Shown: in pieces, positions 1 to 64,000 of the stretch | Numbering within the stretch: the first letter of the stretch is position 1 | Layout: every line of letters begins with the position of its first letter | Source of the DNA: Acidobacteriota bacterium | Lineage (GTDB): Bacteria > Acidobacteriota > UBA6911 > RPQK01 > JAJDTT01 | DNA: 64,000 bases | Assembly: GCA_965217775.1 (NCBI GenBank) | Contig: CBDCJH010000002.1 | Span: 1,312,001 to 1,376,000, forward strand | Direction: 5' to 3' | Made by a program: the position numbers and the translations under genes | The notes under the pieces: generated by a model | Database searches by the model: none | Seen by the model: only the letters and a program-made list of their open reading frames with translations | Told to the model about the DNA's origin: nothing

Positions 1-804
1 ACGCCTCTCCTGTCCGTAGCGGAAGAGCAGGGGATGCCGGCACCAGTCCAGCTCGATGCCCTCCAGGTCGTAGCGGCGGCAGGCTTCCCGGACCACGCCG
101 AGGAAATGGTCTCTTACCTCCGGGAGGGCGTAGTCGTACGCGGGCCAGGAGAAGGAGATGGGTCCGAGGGAACTGTTGCGAAAGCGGTCGATGGTGCGCT
201 TCCCGCCGTTGCCCCAGTACTCCAAGAGGGCATCATGCGGGTGGTCCGGGGACTCCCCCTTGATCCAGGGCAGGAATGTCTCCTGAAACCGCTTGGGGCT
301 GATGCGGGACTGGAGGAGATGAGGGTTCTCCAGCTTGAGGGGCGTCCAATACTGGATTCCCGAGTAGACGGCGCAGTGGACATCGTTCATGCGGATGGAG
401 AAGAAGAACTCCATGCCGTTGTCGTGAGCGAATTTCACGGCGGGCTGGACCGGGTCAGGTCCCAGAGCCGGAATGTTCTTCCGTGGGACCTCCCAGTGGG
501 GAACCGTGGCGAGGCCGCAGTGGGACAGGCCGTCGACGTGGGTTCCCTTCAGATCGTTCAAGCGCAGGGCCAGGTACTGATCGACGGTATCGAACCGCTT
601 GGGCCAGTGAGGCCGCCGGCCCAGTTCCTGCGCCACCCCCGCCAGGTCGTCGCCGTCGTTGTTCCAGATGACGCGTTTTTTGCGGCTGCTCTGGTCGGGT
701 CGTTCCGGCCCCGGCGAGCAGGCGGAGCCGGTGAGGGCGGGGAGCAGCGTGGTGGCGGTGGCGGCGGCCGCCGTGTTCTTGAGAAATCGTCTTCGGTCCT
801 GCAT
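1..804 (-). CDS. Tat-exported glycoside-hydrolase-like TIM-barrel protein (GHL10-like), runs off the window start
   Basis: Manual translation from ATG 804 gives MQDRRRFLKNTAAAATATTLL (twin-Arg signal), then VIWNNDGDD, FFSIRMNDVH, DYALPEVRDHF and YDLEGIELDWCRHP. No stop before position 1. Confidence 0.65.
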   Translation of the reverse strand, partial: MQDRRRFLKNTAAAATATTLLPALTGSACSPGPERPDQSSRKKRVIWNNDGDDLAGVAQELGRRPHWPKRFDTVDQYLALRLNDLKGTHVDGLSHCGLATVPHWEVPRKNIPALGPDPVQPAVKFAHDNGMEFFFSIRMNDVHCAVYSGIQYWTPLKLENPHLLQSRISPKRFQETFLPWIKGESPDHPHDALLEYWGNGGKRTIDRFRNSSLGPISFSWPAYDYALPEVRDHFLGVVREACRRYDLEGIELDWCRHPLLFRYGQERR

Positions 805-933
805 AGTTCCTCCCAGTTTGGAGGGGCGACTTTTTTGTCGCCCAGTCCGCTTGGCGCCTGTTCCCGCTGCTCTACTGCCCTATTGGCATCTTGGGAGTTC
901 GGCGGCAAGAAAGCCGCCGCTCCTGCCGGAGAA

Positions 934-2328
934 TCACTCGCCGATGCAGTAGAGGGTGTCCTGGCTGCGGAGGAAGAGCTGGTTGTCCACGACCACCGGC
1001 GACGAGATGAAGAAGTGGTCCGGCATGGAGTTGACCGCCACCACCTCGTATTGCTCGCCCATTTTGAGAACGATGACGTCACCCTGCTCGCTGGCCAGGT
1101 AGAGCCGGCCGTCAGATCCCAGCGGGGAGGCCTTGAACTGGTAGGGATTGGGCAGGCGTTGCTGCTGGTAGAAGGGTTTTCCGGTTCCGGCGTCGAAGCA
1201 GCTGATCAGTCCCCGGTCGGTCAGAACGTAGAGCTTCCCATCGGCATAGACGGGGGAGGCGGTATAGGCGTTGCCCCGCTGATTGGTCCAGAGGACCGCG
1301 TCCGTGTCGGTCAGATCTCCCTTCCGGTCCAGACGAATGGCCAGCATGTTCGGGCTGCGGTGCCCCGTCATCACGATCACGGTATCCTGGTGACGGACCG
1401 GCAGGGGAACGGGGTTGGTCCCCAGCCCGGCGCATTCCCAGATCAGGTCGCCGTTGGCGAGGTCGTAGCTGCGGACCTTGTTGTCTCCGGTGACGATGAC
1501 CTGGGTCGTACCCGCGTACTCCGTGATCAGCGGTGTGGTCCAGGTGCTCCGTTCGTCCCGGTCCCGGCGCCACAGTTCCGTCCCCGTATTCTTGTCCAGA
1601 GCCAGAATGAAGGACTGGCCCTCATGGTCGAAGTTGAGGACCAGAGCGTCTCCGTGAAGGACCGGCGCCGTGCCCTCGCCGAAACCGTTGCGCATTTTCA
1701 TTTTAACGCCGAAGTTCTTTTTCCAGGCCAGCTTCCCGCCCAGTTCGTAGACGTAGAGGCCCCGGGAACCGAAGAAGGTGTAGAGGTAACGGCCGTCGGT
1801 GACCGCCGAGTTGGAGGCGAAGCTGCCGTAACGCCGGTGGTACCCCTCGTGGGGCGTCTCCACGACGGCAGTATTGCGCCACAGGGTCTTGCCGGTTTTC
1901 TTGTCCAGGCACAGGACCTCGAACTTGTGCTCGACCTGAGCCATGGGCATCCGCCGGCGGCGTTCCCCTCGGCGACGCCGACGTTCCCGGCCGGGCCGAT
2001 CCTGACCTCGCTCTGCCCGTGGACGCCGAGGGGGCCTCGTGAATTCACGTCTGCGAGGCTCCGGCATTGGAGCCGCCGGGATCGCGGTGGTGAGGTAGAT
2101 CCTGTCTTCCCAGATGATGGGAGTGGAATGGCCCTTTCCGGGGATGGGAGTCTTCCACTTGACGTTTTCCGTCGTGCTCCATCGGACCGGCGCTCCGGTG
2201 CGGGCCATACCCGTGTTGTCAGGACCGCGCCAGTTGGGCCATTGCCCATCGAAGTCTGCCGGCGGCGAAGGTGCGGCGGCCAGCGTCAGTCCCAGGATGC
2301 CGGGACCGAACAAGAATGATCTTTTCAT
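934..2328 (-). CDS. PQQ-like/BamB-type beta-propeller repeat protein, secreted
   Basis: Signal peptide; WPNWRGP, VKWKTPIPGKGHSTPI, ASPV and SSPVVV repeats; Arg-rich insert. Confidence 0.85.
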   Translation of the reverse strand: MKRSFLFGPGILGLTLAAAPSPPADFDGQWPNWRGPDNTGMARTGAPVRWSTTENVKWKTPIPGKGHSTPIIWEDRIYLTTAIPAAPMPEPRRREFTRPPRRPRAERGQDRPGRERRRRRGERRRRMPMAQVEHKFEVLCLDKKTGKTLWRNTAVVETPHEGYHRRYGSFASNSAVTDGRYLYTFFGSRGLYVYELGGKLAWKKNFGVKMKMRNGFGEGTAPVLHGDALVLNFDHEGQSFILALDKNTGTELWRRDRDERSTWTTPLITEYAGTTQVIVTGDNKVRSYDLANGDLIWECAGLGTNPVPLPVRHQDTVIVMTGHRSPNMLAIRLDRKGDLTDTDAVLWTNQRGNAYTASPVYADGKLYVLTDRGLISCFDAGTGKPFYQQQRLPNPYQFKASPLGSDGRLYLASEQGDVIVLKMGEQYEVVAVNSMPDHFFISSPVVVDNQLFLRSQDTLYCIGE

Positions 2329-2520
2329 GGGTTTTCCCTCCCAGCGTCGTCGGGCTTGGTACCGGTTCCAAGAGACGGCGGGTGTGTTGGCGACAATAGC
2401 AGTCCCGGGTGAAAGTCGCCACGCCGGACCCGCGGACTTGGCGACCTGCCGAATCCGGGCTGCTACAATAGCGGGCTGCGATTACAGCGACTAGAGGAGT
2501 GAAACCGAGGAGAATCCGAT

Positions 2521-3957
2521 ATGAACCAGATCTGCACCCTGTTCGCCGTCATGGCTCTCTCTCTGGCGACTGCCATCGCCGGTGTCATCGACATCGGCTC
2601 GCGGCGGGAACTGTTCGTGGACCGGCATATGGTCGGGGAGATCACGGGCGATGCCCGCCTTCAACAGCATCGGCCCGAGCCTCAGGAAGTGGTCCTGGTG
2701 ACGGGCGAGCCCTGGGAAGGCAACACCAGCGCCTATTACACCATCTTCCAGGACGGCGACCTCTACCGCATGTACTACCGGGGGTCGAACTGGGATGTAG
2801 CGGCCAAGAAAGCCACCCATCCGGAGGTGACTTGTTACGCCGAGAGCCGGGACGGGATCAATTGGACCAAGCCCGATCTGGGGGTCGTGGAGTACGAGGG
2901 ATCGAAGCAGAACAACATCATCCTGGACGGGATCGGCACCCATTGTTTCGTCGCCTTCAAGGACGGCAATCCCGACGCGCCCCCGGAGGCGCGGTACAAG
3001 GGGATCTCCCGGGGCCGTCCACTGGGGAAGAAGGGACTTTACGTCTACCAGTCTCCCGACGGCATCCATTGGAAAATGATCCGGAACGAGCCGGTCATCA
3101 CCGAAGGGGCGTTCGATTCCCAGAACCTGGCCTTCTGGGACCCCCAGATCGACAAGTACCGGGAGTATCACCGCATCTTCGTCAACCGGGTGCGCTCAAT
3201 AATGACCGGGACCTCCGATGACTTCGTCAACTGGACCGATCCCGTGCTCCTGAAGTATCCGGGGGCGCCCAACCAGCATCTCTACACCAACGCGATCCGG
3301 GCCTATCACCGCGCCCCCCACATCCTCATCGGATTTCCCACCCGTTACCTGCCCGACGAGGGCCAGCGGGTGGAGCCCATCTTCATGTCCAGCCGGGACG
3401 GGCTCACGTTCCACCGCTGGAACGATCCGGTGATTCCCGAGGACGCCCCCAAGGACCGGGCGGGAAACCGCAGCAACTACATGACCTGGGGTCTGCTGGA
3501 GCTGCCGGGCCGCCCCGGGGAGATGTCGGTCTATGCTTCCGAGGCCTACTACGAAGGGCCGGATACGCGTTTGCGGCGCTTCACCTATCGCGCTGACGGT
3601 TTCGTGTCCGCCAGCGGCGGCCCCGGGGGAGGCGATCTGGTCACCCATCCCCTCAAGTTCTCGGGCAGCCGACTTGAAGTGAATTTCCGGGCCCGCCCCG
3701 GAGGTCAGCTCCGGGTGGAACTGCAGGACCAGGAGGGTCGCCCCATCCCGGGCTATACCCTGGTCGATTGTCCTCCCCTGACCGGCGACTCAACCCGGAT
3801 CCTCGTCAATTGGAAGCAGTGTCCCTGCAGCCAGACGGAAACCCCGAGCGAGGAAGAGACGATTCAGCCTGACGTGGGATCCCTGTCAGGACAGACGATC
3901 CGGGTCCGTTTCCGGTTGGAGAACGCGGACCTCTACTCCTTCCGCTTCAGCGATTGA
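2521..3957 (+). CDS. Secreted glycosidase-like (5-bladed propeller-like) hypothetical protein
   Basis: Signal peptide; RELFVD; Asp-box-like SRDGINW, SPDGIHW and SRDGLTF; C-terminal ADLYSFRF. Confidence 0.65.
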   Translation: MNQICTLFAVMALSLATAIAGVIDIGSRRELFVDRHMVGEITGDARLQQHRPEPQEVVLVTGEPWEGNTSAYYTIFQDGDLYRMYYRGSNWDVAAKKATHPEVTCYAESRDGINWTKPDLGVVEYEGSKQNNIILDGIGTHCFVAFKDGNPDAPPEARYKGISRGRPLGKKGLYVYQSPDGIHWKMIRNEPVITEGAFDSQNLAFWDPQIDKYREYHRIFVNRVRSIMTGTSDDFVNWTDPVLLKYPGAPNQHLYTNAIRAYHRAPHILIGFPTRYLPDEGQRVEPIFMSSRDGLTFHRWNDPVIPEDAPKDRAGNRSNYMTWGLLELPGRPGEMSVYASEAYYEGPDTRLRRFTYRADGFVSASGGPGGGDLVTHPLKFSGSRLEVNFRARPGGQLRVELQDQEGRPIPGYTLVDCPPLTGDSTRILVNWKQCPCSQTETPSEEETIQPDVGSLSGQTIRVRFRLENADLYSFRFSD

Positions 3958-3979
3958 GGGAGCGTGGATGCCAGCGACC

Positions 3980-4004
3980 GTAGGGGCGGCCCTTGTGGCC
4001 GCCC
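3980..4004 (+). repeat. GTAG-type REP palindrome
   Basis: GTAGGGGCGGCCCTTGTGGCCGCCC lies between convergent genes. The same family occurs at 35608, 35663, 62164 and 62207. Confidence 0.75.
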
Positions 4005-4008
4005 TTCG

Positions 4009-4962
4009 TCATTCAGGCCGTCTGGTGTCGCTGTGCAGCAGGTCGACCAACTGCAGGAAAAGCCGATCCCGGCGCGACTGCCGCTCCTCGATTCGTTTGG
4101 GAGTGTAGTCATAGATCCCGCGTCCGCTCTTGACCCCGTAGCGCCCTTCCTTCACCAGGCGGTCCACAGCGGGCGGCAGACTCCGGCTTGACGAGATCTC
4201 CTTCAACAGATGGCCGAAGACGTGTCCGGTAATGTCGAGGCCGGCGAAGTCCGCGATCTCGAAGGGTCCGGCCGCGGCCAATCGGAGTCCTATGCTGGAA
4301 CTGACCGCCAGGTCGACCTGTTCCGGTGTGGCGACGCCCTGTTCGACCAGATCCCAGATCTCGCGGAAGACGGCGGCCTGAATCCGGTTGACCAGGAACC
4401 CGGGGACTTCCTTGTGAAGCCGGATCGCCAGCTTGCCGTTCCGATCCAGCAGGTCCATCGCGCTCCGGACGGTTTCCTCGCTGGTCTCGCGACCGGGGAC
4501 GACTTCCACCAGGGGGATAATGTGCGGGGGGTTGAACCAGTGGGTGACCAGCGTCCGCTGAGGATGCCGGAGGCGCCGGGACATCTCGGTCATGGGAAAG
4601 GTGGAGGTGTTGCTGGCCAGGATCGTCTCTTCCGAGACCAGATCCTCCAGTCGTTTGAAGAGATCCTTCTTGGTAGGAAGATCCTCCCGGACCGCCTCCA
4701 CGACGAAATCGGCTCCCTGGACGGACGGCTCCAGCTCGGAGACGATCTCGATCCGGTCGAGCACCGCGTCCGGATCCAGTCCCGGCGAGAGCCCCAACCG
4801 GGCCTTCTGATCCAGGTTGCCGCGGATCCGGTCCTTCAGGGATTCACGCGCCTGAGCCGCGGAATCGTAGGCCCGGACGCGATGGCCGGTCGAGGCGAAG
4901 ATCTGGGCGATCCCGTGCCCCATGGTCCCCAGTCCCAGTACGGCGATACGTTCCGAAGACAT
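4009..4962 (-). CDS. 3-hydroxyacyl-CoA dehydrogenase family protein
   Basis: GLGTMGHG Rossmann motif, EAVRE, ASNTS, HWFNPP, PGFLVNRI. Confidence 0.92.
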   Translation of the reverse strand: MSSERIAVLGLGTMGHGIAQIFASTGHRVRAYDSAAQARESLKDRIRGNLDQKARLGLSPGLDPDAVLDRIEIVSELEPSVQGADFVVEAVREDLPTKKDLFKRLEDLVSEETILASNTSTFPMTEMSRRLRHPQRTLVTHWFNPPHIIPLVEVVPGRETSEETVRSAMDLLDRNGKLAIRLHKEVPGFLVNRIQAAVFREIWDLVEQGVATPEQVDLAVSSSIGLRLAAAGPFEIADFAGLDITGHVFGHLLKEISSSRSLPPAVDRLVKEGRYGVKSGRGIYDYTPKRIEERQSRRDRLFLQLVDLLHSDTRRPE

Positions 4963-4967
4963 GAGAC

Positions 4968-5954
4968 TCAGTTCGATCCCGCGCTCGAGGAGACCGCCGC
5001 CGGTCCGGTGATCTGAGCGATGATATCCAGGCCGGCCCTCTCGCTCCAGGCATCCATGAGCCGGCGGAAGACGGGCCCGCCGGCCTTGCCGTCGCCGATG
5101 GTCGCTCCGTTGATCCGGTTGACCGGAGCGATGCAGTAAGGCGTGGTCAGCAGCAATGCCTCGTCAGCATTCATCACGTCATAGACTTGGAAATCGCGCT
5201 GTTCGAAAGGAATGCCCAGTTCCGCGCAGAGTTCGGAAACGGTTAACAAACTGACTCCCTGCAGGGTGTTGCGAGCCGAAGGGGCGACGACCGCTCCGTC
5301 CTGCACGATGGCGAAGTTGGAACCGCTGGTCTCGGTCACGTTGCCGTCCAGATCCAGCAGCAGGGTGATTCCCCGGGGATCCACCTGGTGGGTCTCCTGG
5401 TCCGCCAGCCACTGATGCATCCGGCTGCGGTGCTTGATCTTGGAGTCCACGCATTGGGGTGGGTAGTGGCGGATCGATGGGGTGACCACATGAGCCCCTT
5501 CCGTGAAGAGATGGGTGAAGGCCTCGAAGGGAACGGGAAAGGTGTGGATGCAGAGGGTGGGCACCATCTTTTTGGAGGTCCCGGGCAGGGCGGAGTAGGA
5601 GGCGATTTCTCCCGCCGTCATGAAGTGGACCAGCGACAGTTCCCGGTCGGGAGGGAGGAGCTTGGTGTTGTGACGAACCAGTTCCCGGGAAATCTCCTCC
5701 ATCCGGTCCCGATCGAAGGGCGGCCGGATTCGGGTGTACCGGGCCGAGCGATAGAACCGGTCGATGTGATCCTCCAGCCGGAAGGGCCGGTGATGGAAGG
5801 TCCGGGTCATGTCGGTCACGGTGGCTCCCAGGATGATTCCGGCGTCGTAAATGGCGATGGACGCCTGGGAGGCCGGGACCATTCGGTCCTTGAGGAAGAC
5901 CAGCGGTTCCTGGTCGTCCTTGGAGTTGGGAAGCAGGGAAATCTGGGTTGACAT
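4968..5954 (-). CDS. Class IV PLP aminotransferase (D-amino-acid/branched-chain type)
   Basis: FRLEDHIDRF, KIKHRSR (PLP lysine), ETSGSNF, LQGVS, ADEALL. Confidence 0.88.
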   Translation of the reverse strand: MSTQISLLPNSKDDQEPLVFLKDRMVPASQASIAIYDAGIILGATVTDMTRTFHHRPFRLEDHIDRFYRSARYTRIRPPFDRDRMEEISRELVRHNTKLLPPDRELSLVHFMTAGEIASYSALPGTSKKMVPTLCIHTFPVPFEAFTHLFTEGAHVVTPSIRHYPPQCVDSKIKHRSRMHQWLADQETHQVDPRGITLLLDLDGNVTETSGSNFAIVQDGAVVAPSARNTLQGVSLLTVSELCAELGIPFEQRDFQVYDVMNADEALLLTTPYCIAPVNRINGATIGDGKAGGPVFRRLMDAWSERAGLDIIAQITGPAAVSSSAGSN

Positions 5955-5957
5955 GGT

Positions 5958-6947
5958 TCAGAGCTCCGTTCCTACGTGTTGTTCCTGGATCTCCTGAATC
6001 CGGAGGATCGATGCCGGGTCGAACTCCAGGCTGGCCGCCTGCAGGTTGTCCTGCAGCTCGGCGACGTTCATGGCCCCGGGTATGGTGGTCGTGACCTCGT
6101 CCTGCGAGAGGCAGTAGCTCAGAGCGGCCTGAGCCGGGGAGCAACCGAGCCCACGATGGAGGAAATCGAATCGCTCCGACGCCTCCACCAGGGAAAGGTG
6201 TCTCTCCCGGGGCCACGTGGATCGAACGTCCGAGGTCGGGTCGAAGACGGTATTCCGGGTGAATCGGCCGGTCAGGTAGCCGAAGAAGAAGGGCTCGCGG
6301 CAGACGACACCGACGTCCAATTGCCGGAGCCGTGGAAGGATTCGCGCCCGGGCGCTCCAACTCAGCAGATTGAAGCGGAGTTGGACCACCTCCACCTCTT
6401 CGTCTTCGCAAAGCGGCAGGAAGAAGGACTCGCTCTCGGCGTGGGATGCGGGGAACGAGATCCCGTAGGCGCGAATGATCCCCCGCCGCTTGAGCTCCTT
6501 GAGGGCGGCCATGCCCGAAGGCTGGTAGAGACCGGTCTCGGGTGAGTGCAGGACGTAGACGTCGATGTAGTCCGTCCCCAGGCGCTCCAGAGAATCCTCG
6601 TAGTGCGCCATGATGTAGTCGCCCGAGTAGTCGCTGGTATAGCGCTTGTCCTTCAAGAATATCCCCACCTTGGTGGAAACGATGACCTCTTCCCGCCGGT
6701 TTCGGATGACCTGTCCCACCAGCCGTTCGGAATGCCCGTCGCCGTACCAGGGAGCCGTGTCCAGGAAGTTGACTCCCTGATCCAGGGCATGGCGGAGCAT
6801 ACTCAACGATTCGGTGTCGTCCACCTGGCCGTACCCGGAGATGGTCCCGTCCCGCTCCATGGGACCCCCGATCCCCCAGCACCCCAGGCCCACGACCGAG
6901 ACCTCCCTTCCGGTCCTGCCCAGTCGTTTCGTCTTCAGTCGGCTCAT
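5958..6947 (-). CDS. Aldo/keto reductase
   Basis: LGRTGREVSVVGLGCW, FLDTAPWYGDGHSE, STKVG, LGTDYIDVYVLH, TIPG. Start placed at ATG 6947. Confidence 0.92.
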   Translation of the reverse strand: MSRLKTKRLGRTGREVSVVGLGCWGIGGPMERDGTISGYGQVDDTESLSMLRHALDQGVNFLDTAPWYGDGHSERLVGQVIRNRREEVIVSTKVGIFLKDKRYTSDYSGDYIMAHYEDSLERLGTDYIDVYVLHSPETGLYQPSGMAALKELKRRGIIRAYGISFPASHAESESFFLPLCEDEEVEVVQLRFNLLSWSARARILPRLRQLDVGVVCREPFFFGYLTGRFTRNTVFDPTSDVRSTWPRERHLSLVEASERFDFLHRGLGCSPAQAALSYCLSQDEVTTTIPGAMNVAELQDNLQAASLEFDPASILRIQEIQEQHVGTEL

Positions 6948-7122
6948 GAACCGTAAGTGTAGCAGTCCGGAGTGAAAGTCTCGTCTCCTGACGATCGAGC
7001 CTCGAGGGTCCGATCCGGACGCTTCGCCGGAGGCCGAATTGAATCGGTGGACCAGCCCCAATAAAATAAATACAAGCCGTTCGGGCGGTCGGAGCAGCAT
7101 GACTGTCGGCGGAAAGGTCGCG

Positions 7123-8553
7123 ATGATGACCCGCACAAACTTTCCCCTCGGCAGCGCTGAGCGCCCACTCCGCGTTGCCATCGTTGGCTCGGGACCCTCC
7201 GGTTTCTACGCCGCCGACGCTCTTTTCAAACATAAGGGTGTACATCTGCGCATCGACATGTTCGAGCGAATGGCCATGCCTTACGGGTTGGTTCGTTACG
7301 GAGTGGCGCCGGACCACCAAAACATCAAGCGCGTCATCCGCAGCTACGAGAAGACGGCTCGGGACCCGCGTTTCCGTTTCTTCGGCAACGTTCAGGTGGG
7401 ACGTGACCTCCCGGTGGAGAAACTGCACCAGCACTTCGACCAGGTGGTCTACGCTTTCGGTTGCGGTTCGGACCGGGAGTTGGGCATACCCGGAGAGGAC
7501 CTTCCGGGCAGCCACACGGCAACGGCCTTCGTGGCCTGGTACAACGGGCATCCCGATCACTGCAACGACCGGTTCGACCTCTCCGGCCGTCGCGTGGCCG
7601 TGGTGGGTGTCGGCAACGTGGCCATGGACGTGACGCGGATTCTGGTCAAGGACCCGGAGGATCTGGCCTCCACCGACATCGCGCATTACGCTCTGGACGC
7701 CCTGCGCAAGAGCCGGGTCAAAGAGGTTCTGGTCTTGGGACGCCGGGGTCCGGTCCAAGCCAAGTTCACACCCAAGGAGATCCGGGAGATCGGCAGCCTG
7801 CCCGGCGTGGATGTGATGGTCAGACCACACGACCTGGATCTGGACGAGTACTCCGTTTCCGAGATGCGAAAAAAAGGGCCGGCGCGCCGCAACGTACAGT
7901 ACCTGATGGAGCGGGCCCGGCTGGGGTCCCAAGGGGGGTCGCGCCGCGTCCTCTTGCAGTTTCTTGCTTCGCCGGTGGAGATCCTCGCGAGCGGCGGAAG
8001 GGTCGGAGCGGTACGGGTCGAGCGAAATCGTCTTGTGGCCGACGAACATGGCCGGATTCGGTCCGTGGGGACCGGAGTCAGCGAAATAGTGCCCGTGGAT
8101 CTGGTGTTCCGATCCGTGGGCTACCGGGGCGTACCGTTCCCGGGAATCCCGTTCGATGACCGGAAGGGAGTCATACCCAGCGCCCAGGGCCGTGTCCTGG
8201 GCCGGCGCGGGGAATCGAACGGCACGGGAGAGTACGTTGTGGGTTGGATCAAGCGCGGGCCCACCGGGCTCATCGGAACCAACAAGGGAGACTCGGCGGA
8301 AACCGTTCGCAGCATGATGGAGGATATCCGCGGCAGAGAGGCTCAACCGGTTTTCGCAGGTGCGGACGATGGCGTGTCGCGTCTCCTGCTGGACCGGGGA
8401 ATCCGCCCGATTCAATTCTCCGATTGGAATATCATCGACCGGGAAGAGCAGGAGCGGGGCCGGCGGCGAGGCAAGCTGAGGGAGAAGATCACCGATCCGG
8501 CGGACGTGACCTCGTTGTTGGATGGACAGCGTTTCCGCGCTCCAGTAGCTTAG
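7123..8553 (+). CDS. Ferredoxin-NADP+ reductase, adrenodoxin-reductase/FprA type
   Basis: GSGPSG, PYGLVRYGVAPDH, WYNGHP, GVGNVAMD, GWIKRGPTGLIGTNK. Confidence 0.92.
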   Translation: MMTRTNFPLGSAERPLRVAIVGSGPSGFYAADALFKHKGVHLRIDMFERMAMPYGLVRYGVAPDHQNIKRVIRSYEKTARDPRFRFFGNVQVGRDLPVEKLHQHFDQVVYAFGCGSDRELGIPGEDLPGSHTATAFVAWYNGHPDHCNDRFDLSGRRVAVVGVGNVAMDVTRILVKDPEDLASTDIAHYALDALRKSRVKEVLVLGRRGPVQAKFTPKEIREIGSLPGVDVMVRPHDLDLDEYSVSEMRKKGPARRNVQYLMERARLGSQGGSRRVLLQFLASPVEILASGGRVGAVRVERNRLVADEHGRIRSVGTGVSEIVPVDLVFRSVGYRGVPFPGIPFDDRKGVIPSAQGRVLGRRGESNGTGEYVVGWIKRGPTGLIGTNKGDSAETVRSMMEDIRGREAQPVFAGADDGVSRLLLDRGIRPIQFSDWNIIDREEQERGRRRGKLREKITDPADVTSLLDGQRFRAPVA

Positions 8554-8617
8554 CCGGCAGCCGCCAAACGGTATTCTCAACCGATTCGGCTTTCCTGACA
8601 GGAAAGGGGACGACAGC

Positions 8618-9709
8618 ATGGGGTCGATTCGCCGGCGCGAGTTCGGTCAGGTTCTGGCGGCGACAGGGCTGGGGCTGGCGGCCGGGTCGTCGCGTTCCGA
8701 GGCGGCGGTCACGAAGAAACGGCGCATTCCTCTGGGATTCGACAATTATTCGATTCGGGCGTTGGGCTGGAAGGCGCCGCGTCTCATCCGGTACGCCTCC
8801 TCCCTGGGACTGGACTCGTGCCTGCTCTCGGACCTTCACGTCTACGACAGCCACGACGAGTCCTATTTGAAGGAGATTCGGGGTCAGGCGGAGGCGGCCG
8901 GCATCCGGCTCCACGTGGGGACGGGGAGCGTGTGTCCTACCTCTTCGAGCTTCAAAACCGACTTCGGCAGTGCGGAGGAGCATCTGGCGCTCACCATCCG
9001 GATCGCCCGGATTCTGGGCTCGCCGGTGGCCCGTTGTTTTCTGGGATCTCGCCAGGATCGTCTGGGTCCGGATGGGATCGAGCCTCACATGAGGAGCACC
9101 GTCCAGGTCTTTCGGAACCTGAAGAGCCGGGCCGTTGAGGCGGGAGTCCGCATCGCCATCGAGAATCATGCCGGCGATATGCAGGCCCGGGAGACGGTTC
9201 GTGTGATCGAGGAGGCGGGGAGCGACTTCGTGGGAGCGACGGTGGATTCGGGAAACGCCACCTGGAGTCTGGAGGACCCGGTCCGGAATCTGGAGATTCT
9301 GGGTCCCTACGCCGTTTCCAGCGGTATCCGGGATTCCATGGTCTGGGAGGACGAGGCCGGCGCCCGGGTCCAGTGGGCGGCCATGGGGGACGGTTGCGTC
9401 GACCTGGAGACCTACATGGACCGATTTGCCCAACTCTGCCCCGGCGTCCCCATCCAGTTGGAAACCATCTCCGGGGTGCAGAGATCCGTTCCCTATCTGA
9501 AGGAAGACTTCTGGAATCCTTACCCGGCCGCCCTGGCCCAGGATTTTGCCGCGTTCGTGGCCCTGGCCAAGCGAGGCATGCCATTGAAGCCTTTTGCGGT
9601 TACGGAGGGCGTCGACCCCGCGGACGCGGCTGCCTCGTACCAGAAGGCGGAGTTGGAGCGCAGTGTCCGCTATTGCAAGGAGGTGCTGGGGCTGGGCTTG
9701 AAGTCGTAG
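8618..9709 (+). CDS. Tat-exported sugar phosphate isomerase/epimerase (xylose-isomerase-like TIM barrel)
   Basis: RRREF signal, AIENHAGD, VDSGN, GDGCVD, QLETI. Confidence 0.85.
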   Translation: MGSIRRREFGQVLAATGLGLAAGSSRSEAAVTKKRRIPLGFDNYSIRALGWKAPRLIRYASSLGLDSCLLSDLHVYDSHDESYLKEIRGQAEAAGIRLHVGTGSVCPTSSSFKTDFGSAEEHLALTIRIARILGSPVARCFLGSRQDRLGPDGIEPHMRSTVQVFRNLKSRAVEAGVRIAIENHAGDMQARETVRVIEEAGSDFVGATVDSGNATWSLEDPVRNLEILGPYAVSSGIRDSMVWEDEAGARVQWAAMGDGCVDLETYMDRFAQLCPGVPIQLETISGVQRSVPYLKEDFWNPYPAALAQDFAAFVALAKRGMPLKPFAVTEGVDPADAAASYQKAELERSVRYCKEVLGLGLKS

Positions 9710-9741
9710 CCACGGACCGACGAGGAGGTGTGAACCGAATA

Positions 9742-10923
9742 ATGCAGATCACGAAAGTCGATTCCTACATCGTGGAGAATCCTTGGAACCCCTGGTTCTT
9801 TGTGCGGGTGGAGACGGATACGGGAGTCGTGGGCGTCGGCGAGGGGATCGGGTACCACTGGTCCCTGGCCGCTCAAGCCTATCTGCGCCAGAACGGGGAG
9901 CATCTCTTCCTGGGCCGGGACCCCCACGACATCGAGCAGATGGTCCTGGACACCCGTCAGATGCTGGGGATCGATCGGGGCCTGGGAATGGTGGAGAGAA
10001 GCGTTCTCTCGGCCGTGGAGCAGGCCTGCTGGGACATTCTGGGCAAACACTACGGAGTCCCGGTCTACAAATTGCTGGGCGGCAAGGTACGGGACCGGAT
10101 CCGCGTATACGCCAATGGCTGGTACAACGATTTCGACGTCCGGGACATCCGCCAATGGGCCGCCAAGGCCAGAAGGCTGGTGGACCAAGGCTACACGGCG
10201 CTCAAGTTCGACCCCTTCGGAGCCGCCTACCGGCGTCTCGAACCCTCCGAGTTCCGCCTGGCCGTGGAAATCGTCGCCGCCCTCCGCGAGGCTACGGGGC
10301 CCGACACGGGCCTGATCGTGGAGGCGCACGCCCGTTTTCATCCCGAAGCCGCGATTCAGTTCGGCAAGGCCATGGAACCGTACGACCTGCTCTGGTACGA
10401 GGCGCCGACTCTCGGGTACCTGGGGCCCGCATCCCTCAAGGAAGTGGCGTCCCGGGTCAATATTCCCATCGGGACCGACGTGGCCGGAATCTCCGATCTG
10501 GTCCAGGCCAGCCAGTATCTGCCCGACCGGGCGGCAGGCGTCTACCAGCCCGACGTGGGCTATTCCTGCGGGATCCTGGAGGTGAAGAAGATGGCGGCCT
10601 TGGCCGACGCCCTGGGCGTGTTCTTCGCTCCCCACCAGTCCCTGGGGCCCATCTGCATGGCGGCTTCGATCCAGGTCAGCTTCACCGCACCCGCCTTCCT
10701 GATCCAGGAGGCGTTCGCCGAGTTCGCCTATCCCTCCTGGACGCGGGACCTGGTCACGGGATCGGCGCCGATCCGGAACGGATACATCGAATTGCCGGAA
10801 AAGCCGGGTCTGGGCGTGGAACTGGACGTCTCGGTGGCCCGCCAACATCCCCTCAAGGGAGACCGGGTAATCGATCTCCTGGCCGAAGGCTGGGAGGGGC
10901 GGTCGGATGTCCTGAAGGAATAA
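9742..10923 (+). CDS. Mandelate racemase/galactonate dehydratase family enolase-superfamily enzyme
   Basis: ETDTGVVGVGE, WDILGK, PVYKLLGG, YANGW, KFDPF, PGLGVELD. GAGGAGG lies upstream. Confidence 0.88.
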   Translation: MQITKVDSYIVENPWNPWFFVRVETDTGVVGVGEGIGYHWSLAAQAYLRQNGEHLFLGRDPHDIEQMVLDTRQMLGIDRGLGMVERSVLSAVEQACWDILGKHYGVPVYKLLGGKVRDRIRVYANGWYNDFDVRDIRQWAAKARRLVDQGYTALKFDPFGAAYRRLEPSEFRLAVEIVAALREATGPDTGLIVEAHARFHPEAAIQFGKAMEPYDLLWYEAPTLGYLGPASLKEVASRVNIPIGTDVAGISDLVQASQYLPDRAAGVYQPDVGYSCGILEVKKMAALADALGVFFAPHQSLGPICMAASIQVSFTAPAFLIQEAFAEFAYPSWTRDLVTGSAPIRNGYIELPEKPGLGVELDVSVARQHPLKGDRVIDLLAEGWEGRSDVLKE

Positions 10924-10980
10924 CTCCTGGACGATAGGACGGACAGCGGCGGATCAGAACTCGTTGTGGTCGCTCCAAAG

Positions 10981-11028
10981 AATATCTAATGTCTAGAAAT
11001 AGAATCTATTATGTAATATTATAGAATT
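10981..11028 (+). promoter_or_regulatory. AT-rich vapBC promoter with candidate palindromic operator
   Basis: Abrupt AT-rich stretch with an imperfect inverted repeat TCTATTATGTAATATTATAGA (11005-11025) just upstream of the antitoxin ATG. Confidence 0.55.
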
Positions 11029-11232
11029 ATGAAGACGACAGTAGATATTCCTAGAAGGGAATTGGAGGATGCTATCAGGTTCACCAACGCGAAGACCAAG
11101 CGGGAGGCCATCGTCGGTGCCATCGCAGATTTCAATCGGCGCATGCGCATGGCAGAGCTCACTCGGTTTTCGGGAACCTGCACTGAATTGATCACCCCAG
11201 AAGAACTTCAGGCCATTCGTCGCAAGGAGTAA
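11029..11232 (+). CDS. vapB: VapB-type antitoxin
   Basis: MKTTVDIP...TKREAI pattern, 67 aa, directly upstream of a PIN protein. Confidence 0.8.
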   Translation: MKTTVDIPRRELEDAIRFTNAKTKREAIVGAIADFNRRMRMAELTRFSGTCTELITPEELQAIRRKE

Positions 11233-11236
11233 CCCG

Positions 11237-11620
11237 TTGATCCTTGTCGATACGTCGTCTTGGATTCACATGCTGCGTCGAAACGGCGATCCAGCAGTTC
11301 GCGTCCGTGTCGAAGTAGCCCTGAGGACAGGCCAAGCGTGCTGGTGTCCGTTGGTCCAACTGGAACTCTGGAACGGCGCGAGGGGCCAGCAGGAACGGAA
11401 GGCTCTGCGGGAAATCGCCCGGGTGCTACCAGAACTTCGCATTGACGATGAGGTCTGGCGGATTGCGCATGATTTGGCGCGTCGAGCCAGAGCTCATGGC
11501 ATTACCGCGTCTGCAACGGACTTGATCGTGGCTGCCTGCGCCCGCCGTTACGGTGTTTTTCTCGAAACCGCCGATTCAGATTTCGAACATTTGGCGTCCG
11601 TAATCGGACCAATCGGATAG
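11237..11620 (+). CDS. vapC: VapC PIN-domain toxin
   Basis: ILVDTSSWI, EL, TDLIVAA and TADSDF carry the PIN acidic residues. Confidence 0.88.
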   Translation: MILVDTSSWIHMLRRNGDPAVRVRVEVALRTGQACWCPLVQLELWNGARGQQERKALREIARVLPELRIDDEVWRIAHDLARRARAHGITASATDLIVAACARRYGVFLETADSDFEHLASVIGPIG

Positions 11621-11698
11621 GCTGCTCTTGCCAACTGTTCAGTGCTCCGGCAAGGCAGAACCGCCAGACTCGGTGTTCGACCGGCAGGGAGGATCGGC

Positions 11699-12712
11699 AT
11701 GAGCAAGCCATTTCGCACCACGGTGACCGGAAGTTATCCACGCCCGGTCCAGCCCCAGGACACTCTGCGCAAGCCGGAACTCAGCCGGGAGGAGGCCGAC
11801 GAGATCATCCGCTGGGCGGTTCGGGACCAGGTGGACGCGGGACTGGACATCGTGACCGACGGCGAGGGCCGGCGCGAGAACATGTACTACTTCGTCCAGA
11901 AGAGGGTCGACGGCGTCAGCTTCGAAGAGATGACCTACCGGAAGTTCGGGACCGCCGGCTTCGGAATCGAATTGGCCCAGGTGGTGGGCCCCCTCACCAA
12001 TCCCAACGTGAGGCTGTCCCACGACTGGCGGGTGGCCCGGGACGCCGCTCCAGCAGGCGTCGAGGTCAAGCTCACCTGCATCGGCCCGCATATGTTGGCC
12101 AAGTTCTCAGACAACCGCCGGCCCGACCTCTACCCGGACGACGCCGCGCTCGCGGCCGGCTACGCTCGGATCCTGAACCAGGAATTTCGGGAGGCGGTCC
12201 GCGCCGGTTGCGAGTTCATCCAATTCGACGAACCGGCGTGGACCGCATTTCCTGAAGACGCGGTCTGGGCGGCCGAGACGCTGAAACTGGCAACCGAGGG
12301 CCTCGGCATTCGTTTCGGTCTCCATGTCTGCGGAGGAAATGCCTACCGAAAACGAGTCTATTTCGCCCGCTACACCGACATGGCCGAGGCCTTTCGCGCC
12401 GCTCCGGTCGACCAGATCTCCCTGGAACACTGCACCCTGGAATACGACATGATGCCTCTCTGGGAGGAACTGGACTACCGGGGAGAGTTTGCCGTGGGAG
12501 TCCTGGATCAACGCAGCGACGAAATCGAGCCGCCGGATCTGATCGTCGAAAGGACGCGGCCGGCCCTGGAGCATTTTCCTCCCGAACGCCTCCTGCTGAC
12601 GTCCGAATGCGGCTTTCAGCACGTCCCCCTGGAGATCACCCGCAACAAGCTGAGGACCCTGGTGGCGGGCGCCGAACAGGCGCGAAGGGCCCTGGTCCGT
12701 CCATCCGGCTGA
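11699..12712 (+). CDS. Cobalamin-independent methionine synthase II (MetE C-terminal-like) family protein
   Basis: TVTGSYPRP, GLDIVTDGE, IQFDEP, HVC and SECG Zn ligands. Confidence 0.85.
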   Translation: MSKPFRTTVTGSYPRPVQPQDTLRKPELSREEADEIIRWAVRDQVDAGLDIVTDGEGRRENMYYFVQKRVDGVSFEEMTYRKFGTAGFGIELAQVVGPLTNPNVRLSHDWRVARDAAPAGVEVKLTCIGPHMLAKFSDNRRPDLYPDDAALAAGYARILNQEFREAVRAGCEFIQFDEPAWTAFPEDAVWAAETLKLATEGLGIRFGLHVCGGNAYRKRVYFARYTDMAEAFRAAPVDQISLEHCTLEYDMMPLWEELDYRGEFAVGVLDQRSDEIEPPDLIVERTRPALEHFPPERLLLTSECGFQHVPLEITRNKLRTLVAGAEQARRALVRPSG

Positions 12713-12727
12713 GGAAACGAGGAATCC

Positions 12728-14659
12728 GTGGGCACCGTCTTCACACCACTCGACGCGGGCGTCTTCTTCGCTGCCTTGGCGCTGGTGATGGCCATCGGCC
12801 TGCTGGCGTCGCGGCGCGAGAAGACGGCGGAGGCCTATTTTCTGGCGGGCCGTGACATCCCCTGGTGGGGCGTGGCCGGTTCCATCTACGGCAGCAACGT
12901 CAGCGCCAATCACATGATCGGGATGATGGGCATCGGCTTCAGCGTCGGTTTCGCCCAGAGCCACTTCGAGTTGGGAGCCATCGCCGGCCTCATGCTCCTT
13001 TGCTACGGGTTCCTCCCGGTCTATCGCAAGTTGAGGGTCTACACCCTCTCCGAATATCTGGAGCGCCGCTACGATCAGCGCAGCCGCGCCGCCTACGCCG
13101 TCATCCTGGTCATCACCATGGCCGTGGTCCAACTGGTTCCGGCCCTCTACATCGGCGCCCGTTCCAGTTGCGTGCTCATGGGCGGAGCCGCGCTCGAGGA
13201 GATCGTTTCGGAATCGATTCCAGGAGAGACAGCCGATGTGGAGCCGGGATCCGGCATCGCGCCGGAGACGCCGGCCAAGTCGAAGCTGGGCGTGAATCGG
13301 TTCCACTACAGCGTCTTCGTTCTGATCCTGGCCGCCATCGCCACCAGCTACACCATTTTCGGCGGACTCAAGGCGGTGATCTGGACGGACGTGATCCAGT
13401 CGGTCCTGCTGCTGATGGGCGGCATCCTCCTGGCGGTACTCACCTTTGACCGGTTGGGAGGTTGGAGTGCCCTGATGGAGCTGGATCGGGCGGGGTCCGG
13501 CAAGATGCACCTCTATCTGCCAAGTGACCATCCGGACCTCCCCTGGACCGGGGTCCTGACCGGTCTGATGGCGCTGCACATCTTCTATTGGGGAACGAAC
13601 CAGTTCATCGTCCAGCGTGCACTGAGCGCCCGGAGCGACTCGCAGGCGCGTCTGGGAATCGTAGCGGCCGGGTTCCTCAAATTGCTGATCCCGTTCTTTT
13701 CCATCGCCAGCGGAGTGGCCGCCTTCTATCTCTTCCAGTCCGAGCTGCCGGATCGTTCCGTGGCGCCCGACACCGCCTTCACCGAGCTGATCGTTCTGGT
13801 GATCCGGCCCCTCGGATTCGGACTCATCGGCGTGATCTCGGCCGGCGCCGTGGGAGCCATCCTGTCCTCCATCGATTCCATGATGAACTCGGCCGCCACC
13901 ATCGTCAGCATGGACCTCTACCGCCGGTACCTCAATCCTCAGGCCAGCGACGCCCAGCTGATCCGGGTGGGACGATGGTCCATCCTGGGGTTTGTCTCGC
14001 TCGCCAGCCTGTTCGCTCTTTTCGTCATCGATCCCAACTCGGAGAAGAATTTCTTTCTACAGATCGTCGACTACCAGGGTTATCTGACGCCCGGGCTCCT
14101 GGTGGTCTTCCTGCTGGGACTGTTCTGGCGGGGGACGACGCCCACGGCGGCCATTGTCACCATCGTCCTTGGCGTCTTCTATTCCTGGGCCGTGGAGTGG
14201 ATCTACCTGGCGCACTTGGGCCCGTTACCCGCGATGGCGTCGTTGACCGGCGAGGTGCTCAACTTTTTTCACCGGGTCGTCGTGGTCGTGGTGCTGTGCA
14301 CGTTGACGGCCGTCGTAGTGAGCCGCTGGGGCAGTTGCCCCGAGGAAAAGGCGAAGCTGACGTGGGCCGGCGTGCTCGCCGTTTCACCGGAGGCGGTCAG
14401 AAATCTGCTGTCGGGCCTCGTGGTCTGGCTCGGATTGCTGGTGGCGCTGGCGGCGGCCGTGGCCGGAGGCCGTCTGACCCCGGCGTCCGCGGCCCTTCTT
14501 GCTTCGGTCTTGACCCTGGGAATGTTCTGGATGCTGCTGAGGCGCCGCGCCCGGAGCCGGGGGCCGGTGAATCTCGTGTCCTGGGTCGTTCGGGAAGACC
14601 GATTCTGGGCCGGATGCCTCTGTGCGGGCGCCGTCTTCTTTCTCTTCTATTTCTATTGA
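12728..14659 (+). CDS. Sodium:solute symporter (SGLT-like)
   Basis: YFLAGR, YTLSEYLERRY, GGLKAVIWTD, YWGTNQFIVQRAL, LSSIDSMMNS; many transmembrane segments. Confidence 0.92.
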   Translation: MGTVFTPLDAGVFFAALALVMAIGLLASRREKTAEAYFLAGRDIPWWGVAGSIYGSNVSANHMIGMMGIGFSVGFAQSHFELGAIAGLMLLCYGFLPVYRKLRVYTLSEYLERRYDQRSRAAYAVILVITMAVVQLVPALYIGARSSCVLMGGAALEEIVSESIPGETADVEPGSGIAPETPAKSKLGVNRFHYSVFVLILAAIATSYTIFGGLKAVIWTDVIQSVLLLMGGILLAVLTFDRLGGWSALMELDRAGSGKMHLYLPSDHPDLPWTGVLTGLMALHIFYWGTNQFIVQRALSARSDSQARLGIVAAGFLKLLIPFFSIASGVAAFYLFQSELPDRSVAPDTAFTELIVLVIRPLGFGLIGVISAGAVGAILSSIDSMMNSAATIVSMDLYRRYLNPQASDAQLIRVGRWSILGFVSLASLFALFVIDPNSEKNFFLQIVDYQGYLTPGLLVVFLLGLFWRGTTPTAAIVTIVLGVFYSWAVEWIYLAHLGPLPAMASLTGEVLNFFHRVVVVVVLCTLTAVVVSRWGSCPEEKAKLTWAGVLAVSPEAVRNLLSGLVVWLGLLVALAAAVAGGRLTPASAALLASVLTLGMFWMLLRRRARSRGPVNLVSWVVREDRFWAGCLCAGAVFFLFYFY

Positions 14660-14726
14660 TCCGGACTCCGGAACCTTGCGGGAGGACCAACCGCAGTTTC
14701 CTTTCGCTCCGGGAATTCTCTCTCGC

Positions 14727-15569
14727 TCAGGAAGGGTTCCGCGCCCCTTCGGTCTGTTTCCGGACGGCTCGCCGGACGCCGGCACGGAGCAGCGACGGAA
14801 ACAGGAGCTTGACCAACGGCAGGAACCCCATGGCTTTGGGGATGTAGAGGTTTCCCCCTGGTCCGGATAACGAGTTGATGATCAGTCGGGAGCACTCTCG
14901 GACGCTCACCCCTCGCTGGCGGCGGGACCGATGTGCGGCGGACCCCAAAGGCGTCCCGTCTGCGGACAGGGCGCGAGCTCGGATACCGGTGCTCCGAATC
15001 CATCCCGGCATCACGTTCAAAATCCGGACTTCGCCGTGCAACTCGGCCCGCAACGTCTCCAGGAGACCGTCCAGGGCGTGCTTGCTGGCGGTGTACCCGC
15101 TGTGAAACGGAACGCCGACCCGGCCCTGGACGGAGGAGATGGCCACGATCATGCCATGGTGCTCTTTCAAGGATGCCAGGGCAGGATGGATGCAGTGGAC
15201 AGCTCCCAGGTAGTTCACTTCCATGAGCGTCCTGAAGATGTCGGTGTTTCGAACCTGGTCGAAGAGCGTCCACATGCTCACGCCGGCGCTGAGGATGAGA
15301 TAGTCGAGAGTTCCGAACTCCGCGGTCACCGCCGATACCATTTCGCGGCACTGCCGGGCGTCGGTCACGTCGGTGGGAACAACGAGGCAGTCGGCTCCGA
15401 TTCGCCGGACGCCCCCGGCCGTTTCCTGAAGCGGCTGCTCCGAGCGGGAAGCCAATCCCAGGTTCAAGCCCTGGGCGGCCAGATCAAGAGCCAGTCTCTT
15501 CCCCAGCCCTGACGAAGCGCCGGTGATGAGGGCCGTCTTGCCCTGGAGTTTGAAGTTCCCTTTGCGCAT
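14727..15569 (-). CDS. SDR oxidoreductase, DHRS7B-like
   Basis: ITGASSGLG, VNYLG, ISSVQG and YTASKHAL (YxxxK). Confidence 0.88.
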   Translation of the reverse strand: MRKGNFKLQGKTALITGASSGLGKRLALDLAAQGLNLGLASRSEQPLQETAGGVRRIGADCLVVPTDVTDARQCREMVSAVTAEFGTLDYLILSAGVSMWTLFDQVRNTDIFRTLMEVNYLGAVHCIHPALASLKEHHGMIVAISSVQGRVGVPFHSGYTASKHALDGLLETLRAELHGEVRILNVMPGWIRSTGIRARALSADGTPLGSAAHRSRRQRGVSVRECSRLIINSLSGPGGNLYIPKAMGFLPLVKLLFPSLLRAGVRRAVRKQTEGARNPS

Positions 15570-15616
15570 GGATCAGGTCGTGAGGGTGCTCGTCCCGGCG
15601 GCGCGGCGGTTGCCGC

Positions 15617-17443
15617 TCAATCACCCAGGACGTTGTTTCGAATTCCGAAGATATTGTTTGGATCGGTGGCCCGCTTGATCTCTTTCAGGAGCCGGATACC
15701 TCGGGAAGAGAGGGCGTATTTCATGAAATCACTACGGAGTTTTCCGACTCCGTGGTGGTGGGAAATGGACCCTCCCGCGTCGATGATGGCTTGGCGCAGT
15801 GAGTGCTCGATCTGGCTGAAGACGGTTTCCGGATCCTCCACCCCCTTGGCGTAGAAGCCGAACATGAAGTAAATGCAGACTCCCGTGTGGTAGACCTGAG
15901 TGATTCGATAAGAGACGTAGGGCCGTCCCGGCAGGTCCAGTTCCTGGTGTCGGGCCTGAGCTTGGGCCACGACGGCGTCGCAAACCTGGTGGATGCGATC
16001 CCAGGGGACCGAGGTCTCGAAGGTCTCTCCCAGAATGTGGAAGTCCGAAAGAAAGTCCCGGATATAGGCGATGGCGAAGGTGAGCCGGTAGCCGCGGCGC
16101 CCGTTTTCGGATCCGCCGGGCAGGCCTCCGTACTTCTTGGCCAGTTTGTAGAGGCCGTTTTCCTGAAAGGAGACCTCTTCGTGGGAGCCTTCCATGAGGA
16201 TGGTGGCGGCGGACATCCGATGGGGGTCGAATTTCTTGACCTTGAGCACTAAGAACTTCTTCAGCTTGTTCATCAAAGCCGCCGATCCGGTGGCCCTCGG
16301 CTTGAGCGCTTGGCCAAAACGGAATTGGACGTTGTCCACCAGACGGATGCTGGCGGGAACGAAACCGGTTTCAGCCAAGCTCCGAAGGAAGGAAACACCC
16401 TTCGTGAAGTCGGGAAAGACGAGGGAGCCATACTCGCGGACCTGGGGCCGCGGATGGATCTTGATGACGGCGCTGGTGATGAGGCCCAGGTTGCCTTCGC
16501 TGCCGAAGAATAGGCTCTGCGGCTGCATCCCCATGGAAACCCGGGGGGAGGCCGTCAGATGCTCCACCCGGCCGGTGGGCGTGATCAGCGTCACTTTTTC
16601 GACGATATCCTCGATATTTCCGTATCGATTCTTCTTCATTCCGCTGGCATTGGTGGCGATCCATCCTCCGAGAGTCGAGAGCTCGATGCTGTCGGGCTCG
16701 TGACCGGAGACGAAACCGGCCTCCCCGAGCCGGCGTTCCAGCTCGTCCCCCGTGATGCCCGCCTGGACCAGGGCCCGCTGGTTCTCGCGATCGATCCATT
16801 CGACGCGATTCATCCGCCTCATGTCCACCGAAACGATCATGCGCTTTTCCGAGGCAGGAAGTTTCAAGGCGCAACTGACGCTGGTGCCGCCACCGAATGG
16901 AACGAGGCAGACGTCCATGGTCCGGGCCAGTGCCACCAGCATCGCGCAGTCCTTCTCCGCTTCGGGGTAGATGACCATGTCGGCGACGCGTTCGAGCTGG
17001 GAGTAAACGACCCGGAAGACTTCGTCGGCGCTGGTCTGGCCGTGGCTGTGGACCAGTCTTTCGTGATCGTCGAAGGTGTATTGGCCGGGACGGTAGAAGT
17101 TGGCCAGACGACGGCAGAACCTGCGGTTCTTTTGGGGGGCGGGAACCGGTTTGGGATCGACCTCGCGGCGTTTTTCCTTGAAATCGGGATCGAGTCCCAG
17201 GACTTCTCTCACGTAGGGGAGGAAGTCGTGCATCTTGTAGCCGCACAGTTCGTAGCGATTACCGGTGAGGGTCACGGAGTCGTCGTCGTTGAGCACGAAT
17301 CGGGTGTCGGCGAATCCCCAACGGTGTCCCCATGTCGGTTCATTGGTCCGGCTGGCCATCGCTATTTTCCGATCCACTCCGCTTGCCAGATCATCCGCCG
17401 AAGGACGCCACCCGATCGGGGGCGCCGATTCCGGCGTTGCCAA
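15617..17443 (-). CDS. FAD-linked oxidase, alkyl-dihydroxyacetonephosphate synthase (AGPS)-like; start may instead be ATG about 17359
   Basis: PFGGGTSV, GHEPDSIELSTLGGW, SGMKKNRYGNIED, GSEGNLG, PASIRLVDN, ETFETSVPW, CIYF, GGSISHHHGVGKLR. Confidence 0.85.
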   Translation of the reverse strand: MATPESAPPIGWRPSADDLASGVDRKIAMASRTNEPTWGHRWGFADTRFVLNDDDSVTLTGNRYELCGYKMHDFLPYVREVLGLDPDFKEKRREVDPKPVPAPQKNRRFCRRLANFYRPGQYTFDDHERLVHSHGQTSADEVFRVVYSQLERVADMVIYPEAEKDCAMLVALARTMDVCLVPFGGGTSVSCALKLPASEKRMIVSVDMRRMNRVEWIDRENQRALVQAGITGDELERRLGEAGFVSGHEPDSIELSTLGGWIATNASGMKKNRYGNIEDIVEKVTLITPTGRVEHLTASPRVSMGMQPQSLFFGSEGNLGLITSAVIKIHPRPQVREYGSLVFPDFTKGVSFLRSLAETGFVPASIRLVDNVQFRFGQALKPRATGSAALMNKLKKFLVLKVKKFDPHRMSAATILMEGSHEEVSFQENGLYKLAKKYGGLPGGSENGRRGYRLTFAIAYIRDFLSDFHILGETFETSVPWDRIHQVCDAVVAQAQARHQELDLPGRPYVSYRITQVYHTGVCIYFMFGFYAKGVEDPETVFSQIEHSLRQAIIDAGGSISHHHGVGKLRSDFMKYALSSRGIRLLKEIKRATDPNNIFGIRNNVLGD

Positions 17444-17572
17444 GTGTGATTGTTCACACTGAGATAGTGATGCGCAACTCCGGGCGAGCGGTTACAGTGG
17501 AGTCGCCTGACCTTCCATGGCGGCAACGCTGCCCCCGCCCGCAATGCCCCAGGGTTCCCCATCGCCATCCGT

Positions 17573-18439
17573 TCAATGGACGAACCGGAACCGGACTTCC
17601 CGGCGGGCGCGCGCCTGCCACCAAGCCTGAAAGTCATCCGGAGGGCGATTCTCCGGGTCGAGTATACGGGCGCGAAGGGTGACTGCAAGCGGATTCCGGT
17701 CGAAGGGGTAGGGGTCGATGACGACTCGGAATTCGCCCGCCGGACGGACTTTGAGTGAGACTCGATCGTTCCAGCTCGTGCGCGGAATCTCGCGGAGGGT
17801 TCGCTCCTTGTCTCCTCCGAAGCAGAGGTGGAGCGAGAGGGCGTCGCAGAGCTGCAGAAAGCGGATATGGGGGTGCAGGTGCCGCGGCTCGACGGCCGGG
17901 GCCCATTCGGGATCGCGCTGGAGGCGTGCCACGAGCTGTTCCTGCAAGACGTGTTGGTCGGCAACGAACTGCTTGGCGTCCATGAGTTCTTCGCCCTCGC
18001 GCGAGGGCCGATCAGCCGGCTTGCCGAAGAGCGGGTGGAGGAATGGGGGCGAGTCCTCGGCTTGGACGCGGGGTGCGTGCAGCCAGTAGGCGTGCAAGCT
18101 GATGAGCAGTGCGACGTAGGGATGGTCGTCCCCGAAACGGTGTACGCCCAGGCGCCAGCGTTGGAGACCGTCGGACTGCCTGAGGCTCGCCAGATCCAAC
18201 GGGAGGCCGTCGGTGGGGTCGATCTGAGGGTCCGCCTCCCATTCCCACCAACCGTTGTCGTGCTCGGCGATGGCCAGGACGGTTTCGGCTCGCAGCCGTT
18301 CGGGATCGGGACAGGGTGCGTATTGGCCGGGGCGGGCGAATTCGTCGTTGCCCCAGTGAGCGGCCAGGTAACCGGCGGCGGCGGCGTGGTCGGGCTGCGA
18401 GATGCACCAGAGTTCGTCACCGACCGTGCGCTTCAGCAT
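17573..18439 (-). CDS. DUF3891-like protein (HD-like)
   Basis: ISQPDHA, AIAEHDNGW, YVALLISLH, LQLCDALSL, PYPF. Confidence 0.75.
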   Translation of the reverse strand: MLKRTVGDELWCISQPDHAAAAGYLAAHWGNDEFARPGQYAPCPDPERLRAETVLAIAEHDNGWWEWEADPQIDPTDGLPLDLASLRQSDGLQRWRLGVHRFGDDHPYVALLISLHAYWLHAPRVQAEDSPPFLHPLFGKPADRPSREGEELMDAKQFVADQHVLQEQLVARLQRDPEWAPAVEPRHLHPHIRFLQLCDALSLHLCFGGDKERTLREIPRTSWNDRVSLKVRPAGEFRVVIDPYPFDRNPLAVTLRARILDPENRPPDDFQAWWQARARREVRFRFVH

Positions 18440-18475
18440 GGTTCCTCCGAACGGGTGACTCTCAACTCTGGGGGA

Positions 18476-18679
18476 TCAGGATTTTGAGAGGCGGCCGGCC
18501 TTCCACAGCAGGAAGGTTGCCGCCGCCAGCAGGAACAGGGTCAACAGCAGCTTCACCTCCCACAGCGCGTAGGTGTAGTAAAAAGAAGCCGACAGCAGGA
18601 GGCCCACCAGTAACAGGAGCCATCCGCTGTATAGGTATTCGCCGCGAAGTTTCCGCCGCTGGTTCTCTCCGGTGTCCAT
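18476..18679 (-). CDS. Small two-TM membrane protein
   Basis: 67-aa ORF with two hydrophobic segments, co-oriented with its neighbours. Confidence 0.5.
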   Translation of the reverse strand: MDTGENQRRKLRGEYLYSGWLLLLVGLLLSASFYYTYALWEVKLLLTLFLLAAATFLLWKAGRLSKS

Positions 18680-18759
18680 GCTTCTGGGAGCGTAGCAGCC
18701 TGAGGCCCAAGTCTCCAACGTTCAGCCGGCGCCGTTGCCGGAACCAGGATGCCTCGGGG

Positions 18760-19650
18760 TCAGGAGCCCGGAAACGGCTGCGGGCTTCTCTTCTCCACAT
18801 AGGAAATGAGAAGGCGATGCCTGAGTGAGGCCAGCGTCCGCTTCATGGATCTTCTGGCGATCGATCTCACGATGGGGGCCACGATCGGTTTGAAGATGAC
18901 GGGATAGCCGCGGCTCAAGGACAGTGATTCGCATTCCACCACGACCCCGCCATCGACCTGCTGGTATCTCCAATAGGAATTGAGGCGCCAAAGGAATCCG
19001 CGATCCAGTCCGGGAATCTTCTCCCGCTCTTGAGGAGTGTGGAGTTTCTCCAACTCGGCGATGCGGGTGGCAATGCTGCGGCTCGAGGCCCGGAGCGGAT
19101 CGTGCCAGCGGTAGCGGACCAGGTGTTCCGTATTGTAGGCGACGGTGACGATCTTCTTGCGGACCAACTTCAGGTAGATGCGCAGAGAGTCCTGGTCCCG
19201 CTCCAAGATCCGGGTCTCCAGCACGTCTTTCTGGGGAGGTATCCTGAGGTCCGGATAGCGCAGGCGATGAATGACCTGTTCCACCCGGACGGAGGGAATC
19301 AGAATCGTCCCCCGCCAGTGGTGGATCATTCCACCGGGGACTTTGATGGCTCGACCCCGGGGATCCTCCGTTTCCATGCGGGCGACCATGACCTGGCCCG
19401 AACGAACCCGTTGCCAAGTCGCTCGTGCTTCGTTCAGCCGCCCGAATTCGTGAATGAAGAACCCTTTCTCGGATGCCAGCTCATTGCCGATTCTATCCTC
19501 GGTGAGTCGAACGTATCGGTCCCAGGCCAGCAGGGTTTCGGGTTTCAGCTCGGCTCCCTGAACCGGTGAGTCCAAACCCAGGACAGAAACCGTGGCCAGG
19601 ATCATGGTTGCCCGTGTCAGTCTGCTCTTGATCGACGGATTCGGCTTCAT
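18760..19650 (-). CDS. Secreted conserved hypothetical protein (START/SRPBCC-like fold suspected), paralog of 23500-24324
   Basis: Signal peptide; VPGGMIHHWRG, YNTEH, STRIAE-like motif, DRGFLWRLNSYWR and ECESLSLSR shared with the paralog. Confidence 0.65.
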   Translation of the reverse strand: MKPNPSIKSRLTRATMILATVSVLGLDSPVQGAELKPETLLAWDRYVRLTEDRIGNELASEKGFFIHEFGRLNEARATWQRVRSGQVMVARMETEDPRGRAIKVPGGMIHHWRGTILIPSVRVEQVIHRLRYPDLRIPPQKDVLETRILERDQDSLRIYLKLVRKKIVTVAYNTEHLVRYRWHDPLRASSRSIATRIAELEKLHTPQEREKIPGLDRGFLWRLNSYWRYQQVDGGVVVECESLSLSRGYPVIFKPIVAPIVRSIARRSMKRTLASLRHRLLISYVEKRSPQPFPGS

Positions 19651-19651
19651 T

Positions 19652-20077
19652 TCAGTCCTCCTTGGCGGCCTGCTTGAAGACCAGCCAATTGCTGGAAAAG
19701 TAGTTCAACGTGGAGCAGGAGGCGATGGCCAGCAGGTTTGCCGGCAGGTAATGGAGATTCAGGCCGGCCACCAGGAGTTCCATCAGAAACAGGTTCTGGA
19801 CGATGGAGACGGTGCCGACCGTCATATTGAATCGGAGCAACCGACCCCAAACGTTCGTATTCGCTGTTGCCGTGCGGTCCGACCAGGTCCAACGGTCATG
19901 CCAGCAGAAGTTGTGCAACACCGCCATCTCCACGGCCAGGGCTGTGGCCGGCAGGTAATGCAGGTTCCAGACTCCGCGCAGAAACATGAGCACCGTGATC
20001 TGAACCATCACTCCCATCAGACCGACGGCGTTGAAACGTGCCCAGCGAATCAAATGTTCCATCTCAGCCGTCCTCAC
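19652..20077 (-). CDS. GtrA family protein
   Basis: RFNAVG, HNFCWHDRWTW, NYFSSNWLVF; 4 TM segments. Confidence 0.88.
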   Translation of the reverse strand: MRTAEMEHLIRWARFNAVGLMGVMVQITVLMFLRGVWNLHYLPATALAVEMAVLHNFCWHDRWTWSDRTATANTNVWGRLLRFNMTVGTVSIVQNLFLMELLVAGLNLHYLPANLLAIASCSTLNYFSSNWLVFKQAAKED

Positions 20078-20850
20078 ACCCGGTCCCGGTGAGATCTGGG
20101 GAAAGCGGATCCGATCGGACCAAATCCGGTCGAGGGGAACCGGGGCAAGCTGATGGGGAGGGGAGGTTGCACCCGTGGCCGGGGTTCGGCGCGGTACAAC
20201 TTTCGAGTATGCCGGAGGGCGGAGACGGTGAACGTCAGCACCAGACCCAGGATTCCGACCAGGCCCCCGACGTCGAAGAGATTGAAGGTTCCCAGTTCTC
20301 CCAGTCCGACCACTGGCTTGTAGAAGAGAAATACCGTGCCCGCGGCCAGCAAGAGTCGCAGTTCGGTCGGTCCCACCTTCAGGAAGGAGAGCCGAAAGAC
20401 CCCCAGGACATGAGTGGCGAGATAGATCTCGGCAGAGACCATCAGATACGCGATCAGCAGGCCGAGTCCGATGACGGGGTTCATGAATTCGGAAGCGGCG
20501 AGGCCTCCCAGGAGAAACAGTGTCCCCACCAGGTCCAGGACGTGATCGACGTAATAGCCGTAACGCGGCCGTTGCTGTTTACGGATCCGGGCCAGGGTGC
20601 CGTCCAGGCTGTCTCCGAACCAGTTCAGAACCAGGCCCGCTACGACGAAGATCAAGGCCCGCTGGTCCCAGGATGCGGCCCAGAAGGAAAGGCCCACTCC
20701 CAGCATCGCCAGGACTCCCAGCAGGCTCAGATGGTCCGCGTTGACCCAGGCCGGAAGTCGCCGGGCGATCCGGACCAGAAGTCTTTTTTCGGCGGAGGCC
20801 AGAATGCTGTCGTGGTGCCGAACGTGTTTGAAACCCTTTTGTCTCTCCAT
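20074..20850 (-). CDS. CDP-alcohol phosphatidyltransferase family protein
   Basis: Signature DSLDGTLAR...YGYYVDHVLD; GPTELR. Confidence 0.9.
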   Translation of the reverse strand: MERQKGFKHVRHHDSILASAEKRLLVRIARRLPAWVNADHLSLLGVLAMLGVGLSFWAASWDQRALIFVVAGLVLNWFGDSLDGTLARIRKQQRPRYGYYVDHVLDLVGTLFLLGGLAASEFMNPVIGLGLLIAYLMVSAEIYLATHVLGVFRLSFLKVGPTELRLLLAAGTVFLFYKPVVGLGELGTFNLFDVGGLVGILGLVLTFTVSALRHTRKLYRAEPRPRVQPPLPISLPRFPSTGFGPIGSAFPRSHRDRV

Positions 20851-20960
20851 GAAACCTCCTCTTCGGTTCTAGTCAGCAGCCCGTGAACTGCCAAGTTGTT
20901 CGCCGGCAGCGATCGGCCGCACTGACTGGGAATGTGAGAAAGTCGGGAAAAAGGGCTCAA

Positions 20961-21254
20961 CAGCCCGTGACAGGAGTCCTCACGGCATTCGACCGGGTCT
21001 GCATCCCGGCGGACTGCGTTGCTCCTCGGTCACAGACTCCCGGCATGCTCCCTCAGCCCGCATTTCTCACCAGGTCGCTACCCGTATGATGAAAAAGAAC
21101 CTGTTTTTGAGCATTTACGCGAATTTGTCCAAGGGTTCTCCGGGACAGACTGCGCGCTCGTCACGCCCCCTGGTGAGAAATGCGGGCTCAGAGCGCCTTG
21201 TCCGGCGGGCGCAGCCCCGGTCTCGATGCTACGCGGGACTCCTGCCACGGGCTG
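20961..21254. mobile_element. MITE family A, copy 1, interrupted by a nested MITE
   Basis: Inverted ends AACAGCCCGTGACAGGAGTCC (20959-20979) and GGACTCCTGCCACGGGCTGTT (21236-21256), one mismatch. Body aligns with 47071-47228. Confidence 0.8.
21057..21186. mobile_element. MITE family B (130 bp) nested in MITE A
   Basis: Perfect 18-bp TIR CCCGCATTTCTCACCAGG (21057-21074 and 21169-21186) with a 5-bp direct repeat CTCAG at 21052-21056 and 21187-21191. Absent from the 47071 copy. Confidence 0.85.
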
Positions 21255-22796
21255 TTAGCCCAGGTTGGAGGATCGGTTGGGTGAAGTTGGGACGGGAGGC
21301 ATTCCCGGCGTGAAAACGGCGCGCTCGGTGGCCGGCTCGACCACCAGGAAGACCACCGTGTAACTGACGGCAACGGCAGCCAGACAGCCGGCGAGGAGTT
21401 GTTCCTGGGTGACGATCAGGGCGGACCCAAGGAGAAGACACAGAGAGAAGAGTCCATCGACCCGTTGTTTCCACCCGCCGACCCGGTTCAGTTCCGCTTC
21501 GATGGCGGATCGGTTGAATCGTGCGGTGAACAGGAGGTGGGTGCGGATGGTGCCGTTGCACAGGGCACAGCCCAGCACCAGAAAGAAAAGGACCAGGGGC
21601 AACAACTGGACGCCGGGCGGCCGGGAGGCGGCCTGTTTGAATTCCCAGGCTCCGTACACCATCAGGGCGTAAAGCAGGATCACGGCAGCCTGGTGGAAGA
21701 CCCACCAACCGCCCTGAAGCGATTCCCGGGACGCGAAAGCTTCCTGGGGTTTGCCTCTGAGGTCCGATTCCAGGCGCTGCACCTGTTCCAGGAGTTCCTC
21801 GGTGGACGGAAAACGGTCGGACGGATCCTTTTCGAGACAACGCAAGAGGATCGGTTCCAGCACGGAGGGCGGTCCGATGGCGTCCGTCCGTCCGGGTCTG
21901 CTCTCCAGGATCCTGGCCACCGTCGCGAGAGGCGTCTTGCCTTCGAATGGGTGACGTCCGGTGGCCAGCTCGTACAAGAGCACTCCGAACGAGAAAATGT
22001 CGGAGCGGAAATCGGCTTCCTGACCCTCCAGTTGTTCCGGAGCCATGTAGACGGGGGTTCCCAGAACGGCTCCGGCCTGGGTCAAACGTTGGCTCTGAGA
22101 GGGTTCGAGTGTGGGAAGAGCCAAACCGAAGTCGACGATTTTCAGATTGCCTTCGACGTCCAATAGAATGTTCTCGGGTTTGAGATCTCGATGAATCACG
22201 CCGTTGGAGTGGGCGGCCACCAGGCCCCTGCACACCTGCGTGGCCACCCGCAGGAGTTCGGGGAGGGGAAGCGGCCCCTGTTCGATTCGTGATCTCAGAT
22301 TTTCCCCCTCGACGTACTCACCGGCGATGAATAGTCCGTCATCGAATTCCTCCAAGGCATAGACGGCGGCGATGGCGGGATGATTCAGGGAAGCCGCGAC
22401 CTTGGCCTCACGGCGAAGCCGCCGGCGTTGTTCGTGGTTGCGGCCCAGCAGGGGAGAGACGGCCTTGAGAGCCACGGTGCGGTCCAGACGGGTGTCGAGG
22501 GCACGGTAGACGACGCCCATTCCACCCCGCCCGGCCTCCCCGAGAATCCGGTACGGGCCCAGCGTGTCCCCTTCGGTGAGGAGGCGCGCTGTTGCTTCCG
22601 GAGAGTCCTCTTGAAACAGGTCCCCTTCCAGGAAGGTGGCGTCGGGATCGTGGTGGGACAGAAGCGACAGGACCTCCCGGGTCAGGTCCGTATCGGGGGA
22701 ACATTCCCGCCGGACAAAAGCCTCCCGCGATTCCGAACCCTGTTCCAGGGCGGCTTCGAAGATCTCCTTGACTCGCCGAAACGTTTTCGGATTCAC
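21255..22796 (-). CDS. Hanks-type Ser/Thr protein kinase with C-terminal TM helices
   Basis: GRGGMGVVY, VALK, HRDLKPEN, DFGLA, GTPVYMAPE, SDIFSFG. The GTG start overlaps the sigma stop (GTGA). Confidence 0.92.
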   Translation of the reverse strand: MNPKTFRRVKEIFEAALEQGSESREAFVRRECSPDTDLTREVLSLLSHHDPDATFLEGDLFQEDSPEATARLLTEGDTLGPYRILGEAGRGGMGVVYRALDTRLDRTVALKAVSPLLGRNHEQRRRLRREAKVAASLNHPAIAAVYALEEFDDGLFIAGEYVEGENLRSRIEQGPLPLPELLRVATQVCRGLVAAHSNGVIHRDLKPENILLDVEGNLKIVDFGLALPTLEPSQSQRLTQAGAVLGTPVYMAPEQLEGQEADFRSDIFSFGVLLYELATGRHPFEGKTPLATVARILESRPGRTDAIGPPSVLEPILLRCLEKDPSDRFPSTEELLEQVQRLESDLRGKPQEAFASRESLQGGWWVFHQAAVILLYALMVYGAWEFKQAASRPPGVQLLPLVLFFLVLGCALCNGTIRTHLLFTARFNRSAIEAELNRVGGWKQRVDGLFSLCLLLGSALIVTQEQLLAGCLAAVAVSYTVVFLVVEPATERAVFTPGMPPVPTSPNRSSNLG

Positions 22797-23413
22797 GCAC
22801 TCAACTCGCGTCGCAACCAAGCCCTGGAGAGGGCCCACCAACGTTTGGTGGTGGCGGGTGAAATGCCCATGACCTCGCTGGTCTCGGCCAGGGTCAGACC
22901 CCCGAAGAACCTGAGCTCGACCAGTTGGGCCTGTTTCGGGTCCAACTCGGCAAGAGTCCGGAGGGCCTGGTCCAGCGCCAGGAAATCGATGGATCGAGCG
23001 CTCCGGCCCAGGGTCTCGTCGATCAGGGTGACTGCATGCTGCCCGCCGCCCCGCTTCTGGGCCATTCTGGCCCGCGCCCGCTCCACCAGAATCTGCCGCA
23101 TGGAACGGGCCGCGATACCCAGCAGATGGGCCCTGTCCTTCCAATGCAACCGCTTTTCGCCGAGTAGACGAAGGTACGCTTCGTGGACCAGGGCCGTGGC
23201 GCGTAACGTCTGGCGGGCTTCCCGGCGCATGTACATCGCGGCCAGCCCTCTCAATTCCCGGTAGACGACAGGGAAGAGTCGAGAAAGCGCGTGCTCGTTT
23301 CCGGACCTGGATTCCCGGATCAGACGCGCCACCAGTTGCGAATTGTCGGGCACGAACTCACTCCCTGCCGCCGGGGAATCGCGTCCCACGTCGCCCCGCA
23401 ATCCGGCGGCCAA
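22793..23413 (-). CDS. ECF sigma factor (kinase-associated, Planctomycete/Acidobacteria type); start uncertain
   Basis: VYRELRGLA, TALVHEAYLRL, MRQILVERAR, KRGG, VELRFFGGLT, W..SRAWL. Confidence 0.9.
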   Translation of the reverse strand: MAAGLRGDVGRDSPAAGSEFVPDNSQLVARLIRESRSGNEHALSRLFPVVYRELRGLAAMYMRREARQTLRATALVHEAYLRLLGEKRLHWKDRAHLLGIAARSMRQILVERARARMAQKRGGGQHAVTLIDETLGRSARSIDFLALDQALRTLAELDPKQAQLVELRFFGGLTLAETSEVMGISPATTKRWWALSRAWLRRELSA

Positions 23414-23499
23414 CGGCCATCATATCAGCCGCGGTTCTCATCGCAGTCGCGGGAAACCTCCGGTCACTCCGTCAAGATTCCCGAACATCCCTTGCTCTC

Positions 23500-24324
23500 T
23501 CACTCCCCGCTCCTCACTCCTCCTTCGGCCCTGTCCATCACCGCCTGACGAGTGCCCCGGAGGGTGTTTCGGAGAGCCTGCCGGGGGACACTTGACACGA
23601 GCGGTTTGAACATCCATCGGAGCGCAAAGCGAATCCTCCGGGAGAGGGATACGGCCCAACACTCGGCGACGACGCCTCCCTCCCTCTGTTCCAGGTGCCA
23701 ATAGGCGTTCAGGCGCCACATGAAACCTCGGTCGTCCCCCACAGGCAGTTCTCGCTCCTTCGGCTTTCCCGCGTCTTTGACCTCGGCGATTCTGGTGCTT
23801 GTCGACACCCCCCTCCAGCGTTCCGGGGACACCTGGGTGTAGACGACTTCGTGCTCCGTGTTGAGGATCACGGTGAGGAGCTTCTTCATCCTGAGGCGCT
23901 GGTACCCTCGAAGCCTGTCGCCGTCACGGTGCAGGAGCCTGGAATCCAGAACCTCCGGGTACCATTCCTTGTGACGTTCGAAATCCATCAGCACCGACAG
24001 CACGTCTGCGGATGCGGCGCCGGGGATGAATACGGCCCCCAGCCAGACGTGGATCCGGCCTCCAGGGACTTCAGGCAGATCTTTCAGTTCGTCGATCAAT
24101 ATCTGCCCTCGCTTCAGGGCGGCCCGATGCTCGGGGTCCTGATCAAACCAGAGGAAGGGCATTTCCCCGCTGATTCGCTTTTCAAAAGTCGCTTCCAGGT
24201 TCCGTACGTATTGTTCGTATCCCTGGACTGTCTCCGGTTTCACCTTGACCCCGGCTTGCGCCCATTCCCCCATGGTCAGGAGGAGAATGGCGGCGGCGTG
24301 AAGTTTCAGGCATCTCGAATTCAC
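23500..24324 (-). CDS. Secreted conserved hypothetical protein, paralog of 18760-19650
   Basis: VKPETV, VPGGRIHVWLGAVFIPG, LNTEH, STRIAE, DRGFMWRLNAYW, ECWAVSLSR. Confidence 0.65.
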   Translation of the reverse strand: MNSRCLKLHAAAILLLTMGEWAQAGVKVKPETVQGYEQYVRNLEATFEKRISGEMPFLWFDQDPEHRAALKRGQILIDELKDLPEVPGGRIHVWLGAVFIPGAASADVLSVLMDFERHKEWYPEVLDSRLLHRDGDRLRGYQRLRMKKLLTVILNTEHEVVYTQVSPERWRGVSTSTRIAEVKDAGKPKERELPVGDDRGFMWRLNAYWHLEQREGGVVAECWAVSLSRRIRFALRWMFKPLVSSVPRQALRNTLRGTRQAVMDRAEGGVRSGE

Positions 24325-24524
24325 AGGATCCCGCTCCCGAAGACGACGCTGATGTATTCCTCCCGGCAACCGGTGCGCCAAGCTTGGGCTTTCCGGGAAA
24401 ATAGTACGATATTCTTTCGAAACAGGGATGCAGGATCGACCCTTCGTCACCTGCCGTTGCGTCTCCGGGTCCTCGGTTGGAACACTTCCATCGAGTGTGT
24501 GATGATTTCCATTGCGGGTTCCAC

Positions 24525-27500
24525 ATGCATCTGAGCCGGTTGTTTCCCAGCCTACCGCTGATACTCGTGTTGGGGCCCGCGGGAGCCGGATCCTCGCCCG
24601 AACGAGTCGATTTCATCCGCGAGGTGGAGCCCATCCTCAAGGAGAACTGCCACGCGTGCCACGGCGAGCGCGTCCAGTCGGGTGGACTACGGCTGGATTC
24701 CCGTAAGACAGCTTGGCAGGGTGGGGCATCGGGCCGGGCGCCCATCGTCCCCGGGCGCAGCCGGGACAGTCTTCTGATTCAAGTGTTGACTGCGAGCGAT
24801 TCCTCCGATATCCGGCGAATGCCGGCCTTCGCCGACCCGCTTCCCGGAAGCGAGATCGATCTCATCCGCCGTTGGATCGACCAGGGCGCCGAATGGCCCG
24901 AGGAGAAGGCATCCCGGGATCAGGGCCACTGGGCCTTCGTCCGTCCGCAACCTCCCGCGCCGCCCTCCTCGGAACCCAATGAACGGGTCCGCAATCCGAT
25001 CGACAGTTTCATTCTGGAACGGCTGGAAGCCGAGGATTTGACCCCTTCTCCCGAGGCTTCCCGCGAAACGCTGGCGCGCCGCCTCCACCTGGATCTCATC
25101 GGGTTGCCTCCCACCCTTTCGGAACTGGATCGGTTCCTCCGGGACGGCGAACCGGGCGCCTACGAGAGGATGGTGGACCGGTTGTTGGCGTCTCCGCATT
25201 TCGGGGAGCGTTGGGCTCGCGACTGGTTGGACGTGGCTCGTTACGCGGATACGAACGGGTACGAGAAAGACCGGGTCCGTTCCATCTGGCCGTATCGGGA
25301 CTGGGTCATCCGCGCGCTGAACAGAGACCTTCCCTTCGACCGCTTCGTGGTGGATCAACTTGCTGGGGACATGGTGCCGGACGGCGGCCTGGAAGAGCGG
25401 ATTGCCACCGGATTCCATCGCAACACCATGCTCAACGAGGAGGGTGGTATCGATGTCGAGGAGTTTCGGTTCGCCTCCGTGGTGGACCGGGTCAACACCA
25501 CGGCGGGGGCGTTTCTGGGCCTGACGCTGGCCTGCGCCCAGTGCCACGACCACAAGTACGATCCCATCTCCCAGACGGAGTACTACCGATTCTTCGCCTT
25601 TCTGAACAATGCGGACGAACCGGAATTGAAGGTCCCGGACCGGGGGGTCGCCGAGAAGCGGAGGCAGATCCAGGACCGAATCGACTCCCTGGAGTCTCGG
25701 CTCTCCGCGAAGTTTCCGCCGTATGGCCTCCGAAGCGTCTGGGACACCACGCCGCCTCGCGTGGTCACCTCGTCGGGAGGTGCGCGCCTCAAACGGCGCC
25801 GGGACGGGTCCATCGAAGTTTCGGGTCCGAATTCGGAGCAGGAGGTCTATCAGTGGACGGCTCGCCCGGAGAATCGTGTGGACCAGCTCCGACTCGAGGT
25901 TTTTCATAACCCGGCCGGCTCTCCTCAGGGTCCCGGACGCGGGGAAAGAGGGGAGGCCATTCTCTCCGAAATCGAACTTCATCTGATAGACCGCGGCGAC
26001 GGCTCGCTGCGCCGGTTGGTCCTGGAAGAACCGGCGGCCACCTTGTCACGCAAGGACTTCGAGGTCTCCAAGGCTCTCGACGGCGATCCCGAAACCGGCT
26101 GGGGACTGTCCCGGACCTATGGCCACCACTGGTCCGTCTTTCGCTTGGAAGAACCTCGACGCTTGGCGCCTGCGGAGGATCTGGTCGTCACCCTGAAGCA
26201 ACTGGCGGGGGGTGGGAAGAACCTGAGCCGGTTTCGGATCTCCCCGGGGCGGGAACATCGGACCCACTATCACCCCGATCTTTCGGAGCCGGAGCAGAGG
26301 AGCCGGCATCTGGCGGGGAAATACGAGGCCTGGAAGCAGGAGGCTCGCCGCCTGGTTCGAACCTGGTCGGTCCGTCGTCCACTGAATCCGGTCTCCGAGA
26401 AATCGGCCACGCTCACGGTGCTGGGGGACGAGTCGGTCCTGGCCGGCGGCGACCGTCCCAATTCAGACACGTATTCCTTCGAGATCGAGCCCGGTCTGCC
26501 TGCCGTCACCGGTCTACGGATCGAATTCCTGGGTCACGAAAGCCTGCCCGGAGGAGGCCCCGGCCGGGGGACCGCCTCGGAGGAGGGCAACTTCATGCTC
26601 AGCGAGATCGCGGTCCGGGGTGTTTCCGCCTCGGCGCCGGAGGGATCGAGCCCTTACCCGTTCCGGCGAGCCGCCGCGGACTCGTTTCATCGGCATTTGC
26701 ATCCGGGGATGACCCTGGATGGAGACCGGCAGACCGGCTGGTCCCCCGACCGGGAACGGGGAATGCCGCAGAGCATCGTCTACGAGTTCCAGGAACCGGT
26801 CACCATGGCCGACGGCGAGCGACTCGGGGTGACCCTGGCACAGAACCACATTCACACTCATACCATCGGGCGTTTTCGGGTATTCCTGTCGGACGGCAAA
26901 TCCCCGTTGTTGAATTCGGGTCTGCCATTGCGGATCGAGTCGATCCTGTCGGCTTCACCCGATGCCGTGACGCGCGATGACCGGCAGGCTCTCCTCCGGC
27001 ACTTCCTTTCGGTGGCTCCGGAACTCCTCAAGGAGTACGAAGAGATCAGGGCGCTCCGGAAGACGATGCCCGACCACCCCACGACTCTGGTCATGGCGGA
27101 TCGCACCAGTCCACGGACGACCCGCATCCGTCATCGTGGGGAATTTCTCGAGCCTCGGGACCAGGTCGGCCCGGGCGTGCCGGCGGTGCTCCATCCATGG
27201 CCGGCGGACCAGATACGGGACCGGCTCACCTTCGCCCGCTGGCTGGTCAGCGGGGAGAATCCGCTCCTGGCTCGCGTCGTCATGAATCGCCTCTGGTCCA
27301 GCTACTTCGGGCGAGGCCTGGTCGCCACCATCAACGATTTCGGTCTGCGGGGCAGCCTTCCGTCCCATCCGAGACTGCTGGACTGGCTGGCGGTCGAATT
27401 CATGGCGCAGGGTTGGAGCATGAAGGCGATGCACCGGCAGATCGTCTTGTCTTCGAGCTACCGGCAATCGTCGAGGGTGACGCCGGAACTGCTGGAGAAG

Positions 27501-28145
27501 GACCCGGAGAACGCCCTGTACGCCCGGGGGCCGCGATTTCGGGTCGGAGCGGAGACGATTCGGGACATCGCCTTGGCGGTCGGCGGACTTCTGAGCCCGA
27601 AGATGGGTGGCCCCAGCGTGTTCCCTCCGCAACCGGCCGGCGTGGCGGACCTGATCTTCGGTGAGAAGAAGTGGAAGGTGAGCGAAGGCGAGGATCGGTA
27701 CCGGCGGGGACTATATACCTTCTGGAAGCGGACCGTTCCCTATCCGGCCTTCACCACCTTCGACGCACCCCAGGGGGAGACCATCTGTCTTCGCCGGGAA
27801 CGTTCCAACACGCCGCTGCAGGCCCTGACGCTTCTCAACGACCCGGTCTACGTGGAAGCGGCCCGGGGGTTCGCTCTCAGGATTCTCCAAGACTCGCCGG
27901 AACCGGAGCGAATCGACTATGCTTTCCGGCGATGCCTCTCCCGGCCACCGGATCGCTTCGAGTCGGGCGAGATCCGGTCCTACTACGAGGCTCAAATGGA
28001 ACGGATTCAGGCCGGCGGCCGGACTCAGGCTCAAGCGTCGGAGACCGGACCCGTTCCGGAGGGCGTGAACCGGGAGGAACTGGTGGCGTGGACCGCGGTG
28101 GCACGGGTGCTGTTGAACCTCGACCGGGCCATTTCCAAGGAGTAG
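24525..28145 (+). CDS. Planctomycete cytochrome c + DUF1549 + DUF1553 (PSD1) protein
   Basis: CHACH and CAQCHDHKYDP heme motifs, NPIDSFI, WLDVARYADT, PSHPRLLDWLA, SNTPLQALTLLN. Confidence 0.92.
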   Translation: MHLSRLFPSLPLILVLGPAGAGSSPERVDFIREVEPILKENCHACHGERVQSGGLRLDSRKTAWQGGASGRAPIVPGRSRDSLLIQVLTASDSSDIRRMPAFADPLPGSEIDLIRRWIDQGAEWPEEKASRDQGHWAFVRPQPPAPPSSEPNERVRNPIDSFILERLEAEDLTPSPEASRETLARRLHLDLIGLPPTLSELDRFLRDGEPGAYERMVDRLLASPHFGERWARDWLDVARYADTNGYEKDRVRSIWPYRDWVIRALNRDLPFDRFVVDQLAGDMVPDGGLEERIATGFHRNTMLNEEGGIDVEEFRFASVVDRVNTTAGAFLGLTLACAQCHDHKYDPISQTEYYRFFAFLNNADEPELKVPDRGVAEKRRQIQDRIDSLESRLSAKFPPYGLRSVWDTTPPRVVTSSGGARLKRRRDGSIEVSGPNSEQEVYQWTARPENRVDQLRLEVFHNPAGSPQGPGRGERGEAILSEIELHLIDRGDGSLRRLVLEEPAATLSRKDFEVSKALDGDPETGWGLSRTYGHHWSVFRLEEPRRLAPAEDLVVTLKQLAGGGKNLSRFRISPGREHRTHYHPDLSEPEQRSRHLAGKYEAWKQEARRLVRTWSVRRPLNPVSEKSATLTVLGDESVLAGGDRPNSDTYSFEIEPGLPAVTGLRIEFLGHESLPGGGPGRGTASEEGNFMLSEIAVRGVSASAPEGSSPYPFRRAAADSFHRHLHPGMTLDGDRQTGWSPDRERGMPQSIVYEFQEPVTMADGERLGVTLAQNHIHTHTIGRFRVFLSDGKSPLLNSGLPLRIESILSASPDAVTRDDRQALLRHFLSVAPELLKEYEEIRALRKTMPDHPTTLVMADRTSPRTTRIRHRGEFLEPRDQVGPGVPAVLHPWPADQIRDRLTFARWLVSGENPLLARVVMNRLWSSYFGRGLVATINDFGLRGSLPSHPRLLDWLAVEFMAQGWSMKAMHRQIVLSSSYRQSSRVTPELLEKDPENALYARGPRFRVGAETIRDIALAVGGLLSPKMGGPSVFPPQPAGVADLIFGEKKWKVSEGEDRYRRGLYTFWKRTVPYPAFTTFDAPQGETICLRRERSNTPLQALTLLNDPVYVEAARGFALRILQDSPEPERIDYAFRRCLSRPPDRFESGEIRSYYEAQMERIQAGGRTQAQASETGPVPEGVNREELVAWTAVARVLLNLDRAISKE

Positions 28146-28150
28146 ATCGA

Positions 28151-29581
28151 GTGCGGGATCGTTGGCTCCGAGATCTGACGCGAAGACATCTGTTCCGGGA
28201 ATGCGGAGTCGGTCTGGGCAAGATCGCCCTCACCGCCCTGTTGGCGGGACCCAGAGGGTTGGCGGCCGGTCCGGAACGGCCGCATCCCCGGACCCCACGG
28301 AAACCGCACTATGCGCCCCGGGTGGACCGGGTGATCTTCCTGTTCATGGCGGGGGCCCCCAGCCAGCTCGACCTCTTCGACTACAAGCCCGAGCTCCTCA
28401 AGTACGACGGGACTTCGGTTCCGCAGGAGGTGGTGCGCGACCAGCGTTACGCTTTCATCGAACGGGACGCCAACCTCATGGCCTCCCGCTTTTCCTTCAA
28501 ACGGCACGGGCAGTCGGGAGCCGAACTTTCGGAAGTCATTCCCCGGATCGCCGAGATGGCGGACGACCTAGTCTTCATCAAGTCGATGACCACCGACGTT
28601 TTCAATCACGCCCCGGCCCAGATCTTCATGAACACGGGCACTTCCCAACTGGGGCATCCCAGCCTGGGATCGTGGGTCACCTATGGCCTGGGAAGCGAAG
28701 CGGAGGACTTCCCCGGCTTCATCGTCCTGAGCACGGGAAACGGGACCAGCGGAGGACAAGCCAACTGGAGCTGTGGATTTCTTCCCACGGCATTCCAGGG
28801 CGTACCCTTCCGATCCCAGGGAGACCCGGTTCTCAACGTGAGCAATCCACCCGGGATCGACGATCGGCTCCAGCGGGACTCTCTGGACCTGCTGCGAAAA
28901 CTGAACCGGCACCACGCCGGCATCATCGGGGATCCTGAGATCTCCACGCGCATCAGTTCCTACGAATTGGCTTACCGGATGCAGAGCAGCGCTCCCGAGC
29001 TCATGGACCTCACGCAGGAGAGTCCGGCGACGCTGGAAATGTACGGTGCGACGGCCGGGGAGCCCTCGTTCGCCGGAAACTGCCTGTTGGCTCGGCGCCT
29101 GGTGGAACGGGGAGTCCGTTTCGTCAACGTCTATCATTCCGGCTGGGACCATCACTCCGATGTCAAGGGAGGTCTGATCAAACAGTGCGGACACACCGAT
29201 CAGGCCTCCGCCGCCCTGGTCCGCGACCTGAAGCAACGAGGGCTGTTGGAACGGACACTGGTGATCTGGGGAGGCGAGTTCGGCCGGACTCCCATGGTGG
29301 AAAGCAACTTGGCGCTGGGCCGAAAGATGGGCCGGGATCATCATCCCCAGGCCTTCACCATGTGGATGGCGGGGGGAGGCCTCAAAGTGGGCCGGACCAT
29401 CGGCCGCACCGACGATCTGGGATTCCACATCGTGGAGAATTCCATCCACGTGCACGACCTTCAGGCCACCATCCTGCACCTCCTGGGGTTCGACCACACG
29501 CGTTTGACGTTTCGTTTCAAGGGACGCGATTTTCGGCTGACGGACGTGGGAGGGCGAGTGATTCACGAAATCCTGGCGTGA
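28151..29581 (+). CDS. DUF1501 domain protein (Tat signal, sulfatase-like)
   Basis: TRRHLF, FMAGAPSQLDLFDYKP, ARRLVERGVRFV, WDHH, GEFGRTP, HVHDLQAT. Confidence 0.92.
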   Translation: MRDRWLRDLTRRHLFRECGVGLGKIALTALLAGPRGLAAGPERPHPRTPRKPHYAPRVDRVIFLFMAGAPSQLDLFDYKPELLKYDGTSVPQEVVRDQRYAFIERDANLMASRFSFKRHGQSGAELSEVIPRIAEMADDLVFIKSMTTDVFNHAPAQIFMNTGTSQLGHPSLGSWVTYGLGSEAEDFPGFIVLSTGNGTSGGQANWSCGFLPTAFQGVPFRSQGDPVLNVSNPPGIDDRLQRDSLDLLRKLNRHHAGIIGDPEISTRISSYELAYRMQSSAPELMDLTQESPATLEMYGATAGEPSFAGNCLLARRLVERGVRFVNVYHSGWDHHSDVKGGLIKQCGHTDQASAALVRDLKQRGLLERTLVIWGGEFGRTPMVESNLALGRKMGRDHHPQAFTMWMAGGGLKVGRTIGRTDDLGFHIVENSIHVHDLQATILHLLGFDHTRLTFRFKGRDFRLTDVGGRVIHEILA

Positions 29582-29632
29582 GCGTCCTTCTTCTCCTTGG
29601 CGACGCCGAATCTGTCTTGAAGTGAGATCGGT

Positions 29633-30970
29633 ATGCTCCGAAAGATCTTGGTGATCATGCTTCTGCTTCTGTCCACTTCCTGGGCGGAGGACCGGAAATC
29701 GGGAGAGGCGGTCAGATACTGGCCTCAATGGAGAGGGCCGCTGGGGACCGGCGCAGCGCCTGAGGCGGATCCTCCGGTGCACTGGAGCGAATCCCGGAAC
29801 CTCCTTTGGAAGAAGGCCCTGCCGGGACTCGGACACTCGACCCCCGTTCTCTGGGGCCATCGGATATTCGTGACCGCGGCGGTCCCTACGGGCGACGCGC
29901 TGAAGCCCGTCTACGACGACGCGCCGGGCTCCCACGGCAACCTTCCGGTCACTCACCGACAGCGATTCGTAGTTCTGGCTCTCGATCGAGCCAACGGGGA
30001 CATCCTCTGGGAACGGACCGTACGCACCAGCCTCCCCCACGAGGGTGGACACTATACGTCCAGTCTGGCCTCGGCCTCGCCGCTCACCGACGGCGAGCGC
30101 GTGCTGGCCTACTTCGGCTCGCAGGGGGTCTACTGCCTCAGTCCGGAGGGTGAGCTGCAGTGGGAGAAGCAGATGGGGACCATGCGGACCAAACACGGAC
30201 ACGGAGAAGGAAGCTCTCCGGTCCTGTACGGGGAGACGCTGGTCATCAACTGGGACCACGAGGGTCAATCTTTCGTCGTCGCGCTGGACAAGAGAACCGG
30301 GAAGGAACTTTGGAAGATCCCTAGGAACGAGGTGACTTCTTGGGCGACTCCCATAGCCGTCGAGCAGGACGGTAGGGTTCAGGTCATCGTCGCCGGCACC
30401 AGCCGAGTCCGCGGATACCACCTGGAAACGGGCGAGATGATCTGGGAATGTGGTGGGCTGGCGGCCAATATCGTGGCCTCACCCGTGGCAGGAGATGGAA
30501 TGGCGTTTGTGGGCAGCAGCTACGACAAGAGGGTCCTGCTGGCGATCCGTCTGTCCGGCGCCCGGGGAGACATCACGGGAACGGACCGGGTGCCGTGGAC
30601 CCGGAGACGCACCACGCCGTACGTGCCTTCGCCTCTGCTGTATGACGGCGTCCTCTATTTCTTGGCGCACTACCAGAGCGTTTTGACCCGGGTTGACGCC
30701 CGGACCGGCCGGGAGCGGCCCGGACCCTTGCGCCTTCCCGGCATCGGCAACGTCTACGCCTCTCCAGTGGCCGCGGCGGAACGGATCTACGTCACGGACC
30801 TCAGTGGGGCCACCCTGGTCCTGAGTCATTCCGAGACTCCGGAGGCGCTCGCCGTCAACCGGCTGGATGACAGCTTCAGCGCTTCGGTGGCGCTGGCCGG
30901 CCGGCAACTCTATCTAAGGGGCGAAAAGAACCTCTACGCCATCGGACCCGCACCCATGGCCGCGCCTTGA
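29633..30970 (+). CDS. PQQ-like beta-propeller repeat protein, secreted
   Basis: WPQWRGP, LPGLGHSTP, HGEGSSP, YVPSP, YASPV; paralog of 934-2328. Confidence 0.85.
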   Translation: MLRKILVIMLLLLSTSWAEDRKSGEAVRYWPQWRGPLGTGAAPEADPPVHWSESRNLLWKKALPGLGHSTPVLWGHRIFVTAAVPTGDALKPVYDDAPGSHGNLPVTHRQRFVVLALDRANGDILWERTVRTSLPHEGGHYTSSLASASPLTDGERVLAYFGSQGVYCLSPEGELQWEKQMGTMRTKHGHGEGSSPVLYGETLVINWDHEGQSFVVALDKRTGKELWKIPRNEVTSWATPIAVEQDGRVQVIVAGTSRVRGYHLETGEMIWECGGLAANIVASPVAGDGMAFVGSSYDKRVLLAIRLSGARGDITGTDRVPWTRRRTTPYVPSPLLYDGVLYFLAHYQSVLTRVDARTGRERPGPLRLPGIGNVYASPVAAAERIYVTDLSGATLVLSHSETPEALAVNRLDDSFSASVALAGRQLYLRGEKNLYAIGPAPMAAP

Positions 30971-31136
30971 AGACCTCTTCGATTCACGGCAACTGCTCTG
31001 CCGGATCGGAATCCAATCGGACCTCCACGGGCAATGTCGTCTGTTGGTTTGCCCGCATTTCGGGCAGCGAATTGGCGGAGTGCGGCGAGCTTCGGCTACA
31101 CTGGTGGCGCACAAATCTCCAATCATCCGAAAGACC

Positions 31137-32411
31137 GTGAAGCCGTTTCGTTTCGTGCACGCTGCCGATTTGCATCTCGACAGCCCTTTTACGGGCTTGA
31201 AGTCCAGTGTGCCGGAGCATGTTGCCACGAGTCTTCGGCAAGCGACCTTCAACGCCTACGACAACATCGTCGAACTCTGCGTCTCGGAAGGCGTGGACGC
31301 GCTTCTCATCGCGGGAGACGTCTACGACGGCGCCGACCGCAGCCTGCGGGCTCAGCGCCGGTTCATCGACGGTCTCGACCGGCTCCACCAAGCCGGCATC
31401 CGTTCGTTCGTCTGCCATGGCAATCACGATCCCCTGGACGGTTGGGAGGCACGACTGGCGTATCCCCCGAGCTGTCATCGGTTCGGGTCCGAGTTCCAGG
31501 CAGTTCCGGTCTTCGAGGACGATCCCGAGGCCGCCGTCGTGCACGGTGTGAGTTACCCGACCCGCAATGTCCGAAGGAACCTGGTCTGCCGGCTGGGCCA
31601 AGTGGATTCCCGATCCTTCAACATCGGTCTGCTTCACGCCAACGTGGACAACGATTCGAACCATAGGGCGTTTGCTCCCTGCTCTCTGAGCGACCTGGTG
31701 GAGACGGGAGTCGACTATTGGGCGCTGGGACATGTCCACACTCGACGGGTGCTGAATCCACAGAGCCCGACCGTCGTCTACCCGGGGAATCCACAGGGCA
31801 GGCACCTGAATGAGACCGGGCCCCGCGGAGTGTATCTGGTCACGGTGGACGGATCGGGTCGGACCGATCTCGATTTTCGGCCCGTGGACACGGTTCGCTG
31901 GGAGCGGATGATTCTCGATATCGGCGAGACCGACACGGAACAGAATCTGCTGGATGAGCTGCACCGGCGTATCGGGGAAGCTCTCGAACACGGAGAGGGC
32001 CGTTCGCTGGTGTTGCGGATGACGCTGTCCGGACGTGGAGAGCTGCACCGTTTCCTGCGTCAACCCGGGTCCGTCGACGACTTGGCGGATGAATTGAAAC
32101 GGGCTTCGGCCAACCTGCACCCCTTCGCCTGGTGTGAGCGGATCGAAGACCGCACGGCAGGGCCGTTCGATCGGAGCGTACGCCTTCGGGGATCCGATTT
32201 CGTGGCGGATCTGCTCCGTCTCTGCGACCAGTCGAAGCAGGATCCCGAGTTGCTGGGACAACTTCGAGAGAGTCTCTCCGAGCTCTTTCATCATTGGAAA
32301 TACAGGCGGTACTTGAAGGACGCTATTCCGGATGATCCGGCCCTGTGCTCGCTACTGGACGAGGCCGAGTCCATGGCCTTGAACCTGCTGATCGAGGACG
32401 ACGGGTCGTGA
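31137..32411 (+). CDS. YhaO/SbcD-like DNA repair exonuclease (metallophosphoesterase)
   Basis: HAADLHLDSP, AGDVYD, GNHD, YWALGHVH, YPGNPQGR. Confidence 0.9.
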   Translation: MKPFRFVHAADLHLDSPFTGLKSSVPEHVATSLRQATFNAYDNIVELCVSEGVDALLIAGDVYDGADRSLRAQRRFIDGLDRLHQAGIRSFVCHGNHDPLDGWEARLAYPPSCHRFGSEFQAVPVFEDDPEAAVVHGVSYPTRNVRRNLVCRLGQVDSRSFNIGLLHANVDNDSNHRAFAPCSLSDLVETGVDYWALGHVHTRRVLNPQSPTVVYPGNPQGRHLNETGPRGVYLVTVDGSGRTDLDFRPVDTVRWERMILDIGETDTEQNLLDELHRRIGEALEHGEGRSLVLRMTLSGRGELHRFLRQPGSVDDLADELKRASANLHPFAWCERIEDRTAGPFDRSVRLRGSDFVADLLRLCDQSKQDPELLGQLRESLSELFHHWKYRRYLKDAIPDDPALCSLLDEAESMALNLLIEDDGS

Positions 32412-35400
32412 GAATACAGGGGTTCCGGATCGAAGGCTTCGGCCGATTCGCCGACCACGCCGTCGGGCCTTTCGACCATCCCGTCACACTGATCTACGGC
32501 CCCAACGAGGCGGGGAAGAGCACTTACCTGGCATTTATCCGCACCATCCTCTTCGGGTTTCCCCGTCGCCTTGGAAACCAGCACTACCCGCCGCTGTCGG
32601 GTGGCCGTCACGGTGGACGAATCGATCTTGTCAGCGGCGACGGCAGTCGCTACTCGGTGCATCGAATCCAAGGCCGAGGCGCCGGGCCCGTCACGACCAC
32701 AGGCGCCGGTGGAGAAAATCTCGACGAGAGAGTGCTGGCCCAACTTCTGGGACACCACAGCCGCGACGTCTTCGAGAGTGTCTTCGCCTTCACGCTCGAA
32801 GAACTCCACAGTGGCGACCTGCTGGGGAAATCGAGCGTGAACCGCCAGATCTACAGTGCCGGCATGGGAGTCACGAAGCTCCCCGCGGTGATGCGGACGC
32901 TCCAATCGGAGAGGGAAGCTCTGTTCCGCAAAGGGGGGAGCGTCAACCGGATCGCCCGTACGGCCCGAAAATTGGGTGAAATCGAGGCGAGGCTCCGAGG
33001 CATTGCGACCAACGCCGCAGCGTACGGTCGCCTCACGACCCGTCTCCAAGAGGTCGAGGCCAGACTGGTGGCCCTGAATCAGATCCGCCGTCACGGCCAG
33101 AATCGGCTCGACCGCCGGCGCCAGCTTCAGGATGCCTGGGAAGATTGGAACGACCTGATCACCATCGAGAGGCAGTTGTCCGAACTTCCGGCGATAGACG
33201 ACTTCCCGGCCGACGGCATACGCCGGCTGGAGGCCCTGGAGGAGCGGTTGAGGGGGGCAAGGCGGGAATACGATTCCGCCCGCACCAGCGTCGAGGAGGT
33301 CAAGTCGAAGACGACCGTCCGAATTGAGCATGACGCCATCGTCGACAGAACTGACGAGGTCCGGAACCTGGGGCGCCTCCGCGGGGCGTTCGACCAGTCG
33401 GTGCGCGATCTTCCCAAGCGGCAAGCGGAACTCGAGAACTACCAGAATGATCTGGCCAAGACCCTCCGGGAATTGGGACCGGATTGGGACCAACAGCGGC
33501 TGGACCACTTCGACCTCTCGCTCGCTGTCCGCGAGGAGATATCACGGCACGAGGAACGGCTGCGGCAGGCACGGGAGGGGTTGGGGCGTAGCGAGTCGGA
33601 TTTAGAGCAGGCGCAAGCCCGACTGAACGAGGCGTCCCATTCGGTGGAAAGAGCGAAAGAGGAGTTGGAATCCGCGCCCAGGCCGAAGTATGACGCAGCC
33701 GGGATCAGGCGGCGGCGAAATCAGATTCGAATGGCCAGGGTCCAGTTGGACCGGTATGCCCGGGAGGCCCAGCGTGCTGCGGACCTGAAGCGGCAACTGG
33801 ACGGTGTCTACCAGACGGGTTCTCCAAAGGCAGCGAGCGACATGAAGTGGCTCCCCGTCCTGTGCGCGGCGTTCGGCATCGCCCTGGCCGTGGCCGGAAC
33901 CATGGCCGGCGGGACGGTCTTGGCCATGGGCATGGTCACGAGCCTGTTCCTGATCGGCTTGGCGGTCTACCTCCATGTCCGAAACCGTTCCGATTCCGGA
34001 ATGGCGGAATCGCCGATTGCAGGTCCGATCCGCCGGTCGCTCGAAGCTGCCCGGCGGCGACTCGTGACCATACGATCCGAGCTGGATGAGACTGCCGCCG
34101 AGATGGGCCTCCGGGGGATCAATGAGTCCGTCCTCACCGGCGCCGAGGAGACGTTGGATGCGGAGAGCTCACGTCTCGTACAGTGGGAACGGCTGCGGGA
34201 GGTCTTGGATCGGGGCAAGGGGTCCCTGCAAAGGCGGGCGGCCAGGAAGGACGAAAAGGCCGAGAACGTCGAGCGGGCGCTACGGCGAGTCGACGCCGCG
34301 AAGCAGGCGTGGGAGGCCTGGCTCGGAGAGCGCAGTTTGCGGACGACCTTCAACCCGGAGGCCATGGGCGAGCTTCGAGGGCAGGTCGAACTGGGACGGA
34401 ACCAATTCTCCGAGGTTCGAAACTGGCGCCAACGGATCACGGCGATTCAGGAAGATATCGATTCATACACGGCGATGGTGGCGTCGCTGGCTTCGTCCTT
34501 CGAGGTCGAATTCGATCCCGGCGATGGTCAAGCGGTCGCCGCAGCGGCCGACACGTTGATCGATCTGCATGGACGGGTGGCGCAAAGGGTGAGGGATCGA
34601 TCCAACGCGGCTGACGACCTCCGGATGGCGGAGCGGGAGTTGCAGGAGCGGTACCAGCAACTGTCCGACGCCGAGGCCGAGATGGCTGGTCTTTTGCAGT
34701 CGGGGGGCGCCACGGATGCCGAGCACTTCAGGAGACGAGCCGAACGGTTCCGCCAGCGCACCGAACTCGGCGAGCGAAAGCGCGAGGTCGGGGGTCGGCT
34801 CCAGCGAATCAGCGGTCCGGGCGAGCATCTGCAATCGCTGGAGGAGAGACTCGAGAACACGGATCTTCAGTCGATCCTCGCCTGTATCAACGAGGTGCGC
34901 GACGAACTCGCCGAAGCCGACGAAGAGATCCAGACCCTCTCCACCGAACGCGGCGGAATCCGTAACGATCTGGACCGGCTCATCGGAGAGGAAGAGTCCT
35001 CAGGATGGCGAATGGAACGTCATCTGCTCCTGGAACAGATCCGGGGTCATGCCCGGGAATGGGTGATTCGCACGCTGGTCCACCGGCTGTTGGAAACGGC
35101 CCAGAACAAGTTCGAGAGGGAACGGCAGCCTGGCGTCGTCCGTCATGCCGAACGATTCTTCGGGCGGATCACCGGGGGCCGATACCCGCAGGTGTACGCT
35201 CCCCTGGGAGAACGGACGATCATCGTCACCGACGGTACCGGTCGCCGGAAGTCGCCCCAAGAGTTGAGCCGGGGAACTCGGGAACAGTTGTTCCTGTCGT
35301 TACGTTTCGGGCTGATCCGGGAACTGGGCCAGCGGACGGAACCGTTACCCGTGGTCGTGGACGAAGTCCTGGTGAATTTCGATCCGGACCGTGCATTGCG

Positions 35401-35530
35401 GGCGGCACGCGCCTTCGTTGAGTTGTCTCGGACCAACCAGGTCCTGGTCTTTACCTGCCACCCGACGGTGGTTGAATTATTCCAAGAGGCAGCGGGAGAG
35501 ATGAGCCCGGATTTGATCCGCGTTGGGTAG
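32408..35530 (+). CDS. YhaN-like AAA/SMC-type ATPase with internal TM hairpin
   Basis: YGPNEAGKST Walker A, long coiled coils, LSRGTREQL signature, VVDEVLVNFD, FTCH. GTGA overlap with the exonuclease. Confidence 0.9.
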   Translation: MRIQGFRIEGFGRFADHAVGPFDHPVTLIYGPNEAGKSTYLAFIRTILFGFPRRLGNQHYPPLSGGRHGGRIDLVSGDGSRYSVHRIQGRGAGPVTTTGAGGENLDERVLAQLLGHHSRDVFESVFAFTLEELHSGDLLGKSSVNRQIYSAGMGVTKLPAVMRTLQSEREALFRKGGSVNRIARTARKLGEIEARLRGIATNAAAYGRLTTRLQEVEARLVALNQIRRHGQNRLDRRRQLQDAWEDWNDLITIERQLSELPAIDDFPADGIRRLEALEERLRGARREYDSARTSVEEVKSKTTVRIEHDAIVDRTDEVRNLGRLRGAFDQSVRDLPKRQAELENYQNDLAKTLRELGPDWDQQRLDHFDLSLAVREEISRHEERLRQAREGLGRSESDLEQAQARLNEASHSVERAKEELESAPRPKYDAAGIRRRRNQIRMARVQLDRYAREAQRAADLKRQLDGVYQTGSPKAASDMKWLPVLCAAFGIALAVAGTMAGGTVLAMGMVTSLFLIGLAVYLHVRNRSDSGMAESPIAGPIRRSLEAARRRLVTIRSELDETAAEMGLRGINESVLTGAEETLDAESSRLVQWERLREVLDRGKGSLQRRAARKDEKAENVERALRRVDAAKQAWEAWLGERSLRTTFNPEAMGELRGQVELGRNQFSEVRNWRQRITAIQEDIDSYTAMVASLASSFEVEFDPGDGQAVAAAADTLIDLHGRVAQRVRDRSNAADDLRMAERELQERYQQLSDAEAEMAGLLQSGGATDAEHFRRRAERFRQRTELGERKREVGGRLQRISGPGEHLQSLEERLENTDLQSILACINEVRDELAEADEEIQTLSTERGGIRNDLDRLIGEEESSGWRMERHLLLEQIRGHAREWVIRTLVHRLLETAQNKFERERQPGVVRHAERFFGRITGGRYPQVYAPLGERTIIVTDGTGRRKSPQELSRGTREQLFLSLRFGLIRELGQRTEPLPVVVDEVLVNFDPDRALRAARAFVELSRTNQVLVFTCHPTVVELFQEAAGEMSPDLIRVG

Positions 35531-35607
35531 ATTCCGGTCAAGTTTCCACGAAGGTCGGACAGGACCAGGTTCGGCAATCAGTGGAGGGTACTGGAACAGC
35601 GGTGAAC

Positions 35608-35691
35608 GTAGGGGCACCCCTTGTGGGTGCCCGCTGTCGCTCCTTGCTGATCGGCCCGGGCAGGGCGACCACACACAAGGGTCGCCCCTAC
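35608..35691. repeat. Inverted REP doublet (REPIN-like)
   Basis: GTAGGGGCACCCCTTGTGGGTGCCC (35608-35632) faces GGGCGACCACACACAAGGGTCGCCCCTAC (35663-35691). Confidence 0.78.
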
Positions 35692-35701
35692 GCTCATTCC
35701 T

Positions 35702-35920
35702 GTGAAAACCGTGAAAACCGGGTTGACATTGGGTGTCCGCAACTTGTTCAATGTTGTTCCCGACGAGAACACAGTTGGACAGTCGCGGAGTGGGCGACTC
35801 GAAGATTCCGCTGGCAATTTGATCATCGACTCGCCGGGCATCTTCGTCTTCTCGCGCCGGTCTGCCCCGTTCGGCTTCAACGGTGGATTTCTCTACGCTC
35901 GCTACAGTGTTCGGTGGTAA
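35702..35920 (+). pseudogene. C-terminal remnant of a TonB-dependent receptor
   Basis: LTLGVRNLFNVVPD...APFGFNGGFLYARYSVRW is a typical TBDR C-terminus. No N-terminal part is present upstream. Confidence 0.7.
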
Positions 35921-35958
35921 CCAATTGCAAATGTGAACGTGGAACGGAGTTGAAGCAG

Positions 35959-36792
35959 ATGAAGAAGAAGATCGCATCTCTCGCCATTTTGGTGTTCGGA
36001 TTTCAGGGCATGGCAGCAGCCCAGGATTCCATCTATTCGGCATCCGGAGATCTCGTCTTCGCCAGCAAGTACATCTGGCGCGGGCTGCGAGCGACCAATG
36101 ACTGGAGCCTGCAGCCGGCGATGACCCTGGGAATCGGCGGCTTCTCCGCCAATGTCTGGGGGACGATGGACCTGACCGCCGTAAACCCGGGCGATGCCTT
36201 GCCGATCCAGCCTGGTGACGGGCTCAAGGGGAAGTTTTCCGAAGTCAATTACGTCTTTTCCTACGATCACTCTTTTGAAGGCGCCACGGTCAGCGCGGGC
36301 ACCATTATCTATGTCTTTCCCGAACGGTCGGCTTCGCTGCCTGGGACCACCGAGATCTACGGAGGAGTGAGCCTGGATTCGGTGCCTCTGGCTCCTTCGT
36401 TTACTCTCCATGTGGATATGGACGAGAGCCAAGCCGGCGGTGGAAGCGCCGGACTGTACTTTCTTATCGCAGCCGGACACAGTTTCCCGCTCCAGCACGA
36501 CGTCCTGACCAGTTTCGACTTGTCCGCAACCGTGTCGCTCGTAAACGCCGGGTACACTGATTTCTTTTATAGTGTGAGTTCCGGCGGTTTCCATGACGCC
36601 AATATCACGGCGACCCTTCCCTTCACCATCAACGACAACTGGTCCGCCGGGGTTTTCGTCACCTATAGCGGCCTCATCGGCCAAGCGATTCGAGACAGCC
36701 AGTTGCAGGACCCGCGGCAACCAGCGAAACCTAGCGGCGCCTATCTGGCAGATACGCTCTGGGGTGGTTTCAGCCTGAGCGTCTCGTTCTAG
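35959..36792 (+). CDS. Putative outer-membrane beta-barrel (TorF/MipA-like)
   Basis: Signal peptide MKKKIASLAIL, SKYIWRG, SLQP, EVNY, TEIYGGVS; ends GFSLSVSF. Confidence 0.7.
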   Translation: MKKKIASLAILVFGFQGMAAAQDSIYSASGDLVFASKYIWRGLRATNDWSLQPAMTLGIGGFSANVWGTMDLTAVNPGDALPIQPGDGLKGKFSEVNYVFSYDHSFEGATVSAGTIIYVFPERSASLPGTTEIYGGVSLDSVPLAPSFTLHVDMDESQAGGGSAGLYFLIAAGHSFPLQHDVLTSFDLSATVSLVNAGYTDFFYSVSSGGFHDANITATLPFTINDNWSAGVFVTYSGLIGQAIRDSQLQDPRQPAKPSGAYLADTLWGGFSLSVSF

Positions 36793-36822
36793 TCGTTGGG
36801 CGCTGAACCGAATCGTATTGCG

Positions 36823-37010
36823 ATGCAGTTACCAAGGGTTGTGTTGCGCGCCGTCAGCGGCGTTCTGGCGGCCGTGGTTCTCATCGGCATGGTGGCCGGG
36901 GCCGGGGCGCAGCCACGCCAGTCCCGCTGGTACGTGGGCGGAGGGGCCGGGGTGAACTGGCCGTCCAGGATGGAGCAGGAGGGCCACAATCTGGATACCA
37001 CCTGCTATCC
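36823..37010 (+). pseudogene. 5' half of a small outer-membrane beta-barrel gene, interrupted by the integrated element
   Basis: Signal peptide, then WYVGGGAGVNW...TTCYP. The frame runs into element DNA and stops at 37050, but continues in frame after attR. Confidence 0.8.
36999..37010 (+). repeat. attL core (CACCTGCTATCC)
   Basis: Exact 12-bp direct repeat of 46731-46742; 14/15 identical when extended (CGA versus GGA). Confidence 0.85.
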
Positions 37011-37116
37011 CGATCAGCCGCTCCTGATAATTGACCATTATGGGGGATAGCTTGGGGATTATCAAATTCTCCCCGGCCGCGGTGGATGGGGAACATGTCG
37101 AAGGGAGGACTAGAAG

Positions 37117-37542
37117 ATGAGTTGCAAAGGACGATGTTTGGTCAGAACGAAGAACCCACGAACGGCGGAGGAGTTGATAAATTTGAGGCTCGATGGCCTT
37201 TGGGTCCGAGAGTTTCTGTGGCCGATGCCAAAGGACGGCGGCAGCGCCCACATCTGCCGGTCCTGTTACAAAAAGGCAGAGGTCATGCCGCAAGACGACG
37301 ACGCCAGACGGTTACGCGAGAGAAGGCGCGCCGCAGGCGACGGTCGGCACTCTACTGGTGACAACCGGATCATCGACTTGGTATTGGGGATCTCCATGCG
37401 ACTGGAGATCTGCCGTATACCGGGTTTCGACTTCATTTACTTCTGTGAGTGGTGCGAAACTCAAGAACTTGGTCTGATCGCTGACACAGAGGCTCTGGAG
37501 CGGCTGCCGGAAGATTGCCACTTCAAGAGCATCTCCGACTGA
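37117..37542 (+). CDS. Element hypothetical protein with CxxC pairs
   Basis: GGAGGA RBS; CKGRC, CRSC and CEWC motifs. Confidence 0.55.
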   Translation: MSCKGRCLVRTKNPRTAEELINLRLDGLWVREFLWPMPKDGGSAHICRSCYKKAEVMPQDDDARRLRERRRAAGDGRHSTGDNRIIDLVLGISMRLEICRIPGFDFIYFCEWCETQELGLIADTEALERLPEDCHFKSISD

Positions 37543-38191
37543 CGCCTGCGGTGAACTAGCCCCTGTCACCGGAAAATGGTAAGGTGAGGGCCGAGTCGGA
37601 CAGGGTGCTACCACACTGGGACTTTCAAGCTAACCCCTTGCACCCTGTCCGTGTTCCATCTTCTGTCAGGGGTTCCAGATAGAATTCCCGGCAGCTTGAA
37701 AGTTCTATCTCGGGACATTTCCAACATCCTGGATAACAGCCTCAAGCCGCGTTCGTTTGCTGTGGTCCATGCGCGGGCCGGACGCTCGATCAAGGCGATC
37801 TCCAACAGCGGGATCGACGGCGTGACACGGGACCTTCAAATCACGCGCGGCAACCCCCACGCAACGGGTAAACAGGCTCGTGCCTGCCTCGAAGCTGGGT
37901 CCAGGGCCGGAGGGGTGGTGGGTACAGTGGCCACCATGGAAATGTGCTGGACTACCGCAAGCAGGCAACTCCTGAACTAGCGGGCTCAAGATCTAACAGG
38001 GAAGTCAGACGGGGAACGGTTCACGCCTCGCGCGTAGGATCTGAAGACCCCTCTGATTTTTCCGATCCGCCGTAGGCGGGGGAGGAGAAAGCAGACGGGG
38101 TTCCCTAATTGCAGTACCCAATCTTTCCCCCGGTATGGTCCTGGGGTTAGTCAAGGGAGAAGGTGTGGTCAGAGGAAAAGGAGATTGAGTC

Positions 38192-38398
38192 ATGGCTGAA
38201 ACACTGTCCACTGAATTGGAAACCCTCCTCAGGCAAGAACGCATGATTCGTGAGTTCGTGCTGTCCCTTGATGGCAGTGACTCATTCACCCGTGAGATTC
38301 GTGATTTGGCGGAGGGACACCGCGTGGAGCAACTGAAGTCAATCCGGGACAATATCGAGAAGCAGGCCCAACCTGTGGTGAAGGGTCCATGCAAATAG
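38192..38398 (+). CDS. Element hypothetical protein (68 aa, helical)
   Basis: AGGAGA upstream of ATG; co-oriented with the element operon. Confidence 0.5.
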   Translation: MAETLSTELETLLRQERMIREFVLSLDGSDSFTREIRDLAEGHRVEQLKSIRDNIEKQAQPVVKGPCK

Positions 38399-38426
38399 GC
38401 ACCAGCCTAATTGCAGGGTGTAGAAC

Positions 38427-38750
38427 ATGACGTGGCGAAAGGAGTCCGACATTGTGGACAACTGCCGACGCTGTGACGCCACCCTAAGCGATGGCTGCCT
38501 CCCTTCTCCTTGCGGCAAGCTGGAAGGCGGCTCTCAGGATTCCGGGGCCACATTGTGCCCCACGTGCCGAATGCTCTACTTCAGGGAGGCGGGAAAGCGA
38601 TCCGGCAGGATACGGCGACGGTGGCGGGAGGATCGGGATATCGGGATCGCCCACTTCAAGAAGGAGGGGATGACGAATAAACGGATTGCCGAGATTTCCG
38701 AGTGTTCCGAGCGCACTGTCTACTACGCCCTCAAGCGTCTTAACATCTGA
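38427..38750 (+). CDS. Zn-ribbon plus C-terminal HTH regulator
   Basis: CRRC...CPTC, then GMTNKRIAEISECSERTVYYALKR helix-turn-helix. Confidence 0.7.
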   Translation: MTWRKESDIVDNCRRCDATLSDGCLPSPCGKLEGGSQDSGATLCPTCRMLYFREAGKRSGRIRRRWREDRDIGIAHFKKEGMTNKRIAEISECSERTVYYALKRLNI

Positions 38751-39236
38751 TCCTGCTACAATGAACCCCGCTTGAATCCAGAGCAACCAGGTCTCCATAA
38801 CATGACCTTGGAGGCCAACCAGGGCCGGGTCCATAGCTATGCTGCGACCAGGCTCGGCCCTGATCCTTCCCTCCTTCCTTCCCATCCTAAAAAGAAGTAC
38901 CGTCACCGGTCTTTTTACTAACTTCCAAGTGTGTTGATCTTTGATCGAGGGATTCTGCACACTCGAAATCGTGAGGACTTCAATCGTCAAGCGATGGGGA
39001 CCACGGACCACGACGCCTTCCTACTGGGGGTCTGTGTTGAGACCGGAATGGATCGCGTCCATGCGAAGGCACCGTCTCCACGAGCAGACCCGGCGGATTG
39101 CCTTGCCCTTCCTGGACCGAAACCAACCCGGTGCGCCTCGTAGTCTGATGTCCACGGAAGAGGCGTGGCTGCGGCTCAAGACTGCCGACCAGCTCATCCG
39201 CAAAGGCATCACCGAGTCCAGCAATGGAGAGGCCCG

Positions 39237-39623
39237 ATGAGCGTCCGGATCGGGATGGTCAATGAGAAGGAGGTCTTGTCCTCCATCGACCGGGTCATGC
39301 CCCGCGTTGAGACGGAGCTGACCACGGCCTTGGACGACGGCTTAGTATCAGCATTGCATCACTCTGAGCGCCGTGTGCCGGAGCGCACTGGTGATCTCAA
39401 GAGCACGGGCCGAGTGACCAAAACAGAGAAGGTAGGTGGCACTATCCTACGTGCTGAGATCGGCTATGGCGGCAAGGCGGCATCGGGACGGCAGGTTAAC
39501 TACGCCATCGAGCAGCATGAGAGCGTTCACAGTTCCGGAAGGAAGTACCTGCAAACCGCTATGGAACGTGCGGATCTTCCCGGTCGACTCGACAAGGCGA
39601 TGGCGAAGGCGCTGGGACTATGA
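39237..39623 (+). CDS. HK97-gp10-like neck/tail-completion protein
   Basis: VPERTGDLKS, IGYG, NYAIEQHE and KYLQTAM pattern. Confidence 0.65.
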   Translation: MSVRIGMVNEKEVLSSIDRVMPRVETELTTALDDGLVSALHHSERRVPERTGDLKSTGRVTKTEKVGGTILRAEIGYGGKAASGRQVNYAIEQHESVHSSGRKYLQTAMERADLPGRLDKAMAKALGL

Positions 39624-39744
39624 CGGCGGCACCGGGGCACATAGTCACCTTGGGGACCCCTGTCCGGCTCGATCCGGCCCAGCCGGGCGGCGGGGTGGGG
39701 GTCAGCATCGAGTGCATGGAAAACGTTTTTACGGAGAGCCTGAA

Positions 39745-41412
39745 GTGAGCCTCCAGCGATACGAAAAGCGTCCATGTGGGTATTCGAGGTGTTCCAACCG
39801 CTTCGACGTCGTTGTGGGCCGTCGTGGGCGTCGTCGTGAGTATTGTCAGGCATCGTGCCGGGTGGCGGCCTGGAACCTGCGTAAACGGACCCATGAACCG
39901 CAGCCTGTGAAGGTGAAGGTTCCCAAGGACCCGTTCAGTGCATTGTGTTCGTGGGCGAAGGACACACTACGAATCCCTCCTGGACATCCCTTGTCCGGGC
40001 AGCCCATGTCCATTCCCAGGTTCGCCAAGCCCTTCCTCAAAGATGCGCTGGACCCTTCCAAATCCGAGTGCGCTCTGGTTTTGGGAAGGAAGAACGCAAA
40101 ATCTGCCATCTGCGCTGTGATTCTCTTGGGGTTTCTTGTGGGTCCCGTTCGGGCACATGGCTGGCGAGCGGGAATCTGTTCCATCTCCAAGGCGAAATCC
40201 AGGGAGTTGCGGGACCAGGTGGAGGACATCGCCAAGGCATCGGGACTGTCCGAAGACATCCTCTTCCGGAGATCCCCTTATCCGGGGTCCATCGAATCGA
40301 GCACCGGCAAGGTGGAGATCCTTTCAAGTGAAGGTGGTGGAGGACATTCTTCTTCCTTCGACCTTTCCATCATCGACGAAACGGGATTGCTCAAGGAGAA
40401 GGACCGGGGACTGGTCAACAGCATGAGGTCGGCGACTTCGGCGAAGGACGGCAAGGTTCTTCATCTGAGCATCTATGGAGACTCTCCTTTCATTCCGGAG
40501 TTGATCGGGATGAGGCACGAGCCCTTCATCAGCGTTCACGTTCATCAGGCGGACGAGGGTGCCCGTCTCGATGACCCGAAGCAGTGGAAGAAAGCGAATC
40601 CGGGGTTGGGGACCATCAAATCCATCTCCTACATGGAGAAGGCGGCAAGGAGGGCCATGCTCACCCCAAGCGACGAGGCCCACTTCCTGGCTCAGGACAT
40701 GAACAGGCCGGGGTCTCCGGATCGGATGATGCTTTGTTCGCCGTCGGACTGGGAACGGTGTCGGGTTCCAGTTCTTCCCCCGCGTTCGGGTCCCTGCCGC
40801 ATGGGGGTGGACCTTGGGGGCAGTTCTGCCATGACCTGCGCGGTTCTGTGGTTTCCCGACACGGGCCGCATGGAGACCTATGGAGCCCTGCCGGGGGTGC
40901 CGTCGATCAAGCACCGGCAACGGAAAGACCAATCCCGCTACGATCTCATGTGCCGATCCGGGGAGTTGCAGGTCTATGCAGGACATCGAACCGTTCCGGT
41001 GGACAAGTTCCTCCGTTACATGGCGGATGTCGTAAAGGGGGAGAATCTGGTCTCCATCGGTTCAGACCGATACCGGGATGCTGAAACGAGGCAGTTCGTC
41101 GACCAATCCGGACTCCCGTGGTTGAGGAAGTGGCTGTGGAGAGGCACGGGAGCATCGGCCACGGCGGACGGCAGCCATGACATTCGATCTTTCCAGCGTG
41201 CGGTCCTGAACCAGGAGATCAAGCACGACGGCGGCCTGATGATGTCATCGGCCATCAGTAACTCCAGCTTGAGGTTCCGGAACAACAACCCGGCCCTGGA
41301 GCGTTCTGGCCCTGGTCGAGTCGATGCCCTGCAAGCGGGAGTCATTGCCGTGGGGACCAGCACGGTCAAGGTGGCGAGATCCAGTTGGCGATACCGGGGG
41401 CGGGTTGGATGA
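39745..41412 (+). CDS. terL: Terminase large subunit with N-terminal Cys-finger extension
   Basis: Walker A variant LGRKNAKS, Walker B SIIDE, WKKANPGL, nuclease GVDLGG, SDRYR, VDALQA. N-terminal CGYSRC...YCQASC. Confidence 0.85.
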   Translation: MSLQRYEKRPCGYSRCSNRFDVVVGRRGRRREYCQASCRVAAWNLRKRTHEPQPVKVKVPKDPFSALCSWAKDTLRIPPGHPLSGQPMSIPRFAKPFLKDALDPSKSECALVLGRKNAKSAICAVILLGFLVGPVRAHGWRAGICSISKAKSRELRDQVEDIAKASGLSEDILFRRSPYPGSIESSTGKVEILSSEGGGGHSSSFDLSIIDETGLLKEKDRGLVNSMRSATSAKDGKVLHLSIYGDSPFIPELIGMRHEPFISVHVHQADEGARLDDPKQWKKANPGLGTIKSISYMEKAARRAMLTPSDEAHFLAQDMNRPGSPDRMMLCSPSDWERCRVPVLPPRSGPCRMGVDLGGSSAMTCAVLWFPDTGRMETYGALPGVPSIKHRQRKDQSRYDLMCRSGELQVYAGHRTVPVDKFLRYMADVVKGENLVSIGSDRYRDAETRQFVDQSGLPWLRKWLWRGTGASATADGSHDIRSFQRAVLNQEIKHDGGLMMSSAISNSSLRFRNNNPALERSGPGRVDALQAGVIAVGTSTVKVARSSWRYRGRVG

Positions 41413-41711
41413 AGCGGTTGCACTCTCGAGAAATGGGGCGCCTGAGACGGCGGCTTTACAAGGAGCAGCAGAACAGGTGCGCGAAGTGTGGGCTGTTGTT
41501 CTTGTTGAGGGAGATGGAGGTCCACCACGTTCAGCCACTCGCCGAGGGCGGAACCCACGACGACGATAACGTCCAGCTTTGGTGCCTGGATGACCACCAT
41601 GAGGCCACTCGATATCAGAACACCGATCCCGCCATTCGTGACCAGAAGAGAGACTGGCGGGTGTTTCTACGAACGGAAGAACAAAGAATCTTTAGGAGGG
41701 TTCGAGCATGA
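41409..41711 (+). CDS. HNH endonuclease (terminase-associated type)
   Basis: CAKC, EVHHVQPLAEGG, NVQLWCLDDH. ATGA overlaps at both ends. Confidence 0.85.
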   Translation: MKRLHSREMGRLRRRLYKEQQNRCAKCGLLFLLREMEVHHVQPLAEGGTHDDDNVQLWCLDDHHEATRYQNTDPAIRDQKRDWRVFLRTEEQRIFRRVRA

Positions 41712-42979
41712 CCACGAAACAGAAACTGGAACTCCGGCGGAGTGAAGTCAGATCCAGGCTGGCCGAGATCGCCGGTCTGGACGAGTTGACGGACGAGATC
41801 CGCACCGAGTCCAAGGCACTGGAAACCGAGTTTGCCGACTTGGAGACGAGATACAGGGCGGCTCTGCTTTCCGAGCAGGACAACGGCAAGCTGGACGAGA
41901 CCGATACCAAGGGCCGGAAGCTCCGGAGCTTGGTCAAGAGGGCATCCCTTGTGAGCTATCTCTCGGAGAGCGTGCGCCAGAACGAGGTCCGGTCCGGATC
42001 TGCGGAGGCGGAGCTCAGGTCCGAGTTGTTGGGTAAGAACGCCCAGCCCGGACAGGTCCCCCTGGCGGTGCTCGCTCCGGAGGTCGTGAAGGAACGGAAA
42101 CGGGAGACTCGCGCCACCGATACGGCTACGGATGTGGGGGCCATCGGAATTCCGAACCGGCAAAACCAGATCATCCGGAGGGTGTTCTCGCAGAGCGCCA
42201 CTTCGTTCTTGGGAATCAGAATGCCCAGCGTCGCAATCGGCGAAACGTCGTTCCCGTACCTGAGCGCCGGGGTCAGTCCTGCGATGAAGGCCAAGGGGGC
42301 GCGTGCGGATGCGGAGGCGGCCACCTTCTCGGCCGAGTCCGTTGGGCCAACCCGTCTCAGTGCCCGATACCTGTTGAGGGTCGAGGACCTGCACCGTCTG
42401 GCCGGTATGGAAAGTGCGCTCAGGGCTGATTTGCGCGGCTCCCTGAGTGAAAGCCTTGATGCCCAGACCCTTGTTGGCGACGGAGTCGCCCCGAACGTGA
42501 CCGGGTTGTTGTCTGAACTGCCTGCGGCTGCGGCAGCGGGTGCGGCGGAGTTCTCGTGGCAGGAGGCGGTGCAAGTGATCGCCGATCAGGTCGACGGAAA
42601 ATATGCCGCCGATCCGAGCATGGTCCGGATGCTCTGTGCGAGTGATTTGTACTCGAAAATGGCCATCCGATTGGTGGCGGCCTCCTCAAGCGGCTCAAGT
42701 GTGAGCGCGGCATCGAGGTACATCCAGGAAATCAGCGGCGGACTGCGAGTCAGCGCGAACATGCCAGCCGCCGACTCCAACATCTCCACGGTGCTGTTAA
42801 GTCGGATGGGACACGCCGGCGCTTTTGCCCCGATCTGGGGAAATTCGTTCGAGCTCATTCGCGACCCGTATAGCCATTCGGCCACTGGCGAGGTGGCTCT
42901 GACGGCGATCATTTTGTGGGCATTCGTGGTGCCCCGTGAAGACGTTTTCGCACTGCGGAAGCTGAGAATCGCGGTCTGA
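41708..42979 (+). CDS. Major capsid protein, HK97 fold with N-terminal coiled-coil (delta-like) domain
   Basis: 423 aa; coiled-coil N-terminus; P..LSARY, LRADLRGSL, GDGVAPNVTGL, ELIRDPYS; located in the head module. Confidence 0.8.
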   Translation: MTTKQKLELRRSEVRSRLAEIAGLDELTDEIRTESKALETEFADLETRYRAALLSEQDNGKLDETDTKGRKLRSLVKRASLVSYLSESVRQNEVRSGSAEAELRSELLGKNAQPGQVPLAVLAPEVVKERKRETRATDTATDVGAIGIPNRQNQIIRRVFSQSATSFLGIRMPSVAIGETSFPYLSAGVSPAMKAKGARADAEAATFSAESVGPTRLSARYLLRVEDLHRLAGMESALRADLRGSLSESLDAQTLVGDGVAPNVTGLLSELPAAAAAGAAEFSWQEAVQVIADQVDGKYAADPSMVRMLCASDLYSKMAIRLVAASSSGSSVSAASRYIQEISGGLRVSANMPAADSNISTVLLSRMGHAGAFAPIWGNSFELIRDPYSHSATGEVALTAIILWAFVVPREDVFALRKLRIAV

Positions 42980-42982
42980 GTC

Positions 42983-43405
42983 ATGCCGATCGGCATCTTG
43001 AGAGGTCCAGCCGGAGCCGGTAAGTCCCAGTGGTTCGACGAGAACGCCGAACCGGGCGACTTGTGGCTTGACATCACGGCAATCTGGGCCGCCGTCCGGG
43101 GTCTCGAAAGGGGTCCCGATGGTCGCTATCCGGTGCGCTTGGACGACGACCAGGGCCTACGAATGGCTGCCTATCTGAAGGCCACCGGGATCGCCTTTGC
43201 CGAGCGTGAGGGCCTGGACGGATGGGCTACGACCAGTTCATCGGCACCGGAGGCCGTGGAGCGGATTCGGGAGCAGGGGGCAACGGGTCGGGCGCAAACC
43301 ATAGATCCTGGTGAAGCCGTCGTTCGGCGCAGGCTTGCCGATCCCGACACCGGCGAGTTGGACCCTCAATGTGATTCCGCGCTGTTGCGTTGGTACAGCG
43401 TATGA
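42983..43405 (+). CDS. Small P-loop protein in the head module
   Basis: ILRGPAGAGKS Walker A, 140 aa; ATGA-coupled to the protease. Confidence 0.65.
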   Translation: MPIGILRGPAGAGKSQWFDENAEPGDLWLDITAIWAAVRGLERGPDGRYPVRLDDDQGLRMAAYLKATGIAFAEREGLDGWATTSSSAPEAVERIREQGATGRAQTIDPGEAVVRRRLADPDTGELDPQCDSALLRWYSV

Positions 43406-43851
43406 AGATTGTTACGAACGTTGAAATCCGGGAGTCGTCCAAGGGAGTCAAGCGGCTCCACGCCGTCCTCATCCAAGAGGGCCGAGCCTCCACTGGAGGC
43501 CGTTCGGAGGTGATCATACCCGGAGCAATCACATGGCCCGATGCCGGGATTTCTTTAAGGGCCGTGCATCGGGGTCCCGCCATAGGAGTGGCGCATCCGG
43601 CGAGGCATCCGAACGGGGAAATCAGGATTGCCACGTTAGCGACCGGTGCCGTGATCCAGGCTGTCGAGTCAGGCAAGACCGGCATGAGCATCGAGTTCAC
43701 GGCGCTTCGCGAGAAAACCACCAAAGGCGGAATCCGTGAGGTACAGGCTGCTTATGTGGATGCTGCCGCACTCGTGAGCAATCCCGAATATGAGCAGGGC
43801 CGGGCCGAGATCCGATCCCGGAAGCGGAGGTCACAGCTATGGCGACTCTGA
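43402..43851 (+). CDS. HK97-type prohead protease
   Basis: EVIIPGA, His in AVHRG, GMSIEF (catalytic Ser), ALVSNPEY...EIRS. Confidence 0.75.
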   Translation: MKIVTNVEIRESSKGVKRLHAVLIQEGRASTGGRSEVIIPGAITWPDAGISLRAVHRGPAIGVAHPARHPNGEIRIATLATGAVIQAVESGKTGMSIEFTALREKTTKGGIREVQAAYVDAAALVSNPEYEQGRAEIRSRKRRSQLWRL

Positions 43852-44231
43852 GCCCCTGGCCCGAAAGTGTGGGAGACCGAAACGCGGCTCTCCGTGAACT
43901 GGAACGCCATCTTAAGTATCCCGAGATCGACATCGACATCGGGGAGGAACGGGAGCGGCTGGAACTGGTCGGGGAGGCGGCTTCGGCCCTGGTCGAGCGG
44001 TACAGTCCTGGAGCTCCACAACGTATTCGGGATTTGGCCGTCGTCAGGACGTGTCAATACCTGCTTGCCCGATCCGGTGCCAGCGTGTCCAAGGTGACGG
44101 AGGAGTTGGGGGACTGGAACCACACCTTGGAATTCATGCCCAGTATGGTTTCGGCGCTCCGGGCGTCCGGATCAATGTCCCTATTGAGTCCCTTCAAGAT
44201 CCGCAGGGCGCGAAAGGTGACGGCGGCATGA
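43839..44231 (+). CDS. Head-tail connector-like protein (gp6/gp15-like)
   Basis: AASALVERY, AVVRTCQYL and SLLSPFKIRR match the connector pattern and size. Confidence 0.65.
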   Translation: MATLSPWPESVGDRNAALRELERHLKYPEIDIDIGEERERLELVGEAASALVERYSPGAPQRIRDLAVVRTCQYLLARSGASVSKVTEELGDWNHTLEFMPSMVSALRASGSMSLLSPFKIRRARKVTAA

Positions 44232-45304
44232 AGTGGCAGGGACGGGAGGTCGACTTCGGTTTACGTGAGACTCGATCCAGCGGGTACACGGACCGGTTGA
44301 CCCAGCTCCTGGTGAGTCAGGCATCCACCGTGACCGAGACCGATCCCTCCCGGACTGGCGCTCTGGAGGTCTGCGCCGGGATTTGGGGCCGCGCCTTCGC
44401 ATCCGTGAAAGTGGAGCCGCAGACGGCGGCGCAGGTGCTCTCTCCCAACGTCCTGAACTTGATCGGCCGCCAACTGATCCGACAGGGTGAAGTCCTGTTC
44501 CGGGTCCAGGTGGTCAATGGTCAGCGCGTCCTGACCCCTTCGAGCGCCTGGGATGTCTCGGGAGGCGCGGACCCGTCCACATGGAGATTCACATGCTCTT
44601 TCAGCGGACCCGACTCCGAACAGGAGGCTACGCTGGAGTGGGACGAGGTGGTTCTGCTGACCTGGGCCACCGAGCCTGGAGCGCTCTACCGGGGCCTGGG
44701 ACCGCTTGAGGTGGGAGACTTGACCGGATCCCTGTGTGGGTCCTTGGAGAAGTCCCTCAGCAGCGAAATGGCGACGCCCAACGGATACTTGCTGACGGTC
44801 CCACAAGTGGACGAAGTGCCGGATGACGAGACCGATCCACTCGAAGATATGAGGGCCGATTTGAAGGGGCTCGACGGCGGTCTTTCATTGGTCGAAACGA
44901 CTCAAGGCGGGGGCGGCGAAGGCCGGGTAGCGGCTCCGGCGCGGGATTGGGTTCCGTCCCGGCTCGGTCCGTCTCCTCCCAAGGCGTTGTGCGACCTGCG
45001 CGAGGATGTCCACAGGACGGTCTTGTCCGCCTGCGGGATCTCCCCGGCGATGGTCGGCGGGCGTTCGGACGGAACTGCAAGGCGAGAAGCCTACCGAACA
45101 TTTGCGCATCTGTCCTTGACCCCAATGGGCCGGATGGTTGCAGCGGAACTGGCGGACAAGCTGGAGATCCCTGGCCTTCGATTCAACTGGTCGAACCTGA
45201 TGGCGGGAGACATCACAGGCAAGGCGAGGGCGTTCAGGAGCTTGGTTCAGGGCGGCATGGACGTAGCGAAAGCCGCCAGCCTCTCGGGGCTGATGACGGA
45301 TTGA
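44228..45304 (+). CDS. Phage portal protein
   Basis: ALEVCAGIWGRAFAS, QLIRQGE, YRGLGPL, VLSACGISPAMV, ELADKL; 358 aa. Confidence 0.78.
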   Translation: MKWQGREVDFGLRETRSSGYTDRLTQLLVSQASTVTETDPSRTGALEVCAGIWGRAFASVKVEPQTAAQVLSPNVLNLIGRQLIRQGEVLFRVQVVNGQRVLTPSSAWDVSGGADPSTWRFTCSFSGPDSEQEATLEWDEVVLLTWATEPGALYRGLGPLEVGDLTGSLCGSLEKSLSSEMATPNGYLLTVPQVDEVPDDETDPLEDMRADLKGLDGGLSLVETTQGGGGEGRVAAPARDWVPSRLGPSPPKALCDLREDVHRTVLSACGISPAMVGGRSDGTARREAYRTFAHLSLTPMGRMVAAELADKLEIPGLRFNWSNLMAGDITGKARAFRSLVQGGMDVAKAASLSGLMTD

Positions 45305-45656
45305 CGATAAACCCGCAGACCAGGACATGACGCTGGCAGCGGGCCGTCACTTGAAGATACACAGGTGATGGAAAACTCCCCGGTCGTGGGAACGGCGGGG
45401 AGTGAGTCAGGTTGTCCATGATGAGTTCGACCTGACAACAGTGGGGCGGGTGCTTCGAACACGCCCGCCCCATCTTCCTCCCCCGCACGTAAGGGACCCT
45501 GCCCCATGGTTGGCCGGGCGTAGACTACCGGTGTCGGAGTGCACCCTACGTCCGCCACACGATTCCCTGGCCATCGGCGGCCCGTGCTGTCCTGGAGGTG
45601 TCAAAGCCATACCTGAGGACCCTCGAAACGCTCAGGCGCTCCTCTTGACTGGGCTT

Positions 45657-46640
45657 TCAGTCATCTTCCATGAACCGCGCGACGGCGTTCTTCTTGGCCC
45701 GTTCTCCCGAGACGTAATGGACGACCATCGCCGGACTTTTCCAGCCGCCGATCTCGGCAACGTCTTGCAAGCTAGCTCCCCGCCGCGTCAGTTCTTGAGC
45801 ACATCCTCTCCGCAAGGAATGGCCTCGGACTCGTTTCAACTCCACCCCGGCCTGCCGGGCGCGGACCCGGATAATGCGGCGCACGGTGTCGGTATGCAGA
45901 TCTTTGTCCAGAACGTTCGTGTTGGTGCAAGGACGGAAGAGCGGCCCGGTCTGGATTCGGGCTCTCTTGATCCACGCTCGCAGCAGCCGGGACGCGCGTT
46001 TCGTCAGGTAGCCATTACGTCCCGATCCCTGCGGGTCCGTCTTGCTCCGGCGGACGACGATCAGCGCCGATCCGTCCGCTTGAAAGGACACGTCTTCGAT
46101 TTCCAGGGCGCAGAGCTCACCGATCCGCAGGCAGCCGTCGTACATGACGCTGAGCAAGGCGGCGTCCCGGGTCCCCCAGAGCGGCCGGAACGTGGACTCG
46201 ATGATGGCCGACCCCACCATCTCCCGGACTTCATCGGCGCTCAGTCCCCGAGCCAGCTTGGTGCCCCGGTTCCAACCTTCTTTGGAGACGATACCGAGGA
46301 CTTCCTTGGTCTGCTCTCCAACCGGATCCAGCTCGTCTTTGGCCCTGGACCGCCATCTCGCGGCGTTGACGATCCCCCGGACGCTGGCCGGGGCGAGGCT
46401 GTCCGCGTCGAAGCGATGCTCGCAATACTCGGCCAGCAGGTCGTCGGTCAGATCACGACCTGCCAACCACTCGTCCAGTTTTCTCCAGACGTTTCGATAG
46501 GTTCGGCGGGAATTGGCGCTCAGCTTGCGGAGCTTGCGCCGGTAGCGGATGTCAGCCCGTGTCTGCATGACTGGTGTCCTTTCGGGTTCGGGTTCCCGTA
46601 CCGCGCGGCAGGCCGGGGTGAATTGAAGGATTCGTGCCAT
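45657..46640 (-). CDS. int: Tyrosine recombinase/integrase, Cre-like
   Basis: RDAALL...LRIGEL (R), RSKTD (K), HSLRRG (HxxR), GGWKSPAMVVHY (W, Y). GAGGAGG RBS; adjacent to attR. Confidence 0.92.
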   Translation of the reverse strand: MARILQFTPACRAVREPEPERTPVMQTRADIRYRRKLRKLSANSRRTYRNVWRKLDEWLAGRDLTDDLLAEYCEHRFDADSLAPASVRGIVNAARWRSRAKDELDPVGEQTKEVLGIVSKEGWNRGTKLARGLSADEVREMVGSAIIESTFRPLWGTRDAALLSVMYDGCLRIGELCALEIEDVSFQADGSALIVVRRSKTDPQGSGRNGYLTKRASRLLRAWIKRARIQTGPLFRPCTNTNVLDKDLHTDTVRRIIRVRARQAGVELKRVRGHSLRRGCAQELTRRGASLQDVAEIGGWKSPAMVVHYVSGERAKKNAVARFMEDD

Positions 46641-46730
46641 GTGTAACCTCCTCGGTTGCCCTCTACCTATCTCTTTCACCAAAACGAAAACGATCGAGGG
46701 CATTATTTTTTGAGGAGCGGTCTCGGAGAG

Positions 46731-46742
46731 CACCTGCTATCC
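46731..46742 (+). repeat. attR core (CACCTGCTATCC)
   Basis: Direct repeat of 36999-37010, about 90 bp upstream of the integrase start. Confidence 0.85.
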
Positions 46743-47583
46743 GGACGAGGACTGCGATCGTCTACCTGGCGGCGGACCGCCAGGCTACCGCTGGCGCTAT
46801 GATGTCGAAGGGAAGAACGGAACCGCGTACGAGTTTTCCGTCGGCCGCAGGTTCAGCCATCTCCGAGTGGAATTTTCGGTCACCCGGCAGAAGAACGACC
46901 TCGAATCGGACTTTTCCGGGATCAGCTACGTGGACGGATCCCCCATCCTCTCCATCGAAACCGACCTTCAGGCGGAAGGAAGTTCCTCGGTCGGGGATCT
47001 GATCGCCCGCACGCTGTCGTTGAACCTCTACTATGACTTTCCGATGGCGTCGAATCGCTTTGCGCCTTATCAGCCCGTGGCAAAAGTCATCACGGCATTC
47101 GACCGTCCCTGCATCCCGGCGGACGGCGTTGCGATTCGGGCACATACTCCCGGTATGCACCCGAATCGCGCCTTGTCCGGCGGGCGCAGGAACGGTCTCG
47201 GTGCTCGCGGGACTTTCACCACGGACTGTTATGTCGGCGCAGGACTGGGGGCTTCCTTTGTCGAAGTGACCGATCTGTTTTATGAGAGCTCGTACAGCGG
47301 TCCCGGCGGGCCCTACGATCCTCCCTTGGAGTTTTACTCCAGTCGGACCAACGAGAACCTGTCCGATACGATTCTGGCGAAACACCTGTACGTCGGCGTC
47401 GACTTCGGATTGAGTGAAAGGACGCTGTTGGGCGTGAAGTTGTCCCACCTGCGGATGGGGGACTTCGCGGCCACGGGGGGCTACGACTTCCATCCGATCC
47501 CGGGATTGACCAGCGAGACCCGGTTCAGCGGCATGAACCACTGGTTGCTGGGGCTCACCGTCAAGTTGTTGCTCGGCCGCTGA
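46743..47583 (+). pseudogene. 3' half of the interrupted outer-membrane beta-barrel gene (OmpW/opacity-like small barrel)
   Basis: DEDCDRLP...YEFSVGRRFSHLRVEFS, LSLNLYYDF, PY/YVGAGLG, GVKLSHLR, WLLGLTVKL. In frame with 36823 across att. Confidence 0.8.
47071..47228. mobile_element. MITE family A, copy 2, inserted in frame in the OMP gene
   Basis: Ends CAGCCCGTGGCAAAAGTC and GACTTTCACCACGGACTG; TTAT at 47067-47070 and 47229-47232; 158+4 = 162 bp = 54 codons. Confidence 0.85.
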
Positions 47584-47631
47584 CCGGCAAACACCGACCT
47601 GGAACCAATCTGGGCCGTGCCATACCCGTGG

Positions 47632-48447
47632 TCAGAGTTCCAGCTTGCCCTCGAAGACCATATCCTTGAGCTTGAACTTCTTGGCGACCTTACGACCCAT
47701 GAGCCGTGTGATGAACTCGATGTTCTTTTCCTTCACGATGATGGGGTTCGACGTGGGGCGGGGAAAGACGAAGATCAACTCGAAGCCGGACTGGCCGGTT
47801 CGCGCGTTCAGAAGATTAACCTGTTCCTTTCTCATCTGAACGGCCTGAAGAGAAATGGGCTCGCGGCCCTTGACCTTGAGGAAAGATTCGGACCTGAGGC
47901 GTTCGATGACCGCCTGCCGCCGATCGGGGGGAATCCTCGTCATGCGGGCGGGCAGTCCGGAGACGCCGATGATGAAGTAGTTCTCTTCCGGAGCCAGGAG
48001 TTCGGCCAACTCGGCCGTCGTCTCGGCCTGATCTCCGAACCGGGCTCGAGCGAATGCCTGCTTGATGGGCAGGGCGCTGTACCATCGCAGCGTCAGATTG
48101 ATGGCCGGGGGAAACCCCCGTCCCATTCCACGACCGCCAAAGCCTCGCCCCCCGCCTCGACCTCCGCCACCTCGACCTCCGCCGCCTCGACCCCCACCCG
48201 TGCCTAAGCCGCGCCCCGACCGGTTGGGCCCGTCGCGACGACCCGTGCGCATGGTGGTTCCAGTGACTCCCGGGCGCCGCTGCAAGCTCACGGTCAGCTC
48301 CTTTGCCCAGGGGGACTTGTTGAGCATCCGCATCACTTCCTTCTCGGACCAGTCGGAGTACGCGGATTCCTTCCAGAATTTACGGGGCCAGACCGGGGTC
48401 GTGGTCAGCAACAGGATGCAGGAGACAAGCAGGAACGATTTCCTCAT
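47632..48447 (-). CDS. Secreted hypothetical protein with Gly/Arg-rich segment
   Basis: Signal peptide, WSEKEV..ML..SPWAK, GGRGGG repeats, RWYSALPIKQA, KFKLKDMVFEGKLEL. Confidence 0.7.
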   Translation of the reverse strand: MRKSFLLVSCILLLTTTPVWPRKFWKESAYSDWSEKEVMRMLNKSPWAKELTVSLQRRPGVTGTTMRTGRRDGPNRSGRGLGTGGGRGGGGRGGGGRGGGRGFGGRGMGRGFPPAINLTLRWYSALPIKQAFARARFGDQAETTAELAELLAPEENYFIIGVSGLPARMTRIPPDRRQAVIERLRSESFLKVKGREPISLQAVQMRKEQVNLLNARTGQSGFELIFVFPRPTSNPIIVKEKNIEFITRLMGRKVAKKFKLKDMVFEGKLEL

Positions 48448-48482
48448 GGGCTAACCTCGTTTCTCAGGCGACGGCCACGAAT

Positions 48483-50570
48483 TCAGACCCCATCCGGAAC
48501 GATCTGGAAGTCCTCAGCCAGACGGTGCCGCTGGGATGCGGCGAAGCGCACCTCCACCACAATTCGATATTTGCCGTGGCCGAGTTGTTGCAGCGGGAGC
48601 CGTGCATTGACGCTGGACGCACTTTCCAATCCCCCAGGAAGGGCCTTCCAAACTCCTTCGTATATCTTCCCCCCCGCGGCGTTCAGAATCAAGATCCTGT
48701 ATTCCCCGTCACCGTCATCGGCGGTTTCCACCTGACCGTGCAGGTAGAGGGTTTCGTGCCGGTGAAAGCGAGCCCCGACCCGGGGAATGAGAACCCGGGC
48801 TCCGATTTCGAGGGGATTGGCGATCTCCGTCACCTGCTTGCCCGTCTTGATCCGGTAGCGGGATTGAGACGCCGATTCCTCCAGCTTTCCGGCCAACACC
48901 AGGGAGCTGGACTGAATTCTCCCGCGCGTCGGAAGGTCCAATCGATGGTCCATTTGGGACAACAGTCCCGACCGGTTGTCCCGGAGCAGCACCCGAAGCA
49001 CGTATCGACCAGGTTCCAGGACCAGAAGGTTCTGGTAGACGAAACGGGTGTCCTTCTCCCCCTCCTGGCGCCGGCGGATCTCCACCCGGTCCCGGAGCCC
49101 GGCCCGAGCCACGTCCTGCAGGTCGCGCGCCAGGATGATCACCTCCAGGTTGAGCCGTCCTGACTCGTCGAAGGACGGGAATTCGGCTCGATCGAATGCC
49201 GCCAGGACGGGAACCCGGTACCGCCCCTCGAAATCGGGGAAGTACTCCGCCGAGATCTCCACCGGGAATTCGATCTTGGGGGCACCCTCCAGGACGGTCT
49301 GGAGCAGCTTGAATTCCTTTTCGGGAGTGCTCAGGGCGGCGTAGGACTTGTCCGCATAGTAACCCTGGCGGTAGGCCAGACGGATCCTGGGGCGGCTGAC
49401 GGTTACCTCGACCTTTCGGAACCGTCCGTCGCTGGGAGGAGTGGGAGCGTAGTAGCCGAGCAGGTAGTAGTGGCTCGAGTCCTCCTGGGCTCTGCGGAAG
49501 ATCTTTCCCAGGTCGTTGTCGTCCAGGAGCACCGCACCGCCGGTTTCGGCGGCCAGGGTGATCAGCCCCTCCCGCGACTGACTGAGCCGGACCAGTTGGT
49601 TGAGGTCCGCTCGGCCCGTGAAGATGCCTTGTCCTCCTCCCGAGCGGTGGGCACCGCCCCCGGGGGCAAGGGCCACCAGTCCCCGGGCGTCGACGGAATA
49701 GATGCTGATATTGGCCCGATTGCAGAGATCGGCGGTCCAGCGGAGCTGGTCGTCGTTCTCGATGCCCCGGCTGGTGAGTCCGGCAGAGAAGTACACCAGG
49801 GCCTTCCGTCCGGGAACGTCGCGGAAGGCATCGGCGATGGCCTGAATGGCGCTGAGCTGATGGTTGCTCTCGAACAGAGCGAATTCGGTCTCGTCGGCCA
49901 GAAACTCCCCGTCGGCGGCCGCATCCGAATCTTCATCCGGCAGCGAGACGTCGGTTTCCCGATCCTGTTGGGAGAGGCGTCCCAGAGCCTGGGACAATTC
50001 CCTGGAATCGGACGTGAAATCCACCAGAAGCTCGAGTCCCTGGTCGTATGCCAGGACGGCAACGGCGTCTTGCGGCGTCATTTCCCGGTCCAGGAATCGG
50101 AGAGCCGACTCGCGCATCATCCGCGAGTCCTGGATGTTGGCGTTGGAGAAGTTGAAGAGGAGGATCAGGTATCGCTTCTCCGGCGTGGCCGGAAAGTCCG
50201 ACTCCGGTTCGGAAGTAACTGTCGTCGGAGGAGGCTCGGGCAGGCCCCGGCGGACGGTGACGCGCTCGCTGGTGAGCGGCAGGAAGACTTCTTGGAAGTA
50301 CCCGATCTTCTGGGAGATTCCCTCCTCAAGAAGGGTAAAATCCTCCGATTTCAGATCCCGGACGGGCCGGCCCTCGGAATCCCGGACCTGGACGTCCACC
50401 AGAATCAGGTTGGTCCTCACGCGGAAGCGGACGGGGGAGTCCTGGCTCCACAGGCAGTGCCAAGCCAAAACGCAGACCATGGCGGAAGAAACCATCCGGG
50501 CCGGGTGCCGGGCTTTGGGCGCGGGCCGTCTCGGAAGATCCCTGTTTCCAGTTCTGGCAAGTAGCTTCAT
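48483..50570 (-). CDS. Acidobacteria-type VWA domain protein
   Basis: LILVDVQVRD..GRPVRDLKSEDFTLLEEG, GRKALVYFSAG, IYSVDARGL, LAAETGG, YYLLGY, DGRFRKVEV. Confidence 0.85.
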   Translation of the reverse strand: MKLLARTGNRDLPRRPAPKARHPARMVSSAMVCVLAWHCLWSQDSPVRFRVRTNLILVDVQVRDSEGRPVRDLKSEDFTLLEEGISQKIGYFQEVFLPLTSERVTVRRGLPEPPPTTVTSEPESDFPATPEKRYLILLFNFSNANIQDSRMMRESALRFLDREMTPQDAVAVLAYDQGLELLVDFTSDSRELSQALGRLSQQDRETDVSLPDEDSDAAADGEFLADETEFALFESNHQLSAIQAIADAFRDVPGRKALVYFSAGLTSRGIENDDQLRWTADLCNRANISIYSVDARGLVALAPGGGAHRSGGGQGIFTGRADLNQLVRLSQSREGLITLAAETGGAVLLDDNDLGKIFRRAQEDSSHYYLLGYYAPTPPSDGRFRKVEVTVSRPRIRLAYRQGYYADKSYAALSTPEKEFKLLQTVLEGAPKIEFPVEISAEYFPDFEGRYRVPVLAAFDRAEFPSFDESGRLNLEVIILARDLQDVARAGLRDRVEIRRRQEGEKDTRFVYQNLLVLEPGRYVLRVLLRDNRSGLLSQMDHRLDLPTRGRIQSSSLVLAGKLEESASQSRYRIKTGKQVTEIANPLEIGARVLIPRVGARFHRHETLYLHGQVETADDGDGEYRILILNAAGGKIYEGVWKALPGGLESASSVNARLPLQQLGHGKYRIVVEVRFAASQRHRLAEDFQIVPDGV

Positions 50571-50591
50571 GGACACTCGGGGACCTCGGCG

Positions 50592-53500
50592 TCAGAACAT
50601 GAATCTCAGGCGCAACTGGATCCGCCGCATCTCGGAGACCGATGTGATCTGTCCGAACCCGCGGGAGTTCACGATGGTGTTCAATCCAGTGTAGTTGACA
50701 TGATTCAAGAGGTTGGTGGCCTCGGCCTGCAGGATCAGCCGCATTCCTTCGCCTCCCAGCGGGATGGACCGCGCCAGGTTCAAGTCGATGGTCCAGGATC
50801 CCGGACCCTGGATGGTGTTGCGGCCCGCGTCCCCAAAACTCCCCGGATCGGGGAGACGGAATGCCGCGGTATTGAACCAGGCTCCGGTGGAGCGTTGGGA
50901 AGCGGGCAGCATGACGGAAAGTCCGGTCACGCTGGCCCGCTCACTGGCCTGGGAGGCGCTGCCGCTGTTGTTGATCTGATTGCCCAGCACACGGGCTGTC
51001 AGGAAGCGGCCGCTGTTGACCGTGAGACTCGTGTTCAGAAACCAGTTGCTGAAGATGGAACTGAGGATTCCCCGGTCCCGGAGCCAACGGTGGCGGTCTC
51101 CGAAGGGGAGCTCATAGAAACCGCCCAGCCGCAGGCTGTGGCGCCGGTCCAAGTTGGAGGGTCCCCACTCCGATCGCAAATCGTCGTCGTTCTGGGCCAC
51201 CACCCGTCCTCCCCCTGAGAGCGTGGCCGCGTTGTCCAGCGACTTGCCGTACTCGTAGCGGAGGTTCAGCCTGAAGCCGGATCGGACCCGTCTCACCGCC
51301 AACACCTGGAGGCCGTGGAAATAGGAGGAGGCCCCCGGAGTCAGGAACAGGAACTGGGCCGTGTCGCTGATCCGCAGGATTCCTTCCCGGAGCCGGTTGG
51401 GGGCTCGCAGCAGTTCCAGACCCGTCCCCCGGGAGCCGGCATATCCCAGGCTGAGGAAGAAGTTGCGGGGGAGCGACTGCTGCAAAGACAGGTTCCAGGT
51501 TTGCACCGTGGCCAACCGGAAGTGGGGGTCCACAGCGTAGGTGTTGGGGACTTCCTCCTCGAGATTTTCGGAAAACGCCGATTCGATGGGGAGAAAATCT
51601 TGTCCGGCCACCGTTTCTTGAATCGCGAATCCGAAGGGGGGCTGCGAGATCAGCTCTCCGGCCAGGGCGGTGTAGGACTCCTGGGGATGGAAGACTCCGT
51701 AATTGGCCCGGAGAACAGACGCCGTTCGGCCGGATCTGAGGCGGAGGGCCAGCGCGACTCGCGGGGCCAGGTTGTTGCGGTCGTCCCGGATCAGCGCTCG
51801 CGGAACGATTCCCGAATAGGGTCCCTGGCTTCCTGGAAATACGGTCGCCGCCGCCTGGAACCCGGGGGCCACGTCCAGATTGGCCATCCGGTCGTACAAT
51901 TCTTCCCAGGGCGCCACGTATTCGTAGCGGAGACCCCACTGGAGGGTGAGCCTGGAGTGAATCCTCCAGTTGTCGTTGATGAAGAGGGAGTATTCCGGCG
52001 CCCTCAGGTAGTGGTCGCTGTTGCCATATTGAATCCGGCTGCTCTGGGCCCGGCCGAGCAGGAAGTCGGCAAAGTCGTATCCGGTCCCCGCCACGGGCCG
52101 GCCCGAACCATAGGCGCTGGTGGCAACTCCGGCGAAGACCTGGACCCCCGCGCCTTCCGGGTTGCCCAACTGATTCCGCCGGTTCCAGGCCATCTCCCCG
52201 CCGATACGGAAATGGTGTCCCGCAAAGGTCAACTGGAGAGAGTCGCTCACCGAATGGGTCTCCCGGACGTTCACGAAGGAGCTGCCGTCGGAAAGGGACG
52301 TGTAATTCGTGAATTGAATCTGGGGGAGCCCGAAGTCGATGGGAGCCGTCGACGTGTTCCGGATGCCCAGATCGGAGCTCACGTTGGTTTGAAAGGCGAA
52401 GGGGTTGAGCCGTCGGCTCCGGTTCCGGTTCCAGCGGACGCGCACATTGTGCAGAAGCCCTCCGGCGGTGGTCTGGACCAGGTTCAGGGACAGGTTCTGC
52501 CCCCGTTCGCTGCGTTGTCCGTAAAGCGCCGGAAAGGTGTTGAATTCATCGCGATCGTTGCGGTTGAAGCTGTAGCCTCCCAGCAGTCGCAGGGAGTCGG
52601 AAAGGGAGTGGAAGATCCGGGAATTCAGCCGGTTTCCGGCAATGCCCAAGGGTTCCAGGTTCAAGTAGTTGAGGTAGGGATCGGAACGGTTGGGGAGGGG
52701 AAAGAAGGCGAGCAGGGATTGGGAAACGGGATTGAGCCGGCCGCTGGGAAGCGATGCCCCCCCGTAGGCTTGACCGCTGGAGGGATCGAATATTCGGACC
52801 GGTTCGCCGGCCAGAGGGCCGGATCGATAGGTGGTTTGGGAGAAGTCGCCTTGCCGTTCCGCGGCTGTGGGAACCGATGCGTATTGGGTTCGCAGTTCAT
52901 CTCCCCAGTTGGTGTTGAAGTCGACGAAAAAAAAGGAACGGCGGCGGCCGAAGAAGGATCCCCTCGACGAGTTGTCCTGCCGGGTCAGTGGGCCGCCTGC
53001 GGACACACCCGTGTTCCACGAAATATAGTCCGGATCCGGCGTTTCTCCCCCGTCCAGCGAATAGGGTTTCGCATCCAGCGCCGAGCCGGAGAATCCCATG
53101 GTAACGGCGCCCTGAACCCGATTCACTCGGCCACCGGCGATCCGGGCTCCCCGGAACCCGCCTCGTCCACCGCGCCCCCCGCGGCCCATGACGGCGCCCA
53201 TGATCTGACTCTCGCTGGCGCCGAATCCGCCTCCCTGGCGGAGTGACGCGCCTTGGATCAGCACCTCTTCCCTGGTCTCCTCCAGAGTCCTCTCCTGGGC
53301 CCCGACGCCCTGTTGAGCACCGATACGGATTTCTTCGAAGGGATCGTCGTCGAAGGAATTCTGGCGTCGCTGGCCGCGTTGTCTGGTCGGGGCAGGTCTG
53401 GCCTCGCCCTGGAAGAAGTCCTTCTCGAACTCCAGGCCCCATTGGTACCCCTTCCACGACTGGGAAGTTTCGAGCTCGATTCCTCCTCCGAAACCCATTC

Positions 53501-54218
53501 TGGCGCCGCCGCCTCGACCTCCGGGGCGATCCCCTCTACCAAAACCACCCCCGCGACCGAACCCGCCCATGGTGACTGTGGCTGTCTGAGATCGGGGCAC
53601 GGTGATCCCCTGGTTGGGGTCAGGAGCCAGATCCAGAGTCAGGCGGGCGTCGCTGATGAAGACGCCGGCCGAGAAACGCATCCGGACCCGTAACGGCATG
53701 GAAGTCTCCGGGTCGATCCAGATGCGGGCCTCCCGAACCTTCAACCCACGGATCTTTGGCTCCGTTTTCACCTCCACGGCCCGCCGCTCGTCGATCTGCG
53801 CCGGACCGATGACCTTCGCCTTCCTGAGGAAGTCCCGAGAGGTCAGAATGTCGAGCCCCTCCAGCGGACCGAGCGCATTCATGAAACGTCTGCCCCGGCC
53901 GCGGCGCGACGAGGGGTCCATGGGTCGACCATTGCGGCTCAGGCTCAAGATCTCTTTCTTGAACTCCTCCGTGCCGCCCAGGTAGTGGCGTTCCCGGGAA
54001 TCGAACCGCTGGTTTCCGAAGGGCGTGTTGGCTACGGTCCGGTTTTCAACCTCCACCGAATAACCCGATAGCAGCTCCTTTCTGAGCTCAAGCACACGAG
54101 CGAGGCGCTGCAGGAGGTCCGGGTCGGGAGCTCCGGAGCAGGGAATCAGGCAGAGCAGCGACGCCACCGCCGGAATGATCCAACGGTGGCGCCGCTTCCG
54201 GGGGGAAAGGTGTCGCAT
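50592..54218 (-). CDS. Oar-like TonB-dependent receptor-type barrel with an atypical N-terminal domain
   Basis: SALDAKPY, VPTAAERQGDFS, ADFLLG, NDNWRI, GLRYEY, DRNNLAPR, FGDAGRNTI.GPG; ends QLRLRFMF. Confidence 0.8.
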   Translation of the reverse strand: MRHLSPRKRRHRWIIPAVASLLCLIPCSGAPDPDLLQRLARVLELRKELLSGYSVEVENRTVANTPFGNQRFDSRERHYLGGTEEFKKEILSLSRNGRPMDPSSRRGRGRRFMNALGPLEGLDILTSRDFLRKAKVIGPAQIDERRAVEVKTEPKIRGLKVREARIWIDPETSMPLRVRMRFSAGVFISDARLTLDLAPDPNQGITVPRSQTATVTMGGFGRGGGFGRGDRPGGRGGGARMGFGGGIELETSQSWKGYQWGLEFEKDFFQGEARPAPTRQRGQRRQNSFDDDPFEEIRIGAQQGVGAQERTLEETREEVLIQGASLRQGGGFGASESQIMGAVMGRGGRGGRGGFRGARIAGGRVNRVQGAVTMGFSGSALDAKPYSLDGGETPDPDYISWNTGVSAGGPLTRQDNSSRGSFFGRRRSFFFVDFNTNWGDELRTQYASVPTAAERQGDFSQTTYRSGPLAGEPVRIFDPSSGQAYGGASLPSGRLNPVSQSLLAFFPLPNRSDPYLNYLNLEPLGIAGNRLNSRIFHSLSDSLRLLGGYSFNRNDRDEFNTFPALYGQRSERGQNLSLNLVQTTAGGLLHNVRVRWNRNRSRRLNPFAFQTNVSSDLGIRNTSTAPIDFGLPQIQFTNYTSLSDGSSFVNVRETHSVSDSLQLTFAGHHFRIGGEMAWNRRNQLGNPEGAGVQVFAGVATSAYGSGRPVAGTGYDFADFLLGRAQSSRIQYGNSDHYLRAPEYSLFINDNWRIHSRLTLQWGLRYEYVAPWEELYDRMANLDVAPGFQAAATVFPGSQGPYSGIVPRALIRDDRNNLAPRVALALRLRSGRTASVLRANYGVFHPQESYTALAGELISQPPFGFAIQETVAGQDFLPIESAFSENLEEEVPNTYAVDPHFRLATVQTWNLSLQQSLPRNFFLSLGYAGSRGTGLELLRAPNRLREGILRISDTAQFLFLTPGASSYFHGLQVLAVRRVRSGFRLNLRYEYGKSLDNAATLSGGGRVVAQNDDDLRSEWGPSNLDRRHSLRLGGFYELPFGDRHRWLRDRGILSSIFSNWFLNTSLTVNSGRFLTARVLGNQINNSGSASQASERASVTGLSVMLPASQRSTGAWFNTAAFRLPDPGSFGDAGRNTIQGPGSWTIDLNLARSIPLGGEGMRLILQAEATNLLNHVNYTGLNTIVNSRGFGQITSVSEMRRIQLRLRFMF

Positions 54219-54841
54219 CAATCCTTCTCGTAGACCAGTGTATGGTCCATGTCACCTCGGGGCGTCCTCAGCGTCACCGACGCGGTCAGGGTCTTGCCGT
54301 CATCCGCAAGGGTCCACCGGGTCTTCTGCTCGATCCTGAAGCTGCCCCGGGGAGTCTCCCGCTCCTGAATCTGTTTGACTTCCAGTTTGGAGCCCTTCCA
54401 TTTGGCCTCTATGGTTCCGGTGCCCCAGGGGGAGGAGACTTCCTGCGCTCCGGCGCCGGGCTTGAGGGTGATTTCCCTGGAGCCGCCTCGTCCTCCCTCC
54501 TGGACGACGATCAGAGTATCGCCATCCTGGCGCACCGAGATCCGAGAAGGCATCATTCCGCCGCCCCGACCGCCGCCGCGCCGGCCACCCCGAAAACCAC
54601 GATCTCGATCACCGTCGCGCCGACCGCCCCCGCCGCGGCCACCGCCACGAAATCCGCCGTCTCGCCCGCCGCCGCGGCCTCCCCCTCCGCCGCGGCCGAA
54701 ACGGGGCATCTCACTCTTGTCCTCGTTCAGGGTCCAGTCGCCCGAGAGGTTCGGGGTCTCCTCGGCGCGGGAATAAGTCCCCGCCCAGATCAGTACCAGA
54801 ACCGCAGCGAACAATGGAATAATCTGTCCCTGTCGTGACAT
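54218..54841 (-). CDS. Secreted Gly/Arg-rich lipocalin-like hypothetical protein
   Basis: Signal peptide, PNLSGDWTLNEDKS, long GGRGG tract, AKWKG, WTLADDGKTL, LVYEK. Confidence 0.7.
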   Translation of the reverse strand: MSRQGQIIPLFAAVLVLIWAGTYSRAEETPNLSGDWTLNEDKSEMPRFGRGGGGGRGGGRDGGFRGGGRGGGGRRDGDRDRGFRGGRRGGGRGGGMMPSRISVRQDGDTLIVVQEGGRGGSREITLKPGAGAQEVSSPWGTGTIEAKWKGSKLEVKQIQERETPRGSFRIEQKTRWTLADDGKTLTASVTLRTPRGDMDHTLVYEKD

Positions 54842-54993
54842 ATCGTATTTACCTCCGGTTGCCGTCTGTTCCCGTGGTTGTCTCAGTCGCTGTCACCGAT
54901 TCATTACGGGAGCGGGTCCCCTTTGTTTCGTTCCGAGGCGTCTCCACCGGTTTGACCGGTTCCGGGGGCCGGTGTTATTAGAGAGCCGCGCTC

Positions 54994-57330
54994 ATGACCC
55001 CGGAAATCGGTTTTCTCTTTGTGCTTCTGGCGGTCATGGCCTACCTGTTCCTGACCGAAAAGCTTCCTGTCGATCTGACGGCCTTCCTGGGCCTCGTGGT
55101 CCTCACGTTGGTGGGATACGTGACGCCGGCAGACGCTTTCACCGGATTCTCGTCTCCGGCGGTGATTACCATGATGTCGGTCTTCATCGTCAGTGCTGCG
55201 CTCTTGCACACCGGCGTGGCCGATCGTGCCGGGGGGTTCATCTATACGCTCGTTGGGAGCCGGGAGATTCCCCTTACCGTGATCCTGATGGCGATTGCGG
55301 GATTGCTTTCCGCGTTCATGAACAACATAGCGGCGACGGCGGTTCTCATGCCGGCCGTCGGCAGCATCGCCTACCGGAGCGGGATTCCTCCTTCCAGACT
55401 CTTCATGCCTCTCGCCTTCGGGGCCATATTGGGAGGAACCACGACCTTGGTCGGTACGCCTCCCAATATCCTTGCCGGGACCATAATGCGGGAACGGGGC
55501 CTGGAGCCCTTCGGGCTGTTCGACTTCACTCCCGTCGGCTTGGCTCTTCTGGCGGCCGGCATCCTGTTCATGGTGACCCTGGGCCGAAAGTTGCTGCCCC
55601 GGCGCGAAATGGGACCCGTCACCAGCGAGTCGTCTCATCTGTCCCAGGTCTATCAATTGCACGAACGGTTGTTCTCAGTCCGGATTCCTCCCCAATCCCG
55701 GCTGGATGGAATCTCTCTGGGAGAGTCACGACTGGGGACCGCCCTGGGGATCCAGGTCGTCGCCATATTGCGGGGCGGCAGGAAACGGCTGGCCCCGGAA
55801 CCGGCCACGTTCCTAAGGGGTGGGGACATGCTGCTGGTGGAGGGAAACCGGTCGGATCTGCAAGATCTGATGAAAGTCCGGGACTTGAAAATTCAGCAGA
55901 CCACGGCAGGCCAGTTGCCGCGGCCGGTCAAGGGGGTGACGGGGGTTCGGCTCCGTTTGTCGGACGATTCTGACCTGCTGGGACGGAATCTGCGGGATGT
56001 ACGTTTCCGGAAACGCTTCGATGCCGTCGTGGTGGCCATCCATCGGGGTGACGAATATCTGAAGGATGACCTGGCGAGAAGGACGCTGCGGAAAGACGAC
56101 GAGTTGTTGGCGCTGGGGGCTCGTGCCCGGCTGGAGAGACTGCGGTCCCGGAATGCCCTGCGGGTGAAGGAAGTGGGATTGTCCGTGCTGAGGAACGTAT
56201 GGGATCACCTCTCTGTGATCCGGGTTTCCAAGGGATCCGCCTTGGTAGGCTCAACGGTCGGCAATAGCCGGATCGGCGAGTTGGCGGGTGTCACCGTGGG
56301 CGCCATCATCCGTGGAGGCATGACCCATTTGGGGGTGTTCGCAGATGCTGAGATCCGGGAAGGCGACGGGTTGTTGGTTTCGGGGAATGCGGAGGAGATC
56401 GTGCGCCGTCTCGGGACGGGAGATGTGGAACTCAATCCGGGTGTCGGAGGAATCTCCCTTGAAACGGACGACGTGGGTCTCGCCGAAGCCGCACTCGCGC
56501 CGCGCTCGTCTCTGGTGGGCCGCACCCTCAAGGAAGTGAAGTTCCGGGATCGATTCGGCCTTCAGATCCTGGCCGTCTGGCGAGAAGGCCGGCCCATCCA
56601 TTCGGGATTGGCGGATCTTGCCTTCCGTTTCGGAGATGCGGTGCTGCTGCAAGGACCCTGGGACCGGATTCGAAATCTTGGGCTGGACCCCGACCTGGTC
56701 CTCTTCTCGAGAATAGAACGCCGTCCTCGGCGAACTCACAAGGCGCCGTACGCCTTGGCGGGGTTGTTGGTGATGGTGGCCATGGTGGTCAGCGGCTTCC
56801 AGCCCATCCACGTCGCGGCGTTTACGGCGGCGAGCCTGGTTCTTCTGTTCGGAACCCTGACCATGGAGGAGGCCTACCGCGCCATCGAGTGGAGAGCGAT
56901 CTTTCTGGTGGCGGCGGTATTGGCGTTCGGATCCGCTATGGAGCACACGGGGGCAGCGTTATTGCTGGCCAATACCGTAACCGGATTGGCGGGTCCCTGG
57001 GGTGAATATGGGGTCCTGGCCACGTTGGTGTTGCTGACGAGCCTGATGAGCCAGGGCCTCGACGGCGCTCCCGCGGTGGTGCTGCTGGCGCCGGTCGCTT
57101 TGAATGCGGGCGCCCAACTGGGGCTTGACCCGCATACGGTCATGATGAGCGTCAGTCTGGCCGCATCGGCTGCTTTCATGACGCCGTTCAGCCACAAGGC
57201 AAACCTCCTGGTGATGGGAGCAGGCGGCTATCGAACCATCGACTACATCCGGGTCGGTACGCCACTGACCGTGGTGATTCTGATTCTTTTGGTTCTCCTG
57301 GTACCGATCTTCTCTCCCCAGGGGTTGTAA
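54994..57330 (+). CDS. SLC13/CitMHS-type permease with TrkA-C domains
   Basis: SAFMNNI, GGTTTLVGTPPNIL, four RCK_C repeats, AFMTPFSHKANLLVMGAGGY. Confidence 0.9.
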   Translation: MTPEIGFLFVLLAVMAYLFLTEKLPVDLTAFLGLVVLTLVGYVTPADAFTGFSSPAVITMMSVFIVSAALLHTGVADRAGGFIYTLVGSREIPLTVILMAIAGLLSAFMNNIAATAVLMPAVGSIAYRSGIPPSRLFMPLAFGAILGGTTTLVGTPPNILAGTIMRERGLEPFGLFDFTPVGLALLAAGILFMVTLGRKLLPRREMGPVTSESSHLSQVYQLHERLFSVRIPPQSRLDGISLGESRLGTALGIQVVAILRGGRKRLAPEPATFLRGGDMLLVEGNRSDLQDLMKVRDLKIQQTTAGQLPRPVKGVTGVRLRLSDDSDLLGRNLRDVRFRKRFDAVVVAIHRGDEYLKDDLARRTLRKDDELLALGARARLERLRSRNALRVKEVGLSVLRNVWDHLSVIRVSKGSALVGSTVGNSRIGELAGVTVGAIIRGGMTHLGVFADAEIREGDGLLVSGNAEEIVRRLGTGDVELNPGVGGISLETDDVGLAEAALAPRSSLVGRTLKEVKFRDRFGLQILAVWREGRPIHSGLADLAFRFGDAVLLQGPWDRIRNLGLDPDLVLFSRIERRPRRTHKAPYALAGLLVMVAMVVSGFQPIHVAAFTAASLVLLFGTLTMEEAYRAIEWRAIFLVAAVLAFGSAMEHTGAALLLANTVTGLAGPWGEYGVLATLVLLTSLMSQGLDGAPAVVLLAPVALNAGAQLGLDPHTVMMSVSLAASAAFMTPFSHKANLLVMGAGGYRTIDYIRVGTPLTVVILILLVLLVPIFSPQGL

Positions 57331-57334
57331 AAGG

Positions 57335-57874
57335 ATGTCCGATAGAGATTCGCGAACTCGATTGACGTGGCTGCTCCTGGCTCTGCTCACCACGCTGAGC
57401 CTGGTCCTGGGAACTCTCATTCTGAACGGCGCCAGGAGCCATTGGGGACCCATTGATCATCCTCAGTTCCCGACCATGCAACGCAGCGGCTGGAGTTGGG
57501 AGAACGATGATCCTCTCTTGGCCGGTGTCTGGCTGGCCGGGACGCTGCAGATCGCCGTGTATCTCTGCCTCCTGGGTCTGGGTCTGGCGGGACGAAAGGG
57601 ATTGGGCCCGCTACGGGTTCCCCTGTTGCTGGGAGGCCTCCTTCACGCCGGAATCTTTTCCTGGATGATTCTGGCCCACCTCTTTCCGATCGCCCCTTCT
57701 CTCTGGTCCTTCCCGCCGCCCACGGTGGTGATGGTGTTCTTCCTCTGGATTCTGCCCCCCTTCTATTTCGTGATCCTGTACGTCGTGGCCTTCGACCGGT
57801 GGATCCTGAACCATGAGAGTCGCCGGCGCTTTCGGGAACTCCTCCATTCCCGGAGAGGGAAGGGATCGGAGTGA
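57335..57874 (+). CDS. Hypothetical membrane protein (possible symporter accessory)
   Basis: 4 hydrophobic segments; translationally coupled to the next gene. Confidence 0.6.
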   Translation: MSDRDSRTRLTWLLLALLTTLSLVLGTLILNGARSHWGPIDHPQFPTMQRSGWSWENDDPLLAGVWLAGTLQIAVYLCLLGLGLAGRKGLGPLRVPLLLGGLLHAGIFSWMILAHLFPIAPSLWSFPPPTVVMVFFLWILPPFYFVILYVVAFDRWILNHESRRRFRELLHSRRGKGSE

Positions 57875-59355
57875 TGGACCCCTCCCGAAGCTCGGTGATC
57901 CTGGTCTTCGTGGGCCTGTACATGGGAATGTGCGTCGCAGTCGGCCTGTGGGCCCTGAGCCGGACGCGCTCCACTCGGGATTTCTTCATGGCGGGGCGCG
58001 ACCTGGGCATCTGGGTCACCGGCCTGGCCGTCTTCTCCAGCACCATGAGCGGATTCGGGTTCGTGGGGGGACCCGGTCTGGTCTATCGGATGGGAATGAC
58101 GTCGGTCTGGATGGTGATGAGCATCCCCCTCGGATACGTTCTCTGTTTCGCCCTGCTGGCCAAACGGATTCGGCTGCTTGCGGAACTCAGGGAACCAGTC
58201 TCGCTGCCCGATGCGGTGGCGGCCCGGTACGGCAGCGAGGGATGCCGTTTCCTCGCCGCTCTCGCCATTCTCCTCGGTGTGATGGGGTATCTCGCAACCC
58301 AGATCCTGGCAATGGCGACGGTGCTCAGGGACCTGGTGGCGGGCGCCGGCTTGGGCGATTTCAGCATGGAGGCGTGCGTCGCCTTCTCCTGTGCGGTCCT
58401 GGTCTTCTATTGCGTGACGGGCGGCATCATCGCTTCGGTCTATACGGACCTGGTACAGGGCCTGGTCATGGTGGCCGCCGCCGTCCTCGTCTTCCTGGCC
58501 ACCGCCAACGTGGCTCCTGGAGGCTGGAGCGGGATCGTCTCGTCCATAGCGTCCGACGACGCCGGTTCCATGAGCCCGTGGGGCACAATGGGGGCGTTCC
58601 AGGGACTCTCCTGGTACCTGCTCTTCATTCTGGGGGTCTCCGGTCAACCCCACGTGGTGACCAAGATGATGATGAACCGGCGGATCGAGGACGCCAAATA
58701 CATCCTGCCCGTCTCCGCACTCGGGTACGCCGTCTCCGCGCTGCTCTGGATCAGCATCGGACTGGCCATGCGTGCTCTGGTGATCCAAGGCATTCATCCG
58801 GAACTTCCGGGAGCCGATTCCGCCGCTCCCCAATTCCTGGCTCACTACGTGCCCCCGGTTCTGGCCGGCATCGTTTTCGCGGCCCTCTTCGCGGCCATCA
58901 TGTCGACGGCGGACGGCTTCCTCAACATCGGCGCCGCAGCCGTGGTCCACGATATTCCGCGGGCGCTCCGGGGATATTCGCTGGAAAACGAGCTCTTCTG
59001 GGCCCGGACAGCCACCGTGATCATCGCCGCCGTGGCTTCTGTTTTCGCCCTCTACAGCGGCGATCTCGTGGCCATTCTCGGAGCTTTCGGCTGGGGGACC
59101 TTCGCGGCGGCGCTGGTTCCGGTTGTGGCCCTGGGATTGAACTGGAAGCGGGCGACGGCCCTGGCGGCCAAGATGGCGATTCTGGTCAGCCTGATCATCA
59201 ATTTCGCGTTTCGACTGCTCGACGTCCAAATCCCGTGGGGCATCGATCCCGGCGCGATTTCGCTGTTGGTTTCGCTCACCCTGTTCGTCGGTATTTCACT
59301 GGCTTCCCCACCGCCGGTGCTGGATCCGGACATCGAACGGTTGCTGGACACGTAG
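57874..59355 (+). CDS. Sodium:solute symporter (proline/pantothenate-like)
   Basis: DFFMAGR, MSGFGFVGGPG, GGIIASVYTDLVQG, GQPH, AAIMSTADG. Confidence 0.9.
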   Translation: MDPSRSSVILVFVGLYMGMCVAVGLWALSRTRSTRDFFMAGRDLGIWVTGLAVFSSTMSGFGFVGGPGLVYRMGMTSVWMVMSIPLGYVLCFALLAKRIRLLAELREPVSLPDAVAARYGSEGCRFLAALAILLGVMGYLATQILAMATVLRDLVAGAGLGDFSMEACVAFSCAVLVFYCVTGGIIASVYTDLVQGLVMVAAAVLVFLATANVAPGGWSGIVSSIASDDAGSMSPWGTMGAFQGLSWYLLFILGVSGQPHVVTKMMMNRRIEDAKYILPVSALGYAVSALLWISIGLAMRALVIQGIHPELPGADSAAPQFLAHYVPPVLAGIVFAALFAAIMSTADGFLNIGAAAVVHDIPRALRGYSLENELFWARTATVIIAAVASVFALYSGDLVAILGAFGWGTFAAALVPVVALGLNWKRATALAAKMAILVSLIINFAFRLLDVQIPWGIDPGAISLLVSLTLFVGISLASPPPVLDPDIERLLDT

Positions 59356-59456
59356 GAGGAGGAGTGAGAGAAGACGATGTGTCGACAGGAATGGAAGGGC
59401 TCGGTCGGGCTTCCGCCTTGACCGGTCGCGGGAGGGCGGCTAGGCTCCCGGGTATC

Positions 59457-61604
59457 ATGAACAGAACATTCCGAAAAACATCACTCGCTATCTTTTTCTG
59501 CCTGCTGACGGTGTCTTTGAACGGGCACGAGGGACCTCCCAACACCCTGGTTCCGTTCACAGCCCCTGACTTTATCGGGGATCCGATCATCGGCCGCCAG
59601 CTCTCCGATCTGGCCGAGTTCTCCATCCATCTCTTGCAATGGACCGAAACCGACCGGAGCGTGGCGAAGCTGCAGCGAGCCCTCAAGGGCAAGGTCGGAA
59701 GTTTCTACCGGCGCTGGAACGGCACCGCCACCGAGGCTCCGGAGTTGGAGGAGATTGTCCGGTTCACGACCGAGAGTTACGAATCCCTCACCTGTCCCCA
59801 GCTCACCAAGATCGAAATCGGTTCCGCCGTGACCCTGCTGGAGGCACCCGAGAAACTGGATCTGCTGGGATTCGGAGGAACCGAGATTCCGGTGATCGTT
59901 CGAAACAACAGCCCGAACCAGGCGTCAGTCACCATCGGTTCCGGTTCCGAAGACGTGGAAGTGGAACCCAGGATAGTCCGTCTGAGAGGCGGGGAGACCC
60001 TGGGTGTCTGGCTGATCGTCTCGCCCATCGGGCCGGAGGCCTCGGAACTGGTGCTCAGGTTGGATGCGGGTGCCGTCAGGGGACGGGTTTCGGTCCCGGC
60101 GCAGGTGAGGAATATGAGTCTGCTGCGGGTCAAGGTGGTGGATGAATCGGGTCTCGAGACGCCCGCCCGCGTCTATCTCACCGGTGCCGACGGGAAGCGC
60201 CATACACCCGACGAGATCATTCCCCGCATCACCAGCGCCGACTACGGTCAGCCCTATGGCGGCGAATACTATTTCTACACCGACGGTGGTTTCTCCTTGA
60301 GTCTGCCCCAGGGCGAGACCCAACTGGAGGTGATCAAGGGATTGGAATACGCGCCCCTCAGAAAGACCTTTCAGATGCCGGCGTCCGGTCAGACGGAGAT
60401 CGTGGCCCGTCTGGATCGGCCCTACAACATGGCGGCCAAGGGGTGGTTCTCGGGCGACACCCACATCCACCCCAACCTCTTTTCCGACACCCGGATCCAG
60501 CCTCGGGACGTGCTGCGGATCACCAAGGCCGAAGATCTGAACGTGCCCCACCTTCTGGCCTGCAACGACACCGACGGATTCATCACCGACCTGGTGTATT
60601 TCGAAGGGAAACCCAACCGTCTCTCGGAGAAGAATTACATCCTCTACTGGAACCAGGAGATGAGAAACCTGAGAGTCTACGGTCACATGGCTTTTTTGAA
60701 GCTCAAGGAATTTGTCCACCCCTCCTATGTCGGATGGCCCCGGACCGATCACCCTTACGACTATCCGCCGAATCACGATTTGGCGGCTGCCGCCAAGCAG
60801 CAGGGAGCGGCCGTCATCCAAGTGCATCCGGGGTTGCCCCAGGAATACCCGGTGGACATCGCCCTGGGAGTGGTCGACACCATCGACGTCATGTGCCAGG
60901 GGAACGAGGAGAAGAACACGGCGGATTGGTACCGGCTTCTCAACTCCGGATTCAGGTGTGGGATCTCGGCGGGGACGGACTGTTTCCTGAACGTCCCCTA
61001 CCACTTGCTGGCGGGAGCCGGCCGGGTCTACGTCAAGACCGGGACCCGGCTGACCTATGACAAGTGGATCCAGGCCTATCTCGAGGGCAGGAGCTTCGCT
61101 TCCAACGCTCCCCTCGTCGAATTCAGCGTCGACGGCAAGGGGGCGGGGGAGGAGGTCCGCTGGAGTTCCGGCCCCCGGACGGTGCGCGTCGAGGCCCAAG
61201 CGGTATCCCACGTCCCCATGCAGACCATGGAGGTGGTGGTCAACGGAAAGCCGGTCTTTACGGTGGAGGCCACCGGCGGAGGCACGCGGGCGAGCTTGTC
61301 ACATGATATCCAATTGGACGAAAGCGCCTGGATCGCCGTTCGGGTCCGGGGCGAAGCTCATCGCCTGGTGCCCAACGACACCGAACTCTACGCCCACACC
61401 AGCCCGGTCTACTGCTATCGGGACGGATCCCGCATCCATTTTCGGGAGGATGCGCTCTATTTCGTGGAGCAGATCGACCGTCTGGTGGAGCGAGTCGACC
61501 GCAACGGGGTCTTCAAGGATGCGGCCCAGAAACAGAAGGTCGTAGACCTGTTTCGCAAGGGTCAGGACGTCTACCGCAAAATCGCCCGCGAGGCGACGCG
61601 GTAA
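59457..61604 (+). CDS. Secreted CehA/McbA-like PHP metallohydrolase
   Basis: Signal peptide; PARVYL, KGLEY, GWFSGDTHIH, GHM, WYRLLNSG, SAGTD, GRVYV, AHTSPVY. Confidence 0.8.
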   Translation: MNRTFRKTSLAIFFCLLTVSLNGHEGPPNTLVPFTAPDFIGDPIIGRQLSDLAEFSIHLLQWTETDRSVAKLQRALKGKVGSFYRRWNGTATEAPELEEIVRFTTESYESLTCPQLTKIEIGSAVTLLEAPEKLDLLGFGGTEIPVIVRNNSPNQASVTIGSGSEDVEVEPRIVRLRGGETLGVWLIVSPIGPEASELVLRLDAGAVRGRVSVPAQVRNMSLLRVKVVDESGLETPARVYLTGADGKRHTPDEIIPRITSADYGQPYGGEYYFYTDGGFSLSLPQGETQLEVIKGLEYAPLRKTFQMPASGQTEIVARLDRPYNMAAKGWFSGDTHIHPNLFSDTRIQPRDVLRITKAEDLNVPHLLACNDTDGFITDLVYFEGKPNRLSEKNYILYWNQEMRNLRVYGHMAFLKLKEFVHPSYVGWPRTDHPYDYPPNHDLAAAAKQQGAAVIQVHPGLPQEYPVDIALGVVDTIDVMCQGNEEKNTADWYRLLNSGFRCGISAGTDCFLNVPYHLLAGAGRVYVKTGTRLTYDKWIQAYLEGRSFASNAPLVEFSVDGKGAGEEVRWSSGPRTVRVEAQAVSHVPMQTMEVVVNGKPVFTVEATGGGTRASLSHDIQLDESAWIAVRVRGEAHRLVPNDTELYAHTSPVYCYRDGSRIHFREDALYFVEQIDRLVERVDRNGVFKDAAQKQKVVDLFRKGQDVYRKIAREATR

Positions 61605-61622
61605 AGTCTCCCGTTCGAAGGC

Positions 61623-62018
61623 TCAACCCTTCTTGTCGAGGCTCCAGATTCCCGCGCCCCTGGCCGCGATGTACAGAAAGACAAAGGCGTAGATGGCGGC
61701 CAACTCGCCCTTGTTCTGGATCGGCCACAATTCGTGAGGCTGATGGGCCACGAAGTAGGCAACGGCCATCTGACCGCTGGAGATGAAGGCGGCCCAACTG
61801 GTCAGGAGTCCCACGGCGATCAGAAGACCTCCCACCAGCTCGACGATTCCGGCCAGGCCCATGAGGCTGATCAGGGGCGCCGCCGCACCCGATTCACCCC
61901 CCACGCCACCGAAGAGGCCCAAGACCTTCTGGGCTCCATGGAAGGCGAACAAAAAGCCGGAGACGATCCGCACCAGAGCATAGGTCTGATTCGAGTACTT
62001 CGACAGGATACCTTGCAT
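61623..62018 (-). CDS. DoxX family membrane protein
   Basis: RIVSGFLFAFHGAQK, ELVGG, SGQMAVAYF, NKGELA, GAGIWSLD. Confidence 0.9.
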   Translation of the reverse strand: MQGILSKYSNQTYALVRIVSGFLFAFHGAQKVLGLFGGVGGESGAAAPLISLMGLAGIVELVGGLLIAVGLLTSWAAFISSGQMAVAYFVAHQPHELWPIQNKGELAAIYAFVFLYIAARGAGIWSLDKKG

Positions 62019-62142
62019 AAACACCCCTTGATAAAAAGAAATTAGTGTAATCTACTACCGGATTCTCTGCCCGGCGCCAACCGAATCGAATCATACCAAA
62101 TCAAGGAAACGGGAAATGGTTCCTTAATCTCGAATTCTTGTA

Positions 62143-62231
62143 CAAATTGACGAAGAAGAATCGGTAGGGGCTCCCCTTGTGGGCGCAAATAGACGAAGAA
62201 TTATACGTAGGGGCGCCCCTTGTGGGCGCCC
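62143..62231 (+). repeat. Tandem 43-bp duplication, each unit containing a GTAG REP
   Basis: CAAATTGACGAAGAAGAATCGGTAGGGGCTCCCCTTGTGGGCG followed by CAAATAGACGAAGAATTATACGTAGGGGCGCCCCTTGTGGGCG. Confidence 0.75.
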
Positions 62232-62445
62232 TCTTCGGTCCAAACTGGAGCAAAACGCGGCCAATAGAAGGTCCGGCGGGTGGAAAGCCGCTCCGTCGAA
62301 GAAGTTTTGGTTCCGGCAACGCCGGGTTCCTCAGGACTGTATGCCGTGGCGACTTTCGCCATGGACTGTTATAGTGCGCGCCCTGTTGGACGGGCGGATG
62401 GAAGCCGCTCGTTGGGGCCCTCTGATTGACGGGGCCGGAAAGGAC

Positions 62446-63228
62446 ATGATGTTGCAGAATCGGGTCAAGAAACTTCTGGCGGAGGGCAAGGCGGCATGGG
62501 GATCGGCCCTTTCGGACGCTTCCGAATTGATGGCCAAAGCCACCCTCAAACAAGGCATCGACTTCCTCTGGATCGACACCGAGCATCGACCCTTCGGGAT
62601 CAACGAAGTCCAATTGGTGCCCATGATCTGCCGGCTCGAGGGCCGGGACGCCCTGCTGCGGGTCCCCAATCTGGATCCGGGCCTGATCAAGAAGGGCTTG
62701 GACATGGGTTGCAGTTGCATCATGGTGCCGCAGGTGGACAATGCGGAGCAGGCCCGGCTGGCCGTTGAGTATTGCAAGTATCCTCCCGAGGGGAATCGGG
62801 GGGTGGGTCCGGTCTGGCCGATGCTGTTGGATGTGAATATCAACGACTATCTGGAGTCGGCCAACCGGGAGACCTGCGTCGTGGTCCAGGTGGAGACGGC
62901 GGAGGGCCTGGCGAACCTGGAGCGGATCGCCGAAGTCGAGGGAGTCGACGTGGTGTTCGCCGGTCCCGCCGACATTTCGGCATCGTTGGGTCATCTGGGG
63001 AACATCGGTCATCCGGAGGTTCAGAAGTGCCTGGAGGGCTTTCCCGCCCGCGCAGCCGCCTGCGGCAAGCCCAGCGGGATCACATTTCCCGGTTTCGACG
63101 ACTGTTGGAGAGCCTACGAACAGGGCTACCGCTTCATCAATGCCGGCAACCTCATGCATTTCGGCCAAGTCGGCCTGGGCGAGTGCCTGAACCGACTGCG
63201 GGAACTGGAGCTCTCCGCCTCCGGCTGA
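62446..63228 (+). CDS. HpcH/HpaI aldolase family protein
   Basis: WIDTEH, LDMG...VPQV, YPPEGNRG, QVET, FAGPADIS. Confidence 0.9.
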   Translation: MMLQNRVKKLLAEGKAAWGSALSDASELMAKATLKQGIDFLWIDTEHRPFGINEVQLVPMICRLEGRDALLRVPNLDPGLIKKGLDMGCSCIMVPQVDNAEQARLAVEYCKYPPEGNRGVGPVWPMLLDVNINDYLESANRETCVVVQVETAEGLANLERIAEVEGVDVVFAGPADISASLGHLGNIGHPEVQKCLEGFPARAAACGKPSGITFPGFDDCWRAYEQGYRFINAGNLMHFGQVGLGECLNRLRELELSASG

Positions 63229-63249
63229 ACCCCACCATTTCGGAAACCT

Positions 63250-64000
63250 CTACCACGTCCGAGTGGTTGACGCAGGGGTGGTTTCGGGCCCGGTCTGCGG
63301 TTGAGCGCCATCAGATGCGGGCATTTTCGCAGACGCCTCGACCGTTCCTTTGGGCTGGGTTGCCAAATCGGAGAACCCCTGTTGCAACCTACGGTCCAAG
63401 ACGGGCAGGCCGATTGCCAGCACGACGCTGACCGCCAGCCCGATGGCGGCCTTCCCCACGTCCTTTCCGGCGAGCAGGATCGATTCTGAAATCGTGCGGT
63501 GTCTGAGCCGGAAGGCCAACGCCAGCTCGCGGCCCGCCAACAATCCCAGAAAGACCCAGGTCGTGCTCATGGGGATATTGGACATCTCCTTGAAATACAG
63601 GAGGATGGACGCATAGATGAAATCGATGAGGGTGGCCACGCGGATATCAGTCGTATTGGTCTTGGAGGTGACGATTCCCTGAATCCGGCCCCCCCGATTC
63701 TTGAAGATGATGGCGTGAAGGACCAGCATGACGATGGCCGCAAAAATCAGCACCCCGACGTCTGCCGTGCGCGGCAGATAGACGAAGATGTTGGCCAGAT
63801 CCTGGATCAGCCACTGGCTCCACAAAAAAGCGGTCGCGGCCCACTGCAATACGACGAAGTAGGGCCTGGGAGGACGGTCTTTCGTCGCCATGAAACGCGA
63901 TTCAAGAAGGTTGGCGACGATCAGGTAGATGACGAAACCGACTCCGATGGCGACGCCGTAGCCCAGCAGAGATTTGGTCAGGATCTTCAGCAGATTCGTG
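63250..64000 (-). CDS. Membrane protein, phosphate-transporter (PiT)-related, 5' end outside the window
   Basis: WLIQDLANIFVYLPR, IPMSTTWVFLGLLAGRE; multiple TM segments. Confidence 0.6.
   Translation of the reverse strand, partial: TNLLKILTKSLLGYGVAIGVGFVIYLIVANLLESRFMATKDRPPRPYFVVLQWAATAFLWSQWLIQDLANIFVYLPRTADVGVLIFAAIVMLVLHAIIFKNRGGRIQGIVTSKTNTTDIRVATLIDFIYASILLYFKEMSNIPMSTTWVFLGLLAGRELALAFRLRHRTISESILLAGKDVGKAAIGLAVSVVLAIGLPVLDRRLQQGFSDLATQPKGTVEASAKMPASDGAQPQTGPETTPASTTRTW

What the first reader, a model, noticed from the sequence alone, without database searches (positions are those of the whole stretch)
36999..46742. Minimal 9.7-kb tail-less, capsid-forming integrated element (candidate new satellite family)
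Seen: one co-oriented, largely ATGA-coupled run of genes in the order gp10-like, TerL, HNH, capsid, P-loop, protease, connector, portal. A convergent Cre-like integrase follows, and everything lies between intact 12-bp att repeats. I see no tail tube, tape measure, fibre, lysis, primase/helicase or TerS gene. Known: capsid-forming PICIs build small heads and take tails from helper phages, and they normally carry a primase module and TerS. Inference: intact ends and uninterrupted genes argue for a complete, streamlined satellite rather than a decayed prophage. The portal-last order, the recombinase type and the probable Acidobacteriota host are unusual.
Basis: partly seen in the sequence, partly recalled or inferred. 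Interest (0 to 1): 0.9.

Follow-up and report, generated by a model that had tools for sequence, protein, structure and literature searches.

The report
Head-only integrated phage-like element family
A 9.7-kb mobile element sits inside an outer-membrane protein gene of an Acidobacteriota genome and carries everything needed to build and fill a phage head but nothing for a tail, and it belongs to a large, undescribed family of such elements found in many bacterial phyla.

Summary
A 9,732-bp unit lies between two exact 12-bp repeats (36999-37010, 46731-46742). It splits an outer-membrane beta-barrel gene in frame, and two same-genus genomes carry that gene uninterrupted, with the repeat once.

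Pfam, PHROGs and NCBIfam found no tail, lysis, primase or TerS gene.

It is not a one-off remnant:
- The same core order recurs in 11 more loci of the genus and in 22 of 41 loci from MAGs of several phyla.
- Some copies are stand-alone circular or tandem units of 9.8-10.3 kb.
- The capsid profile finds 1,539 cluster representatives at E<=1e-30, yet capsid and portal match none of 50,697 phage records.

In four metagenome runs the element has 0.05-0.3 of the depth of its identical flanks.

Best reading (0.6): a new lineage of capsid-forming phage satellite, working like cf-PICIs but unrelated in sequence, order and host. No helper was identified, and none of the nine genomes of the genus shows the tail or other terminase markers searched.

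The parts
36999..37010 (.). attL core, 12-bp exact repeat CACCTGCTATCC
   Evidence: (D9). Its position matches the empty site in G006 and G005. Metagenome flank contigs end exactly at 37010.
36796..37010 (+). 5' part of the interrupted host outer-membrane beta-barrel gene
   Evidence: ORF 36796..37050. It is 88% identical in DNA to G006 locus L075 up to the core. The intact ortholog hits PF13505.
37117..37542 (+). g1, 141 aa, Cys-rich, function unknown
   Evidence: The third-position GC signal fits this frame. No family hit below E 0.09. No homolog in the other loci.
37651..37980 (+). g2, 109-aa ORF, doubtful gene
   Evidence: It has a homolog in L015, but pN/pS is 0.95. No family hit.
38427..38750 (+). 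g3, 107 aa, Cys-rich N-terminus plus C-terminal helix-turn-helix; putative regulator
   Evidence: PF13384 HTH_23 at 4.6e-6, above its cut-off. PHROG HTH families at 6e-4.
38941..39240 (+). g4, 99 aa, unknown; conserved in L015
   Evidence: No family hit.
39237..39623 (+). g5, 128 aa, HK97-gp10-like neck protein
   Evidence: Homolog L015:7095-7520 hits PF04883 at 7.9e-8. The alignment with the HK97 gp10-family protein keeps P48, T51 and L54. The window protein itself has only a weak hit, phrog_31989 at 6e-4.
39620..39748 (+). g6, 42-aa ORF, ATGA- and GTGA-coupled on both sides, unknown
   Evidence: No NCBIfam hit. Not scanned in Pfam or PHROGs.
39745..41412 (+). g7, large terminase, 555 aa, with an N-terminal Cys4/basic extension of about 60 aa
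   Evidence: phrog_9 1.4e-45 and PF20441 1.3e-9. About 25% identical to HK97 and HK022 TerL. R115, K119, D211, E212, D356, D441 and D527 are invariant with HK97 gp2, and HK97 lacks the extension.
41409..41711 (+). g8, HNH endonuclease, 100 aa
   Evidence: PF01844 2.1e-10 and phrog_144 1.5e-10.
41708..42979 (+). g9, HK97-fold major capsid protein, 423 aa, with a helical N-terminal domain of about 120 aa
   Evidence: PF05065 3.3e-6 and TIGR01554 6.7e-9. The AF2 model (pLDDT 71.9) has 206 PDB matches at E<=0.001: encapsulins, GTA, HK97 and other phage capsids.
42983..43405 (+). g10, 140-aa P-loop protein (AAA_33-like)
   Evidence: AAA_33 at 0.02. Its homolog in L016 reaches 1.1e-4. phrog_4581 at 1e-7. 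The nearest Atlas clusters are AAA_33 and mostly viral, score 0.96. Found in 7 other loci only.
43402..43851 (+). g11, prohead serine protease (S78 family), 149 aa
   Evidence: 16 of 20 aligned family members hit PF04586, best 1.1e-22; the window member itself has none. H56 and S96 are invariant. The profile hits the N-terminal part of PDB chain 9sz9, a 516-aa chain deposited as major capsid protein, at 3e-6.
43839..44231 (+). g12, 130 aa, all-helical; putative head-to-tail adaptor (weak)
   Evidence: The family has 24 ORFs, always between protease and portal. AF2 pLDDT is 84.5. No PDB match at E<=0.001. The best BFVD match is 'Head-to-tail adaptor [Gordonia phage Volt]' at E 0.45, TM 0.48, which is not significant.
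44228..45304 (+). g13, portal protein, 358 aa
   Evidence: PF04860 3.1e-12. It is the only PF04860 hit in the genome. 77% identical to L015 and 62% to L016.
45657..46640 (-). g14, tyrosine integrase, 327 aa, Cre-like, convergent with the head operon
   Evidence: PF00589 1.2e-22. Best solved relatives are Cre at 3.2e-13, against Xer at 7e-8. ATG 46640 is preceded by GGAGG.
46731..46742 (.). attR core, second copy of the 12-bp repeat
   Evidence: Metagenome right-flank contigs start exactly at 46731.
46731..47583 (+). 3' part of the interrupted host OMP gene, itself carrying a 162-bp repeat insert at 47067-47228
   Evidence: It is in the same frame as the 5' part. It is 90-91% identical to L075 except for the insert.

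Best explanation
This is a site-specifically integrated mobile element of 9,732 bp that encodes a complete phage head and DNA-packaging set and nothing else recognisable.

Shown:
- A Cre-like tyrosine integrase inserted it at a 12-bp core inside an OMP gene.
- It belongs to a large, recurrent family with the fixed core order TerL-HNH-capsid-(P-loop)-protease-(adaptor-like)-portal.
- Some members occur as free circular or tandem units of about 10 kb.
- In the source community it is carried by a minority of cells or strains whose flanks are otherwise identical.

Inferred mechanism. On induction, most likely by an infecting helper phage, the element excises. Capsid protein, S78 protease and portal then build a small HK97-type prohead. 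TerL with the HNH nuclease cuts and packages unit-length element DNA. The Cys4/basic N-terminal extension of TerL, or one of the small upstream proteins, may stand in for the missing TerS. The adaptor-like protein and the gp10-like neck protein close the portal and offer a docking site for a tail made by another phage, which also supplies lysis and probably replication. In function this is a capsid-forming satellite like the cf-PICIs, but it is an independent lineage.
For: Integration and mobility.
- Exact 12-bp repeats flank the unit, and G006 and G005 have empty sites.
- In 4 of 4 runs from 2 studies the contigs break exactly at the core edges. Flank depth is 45-89 and element depth 3-16.

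Complete head and packaging set.

Nothing else recognisable. None of the 14 ORFs hits a tail, lysis, primase or TerS family.

Recurrence.
- The capsid protein finds 12 places in 5 of 61 related genomes, all in one genus.
- 11 of 11 fetched loci also hold an integrase homolog, and 4 of 11 hold the full set.
- 22 of 41 portal loci, from MAGs titled Acidobacteriota, Bryobacterales, Dehalococcoidia, Longimicrobiales, Rhodospirillales, Gammaproteobacteria, Thermodesulfobacteriota and others, keep the order.

Free forms.
- L040 has a 55-bp terminal overlap, giving a 9,794-bp unit.
- L041 is a tandem of period 10,074 bp and L050 of period 10,323 bp.
- IMG/VR contig L077 (9,606 bp) has its capsid gene split over its ends.

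Constraint. Portal dN/dS is about 0.25, and the TerL catalytic residues are kept.

Neck proteins imply a tail partner. In HK97 the gp10 family lies between the head-closure and tail-terminator genes.

Precedent. cf-PICIs make their own capsids, release tail-less particles and take tails from various phages (abstract read; passages).
Against: - No helper is known.
- In G000, with six Pfam markers, the only hits for phage portal (PF04860) and capsid (PF05065) are the element's own. Tape measure, sheath, TerL_ATPase and Terminase_6N gave none.
- None of the 9 genomes of the genus hits tape measure, sheath or Terminase_6N. The only 3 TerL_nuclease hits are these elements. These models may miss divergent phages: PF03354 also misses the element's own TerL.
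- No TerS and no replication gene was found, so packaging specificity and replication are unexplained.
- The adaptor assignment of g12 is not significant.
- No attP-type contig break was seen, and contigs drop rare forms.
- Distant family members carry ORFs of 628-1085 aa next to or fused with the adaptor-like domain. Their function is unknown, with one weak 'minor tail protein' hit at E 0.0029. Some members may therefore not be tail-less.
Confidence: 0.6

Rival explanations
1. An autonomous, very small tail-less (or cryptically tailed) dsDNA virus or virus-like transfer agent. It builds its own capsid, packages its 9.7-kb genome and reaches new cells without any helper phage, using uncharacterised small proteins for release and entry.
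For: - No tail or other terminase marker was found in any of the 9 genomes of the genus.
- Free circular or tandem forms of about 10 kb exist, some with their own primase-helicase genes. These are L051 (Toprim+AAA_25, 1.6e-23), L050 (DUF5906) and L041 (prim-pol phrog_5852).
- g1, g2, g4 and g6, and the large ORFs of relatives, have no assigned function.
Against: - No lysis, entry or tail function was detected.
- The window element has no replication gene.
- It keeps an HK97-gp10-like neck protein, which in HK97 lies in the head-tail joining block. That protein makes little sense without a tail.
- I know of no portal-bearing HK97-type virus that infects without a tail. This is recalled, not searched.
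Confidence: 0.12
2. A defective remnant: a once larger prophage or satellite that lost its tail, lysis and replication modules and now only sits in the chromosome, intact by chance or recent arrival.
For: - Decayed copies of the family do exist. L017 and L021 have capsid genes with stop codons, L020 has a reversed TerL, and L048 has a frameshifted portal.
- 19 of 41 portal loci lack a full TerL-capsid-portal set. These are mostly portal C-terminal fragments, plus three short contigs: L034, L043 and L045.
- g2 shows pN/pS of 0.95.
- The window element lacks the replication genes seen in some free forms.
Against: - All head and packaging ORFs are intact and translationally coupled.
- Catalytic residues are kept.
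- Purifying selection is seen.
- The same tail-less gene set recurs across phyla and as free units of about 10 kb.
- There is no space or scar where a tail module would have been: g12 and g13 overlap by ATGA.
- The insertion is polymorphic with identical flanks.
Confidence: 0.08
3. A host-domesticated capsid system, either gene-transfer-agent-like or a nanocompartment, kept for the benefit of the bacterium rather than as a selfish element.
For: The top fold matches of the capsid model include encapsulins and the Rhodobacter GTA capsid, at E about 1e-8. No helper was found.
Against: - It has its own integrase and att sites, and sits inside and disrupts a host gene.
- It is present in only 5 of 9 genomes of the genus, with 1-7 copies at different places.
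- Its relatives are scattered across phyla without following host relationships.
- Within the population it is a minority allele.
- It has a portal and a terminase, which encapsulins lack.
Confidence: 0.04

Closest known systems
Capsid-forming PICIs (cf-PICIs, prototype EcCIEDL933; bioRxiv 10.1101/2022.09.08.507074, PMC10085698, bioRxiv 10.1101/2025.02.11.637232)
   Same: Both are integrated elements of about 10-15 kb with a tyrosine integrase. Both encode capsid, maturation protease, portal, head-tail joining proteins, TerL and HNH, and neither has tail or holin genes. The HNH-dependent HK97-type packaging logic is shared. The family is spread across unrelated hosts. (Passages read; abstract.)
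   Different: - No TerS, no AlpA-type regulator and no primase-replicase was found here.
- The order is TerL-HNH-capsid-...-portal rather than the three orders described for cf-PICIs.
- Capsid and portal have no tblastn match in 50,697 phage records, and TerL matches only at about 25% identity.
- Hosts are Acidobacteriota and other environmental phyla, whereas cf-PICIs are reported from Proteobacteria and Firmicutes.
- The integrase is Cre-like.
- Some relatives are free circles with their own primase-helicase.
Streptomyces satellites MulchRoom and MiniFlayer (PMC10690885)
   Same: They encode their own terminase, portal, major capsid protein, head-to-tail adaptor and HNH. They have no obvious replicase and no tail genes. 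One carries a tyrosine integrase, and their helpers are virulent phages rather than resident prophages (passages read).
   Different: They have TerS and a scaffolding protein, direct terminal repeats and 20-26 genes. They are related to Actinobacteria phages, and their host phylum differs. No sequence comparison was run here, because their sequences were not at hand.
Head module of HK97-like cos phages (HK97, NC_002167)
   Same: TerL is about 25% identical, with all catalytic columns shared. Both have an HK97-fold capsid with an N-terminal helical domain, an S78 protease, a portal of family PF04860 and a gp10-family neck protein.
   Different: HK97 has the order TerS-TerL-portal-protease-capsid-Ad1-Hc1-gp10 followed by tail genes, in a genome of 39.7 kb. 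Here the portal comes last and the gp10-like gene first. TerS, Hc1 and all tail genes are missing, and TerL has an added Cys4/basic N-terminus.
Rhodobacter-type gene transfer agents
   Same: Both have a small HK97-fold capsid, and the GTA capsid is among the top fold matches. The head genes are chromosomal.
   Different: From memory, not from a call: GTAs encode tails, have no integrase or att sites, are single-copy and vertically inherited, and package host DNA. This element is integrative, multi-copy, polymorphic and tail-less.

Membership tests
cf-PICI (11 core components of SatelliteFinder, PMC10085698) | Integrase at one end | tested here: met
   PF00589 1.2e-22. The att sites are validated by empty sites.
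cf-PICI (11 core components of SatelliteFinder, PMC10085698) | AlpA/MerR/Stl-type regulator next to the integrase | tested here: not met
   No AlpA or MerR family hit. The only HTH protein is g3 (HTH_23, 4.6e-6), which lies about 7 kb from the integrase.
cf-PICI (11 core components of SatelliteFinder, PMC10085698) | Primase-replicase | tested here: not met
   No primase, helicase or replicase family was hit by any ORF of the element. Some distant free-form relatives do have one.
cf-PICI (11 core components of SatelliteFinder, PMC10085698) | Small terminase (TerS) | tested here: not met
   No TerS family matched. phrog_4581, annotated 'terminase small subunit', matches HNH and the P-loop protein only through its HNH and P-loop parts. 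ORFs upstream of TerL in 6 related loci gave no TerS hit, and a seventh ORF tested (L032) proved to be the TerL N-terminal part.
cf-PICI (11 core components of SatelliteFinder, PMC10085698) | HNH, TerL, portal, capsid, head protease | tested here: met
   These are met at the level of general Pfam and PHROG families. The cf-PICI-specific profiles were not at hand.
cf-PICI (11 core components of SatelliteFinder, PMC10085698) | [quoted passage not shown] | tested here: inconclusive
   The gp10-like neck protein is supported through a homolog. The adaptor-like g12 has no significant sequence or fold match.
cf-PICI (11 core components of SatelliteFinder, PMC10085698) | No tail or holin genes | tested here: met
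   No such family was hit by the element's ORFs.
cf-PICI (11 core components of SatelliteFinder, PMC10085698) | Induction by a helper phage and transfer with helper tails | not testable with these tools
   No helper was identified. No RNA run or particle data exist.
Defective or cryptic prophage | Relatives are full-length prophages; genes broken or under relaxed selection | tested here: not met
Gene transfer agent | Tail genes present, no integrase or att, conserved single locus | tested here: not met
   Integrase and att are present. There are 1-7 copies at varying loci in 5 of 9 genomes of the genus. No tail genes were found.
Encapsulin nanocompartment | HK97-fold shell with cargo protein, without portal or terminase | tested here: not met
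   Portal and TerL are present and coupled in one operon. The top fold matches to encapsulins reflect the shared fold only.

The most novel reading that the evidence does not exclude
The element represents a vast, undescribed, phylum-spanning lineage of minimal 'head-only' HK97-type replicons of about 10 kb. These shuttle between an integrated form that lacks any replication gene and a free circular or concatemeric form. They dispense with TerS by using a Cys4/basic DNA-binding extension fused to TerL. They cross phylum boundaries because their tail-less, DNA-filled heads can dock onto tails of whatever phage is at hand, in hosts that carry no tailed prophage of their own.
Probability: 0.3. 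Interest if true: 0.85.

Novelty: new variant of a known kind. Interest (0 to 1): 0.75.

Why it matters
Capsid-forming satellites are a recent discovery. In the papers I read they are known from Proteobacteria, Firmicutes and a few Actinobacteria systems.

This element shows the same strategy in Acidobacteriota. Through its relatives the strategy also appears in MAGs titled Chloroflexota (Dehalococcoidia), Gemmatimonadota, Thermodesulfobacteriota, Poribacteria and Proteobacteria. Its head proteins have no detectable relative among deposited phage genomes.

The capsid family alone has 1,539 cluster representatives at E<=1e-30. This may therefore be a major, overlooked vehicle of gene flow in environmental and host-associated communities.

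At 9.7 kb it is a compact gene set for a portal-bearing, DNA-packaging HK97 head. That makes it attractive for structural work on small capsids and for asking how packaging specificity works without a TerS. The absence of the tailed-prophage markers searched in the whole genus poses a clear, testable question: whose tails, if any, do these heads use?

Tried and rejected
- The search for related loci with the 10-sequence capsid alignment A1 found no stretch conserved enough. I used the portal alignment A2 instead.
- g12 gave no PDB match at E<=0.001. Its best BFVD match was an adaptor at E 0.45. The A5 profile against PDB sequences found nothing. I therefore call g12 'putative adaptor' only.
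- Complex prediction of portal plus g12 gave no verdict, score 0.00. This is neither for nor against binding.
- No RNA holder was listed among the sequencing runs, so expression is untested.
- In Logan contigs no break of the kind expected for a circular attP form was seen. Contigs drop rare variants, so this says little.
- The promoter and terminator scan was not above shuffles: 1 promoter-like site against a mean of 2.2, and 7 terminator-like sites against 7.7.
- I searched for flanking direct repeats in 7 other in-genus elements. Only one plausible pair turned up, 14 bp in L023 with copies 9,748 bp apart. The others were 11 bp or none, so their ends remain undefined.
- TerS candidates were sought among ORFs upstream of TerL in related loci and gave no PHROG TerS hit. 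The L032 ORF proved to be the TerL N-terminal part.
- Large ORFs of distant relatives (628-1085 aa) had no Pfam hit. PHROGs gave one weak hit, and the Atlas model was poor, pTM 0.23.
- The capsid and portal profiles against PDB sequences gave no hit at E<=0.01.
- The capsid protein against plasmids gave one weak chromid hit at 25% identity.
- Literature: searches found no description of this family, and 'cf-PICI' plus 'Acidobacteriota' gave 0 papers. Supplementary tables of the cf-PICI and SatelliteFinder papers (element lists, profile definitions) were closed and may list relatives I could not see.
- SatelliteFinder and geNomad were not available.
- Rejected readings: a chance repeat (refuted by the empty sites), and an encapsulin or GTA (see the membership tests).

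Full report
**1. What is in the sequence**

ORF listing, third-position GC and family scans give one co-oriented gene run on the + strand:

| Gene | Coordinates | Size / assignment |
|---|---|---|
| g1 | 37117-37542 | 141 aa, Cys-rich, unknown |
| g2 | 37651-37980 | doubtful gene |
| g3 | 38427-38750 | HTH_23, 4.6e-6 |
| g4 | 38941-39240 | unknown |
| g5 | 39237-39623 | HK97-gp10-like |
| g6 | 39620-39748 | 42 aa |
| g7 | 39745-41412 | TerL (phrog_9 1.4e-45, PF20441 1.3e-9) |
| g8 | 41409-41711 | HNH (PF01844 2.1e-10) |
| g9 | 41708-42979 | capsid (PF05065 3.3e-6, TIGR01554 6.7e-9) |
| g10 | 42983-43405 | P-loop, AAA_33-like |
| g11 | 43402-43851 | prohead protease |
| g12 | 43839-44231 | putative adaptor |
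| g13 | 44228-45304 | portal (PF04860 3.1e-12) |
| g14 | 45657-46640, minus strand | integrase, convergent (PF00589 1.2e-22) |

The integrase's best solved relatives are Cre at 3e-13, against Xer at 7e-8. Six ATGA overlaps and one GTGA overlap link g4 through g13. The window holds no tRNA.

**2. The ends are real**

- The 12-bp repeat lies at 36999-37010 and 46731-46742. Alone it would be unremarkable, since one search lists 59 repeat families in 13 kb.
- The element splits an ORF whose two parts stay in one frame across the core.
- In same-genus genomes G006 and G005 the orthologous gene is uninterrupted. The window's left and right flanks map onto overlapping positions there.
- The alignment reads left-of-attL + core + right-of-attR.
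- The intact G006 gene (291 aa) is an OMP beta-barrel protein (PF13505, 8.9e-11).
- The unit is 9,732 bp, with GC 60.5% against 62.5% for the rest of the window.

**3. Weakly annotated genes**

g11:
- It has no hit of its own, but its family has 31 ORFs in the loci.
- The family is the S78 prohead protease: 16 of 20 aligned members hit PF04586, best 1.1e-22.
- His56 and Ser96 are invariant.
- The profile hits the N-terminal part of a 516-aa PDB chain deposited as a major capsid protein, at 3e-6.

g5:
- It is homologous to L015:7095-7520, which hits PF04883 HK97-gp10_like at 7.9e-8.
- It aligns with the HK97 gp10-family protein with P48, T51 and L54 invariant.
- In HK97 that gene lies between head closure and tail terminator.

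g12:
- Its family has 24 ORFs and always lies between protease and portal.
- Its AF2 model is all-helical with pLDDT 84.5.
- Neither PDB nor BFVD gives a significant match. The best is a Gordonia phage head-to-tail adaptor at E 0.45.

g10:
- It resembles small AAA_33 proteins common in phages.
- It occurs in only 7 other loci.

Capsid and TerL:
- The capsid model (pLDDT 71.9) has the HK97 fold, with 206 PDB matches at E<=0.001.
- TerL keeps R115 and K119 (Walker A), D211 and E212 (Walker B), and D356, D441 and D527 (nuclease), all shared with HK97 gp2.
- TerL also carries an N-terminal Cys4/basic extension that HK97 lacks.

**4. It is a family, not a relic**

Within the genus:
- The capsid protein finds 12 places in 5 of 61 related genomes, all in the window's genus. 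G006 has 7, G001 has 2, and G003, G004 and G000 have 1 each. Nothing was found with this query in the 52 genomes outside the genus.
- In the 11 fetched 20-kb loci, 11 of 11 hold an integrase homolog near the capsid gene.
- L014, L015, L016 and L024 hold the full TerL-HNH-capsid-P-loop-protease-g12-portal set. L022 and L023 hold a shorter set without the P-loop protein and g12.
- L017, L020 and L021 are decayed, and some copies carry an IS.
- Where both ends can be guessed from the integrase and the first element gene, the elements span about 8-10 kb.

Beyond the genus:
- A portal-based scan of one genome per species gave 41 loci; four repeat G006 or G001 loci.
- 22 of the 41 show TerL, capsid and portal in the same order, allowing circular permutation. 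The other 19 hold portal fragments or sit on short contigs.
- The record titles name Acidobacteriota, Bryobacterales, Ca. Multivorans, Dehalococcoidia, Longimicrobiales, Gemmatimonadetes, Rhodospirillales, Gammaproteobacteria, Pseudomonadales, Thermodesulfobacteriota and others.
- Bin assignment of short stand-alone contigs is unreliable. However, integrated copies lie on long contigs of G006 (L024), Dehalococcoidia (L036) and Longimicrobiales (L037, L039), and together with L035, on a 35.8-kb Rhodospirillales contig, they form one supported portal clade (SH-aLRT 99). The window groups with L015 and L016 (99).

**5. Free forms**

- L040 is a 9,849-bp contig with a 55-bp terminal overlap, giving a unit of 9,794 bp. 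Its title states coverage 1463.
- L041 is a perfect tandem of period 10,074 bp on a 27-kb contig. L050 is a tandem of period 10,323 bp.
- The IMG/VR contig L077 (9,606 bp) has its capsid gene split over its ends.
- Many capsid homologs sit on contigs of 9-11 kb.
- Some free forms carry replication genes that the window element lacks. These are L051 (Toprim+AAA_25), L050 (DUF5906) and L041 (prim-pol).
- Some carry ORFs of 628-1085 aa next to or fused with the g12-like domain. Their function is unknown, with one weak 'minor tail protein' hit at E 0.0029.

**6. Size and isolation of the family**

- The capsid profile finds 4,698 representatives at E<=1e-3, 2,914 at E<=1e-10 and 1,539 at E<=1e-30, among 1.84 billion cluster representatives.
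- The single-sequence word-based search gave 41 proteins, all unnamed.
- Of 10 representatives looked up, one carries a name: 'phage major capsid protein', Ca. Poribacteria, on a 9,284-bp contig.
- Against 50,697 phage records the capsid (E<=1e-5) and the portal (E<=1e-3) have no tblastn match. TerL matches 327 records, all below 60% identity, the best about 25-26% to HK97-like phages and to unannotated 12.9-kb 'Ralstonia phage' records.

**7. Population evidence**

Four runs from two studies hold the element as Logan contigs. In all four:
- The left-flank contig ends at 37010 and the right-flank contig starts at 46731.
- The element contigs run from 36981 or 36988 to 46760.
- Flank contigs have depth 45-89 and element contigs 3-16.

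That is the pattern expected if occupied and empty sites with identical flanks coexist. The element is thus a minority allele, at roughly 0.05-0.3 of flank depth. Depths are per-contig means and may include close strains. No break typical of attP was seen.

**8. Selection**

- Portal, window versus L015: dN 0.199, dS 0.78.
- pN/pS is 0.36-0.51 for portal, TerL, P-loop, protease and capsid versus L014. It is 0.63-0.76 for capsid versus L015, g12, g5 and g4, and 0.95 for g2.
- Several dS values are saturated.

**9. The helper problem**

- In G000 (97.9% complete) the only PF04860 and PF05065 hits are the element's own.
- PF10145, PF04984, PF03354 and PF03237 give nothing.
- Across the 9 genomes of the genus, PF10145, PF04984 and PF03237 give 0 of 9. 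The 3 PF20441 hits are these elements.
- These models can miss divergent phages.
- A resident helper is therefore not evident. A virulent helper, or tails from phages of other hosts, would be needed. The latter has been shown for cf-PICIs (abstract).

**10. Comparison and verdict**

In function the element matches capsid-forming satellites. It fails three of the cf-PICI core components (AlpA-type regulator, primase-replicase, TerS). It also differs in gene order, sequence and host range, so I do not file it as a cf-PICI.

- Confidence that this is a real, site-specifically integrated member of a recurrent tail-less head-and-packaging family: about 0.95.
- Confidence that it lives as a tail-stealing satellite: about 0.6.

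I found no description of the family in five literature searches.

Noticed in passing
window 47067-47228: A 162-bp repeat is inserted in frame in the 3' part of the same OMP gene. It gives 254 blastn hits in G000 with median identity 94%, and folds into one long hairpin (-96.5 kcal/mol). It is absent from the G006 and G005 orthologs, and the main right-flank contig skips it in all 4 metagenome runs. It looks like a MITE-like palindromic element.
   Followed up: partly
window 35600-35700: Metagenome contigs join positions 35629-35692 to 47066-47071, and depth is raised here (bin 35500-35926: 177-566). This may be another copy or relative of a repeat. It was not seen by blastn at E<=1e-10.
   Followed up: no
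L014 13449-15059; L021 12490-14100; L022 14391-16001 (all G006): The same ORF pair of 470 aa plus 63 aa, probably an insertion sequence, sits inside or beside three different copies of the element family in one genome. L018 (G004) holds a DDE transposase (PF01609, 2.5e-18) between the integrase and the capsid gene.
   Followed up: partly
L052-L065; L033 11370-11594; L048; L062: Many loci keep only the last 40-160 residues of the portal gene. L033 has such a fragment directly downstream of a complete element. Three separate fragments lie in one Dehalococcoidia chromosome. This suggests repeated integration and replacement at the same sites, leaving the att-proximal end behind.
   Followed up: no
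L040 7688-9772; L038 5068-6954; L036 5814-7763; L044 5403-8612; L045 3718-6975: Distant family members have ORFs of 628-1085 aa between protease or adaptor and portal. In three of them the g12-like domain is the N-terminus. They have no Pfam hit, one weak PHROG 'minor tail protein' hit, and a poor Atlas model. Possibly a delivery or attachment device.
   Followed up: partly
window 37651-37980 (g2): This ORF is conserved in L015 at 40% amino-acid identity, but pN/pS is 0.95. It may be conserved non-coding DNA or read in another frame.
   Followed up: no
window 35581-36792 and L075 415-1293: Directly upstream of the target gene lies a second outer-membrane gene. Its G006 ortholog hits MipA (PF06629, 6.3e-7). 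The element therefore sits in a pair of adjacent outer-membrane protein genes.
   Followed up: partly
G000 C2:4142956-4143813: This is the only other strong relative of the element's integrase in the genome (37% identity, E 1.7e-44). No other element gene lies elsewhere in the genome, apart from one weak HNH-like match (E 5.5e-5). What this integrase belongs to was not examined.
   Followed up: no

Follow-up and report, generated by a model that had tools for sequence, protein, structure and literature searches.

A gene for an outer-membrane protein (OMP) in an uncultured Acidobacteriota lineage is cut between codons 63 and 64 by a phage-like island of 9,720 bp, and a shorter insertion lies further downstream in the same gene. 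Positions are those of the window, the whole 64,000-nucleotide stretch analysed (GCA_965217775.1 CBDCJH010000002.1:1312001-1376000). The borders of the island are formed by a 12-bp direct repeat, CACCTGCTATCC, whose two copies at 36999-37010 and 46731-46742 are the only exact ones in the window. When one mismatch is tolerated and both strands are searched, the chance expectation is 0.27 matches, and at least two occur in 4 of 100 shuffles. No tRNA genes were found within 34000-50000. The locus contains the following features.

36823..37010, + strand: OMP 5' fragment with residues 1-63 (signal peptide, strand 1 and the beginning of loop 1)
36999..37010: attL core copy of CACCTGCTATCC, covering part of the T60 codon and the C61-Y62-P63 codons
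37011..46730: integrated phage-like island; carries only a head module; present once in the genome
37117..37542, + strand: ORF of 141 aa, no assigned family; coding-like GC3; no Pfam, PHROG, NCBIfam or PADLOC match
37651..37980, + strand: ORF of 109 aa, no assigned family
38427..38750, + strand: helix-turn-helix protein, 107 aa; PF13384 HTH_23 (E 4.6e-6, above cut-off); phrog_3855 (6e-4)
38941..39240, + strand: ORF of 99 aa, no assigned family
39165..39623, + strand: ORF of 152 aa directly 5' of TerL; coding-like GC3; weak match to phrog_31989 (function unassigned)
39436..41412, + strand: terminase large subunit (TerL); phrog_9 (E 1.4e-45), PF20441 TerL nuclease (1.3e-9); coordinates of the longest ORF, the real start may be more downstream
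41385..41711, + strand: HNH endonuclease, 108 aa; phrog_144 (1.5e-10)
41708..42979, + strand: HK97-type major capsid protein, 423 aa; TIGR01554 (6.7e-9, above cut-off), PF05065 (3.3e-6)
42983..43405, + strand: ORF of 140 aa; weak partial likeness to phrog_4581 'terminase small subunit' (1e-7); no Pfam match above cut-off
43390..43851, + strand: ORF of 153 aa, tentatively prohead serine protease-like; no HMM match
43839..44231, + strand: ORF of 130 aa, no assigned family
44051..45304, + strand: portal protein; PF04860 (E 3.1e-12, 46.8 bits against a cut-off of 39.1)
45657..46640, - strand: Cre-like tyrosine recombinase, 327 aa; PF00589 (1.5e-22), phrog_1 (1.8e-26); start taken as the ATG behind a GGAGG motif
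46731..46742: attR core copy of CACCTGCTATCC
46732..47070, + strand: OMP middle fragment, residues 60-172
47071..47228, + strand: MITE, 158 bp, with 18-bp imperfect terminal inverted repeats
47233..47583, + strand: OMP 3' fragment, residues 173-288 and stop

The 5' piece begins with the ATG at 36823 and, past the residues TTCYP, continues through 13 island-encoded codons to a TAG at 37048-37050. In that same frame, the 3' piece carries no stop between 46732 (TCYPDEDCDRLPGG...) and its TGA at 47581-47583; it possesses neither a start codon nor a signal peptide, and the island sequence offers no substitute for the 225 lost OMP codons; hence, the gene is knocked out. An earlier note on this DNA had given the coordinates and reading frames of both halves correctly. 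Its claim that an OMP gene is split by the element, which bears an integrase, is confirmed by the repeat, the frames and empty sites in sister species, and the stop codon agrees with its statement that integration leaves the gene unregenerated, with a 5' half ending at 37050. It had further proposed that excision restores the frame. The two halves (188 + 841 nt) together give 343 codons, or 342 aa, and precise recombination at the 12-bp repeat would rejoin them, but 54 of the 342 residues derive from the MITE with its 4-bp target duplication, an insert missed earlier, and do not belong to the OMP, whose intact form has 288 aa.

The MITE is flanked by a perfect 4-bp target duplication, TTAT (47067-47070 and 47229-47232), and together with the duplication (47071-47232) is inserted in frame at codon 172/173, adding 54 stop-free codons. 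The element is short, codes for no transposase and carries terminal inverted repeats, and its family numbers 213 near-full copies in the genome with a median identity of 94.9%, of which 154 possess a perfect 4-bp duplication. In-frame, intragenic MITEs are known, such as the Rickettsia palindromic elements (available portion of PMC10969869). As far as that portion describes them, the likeness lies in the length of approximately 150 bp, the use of a stop-free frame and the in-frame insertion in a protein gene, whereas the family here is not enriched in genes and has classical inverted repeats with 4-bp duplications. A preference of the family for coding regions, as in the Rickettsia elements, was considered and rejected; long open frames hold fewer copies than random placement would give, those of 250 aa or more containing 46% of the copies compared with 84.5% of 2000 random sites.

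Two sister species, G006 (locus L002) and G005 (L003), have the OMP gene uninterrupted, with the site empty and the neighbouring genes shared; the encoded proteins have 291 and 288 aa, respectively. In G006, the empty site reads ...GGATAC CACCTGCTATCC GGACGAG... through without a break, which is the sequence that the earlier note had predicted for attB; G005 is likewise continuous. Furthermore, the public protein P0002 (288 aa, uninterrupted) is identical to the pieces in the window at 282 of 288 residues, the 6 mismatches being distributed as one in residues 1-63, one in the middle fragment and four in the 3' fragment. Both halves of the joined protein thus match one full-length protein, in P0002 as in the G006 and G005 orthologues. 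Among the homologues listed, 78 of 79 belong to the OMP family, mostly full-length at approximately 290 aa, and most of these carry precomputed PF13505 and PF01617 annotations. Residues C61, P63 and C67 are invariant in all 72 aligned homologues, and the Cys pair (CYPDEDC) that the earlier note saw reunited by the join is thereby borne out. Across residue 63, all 80 loci examined are continuous, these being the best 80 of 216 relatives in named genomes, a choice by score that disfavours split genes and places the other 136 relatives outside the sample. No OMP-family copy with a kb-scale insert was found elsewhere in 401 genomes of the phylum. In one genome, G379, an OMP-family gene appears as two pieces 47 nt apart. 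Within the genus, the gene is intact in two of the eight other species, present as a remnant in one and not found in five; it is dispensable in the genus.

In the AlphaFold2 model of P0002 (pLDDT 89.6, pTM 0.80), eight strands of approximately 23 residues are joined by links that are alternately long and short. Foldseek places this model closest to small outer-membrane barrels, including NspA (TMt 0.71), the OmpA transmembrane domain (0.67), OmpW (0.67) and Legionella porin III (E 6e-8), with TMt values of 0.56-0.71 overall. The modelling check proposed earlier, run on P0002, returned a small outer-membrane beta-barrel fold. The signal peptide, the even number of antiparallel strands and the fold match to solved barrels agree with this class, and the protein is, as modelled, a roughly eight-stranded beta-barrel OMP of 288 aa encoded by an accessory gene. 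The window's own OMP fragments score below the Pfam cut-offs. The protein resembles the OmpA transmembrane domain, OmpW/OprG and NspA (OMP_b-brl, PF13505) in its signal peptide, eight long antiparallel strands and alternating links; however, its identity to solved chains is only 11-16%, its strands reach approximately 23 residues, and it carries a disulfide-type CYPxxxC loop. The island interrupts the link that follows strand 1 (residues 57-77); this is the longest loop in the model and, by the standard topology of small outer-membrane barrels, is probably extracellular. The MITE site adjoins a short turn that is probably periplasmic.

At the right end of the island, the tyrosine recombinase has Cre as its closest solved relative by sequence (E 3e-13). 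All six catalytic positions (R, K, H-x-x-R, W, Y) are matched in the alignment, with the segments LRIGE, RSKT, GHSLRRG, GGW and HY pairing with the corresponding Cre segments; the catalytic roles are those which we take these residues to have from the Cre literature. Cre needs no accessory factors and can act in either direction. In principle, ready excision could be possible with a Cre-like recombinase in which no arm-binding domain is obvious. In comparison with Cre of phage P1, the match is remote and limited to the catalytic half (residues 118-326), and the site is a 12-bp identity inside a gene rather than a symmetric 34-bp site. In 76 genomes of the order, the integrase finds matches of at most 40% identity, all inside the genus; no relatives were found among genome contigs, and one weak 35-residue match (L033) was found among metagenome contigs. 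The flanks of 20 other integrase loci (L014-L033) contain an OMP-family fragment or a tRNA in none of the cases.

The remaining genes of the island constitute a head module. The HNH ORF matches 15 PHROG families in addition to phrog_144, 13 of them annotated as HNH endonuclease. PF05065 has no match in the genome other than the capsid gene, and no capsid relatives were found among viral contigs. Between capsid and portal are three small ORFs, one protease-like, one weakly TerS-like and one without assignment; the protease-like ORF has an ESM Atlas feature score of 0.96, with 185 features common to the PF04586 Peptidase_S78 cluster. Upstream of TerL, the 152-aa ORF is a small-terminase candidate by position only, and the 107-aa helix-turn-helix protein is a candidate regulator or excision factor. 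Searches of Pfam, PHROGs and NCBIfam revealed no tail, lysis or replication genes in the island, and neither a primase or replicase, nor a head-tail connector, nor a clear small terminase was identified there; the genome contains no PF10145 tape-measure gene. PADLOC on 8 island ORFs gave no match, and a relaxed Pfam search on 7 island ORFs gave nothing above cut-off. Two further reading frames, one on the minus strand (38005-38394) and one on the plus strand (45402-46646), were rejected as genes on account of poor codon-position GC or an antisense position to the integrase.

This gene content invites comparison with the cfPICI as defined in the available portion of PMC10085698, according to which Proteobacteria and Firmicutes hold most satellites and are the two phyla with cfPICI. 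The core genes integrase, TerL, HNH, portal and capsid are all present, and the island shares with cfPICI, as described there, a size of approximately 10 kb, an integrase with a regulator, and a set of TerL, HNH, capsid and portal genes in which no tail or holin gene was found. However, a primase-replicase or an AlpA/MerR-type regulator was not found in Pfam, PHROGs or NCBIfam, only the generic HTH_23 protein. The island further differs from the cfPICI of that source in that no head-tail adaptor or connector is recognised, the host phylum is Acidobacteriota and no helper phage is known, and its gene order, TerL-HNH-capsid-x-protease-like-x-portal, is unusual.

The state of the locus in the population was read from assembled contigs of four metagenome runs (X1, X3, X4 and X5) from two studies, in which rare variants are dropped and each contig has one depth. 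Flank and island depths are 77.8/48.4 against 15.6/12.9 in X1, 56.4/49.3 against 5.95-9.54 in X3, 45.2/31.6 against 4.6-8.3 in X4, and 89/78 against 2-6 in X5; the flanks are approximately 3-40 times deeper than the island in all four runs. In X5, some bins of the island have no contig cover. Such a shallow island means that most genomes are without it, not that they carry it as an episome. The flank contigs terminate at 37010 and resume at 46731, the latter start being common to all four runs, and the island contigs overlap them by 30 nt in the manner of a graph branch. From the island side, attL is crossed (36981 onward) with 0 mismatches by contigs of X1, X3 and X4, and attR is crossed by contigs of X1 and X3, the island contigs ending at 46760. 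In addition, the majority contig skips the MITE (47067-47228) in all four runs, and the majority allele also differs from the window by SNPs. Neither the empty-site joint 37010->46743, for which a spanning contig would be only approximately 48 nt, nor an attP-type break or back-joint 46730->37011 is among the 15 of 18 joints listed, rare forms lying below contig resolution. The attB/attP check on the run contigs accordingly gave no circular-junction signal among the joints listed, next to an island far shallower than its flanks. Break points, depths and P0002 together point to an empty-site allele in the same population. The locus is a presence/absence polymorphism, and island carriers are a minority of the population. 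That island and MITE occupy the same molecules is read from the assembly alone, and the estimated contamination of the genome is 7.47%, with strain mixing possible.

The island is probably a site-specific insertional knock-out of the OMP gene that is polymorphic in the population. In this haplotype, the gene has been struck twice by mobile DNA. The island probably entered by site-specific recombination through its own Cre-like recombinase at the 12-bp core, using the Cys-Tyr-Pro codons of the first long, probably extracellular loop, and the MITE sits in frame at codon 172/173 with its 4-bp duplication. Most co-occurring genomes appear to keep the gene uninterrupted, as do the two sister species. 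As a putative head-only packaging element, the island would need tails from another phage.

The cut in the longest loop, surface-exposed by the modelled topology, the coincidence of the core with the most conserved motif of the family, and the persistence of carriers as a minority in two studies raise a speculative addition to the insertional knock-out, rather than a replacement for it, namely that the OMP may be a receptor of the island's particles, of a helper or of another phage, and that integration would block superinfection. However, carriers are a minority everywhere they were seen, and the gene has been lost in other species without any island, so that its loss needs no phage-related benefit; an adaptive receptor knock-out is unlikely.

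The earlier note raised a possible genetic switch that toggles the surface protein. In such a reversible switch, the island would excise precisely under some condition, restoring the OMP, then persist as an episome and re-integrate. Regulated excision is demonstrated for skin in sigK. It is likewise demonstrated for phi10403S in comK (PMC7397523), Sa3int phages in hlb (PMC6597384) and SPbeta in spsM (PMC5499854), as given in the available portions of these sources. The island resembles the comK, hlb, spsM and skin elements in its site-specific integration in an ORF at a short core, with the gene unregenerated and rebuildable by excision. Precise excision at the repeat would re-establish the frame and bring the invariant Cys pair back together, the Cre-like recombinase is intact, and the island ORFs are open and tightly packed. 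However, the contigs here carry no sign of excision, carriers are in the minority, and the OMP gene that was hit is accessory and holds a second insertion. The depths leave most genomes without the island altogether, and the island contigs pass through both junctions without interruption; an attP form of similar depth would have split them there. A restored gene of this haplotype would keep the 54-aa MITE insert that the majority allele lacks, six of the eight other species in the genus lack the OMP gene or have it in decayed form, and a kb-scale insert splits no other family member, either in 401 genomes of the phylum or among the 80 best-scoring loci. Toggling of the surface protein is thus unsupported by depth, junctions, MITE insert and dispensability, and such active lysogeny is very improbable here. 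Misplacement of the island, the MITE or both into the gene by strain mis-joining, suggested by the 7.47% contamination and by a majority allele with SNP differences and no MITE, is extremely unlikely, since independent contigs cross attL (X1, X3 and X4, without mismatches) and attR (X1 and X3), an exact 12-bp repeat bounds an insert with an integrase at one end, and the MITE has a perfect target duplication.

Read as an insertional knock-out, the locus provides a clean natural case, from an uncultured Acidobacteriota lineage, of site-specific integration inside a gene, with empty sites in sister species and a near-identical uninterrupted protein in public assemblies as controls, and an instance of strain-level surface-protein variation driven by two different mobile elements. 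No long-standing question is opened by it, and the switch idea stands without support. In a limited literature search, which is no proof of absence, no relevant report of prophages integrated in OMP genes was found. The island is also a candidate for a tail-less satellite from a phylum other than those in which such satellites are mostly known. That it represents a head-only satellite of a kind undescribed in Acidobacteriota, with a Cre-like recombinase aimed at the Cys-Tyr-Pro codons of a multi-phylum OMP family, is a doubtful proposal; if true, a single element could insert into widely different hosts, a surface protein that is possibly its own or its helper's receptor would be removed, and the island could leave without an excision factor. 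The integration core coincides with the most conserved motif of the OMP family, the Cys-Tyr-Pro codons, a protein motif being targeted here by the same logic as tRNA genes. Of the 80 loci, 6, including Nitrospinota and Alpha- and Gammaproteobacteria MAGs, have a homologous 12-mer identical to the core, and in 16 it is one base off.

The outer-membrane protein (OMP) gene is interrupted at a 12-mer, CACCTGCTATCC, which has exactly two copies within the 64-kb window, at 36999-37010 (attL) and 46731-46742 (attR). Taken alone, two copies are only mildly unusual, chance giving 0.27 expected matches (at most one mismatch, both strands) and two or more in 4 of 100 shuffles; the repeat is decisive because of the position of its copies in the split gene. 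The 5' ORF starts with ATG at 36823 (MQLPR...HNLDTTCYP) and then runs through 13 unrelated codons to a TAG at 37048-37050. The 3' frame is open from 46732, starts TCYPDEDCDRLPGG and closes at the TGA at 47581-47583, and a further TGA lies just upstream of it, within the island sequence. Fusion at the repeat gives 343 codons, matching the joined ORF of 342 aa described in the earlier note.

With the 3' piece as query against 41 related genomes, contiguous orthologues are found in two same-genus species, G006 (locus L002) and G005 (locus L003), whose ORFs of 291 and 288 aa read ...HNLDTTCYPDEDCGLLPGG... and ...HNLDTTCYPGEDCDRLPGG..., respectively. Both loci are syntenic with the window, sharing a MipA-like OMP gene upstream and, on the other strand downstream, the gene of a Gly/Arg-rich 270-aa protein.

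BLASTN segments between L002 and the window
L002 1-1178, window 35836-37013
L002 1158-1503, window 46725-47070
L002 1500-3351, window 47229-49066

The natural empty site in G006 reads ...GGATAC CACCTGCTATCC GGACGAG..., with the same core in G005, and is identical to the attB predicted earlier. A search of 5.8 billion proteins returns 79 matches, mostly ~290 aa, 78 of them from the OMP family. Among these matches is the public protein P0002, which has 288 aa and mismatches the three pieces in the window at only six positions (48, 170, 226, 245, 250 and 272). Since full-length homologues from the two sister species and P0002 span both halves, the halves belong together and are not unrelated proteins; the splitting of the gene by the element is confirmed and sharpened. 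The Cys pair reunited by the join is a family hallmark, because C61 and C67 are invariant across the 72 aligned homologues, as is P63, with Y62 retained in 70 of 72.

A plain site-specific insertional knock-out together with an independent MITE insertion is the best-supported reading. Insertion of a tail-less phage-like island would have knocked out an accessory OMP gene, a MITE would have entered the same gene independently and in frame, and both reside in a minority haplotype. Such a case falls in known classes, namely intragenic integration and intragenic MITE. The 9,720-bp segment enclosed by the repeats is present once in the genome, and the recognised genes lie on the plus strand with one exception.

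Recognised genes of the island
38427-38750, plus strand, small HTH protein
39436-41412, plus strand, TerL (phrog_9, 1.4e-45)
41385-41711, plus strand, HNH endonuclease
41708-42979, plus strand, HK97-type capsid (TIGR01554, 6.7e-9)
43390-43851, plus strand, candidate prohead protease-like protein, 153 aa (ESM Atlas 0.96, PF04586 cluster; a lead only)
44051-45304, plus strand, portal (PF04860, 3.1e-12)
45657-46640, minus strand, tyrosine recombinase (PF00589, 1.5e-22)

Between the end of the recombinase gene and attR lie 90 bp. Among proteins of solved structure, Cre variants are closest to the recombinase in sequence (E 3e-13), and the catalytic R, K, H-x-x-R, W and Y positions align with those of Cre. 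Tail, lysis, replication and defence families have no match in the island ORFs; in the whole genome, the tape-measure family PF10145 has no match and no further PF05065 capsid gene is found beyond that of the island. By the definition in PMC10085698, the island is similar in gene content to capsid-forming PICI satellites, but those satellites have a primase-replicase, and none is recognised in the island, which departs from the group at this point; a head-tail connector and a clear small terminase (TerS) are likewise not recognised. Alternatively, the island may be a degraded prophage, although its ORFs, being compact and open, make decay slightly less likely. An 8-bp perfect inverted repeat, AGGAGCGG / CCGCTCCT, is located just inside the island ends (46713-46720 and 37018-37025), with 11 of 13 positions paired when extended; once the island is circular, the two arms would sit 10 and 7 bp from the core, as possible binding sites for the recombinase or an accessory protein.

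The 12-mer takes in codons T60-C61-Y62 whole, flanked by the last base of codon 59 on one side and two bases of P63 on the other. At the corresponding position of 80 loci, the core is identical in 6, one base off in 16, two in 20, three in 25, four in 11 and five in 2; the identical ones include L051 (Nitrospinota), L097 and L099 (Alphaproteobacteria) and L109 (Gammaproteobacteria), all from MAGs. With low probability, the island is a satellite in Acidobacteriota aimed at a conserved protein motif common to several phyla. A short dyad, GGATA ... TATCC with an 8-bp centre, can be read in the sequence of the natural empty site; it overlaps the core and may serve as a recombinase binding site.

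The window's OMP fragments fall below the Pfam cut-offs (OMP_b-brl, E 0.01 and 0.05), and precomputed annotation assigns PF13505 and/or PF01617 to most homologues. The AlphaFold2 model of P0002 (72-sequence alignment; mean pLDDT 89.6, pTM 0.80) contains a signal-peptide helix (residues 5-23) and eight strands of ~23 residues each: 34-56, 78-100, 103-125, 139-161, 169-194, 209-231, 236-255 and 265-286, with DSSP segments one or two residues apart merged. The links alternate between long (57-77, 126-138, 195-208, 256-264) and short (101-102, 162-168, 232-235). A Foldseek search of the PDB yields small outer-membrane barrels, including the Legionella Dot/Icm porin III (E 6e-8, TMt 0.61), NspA (TMt 0.71), the OmpA transmembrane domain (0.67), OmpW (0.67) and OprG (0.58), whereas the 10-stranded OmpT/Pla is a poorer match. 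By standard small-barrel topology, the island junction P63|D64 would be situated in the first and longest surface loop, and the MITE at the start of strand 5, beside a periplasmic turn.

Residues ~108-170 of the 3' piece, absent from the orthologues, match hundreds of places, both in the window's own genome and elsewhere in the genus; the matches fall in all frames, and many contain stops. They correspond to a MITE of 158 bp:

47071-47228, MITE, with target duplication TTAT at 47067-47070 and 47229-47232

Its ends, read from the sequence, are imperfect 18-bp inverted repeats. Together with one duplication copy, the insert measures 162 bp, or 54 stop-free codons; therefore, the frame of the 342-aa joined ORF is indeed unbroken, but 54 of its residues are MITE-encoded, an insertion that the earlier note missed, and the native protein has 288 aa. 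The same genome yields 266 BLAST segments of the MITE, 213 near full length (median identity 94.9%), and copies are also present in other genomes of the genus. A perfect 4-bp duplication is found at 154 of the 213, with TTAA, CTAG and ATAT commonest. The MITE reads through on landing in a gene because one orientation is stop-free in all three frames (207, 205 and 193 of 213 copies). Long open frames show no enrichment, with 46% of copies in frames of at least 250 aa versus 84.5% of random sites. A diverged copy (~84% identity) lies at 20961-21254 of the window, as two segments with ~140 bp extra between them.

Eight runs contain the stretch, none of them RNA, and four metagenome runs were examined as Logan contigs, which drop rare variants and carry one depth figure each: X1, X3 and X4 from one study and X5 from another. 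In every run, the right-flank contig begins at 46731, and a left-flank contig long enough to get there stops at 37010. The island contigs extend from 36981 to 46760, giving 30-nt overlaps with the flank contigs. Such overlaps, which suggest k = 31, are what a de Bruijn graph yields where occupied and empty sites branch apart. Among the contigs listed for the four runs, none crosses the empty site, and 15 of the 18 joints include neither one from 37010 to 46743 nor a back-joint from 46730 to 37011.

Contig depth in the four runs
X1: left flank 77.8, right flank 48.4; island 15.6 and 12.9
X3: left flank 56.4, right flank 49.3; island 5.95-9.54
X4: left flank 45.2, right flank 31.6; island 4.6-8.3
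X5: left flank 89.2, right flank 77.7; island 2.2-6.1

The dominant allele in the samples lacks the MITE, because the right-flank contig omits 47067-47228 in all four runs (the joint 47066->47229 skips 162); by inference, it also lacks the island. The right-flank contig carries SNPs relative to the window, whose base at 47393 is absent from all contigs, and the window is a minority haplotype. The earlier proposal of a genetic switch, in which excision of the island toggles the OMP gene, is improbable, with no finding in its support and several against it. The island contigs cross both junctions without a break, where a circular attP form at similar depth would break them. Separately, a ~90-bp repeat with two GC-rich hairpins and ~40 genome copies, located at 35606-35695 between an SMC-like ATPase gene and the MipA-like OMP gene, accounts for both the raised read depth and the unusual joints in that interval.

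Using the MITE-free P0002 as query at E <= 1e-10 in 15 genomes of the family, three separate pieces are obtained in the window's own genome, full-length genes in G005 and G006, and one 45%-identical homologue in G011, of the sister genus; at this threshold no homologue is found in G001, G002, G004, G007 and G008 (90-99% complete). G003 retains only residues 5-74 at the syntenic locus (L114 5057-5416), reading through the junction (…ATCDPDGDCDRL…), with the Tyr of CYP changed; everything beyond is deleted as far as the neighbouring gene. The ~74-residue piece is a deletion remnant, because it breaks off just before the downstream gene, and represents an independent loss of the same OMP gene. 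In a sample of 401 Acidobacteriota genomes, 19 contain any OMP match, and only the window's genome has pieces kilobases apart. At G379:C1:441761-442646, a homologue is matched in two parts with 47 nt between them, residues 2-130 and residues 146-287, which could reflect a frameshift or a divergent loop. In all 80 loci kept from 216 relatives, the homologue crosses residue 63.

Among named-genome MAGs, the family occurs in Acidobacteriota, Latescibacterota, Nitrospinota, Nitrospirales, Alpha- and Gammaproteobacteria, Binatia and Longimicrobiales. The OMP gene is accessory and patchily distributed, because it is absent from several related genomes and scattered across phyla. Although rare in Acidobacteriota, the CYPxxxC-loop family reaches at least seven other phylum- or class-level groups, whose MAGs carry it at 40-52% identity. 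So uneven a distribution is suggestive of horizontal transfer among organisms that share a habitat. Some of the OMP-bearing MAGs have names resembling those of marine invertebrate-associated sets.
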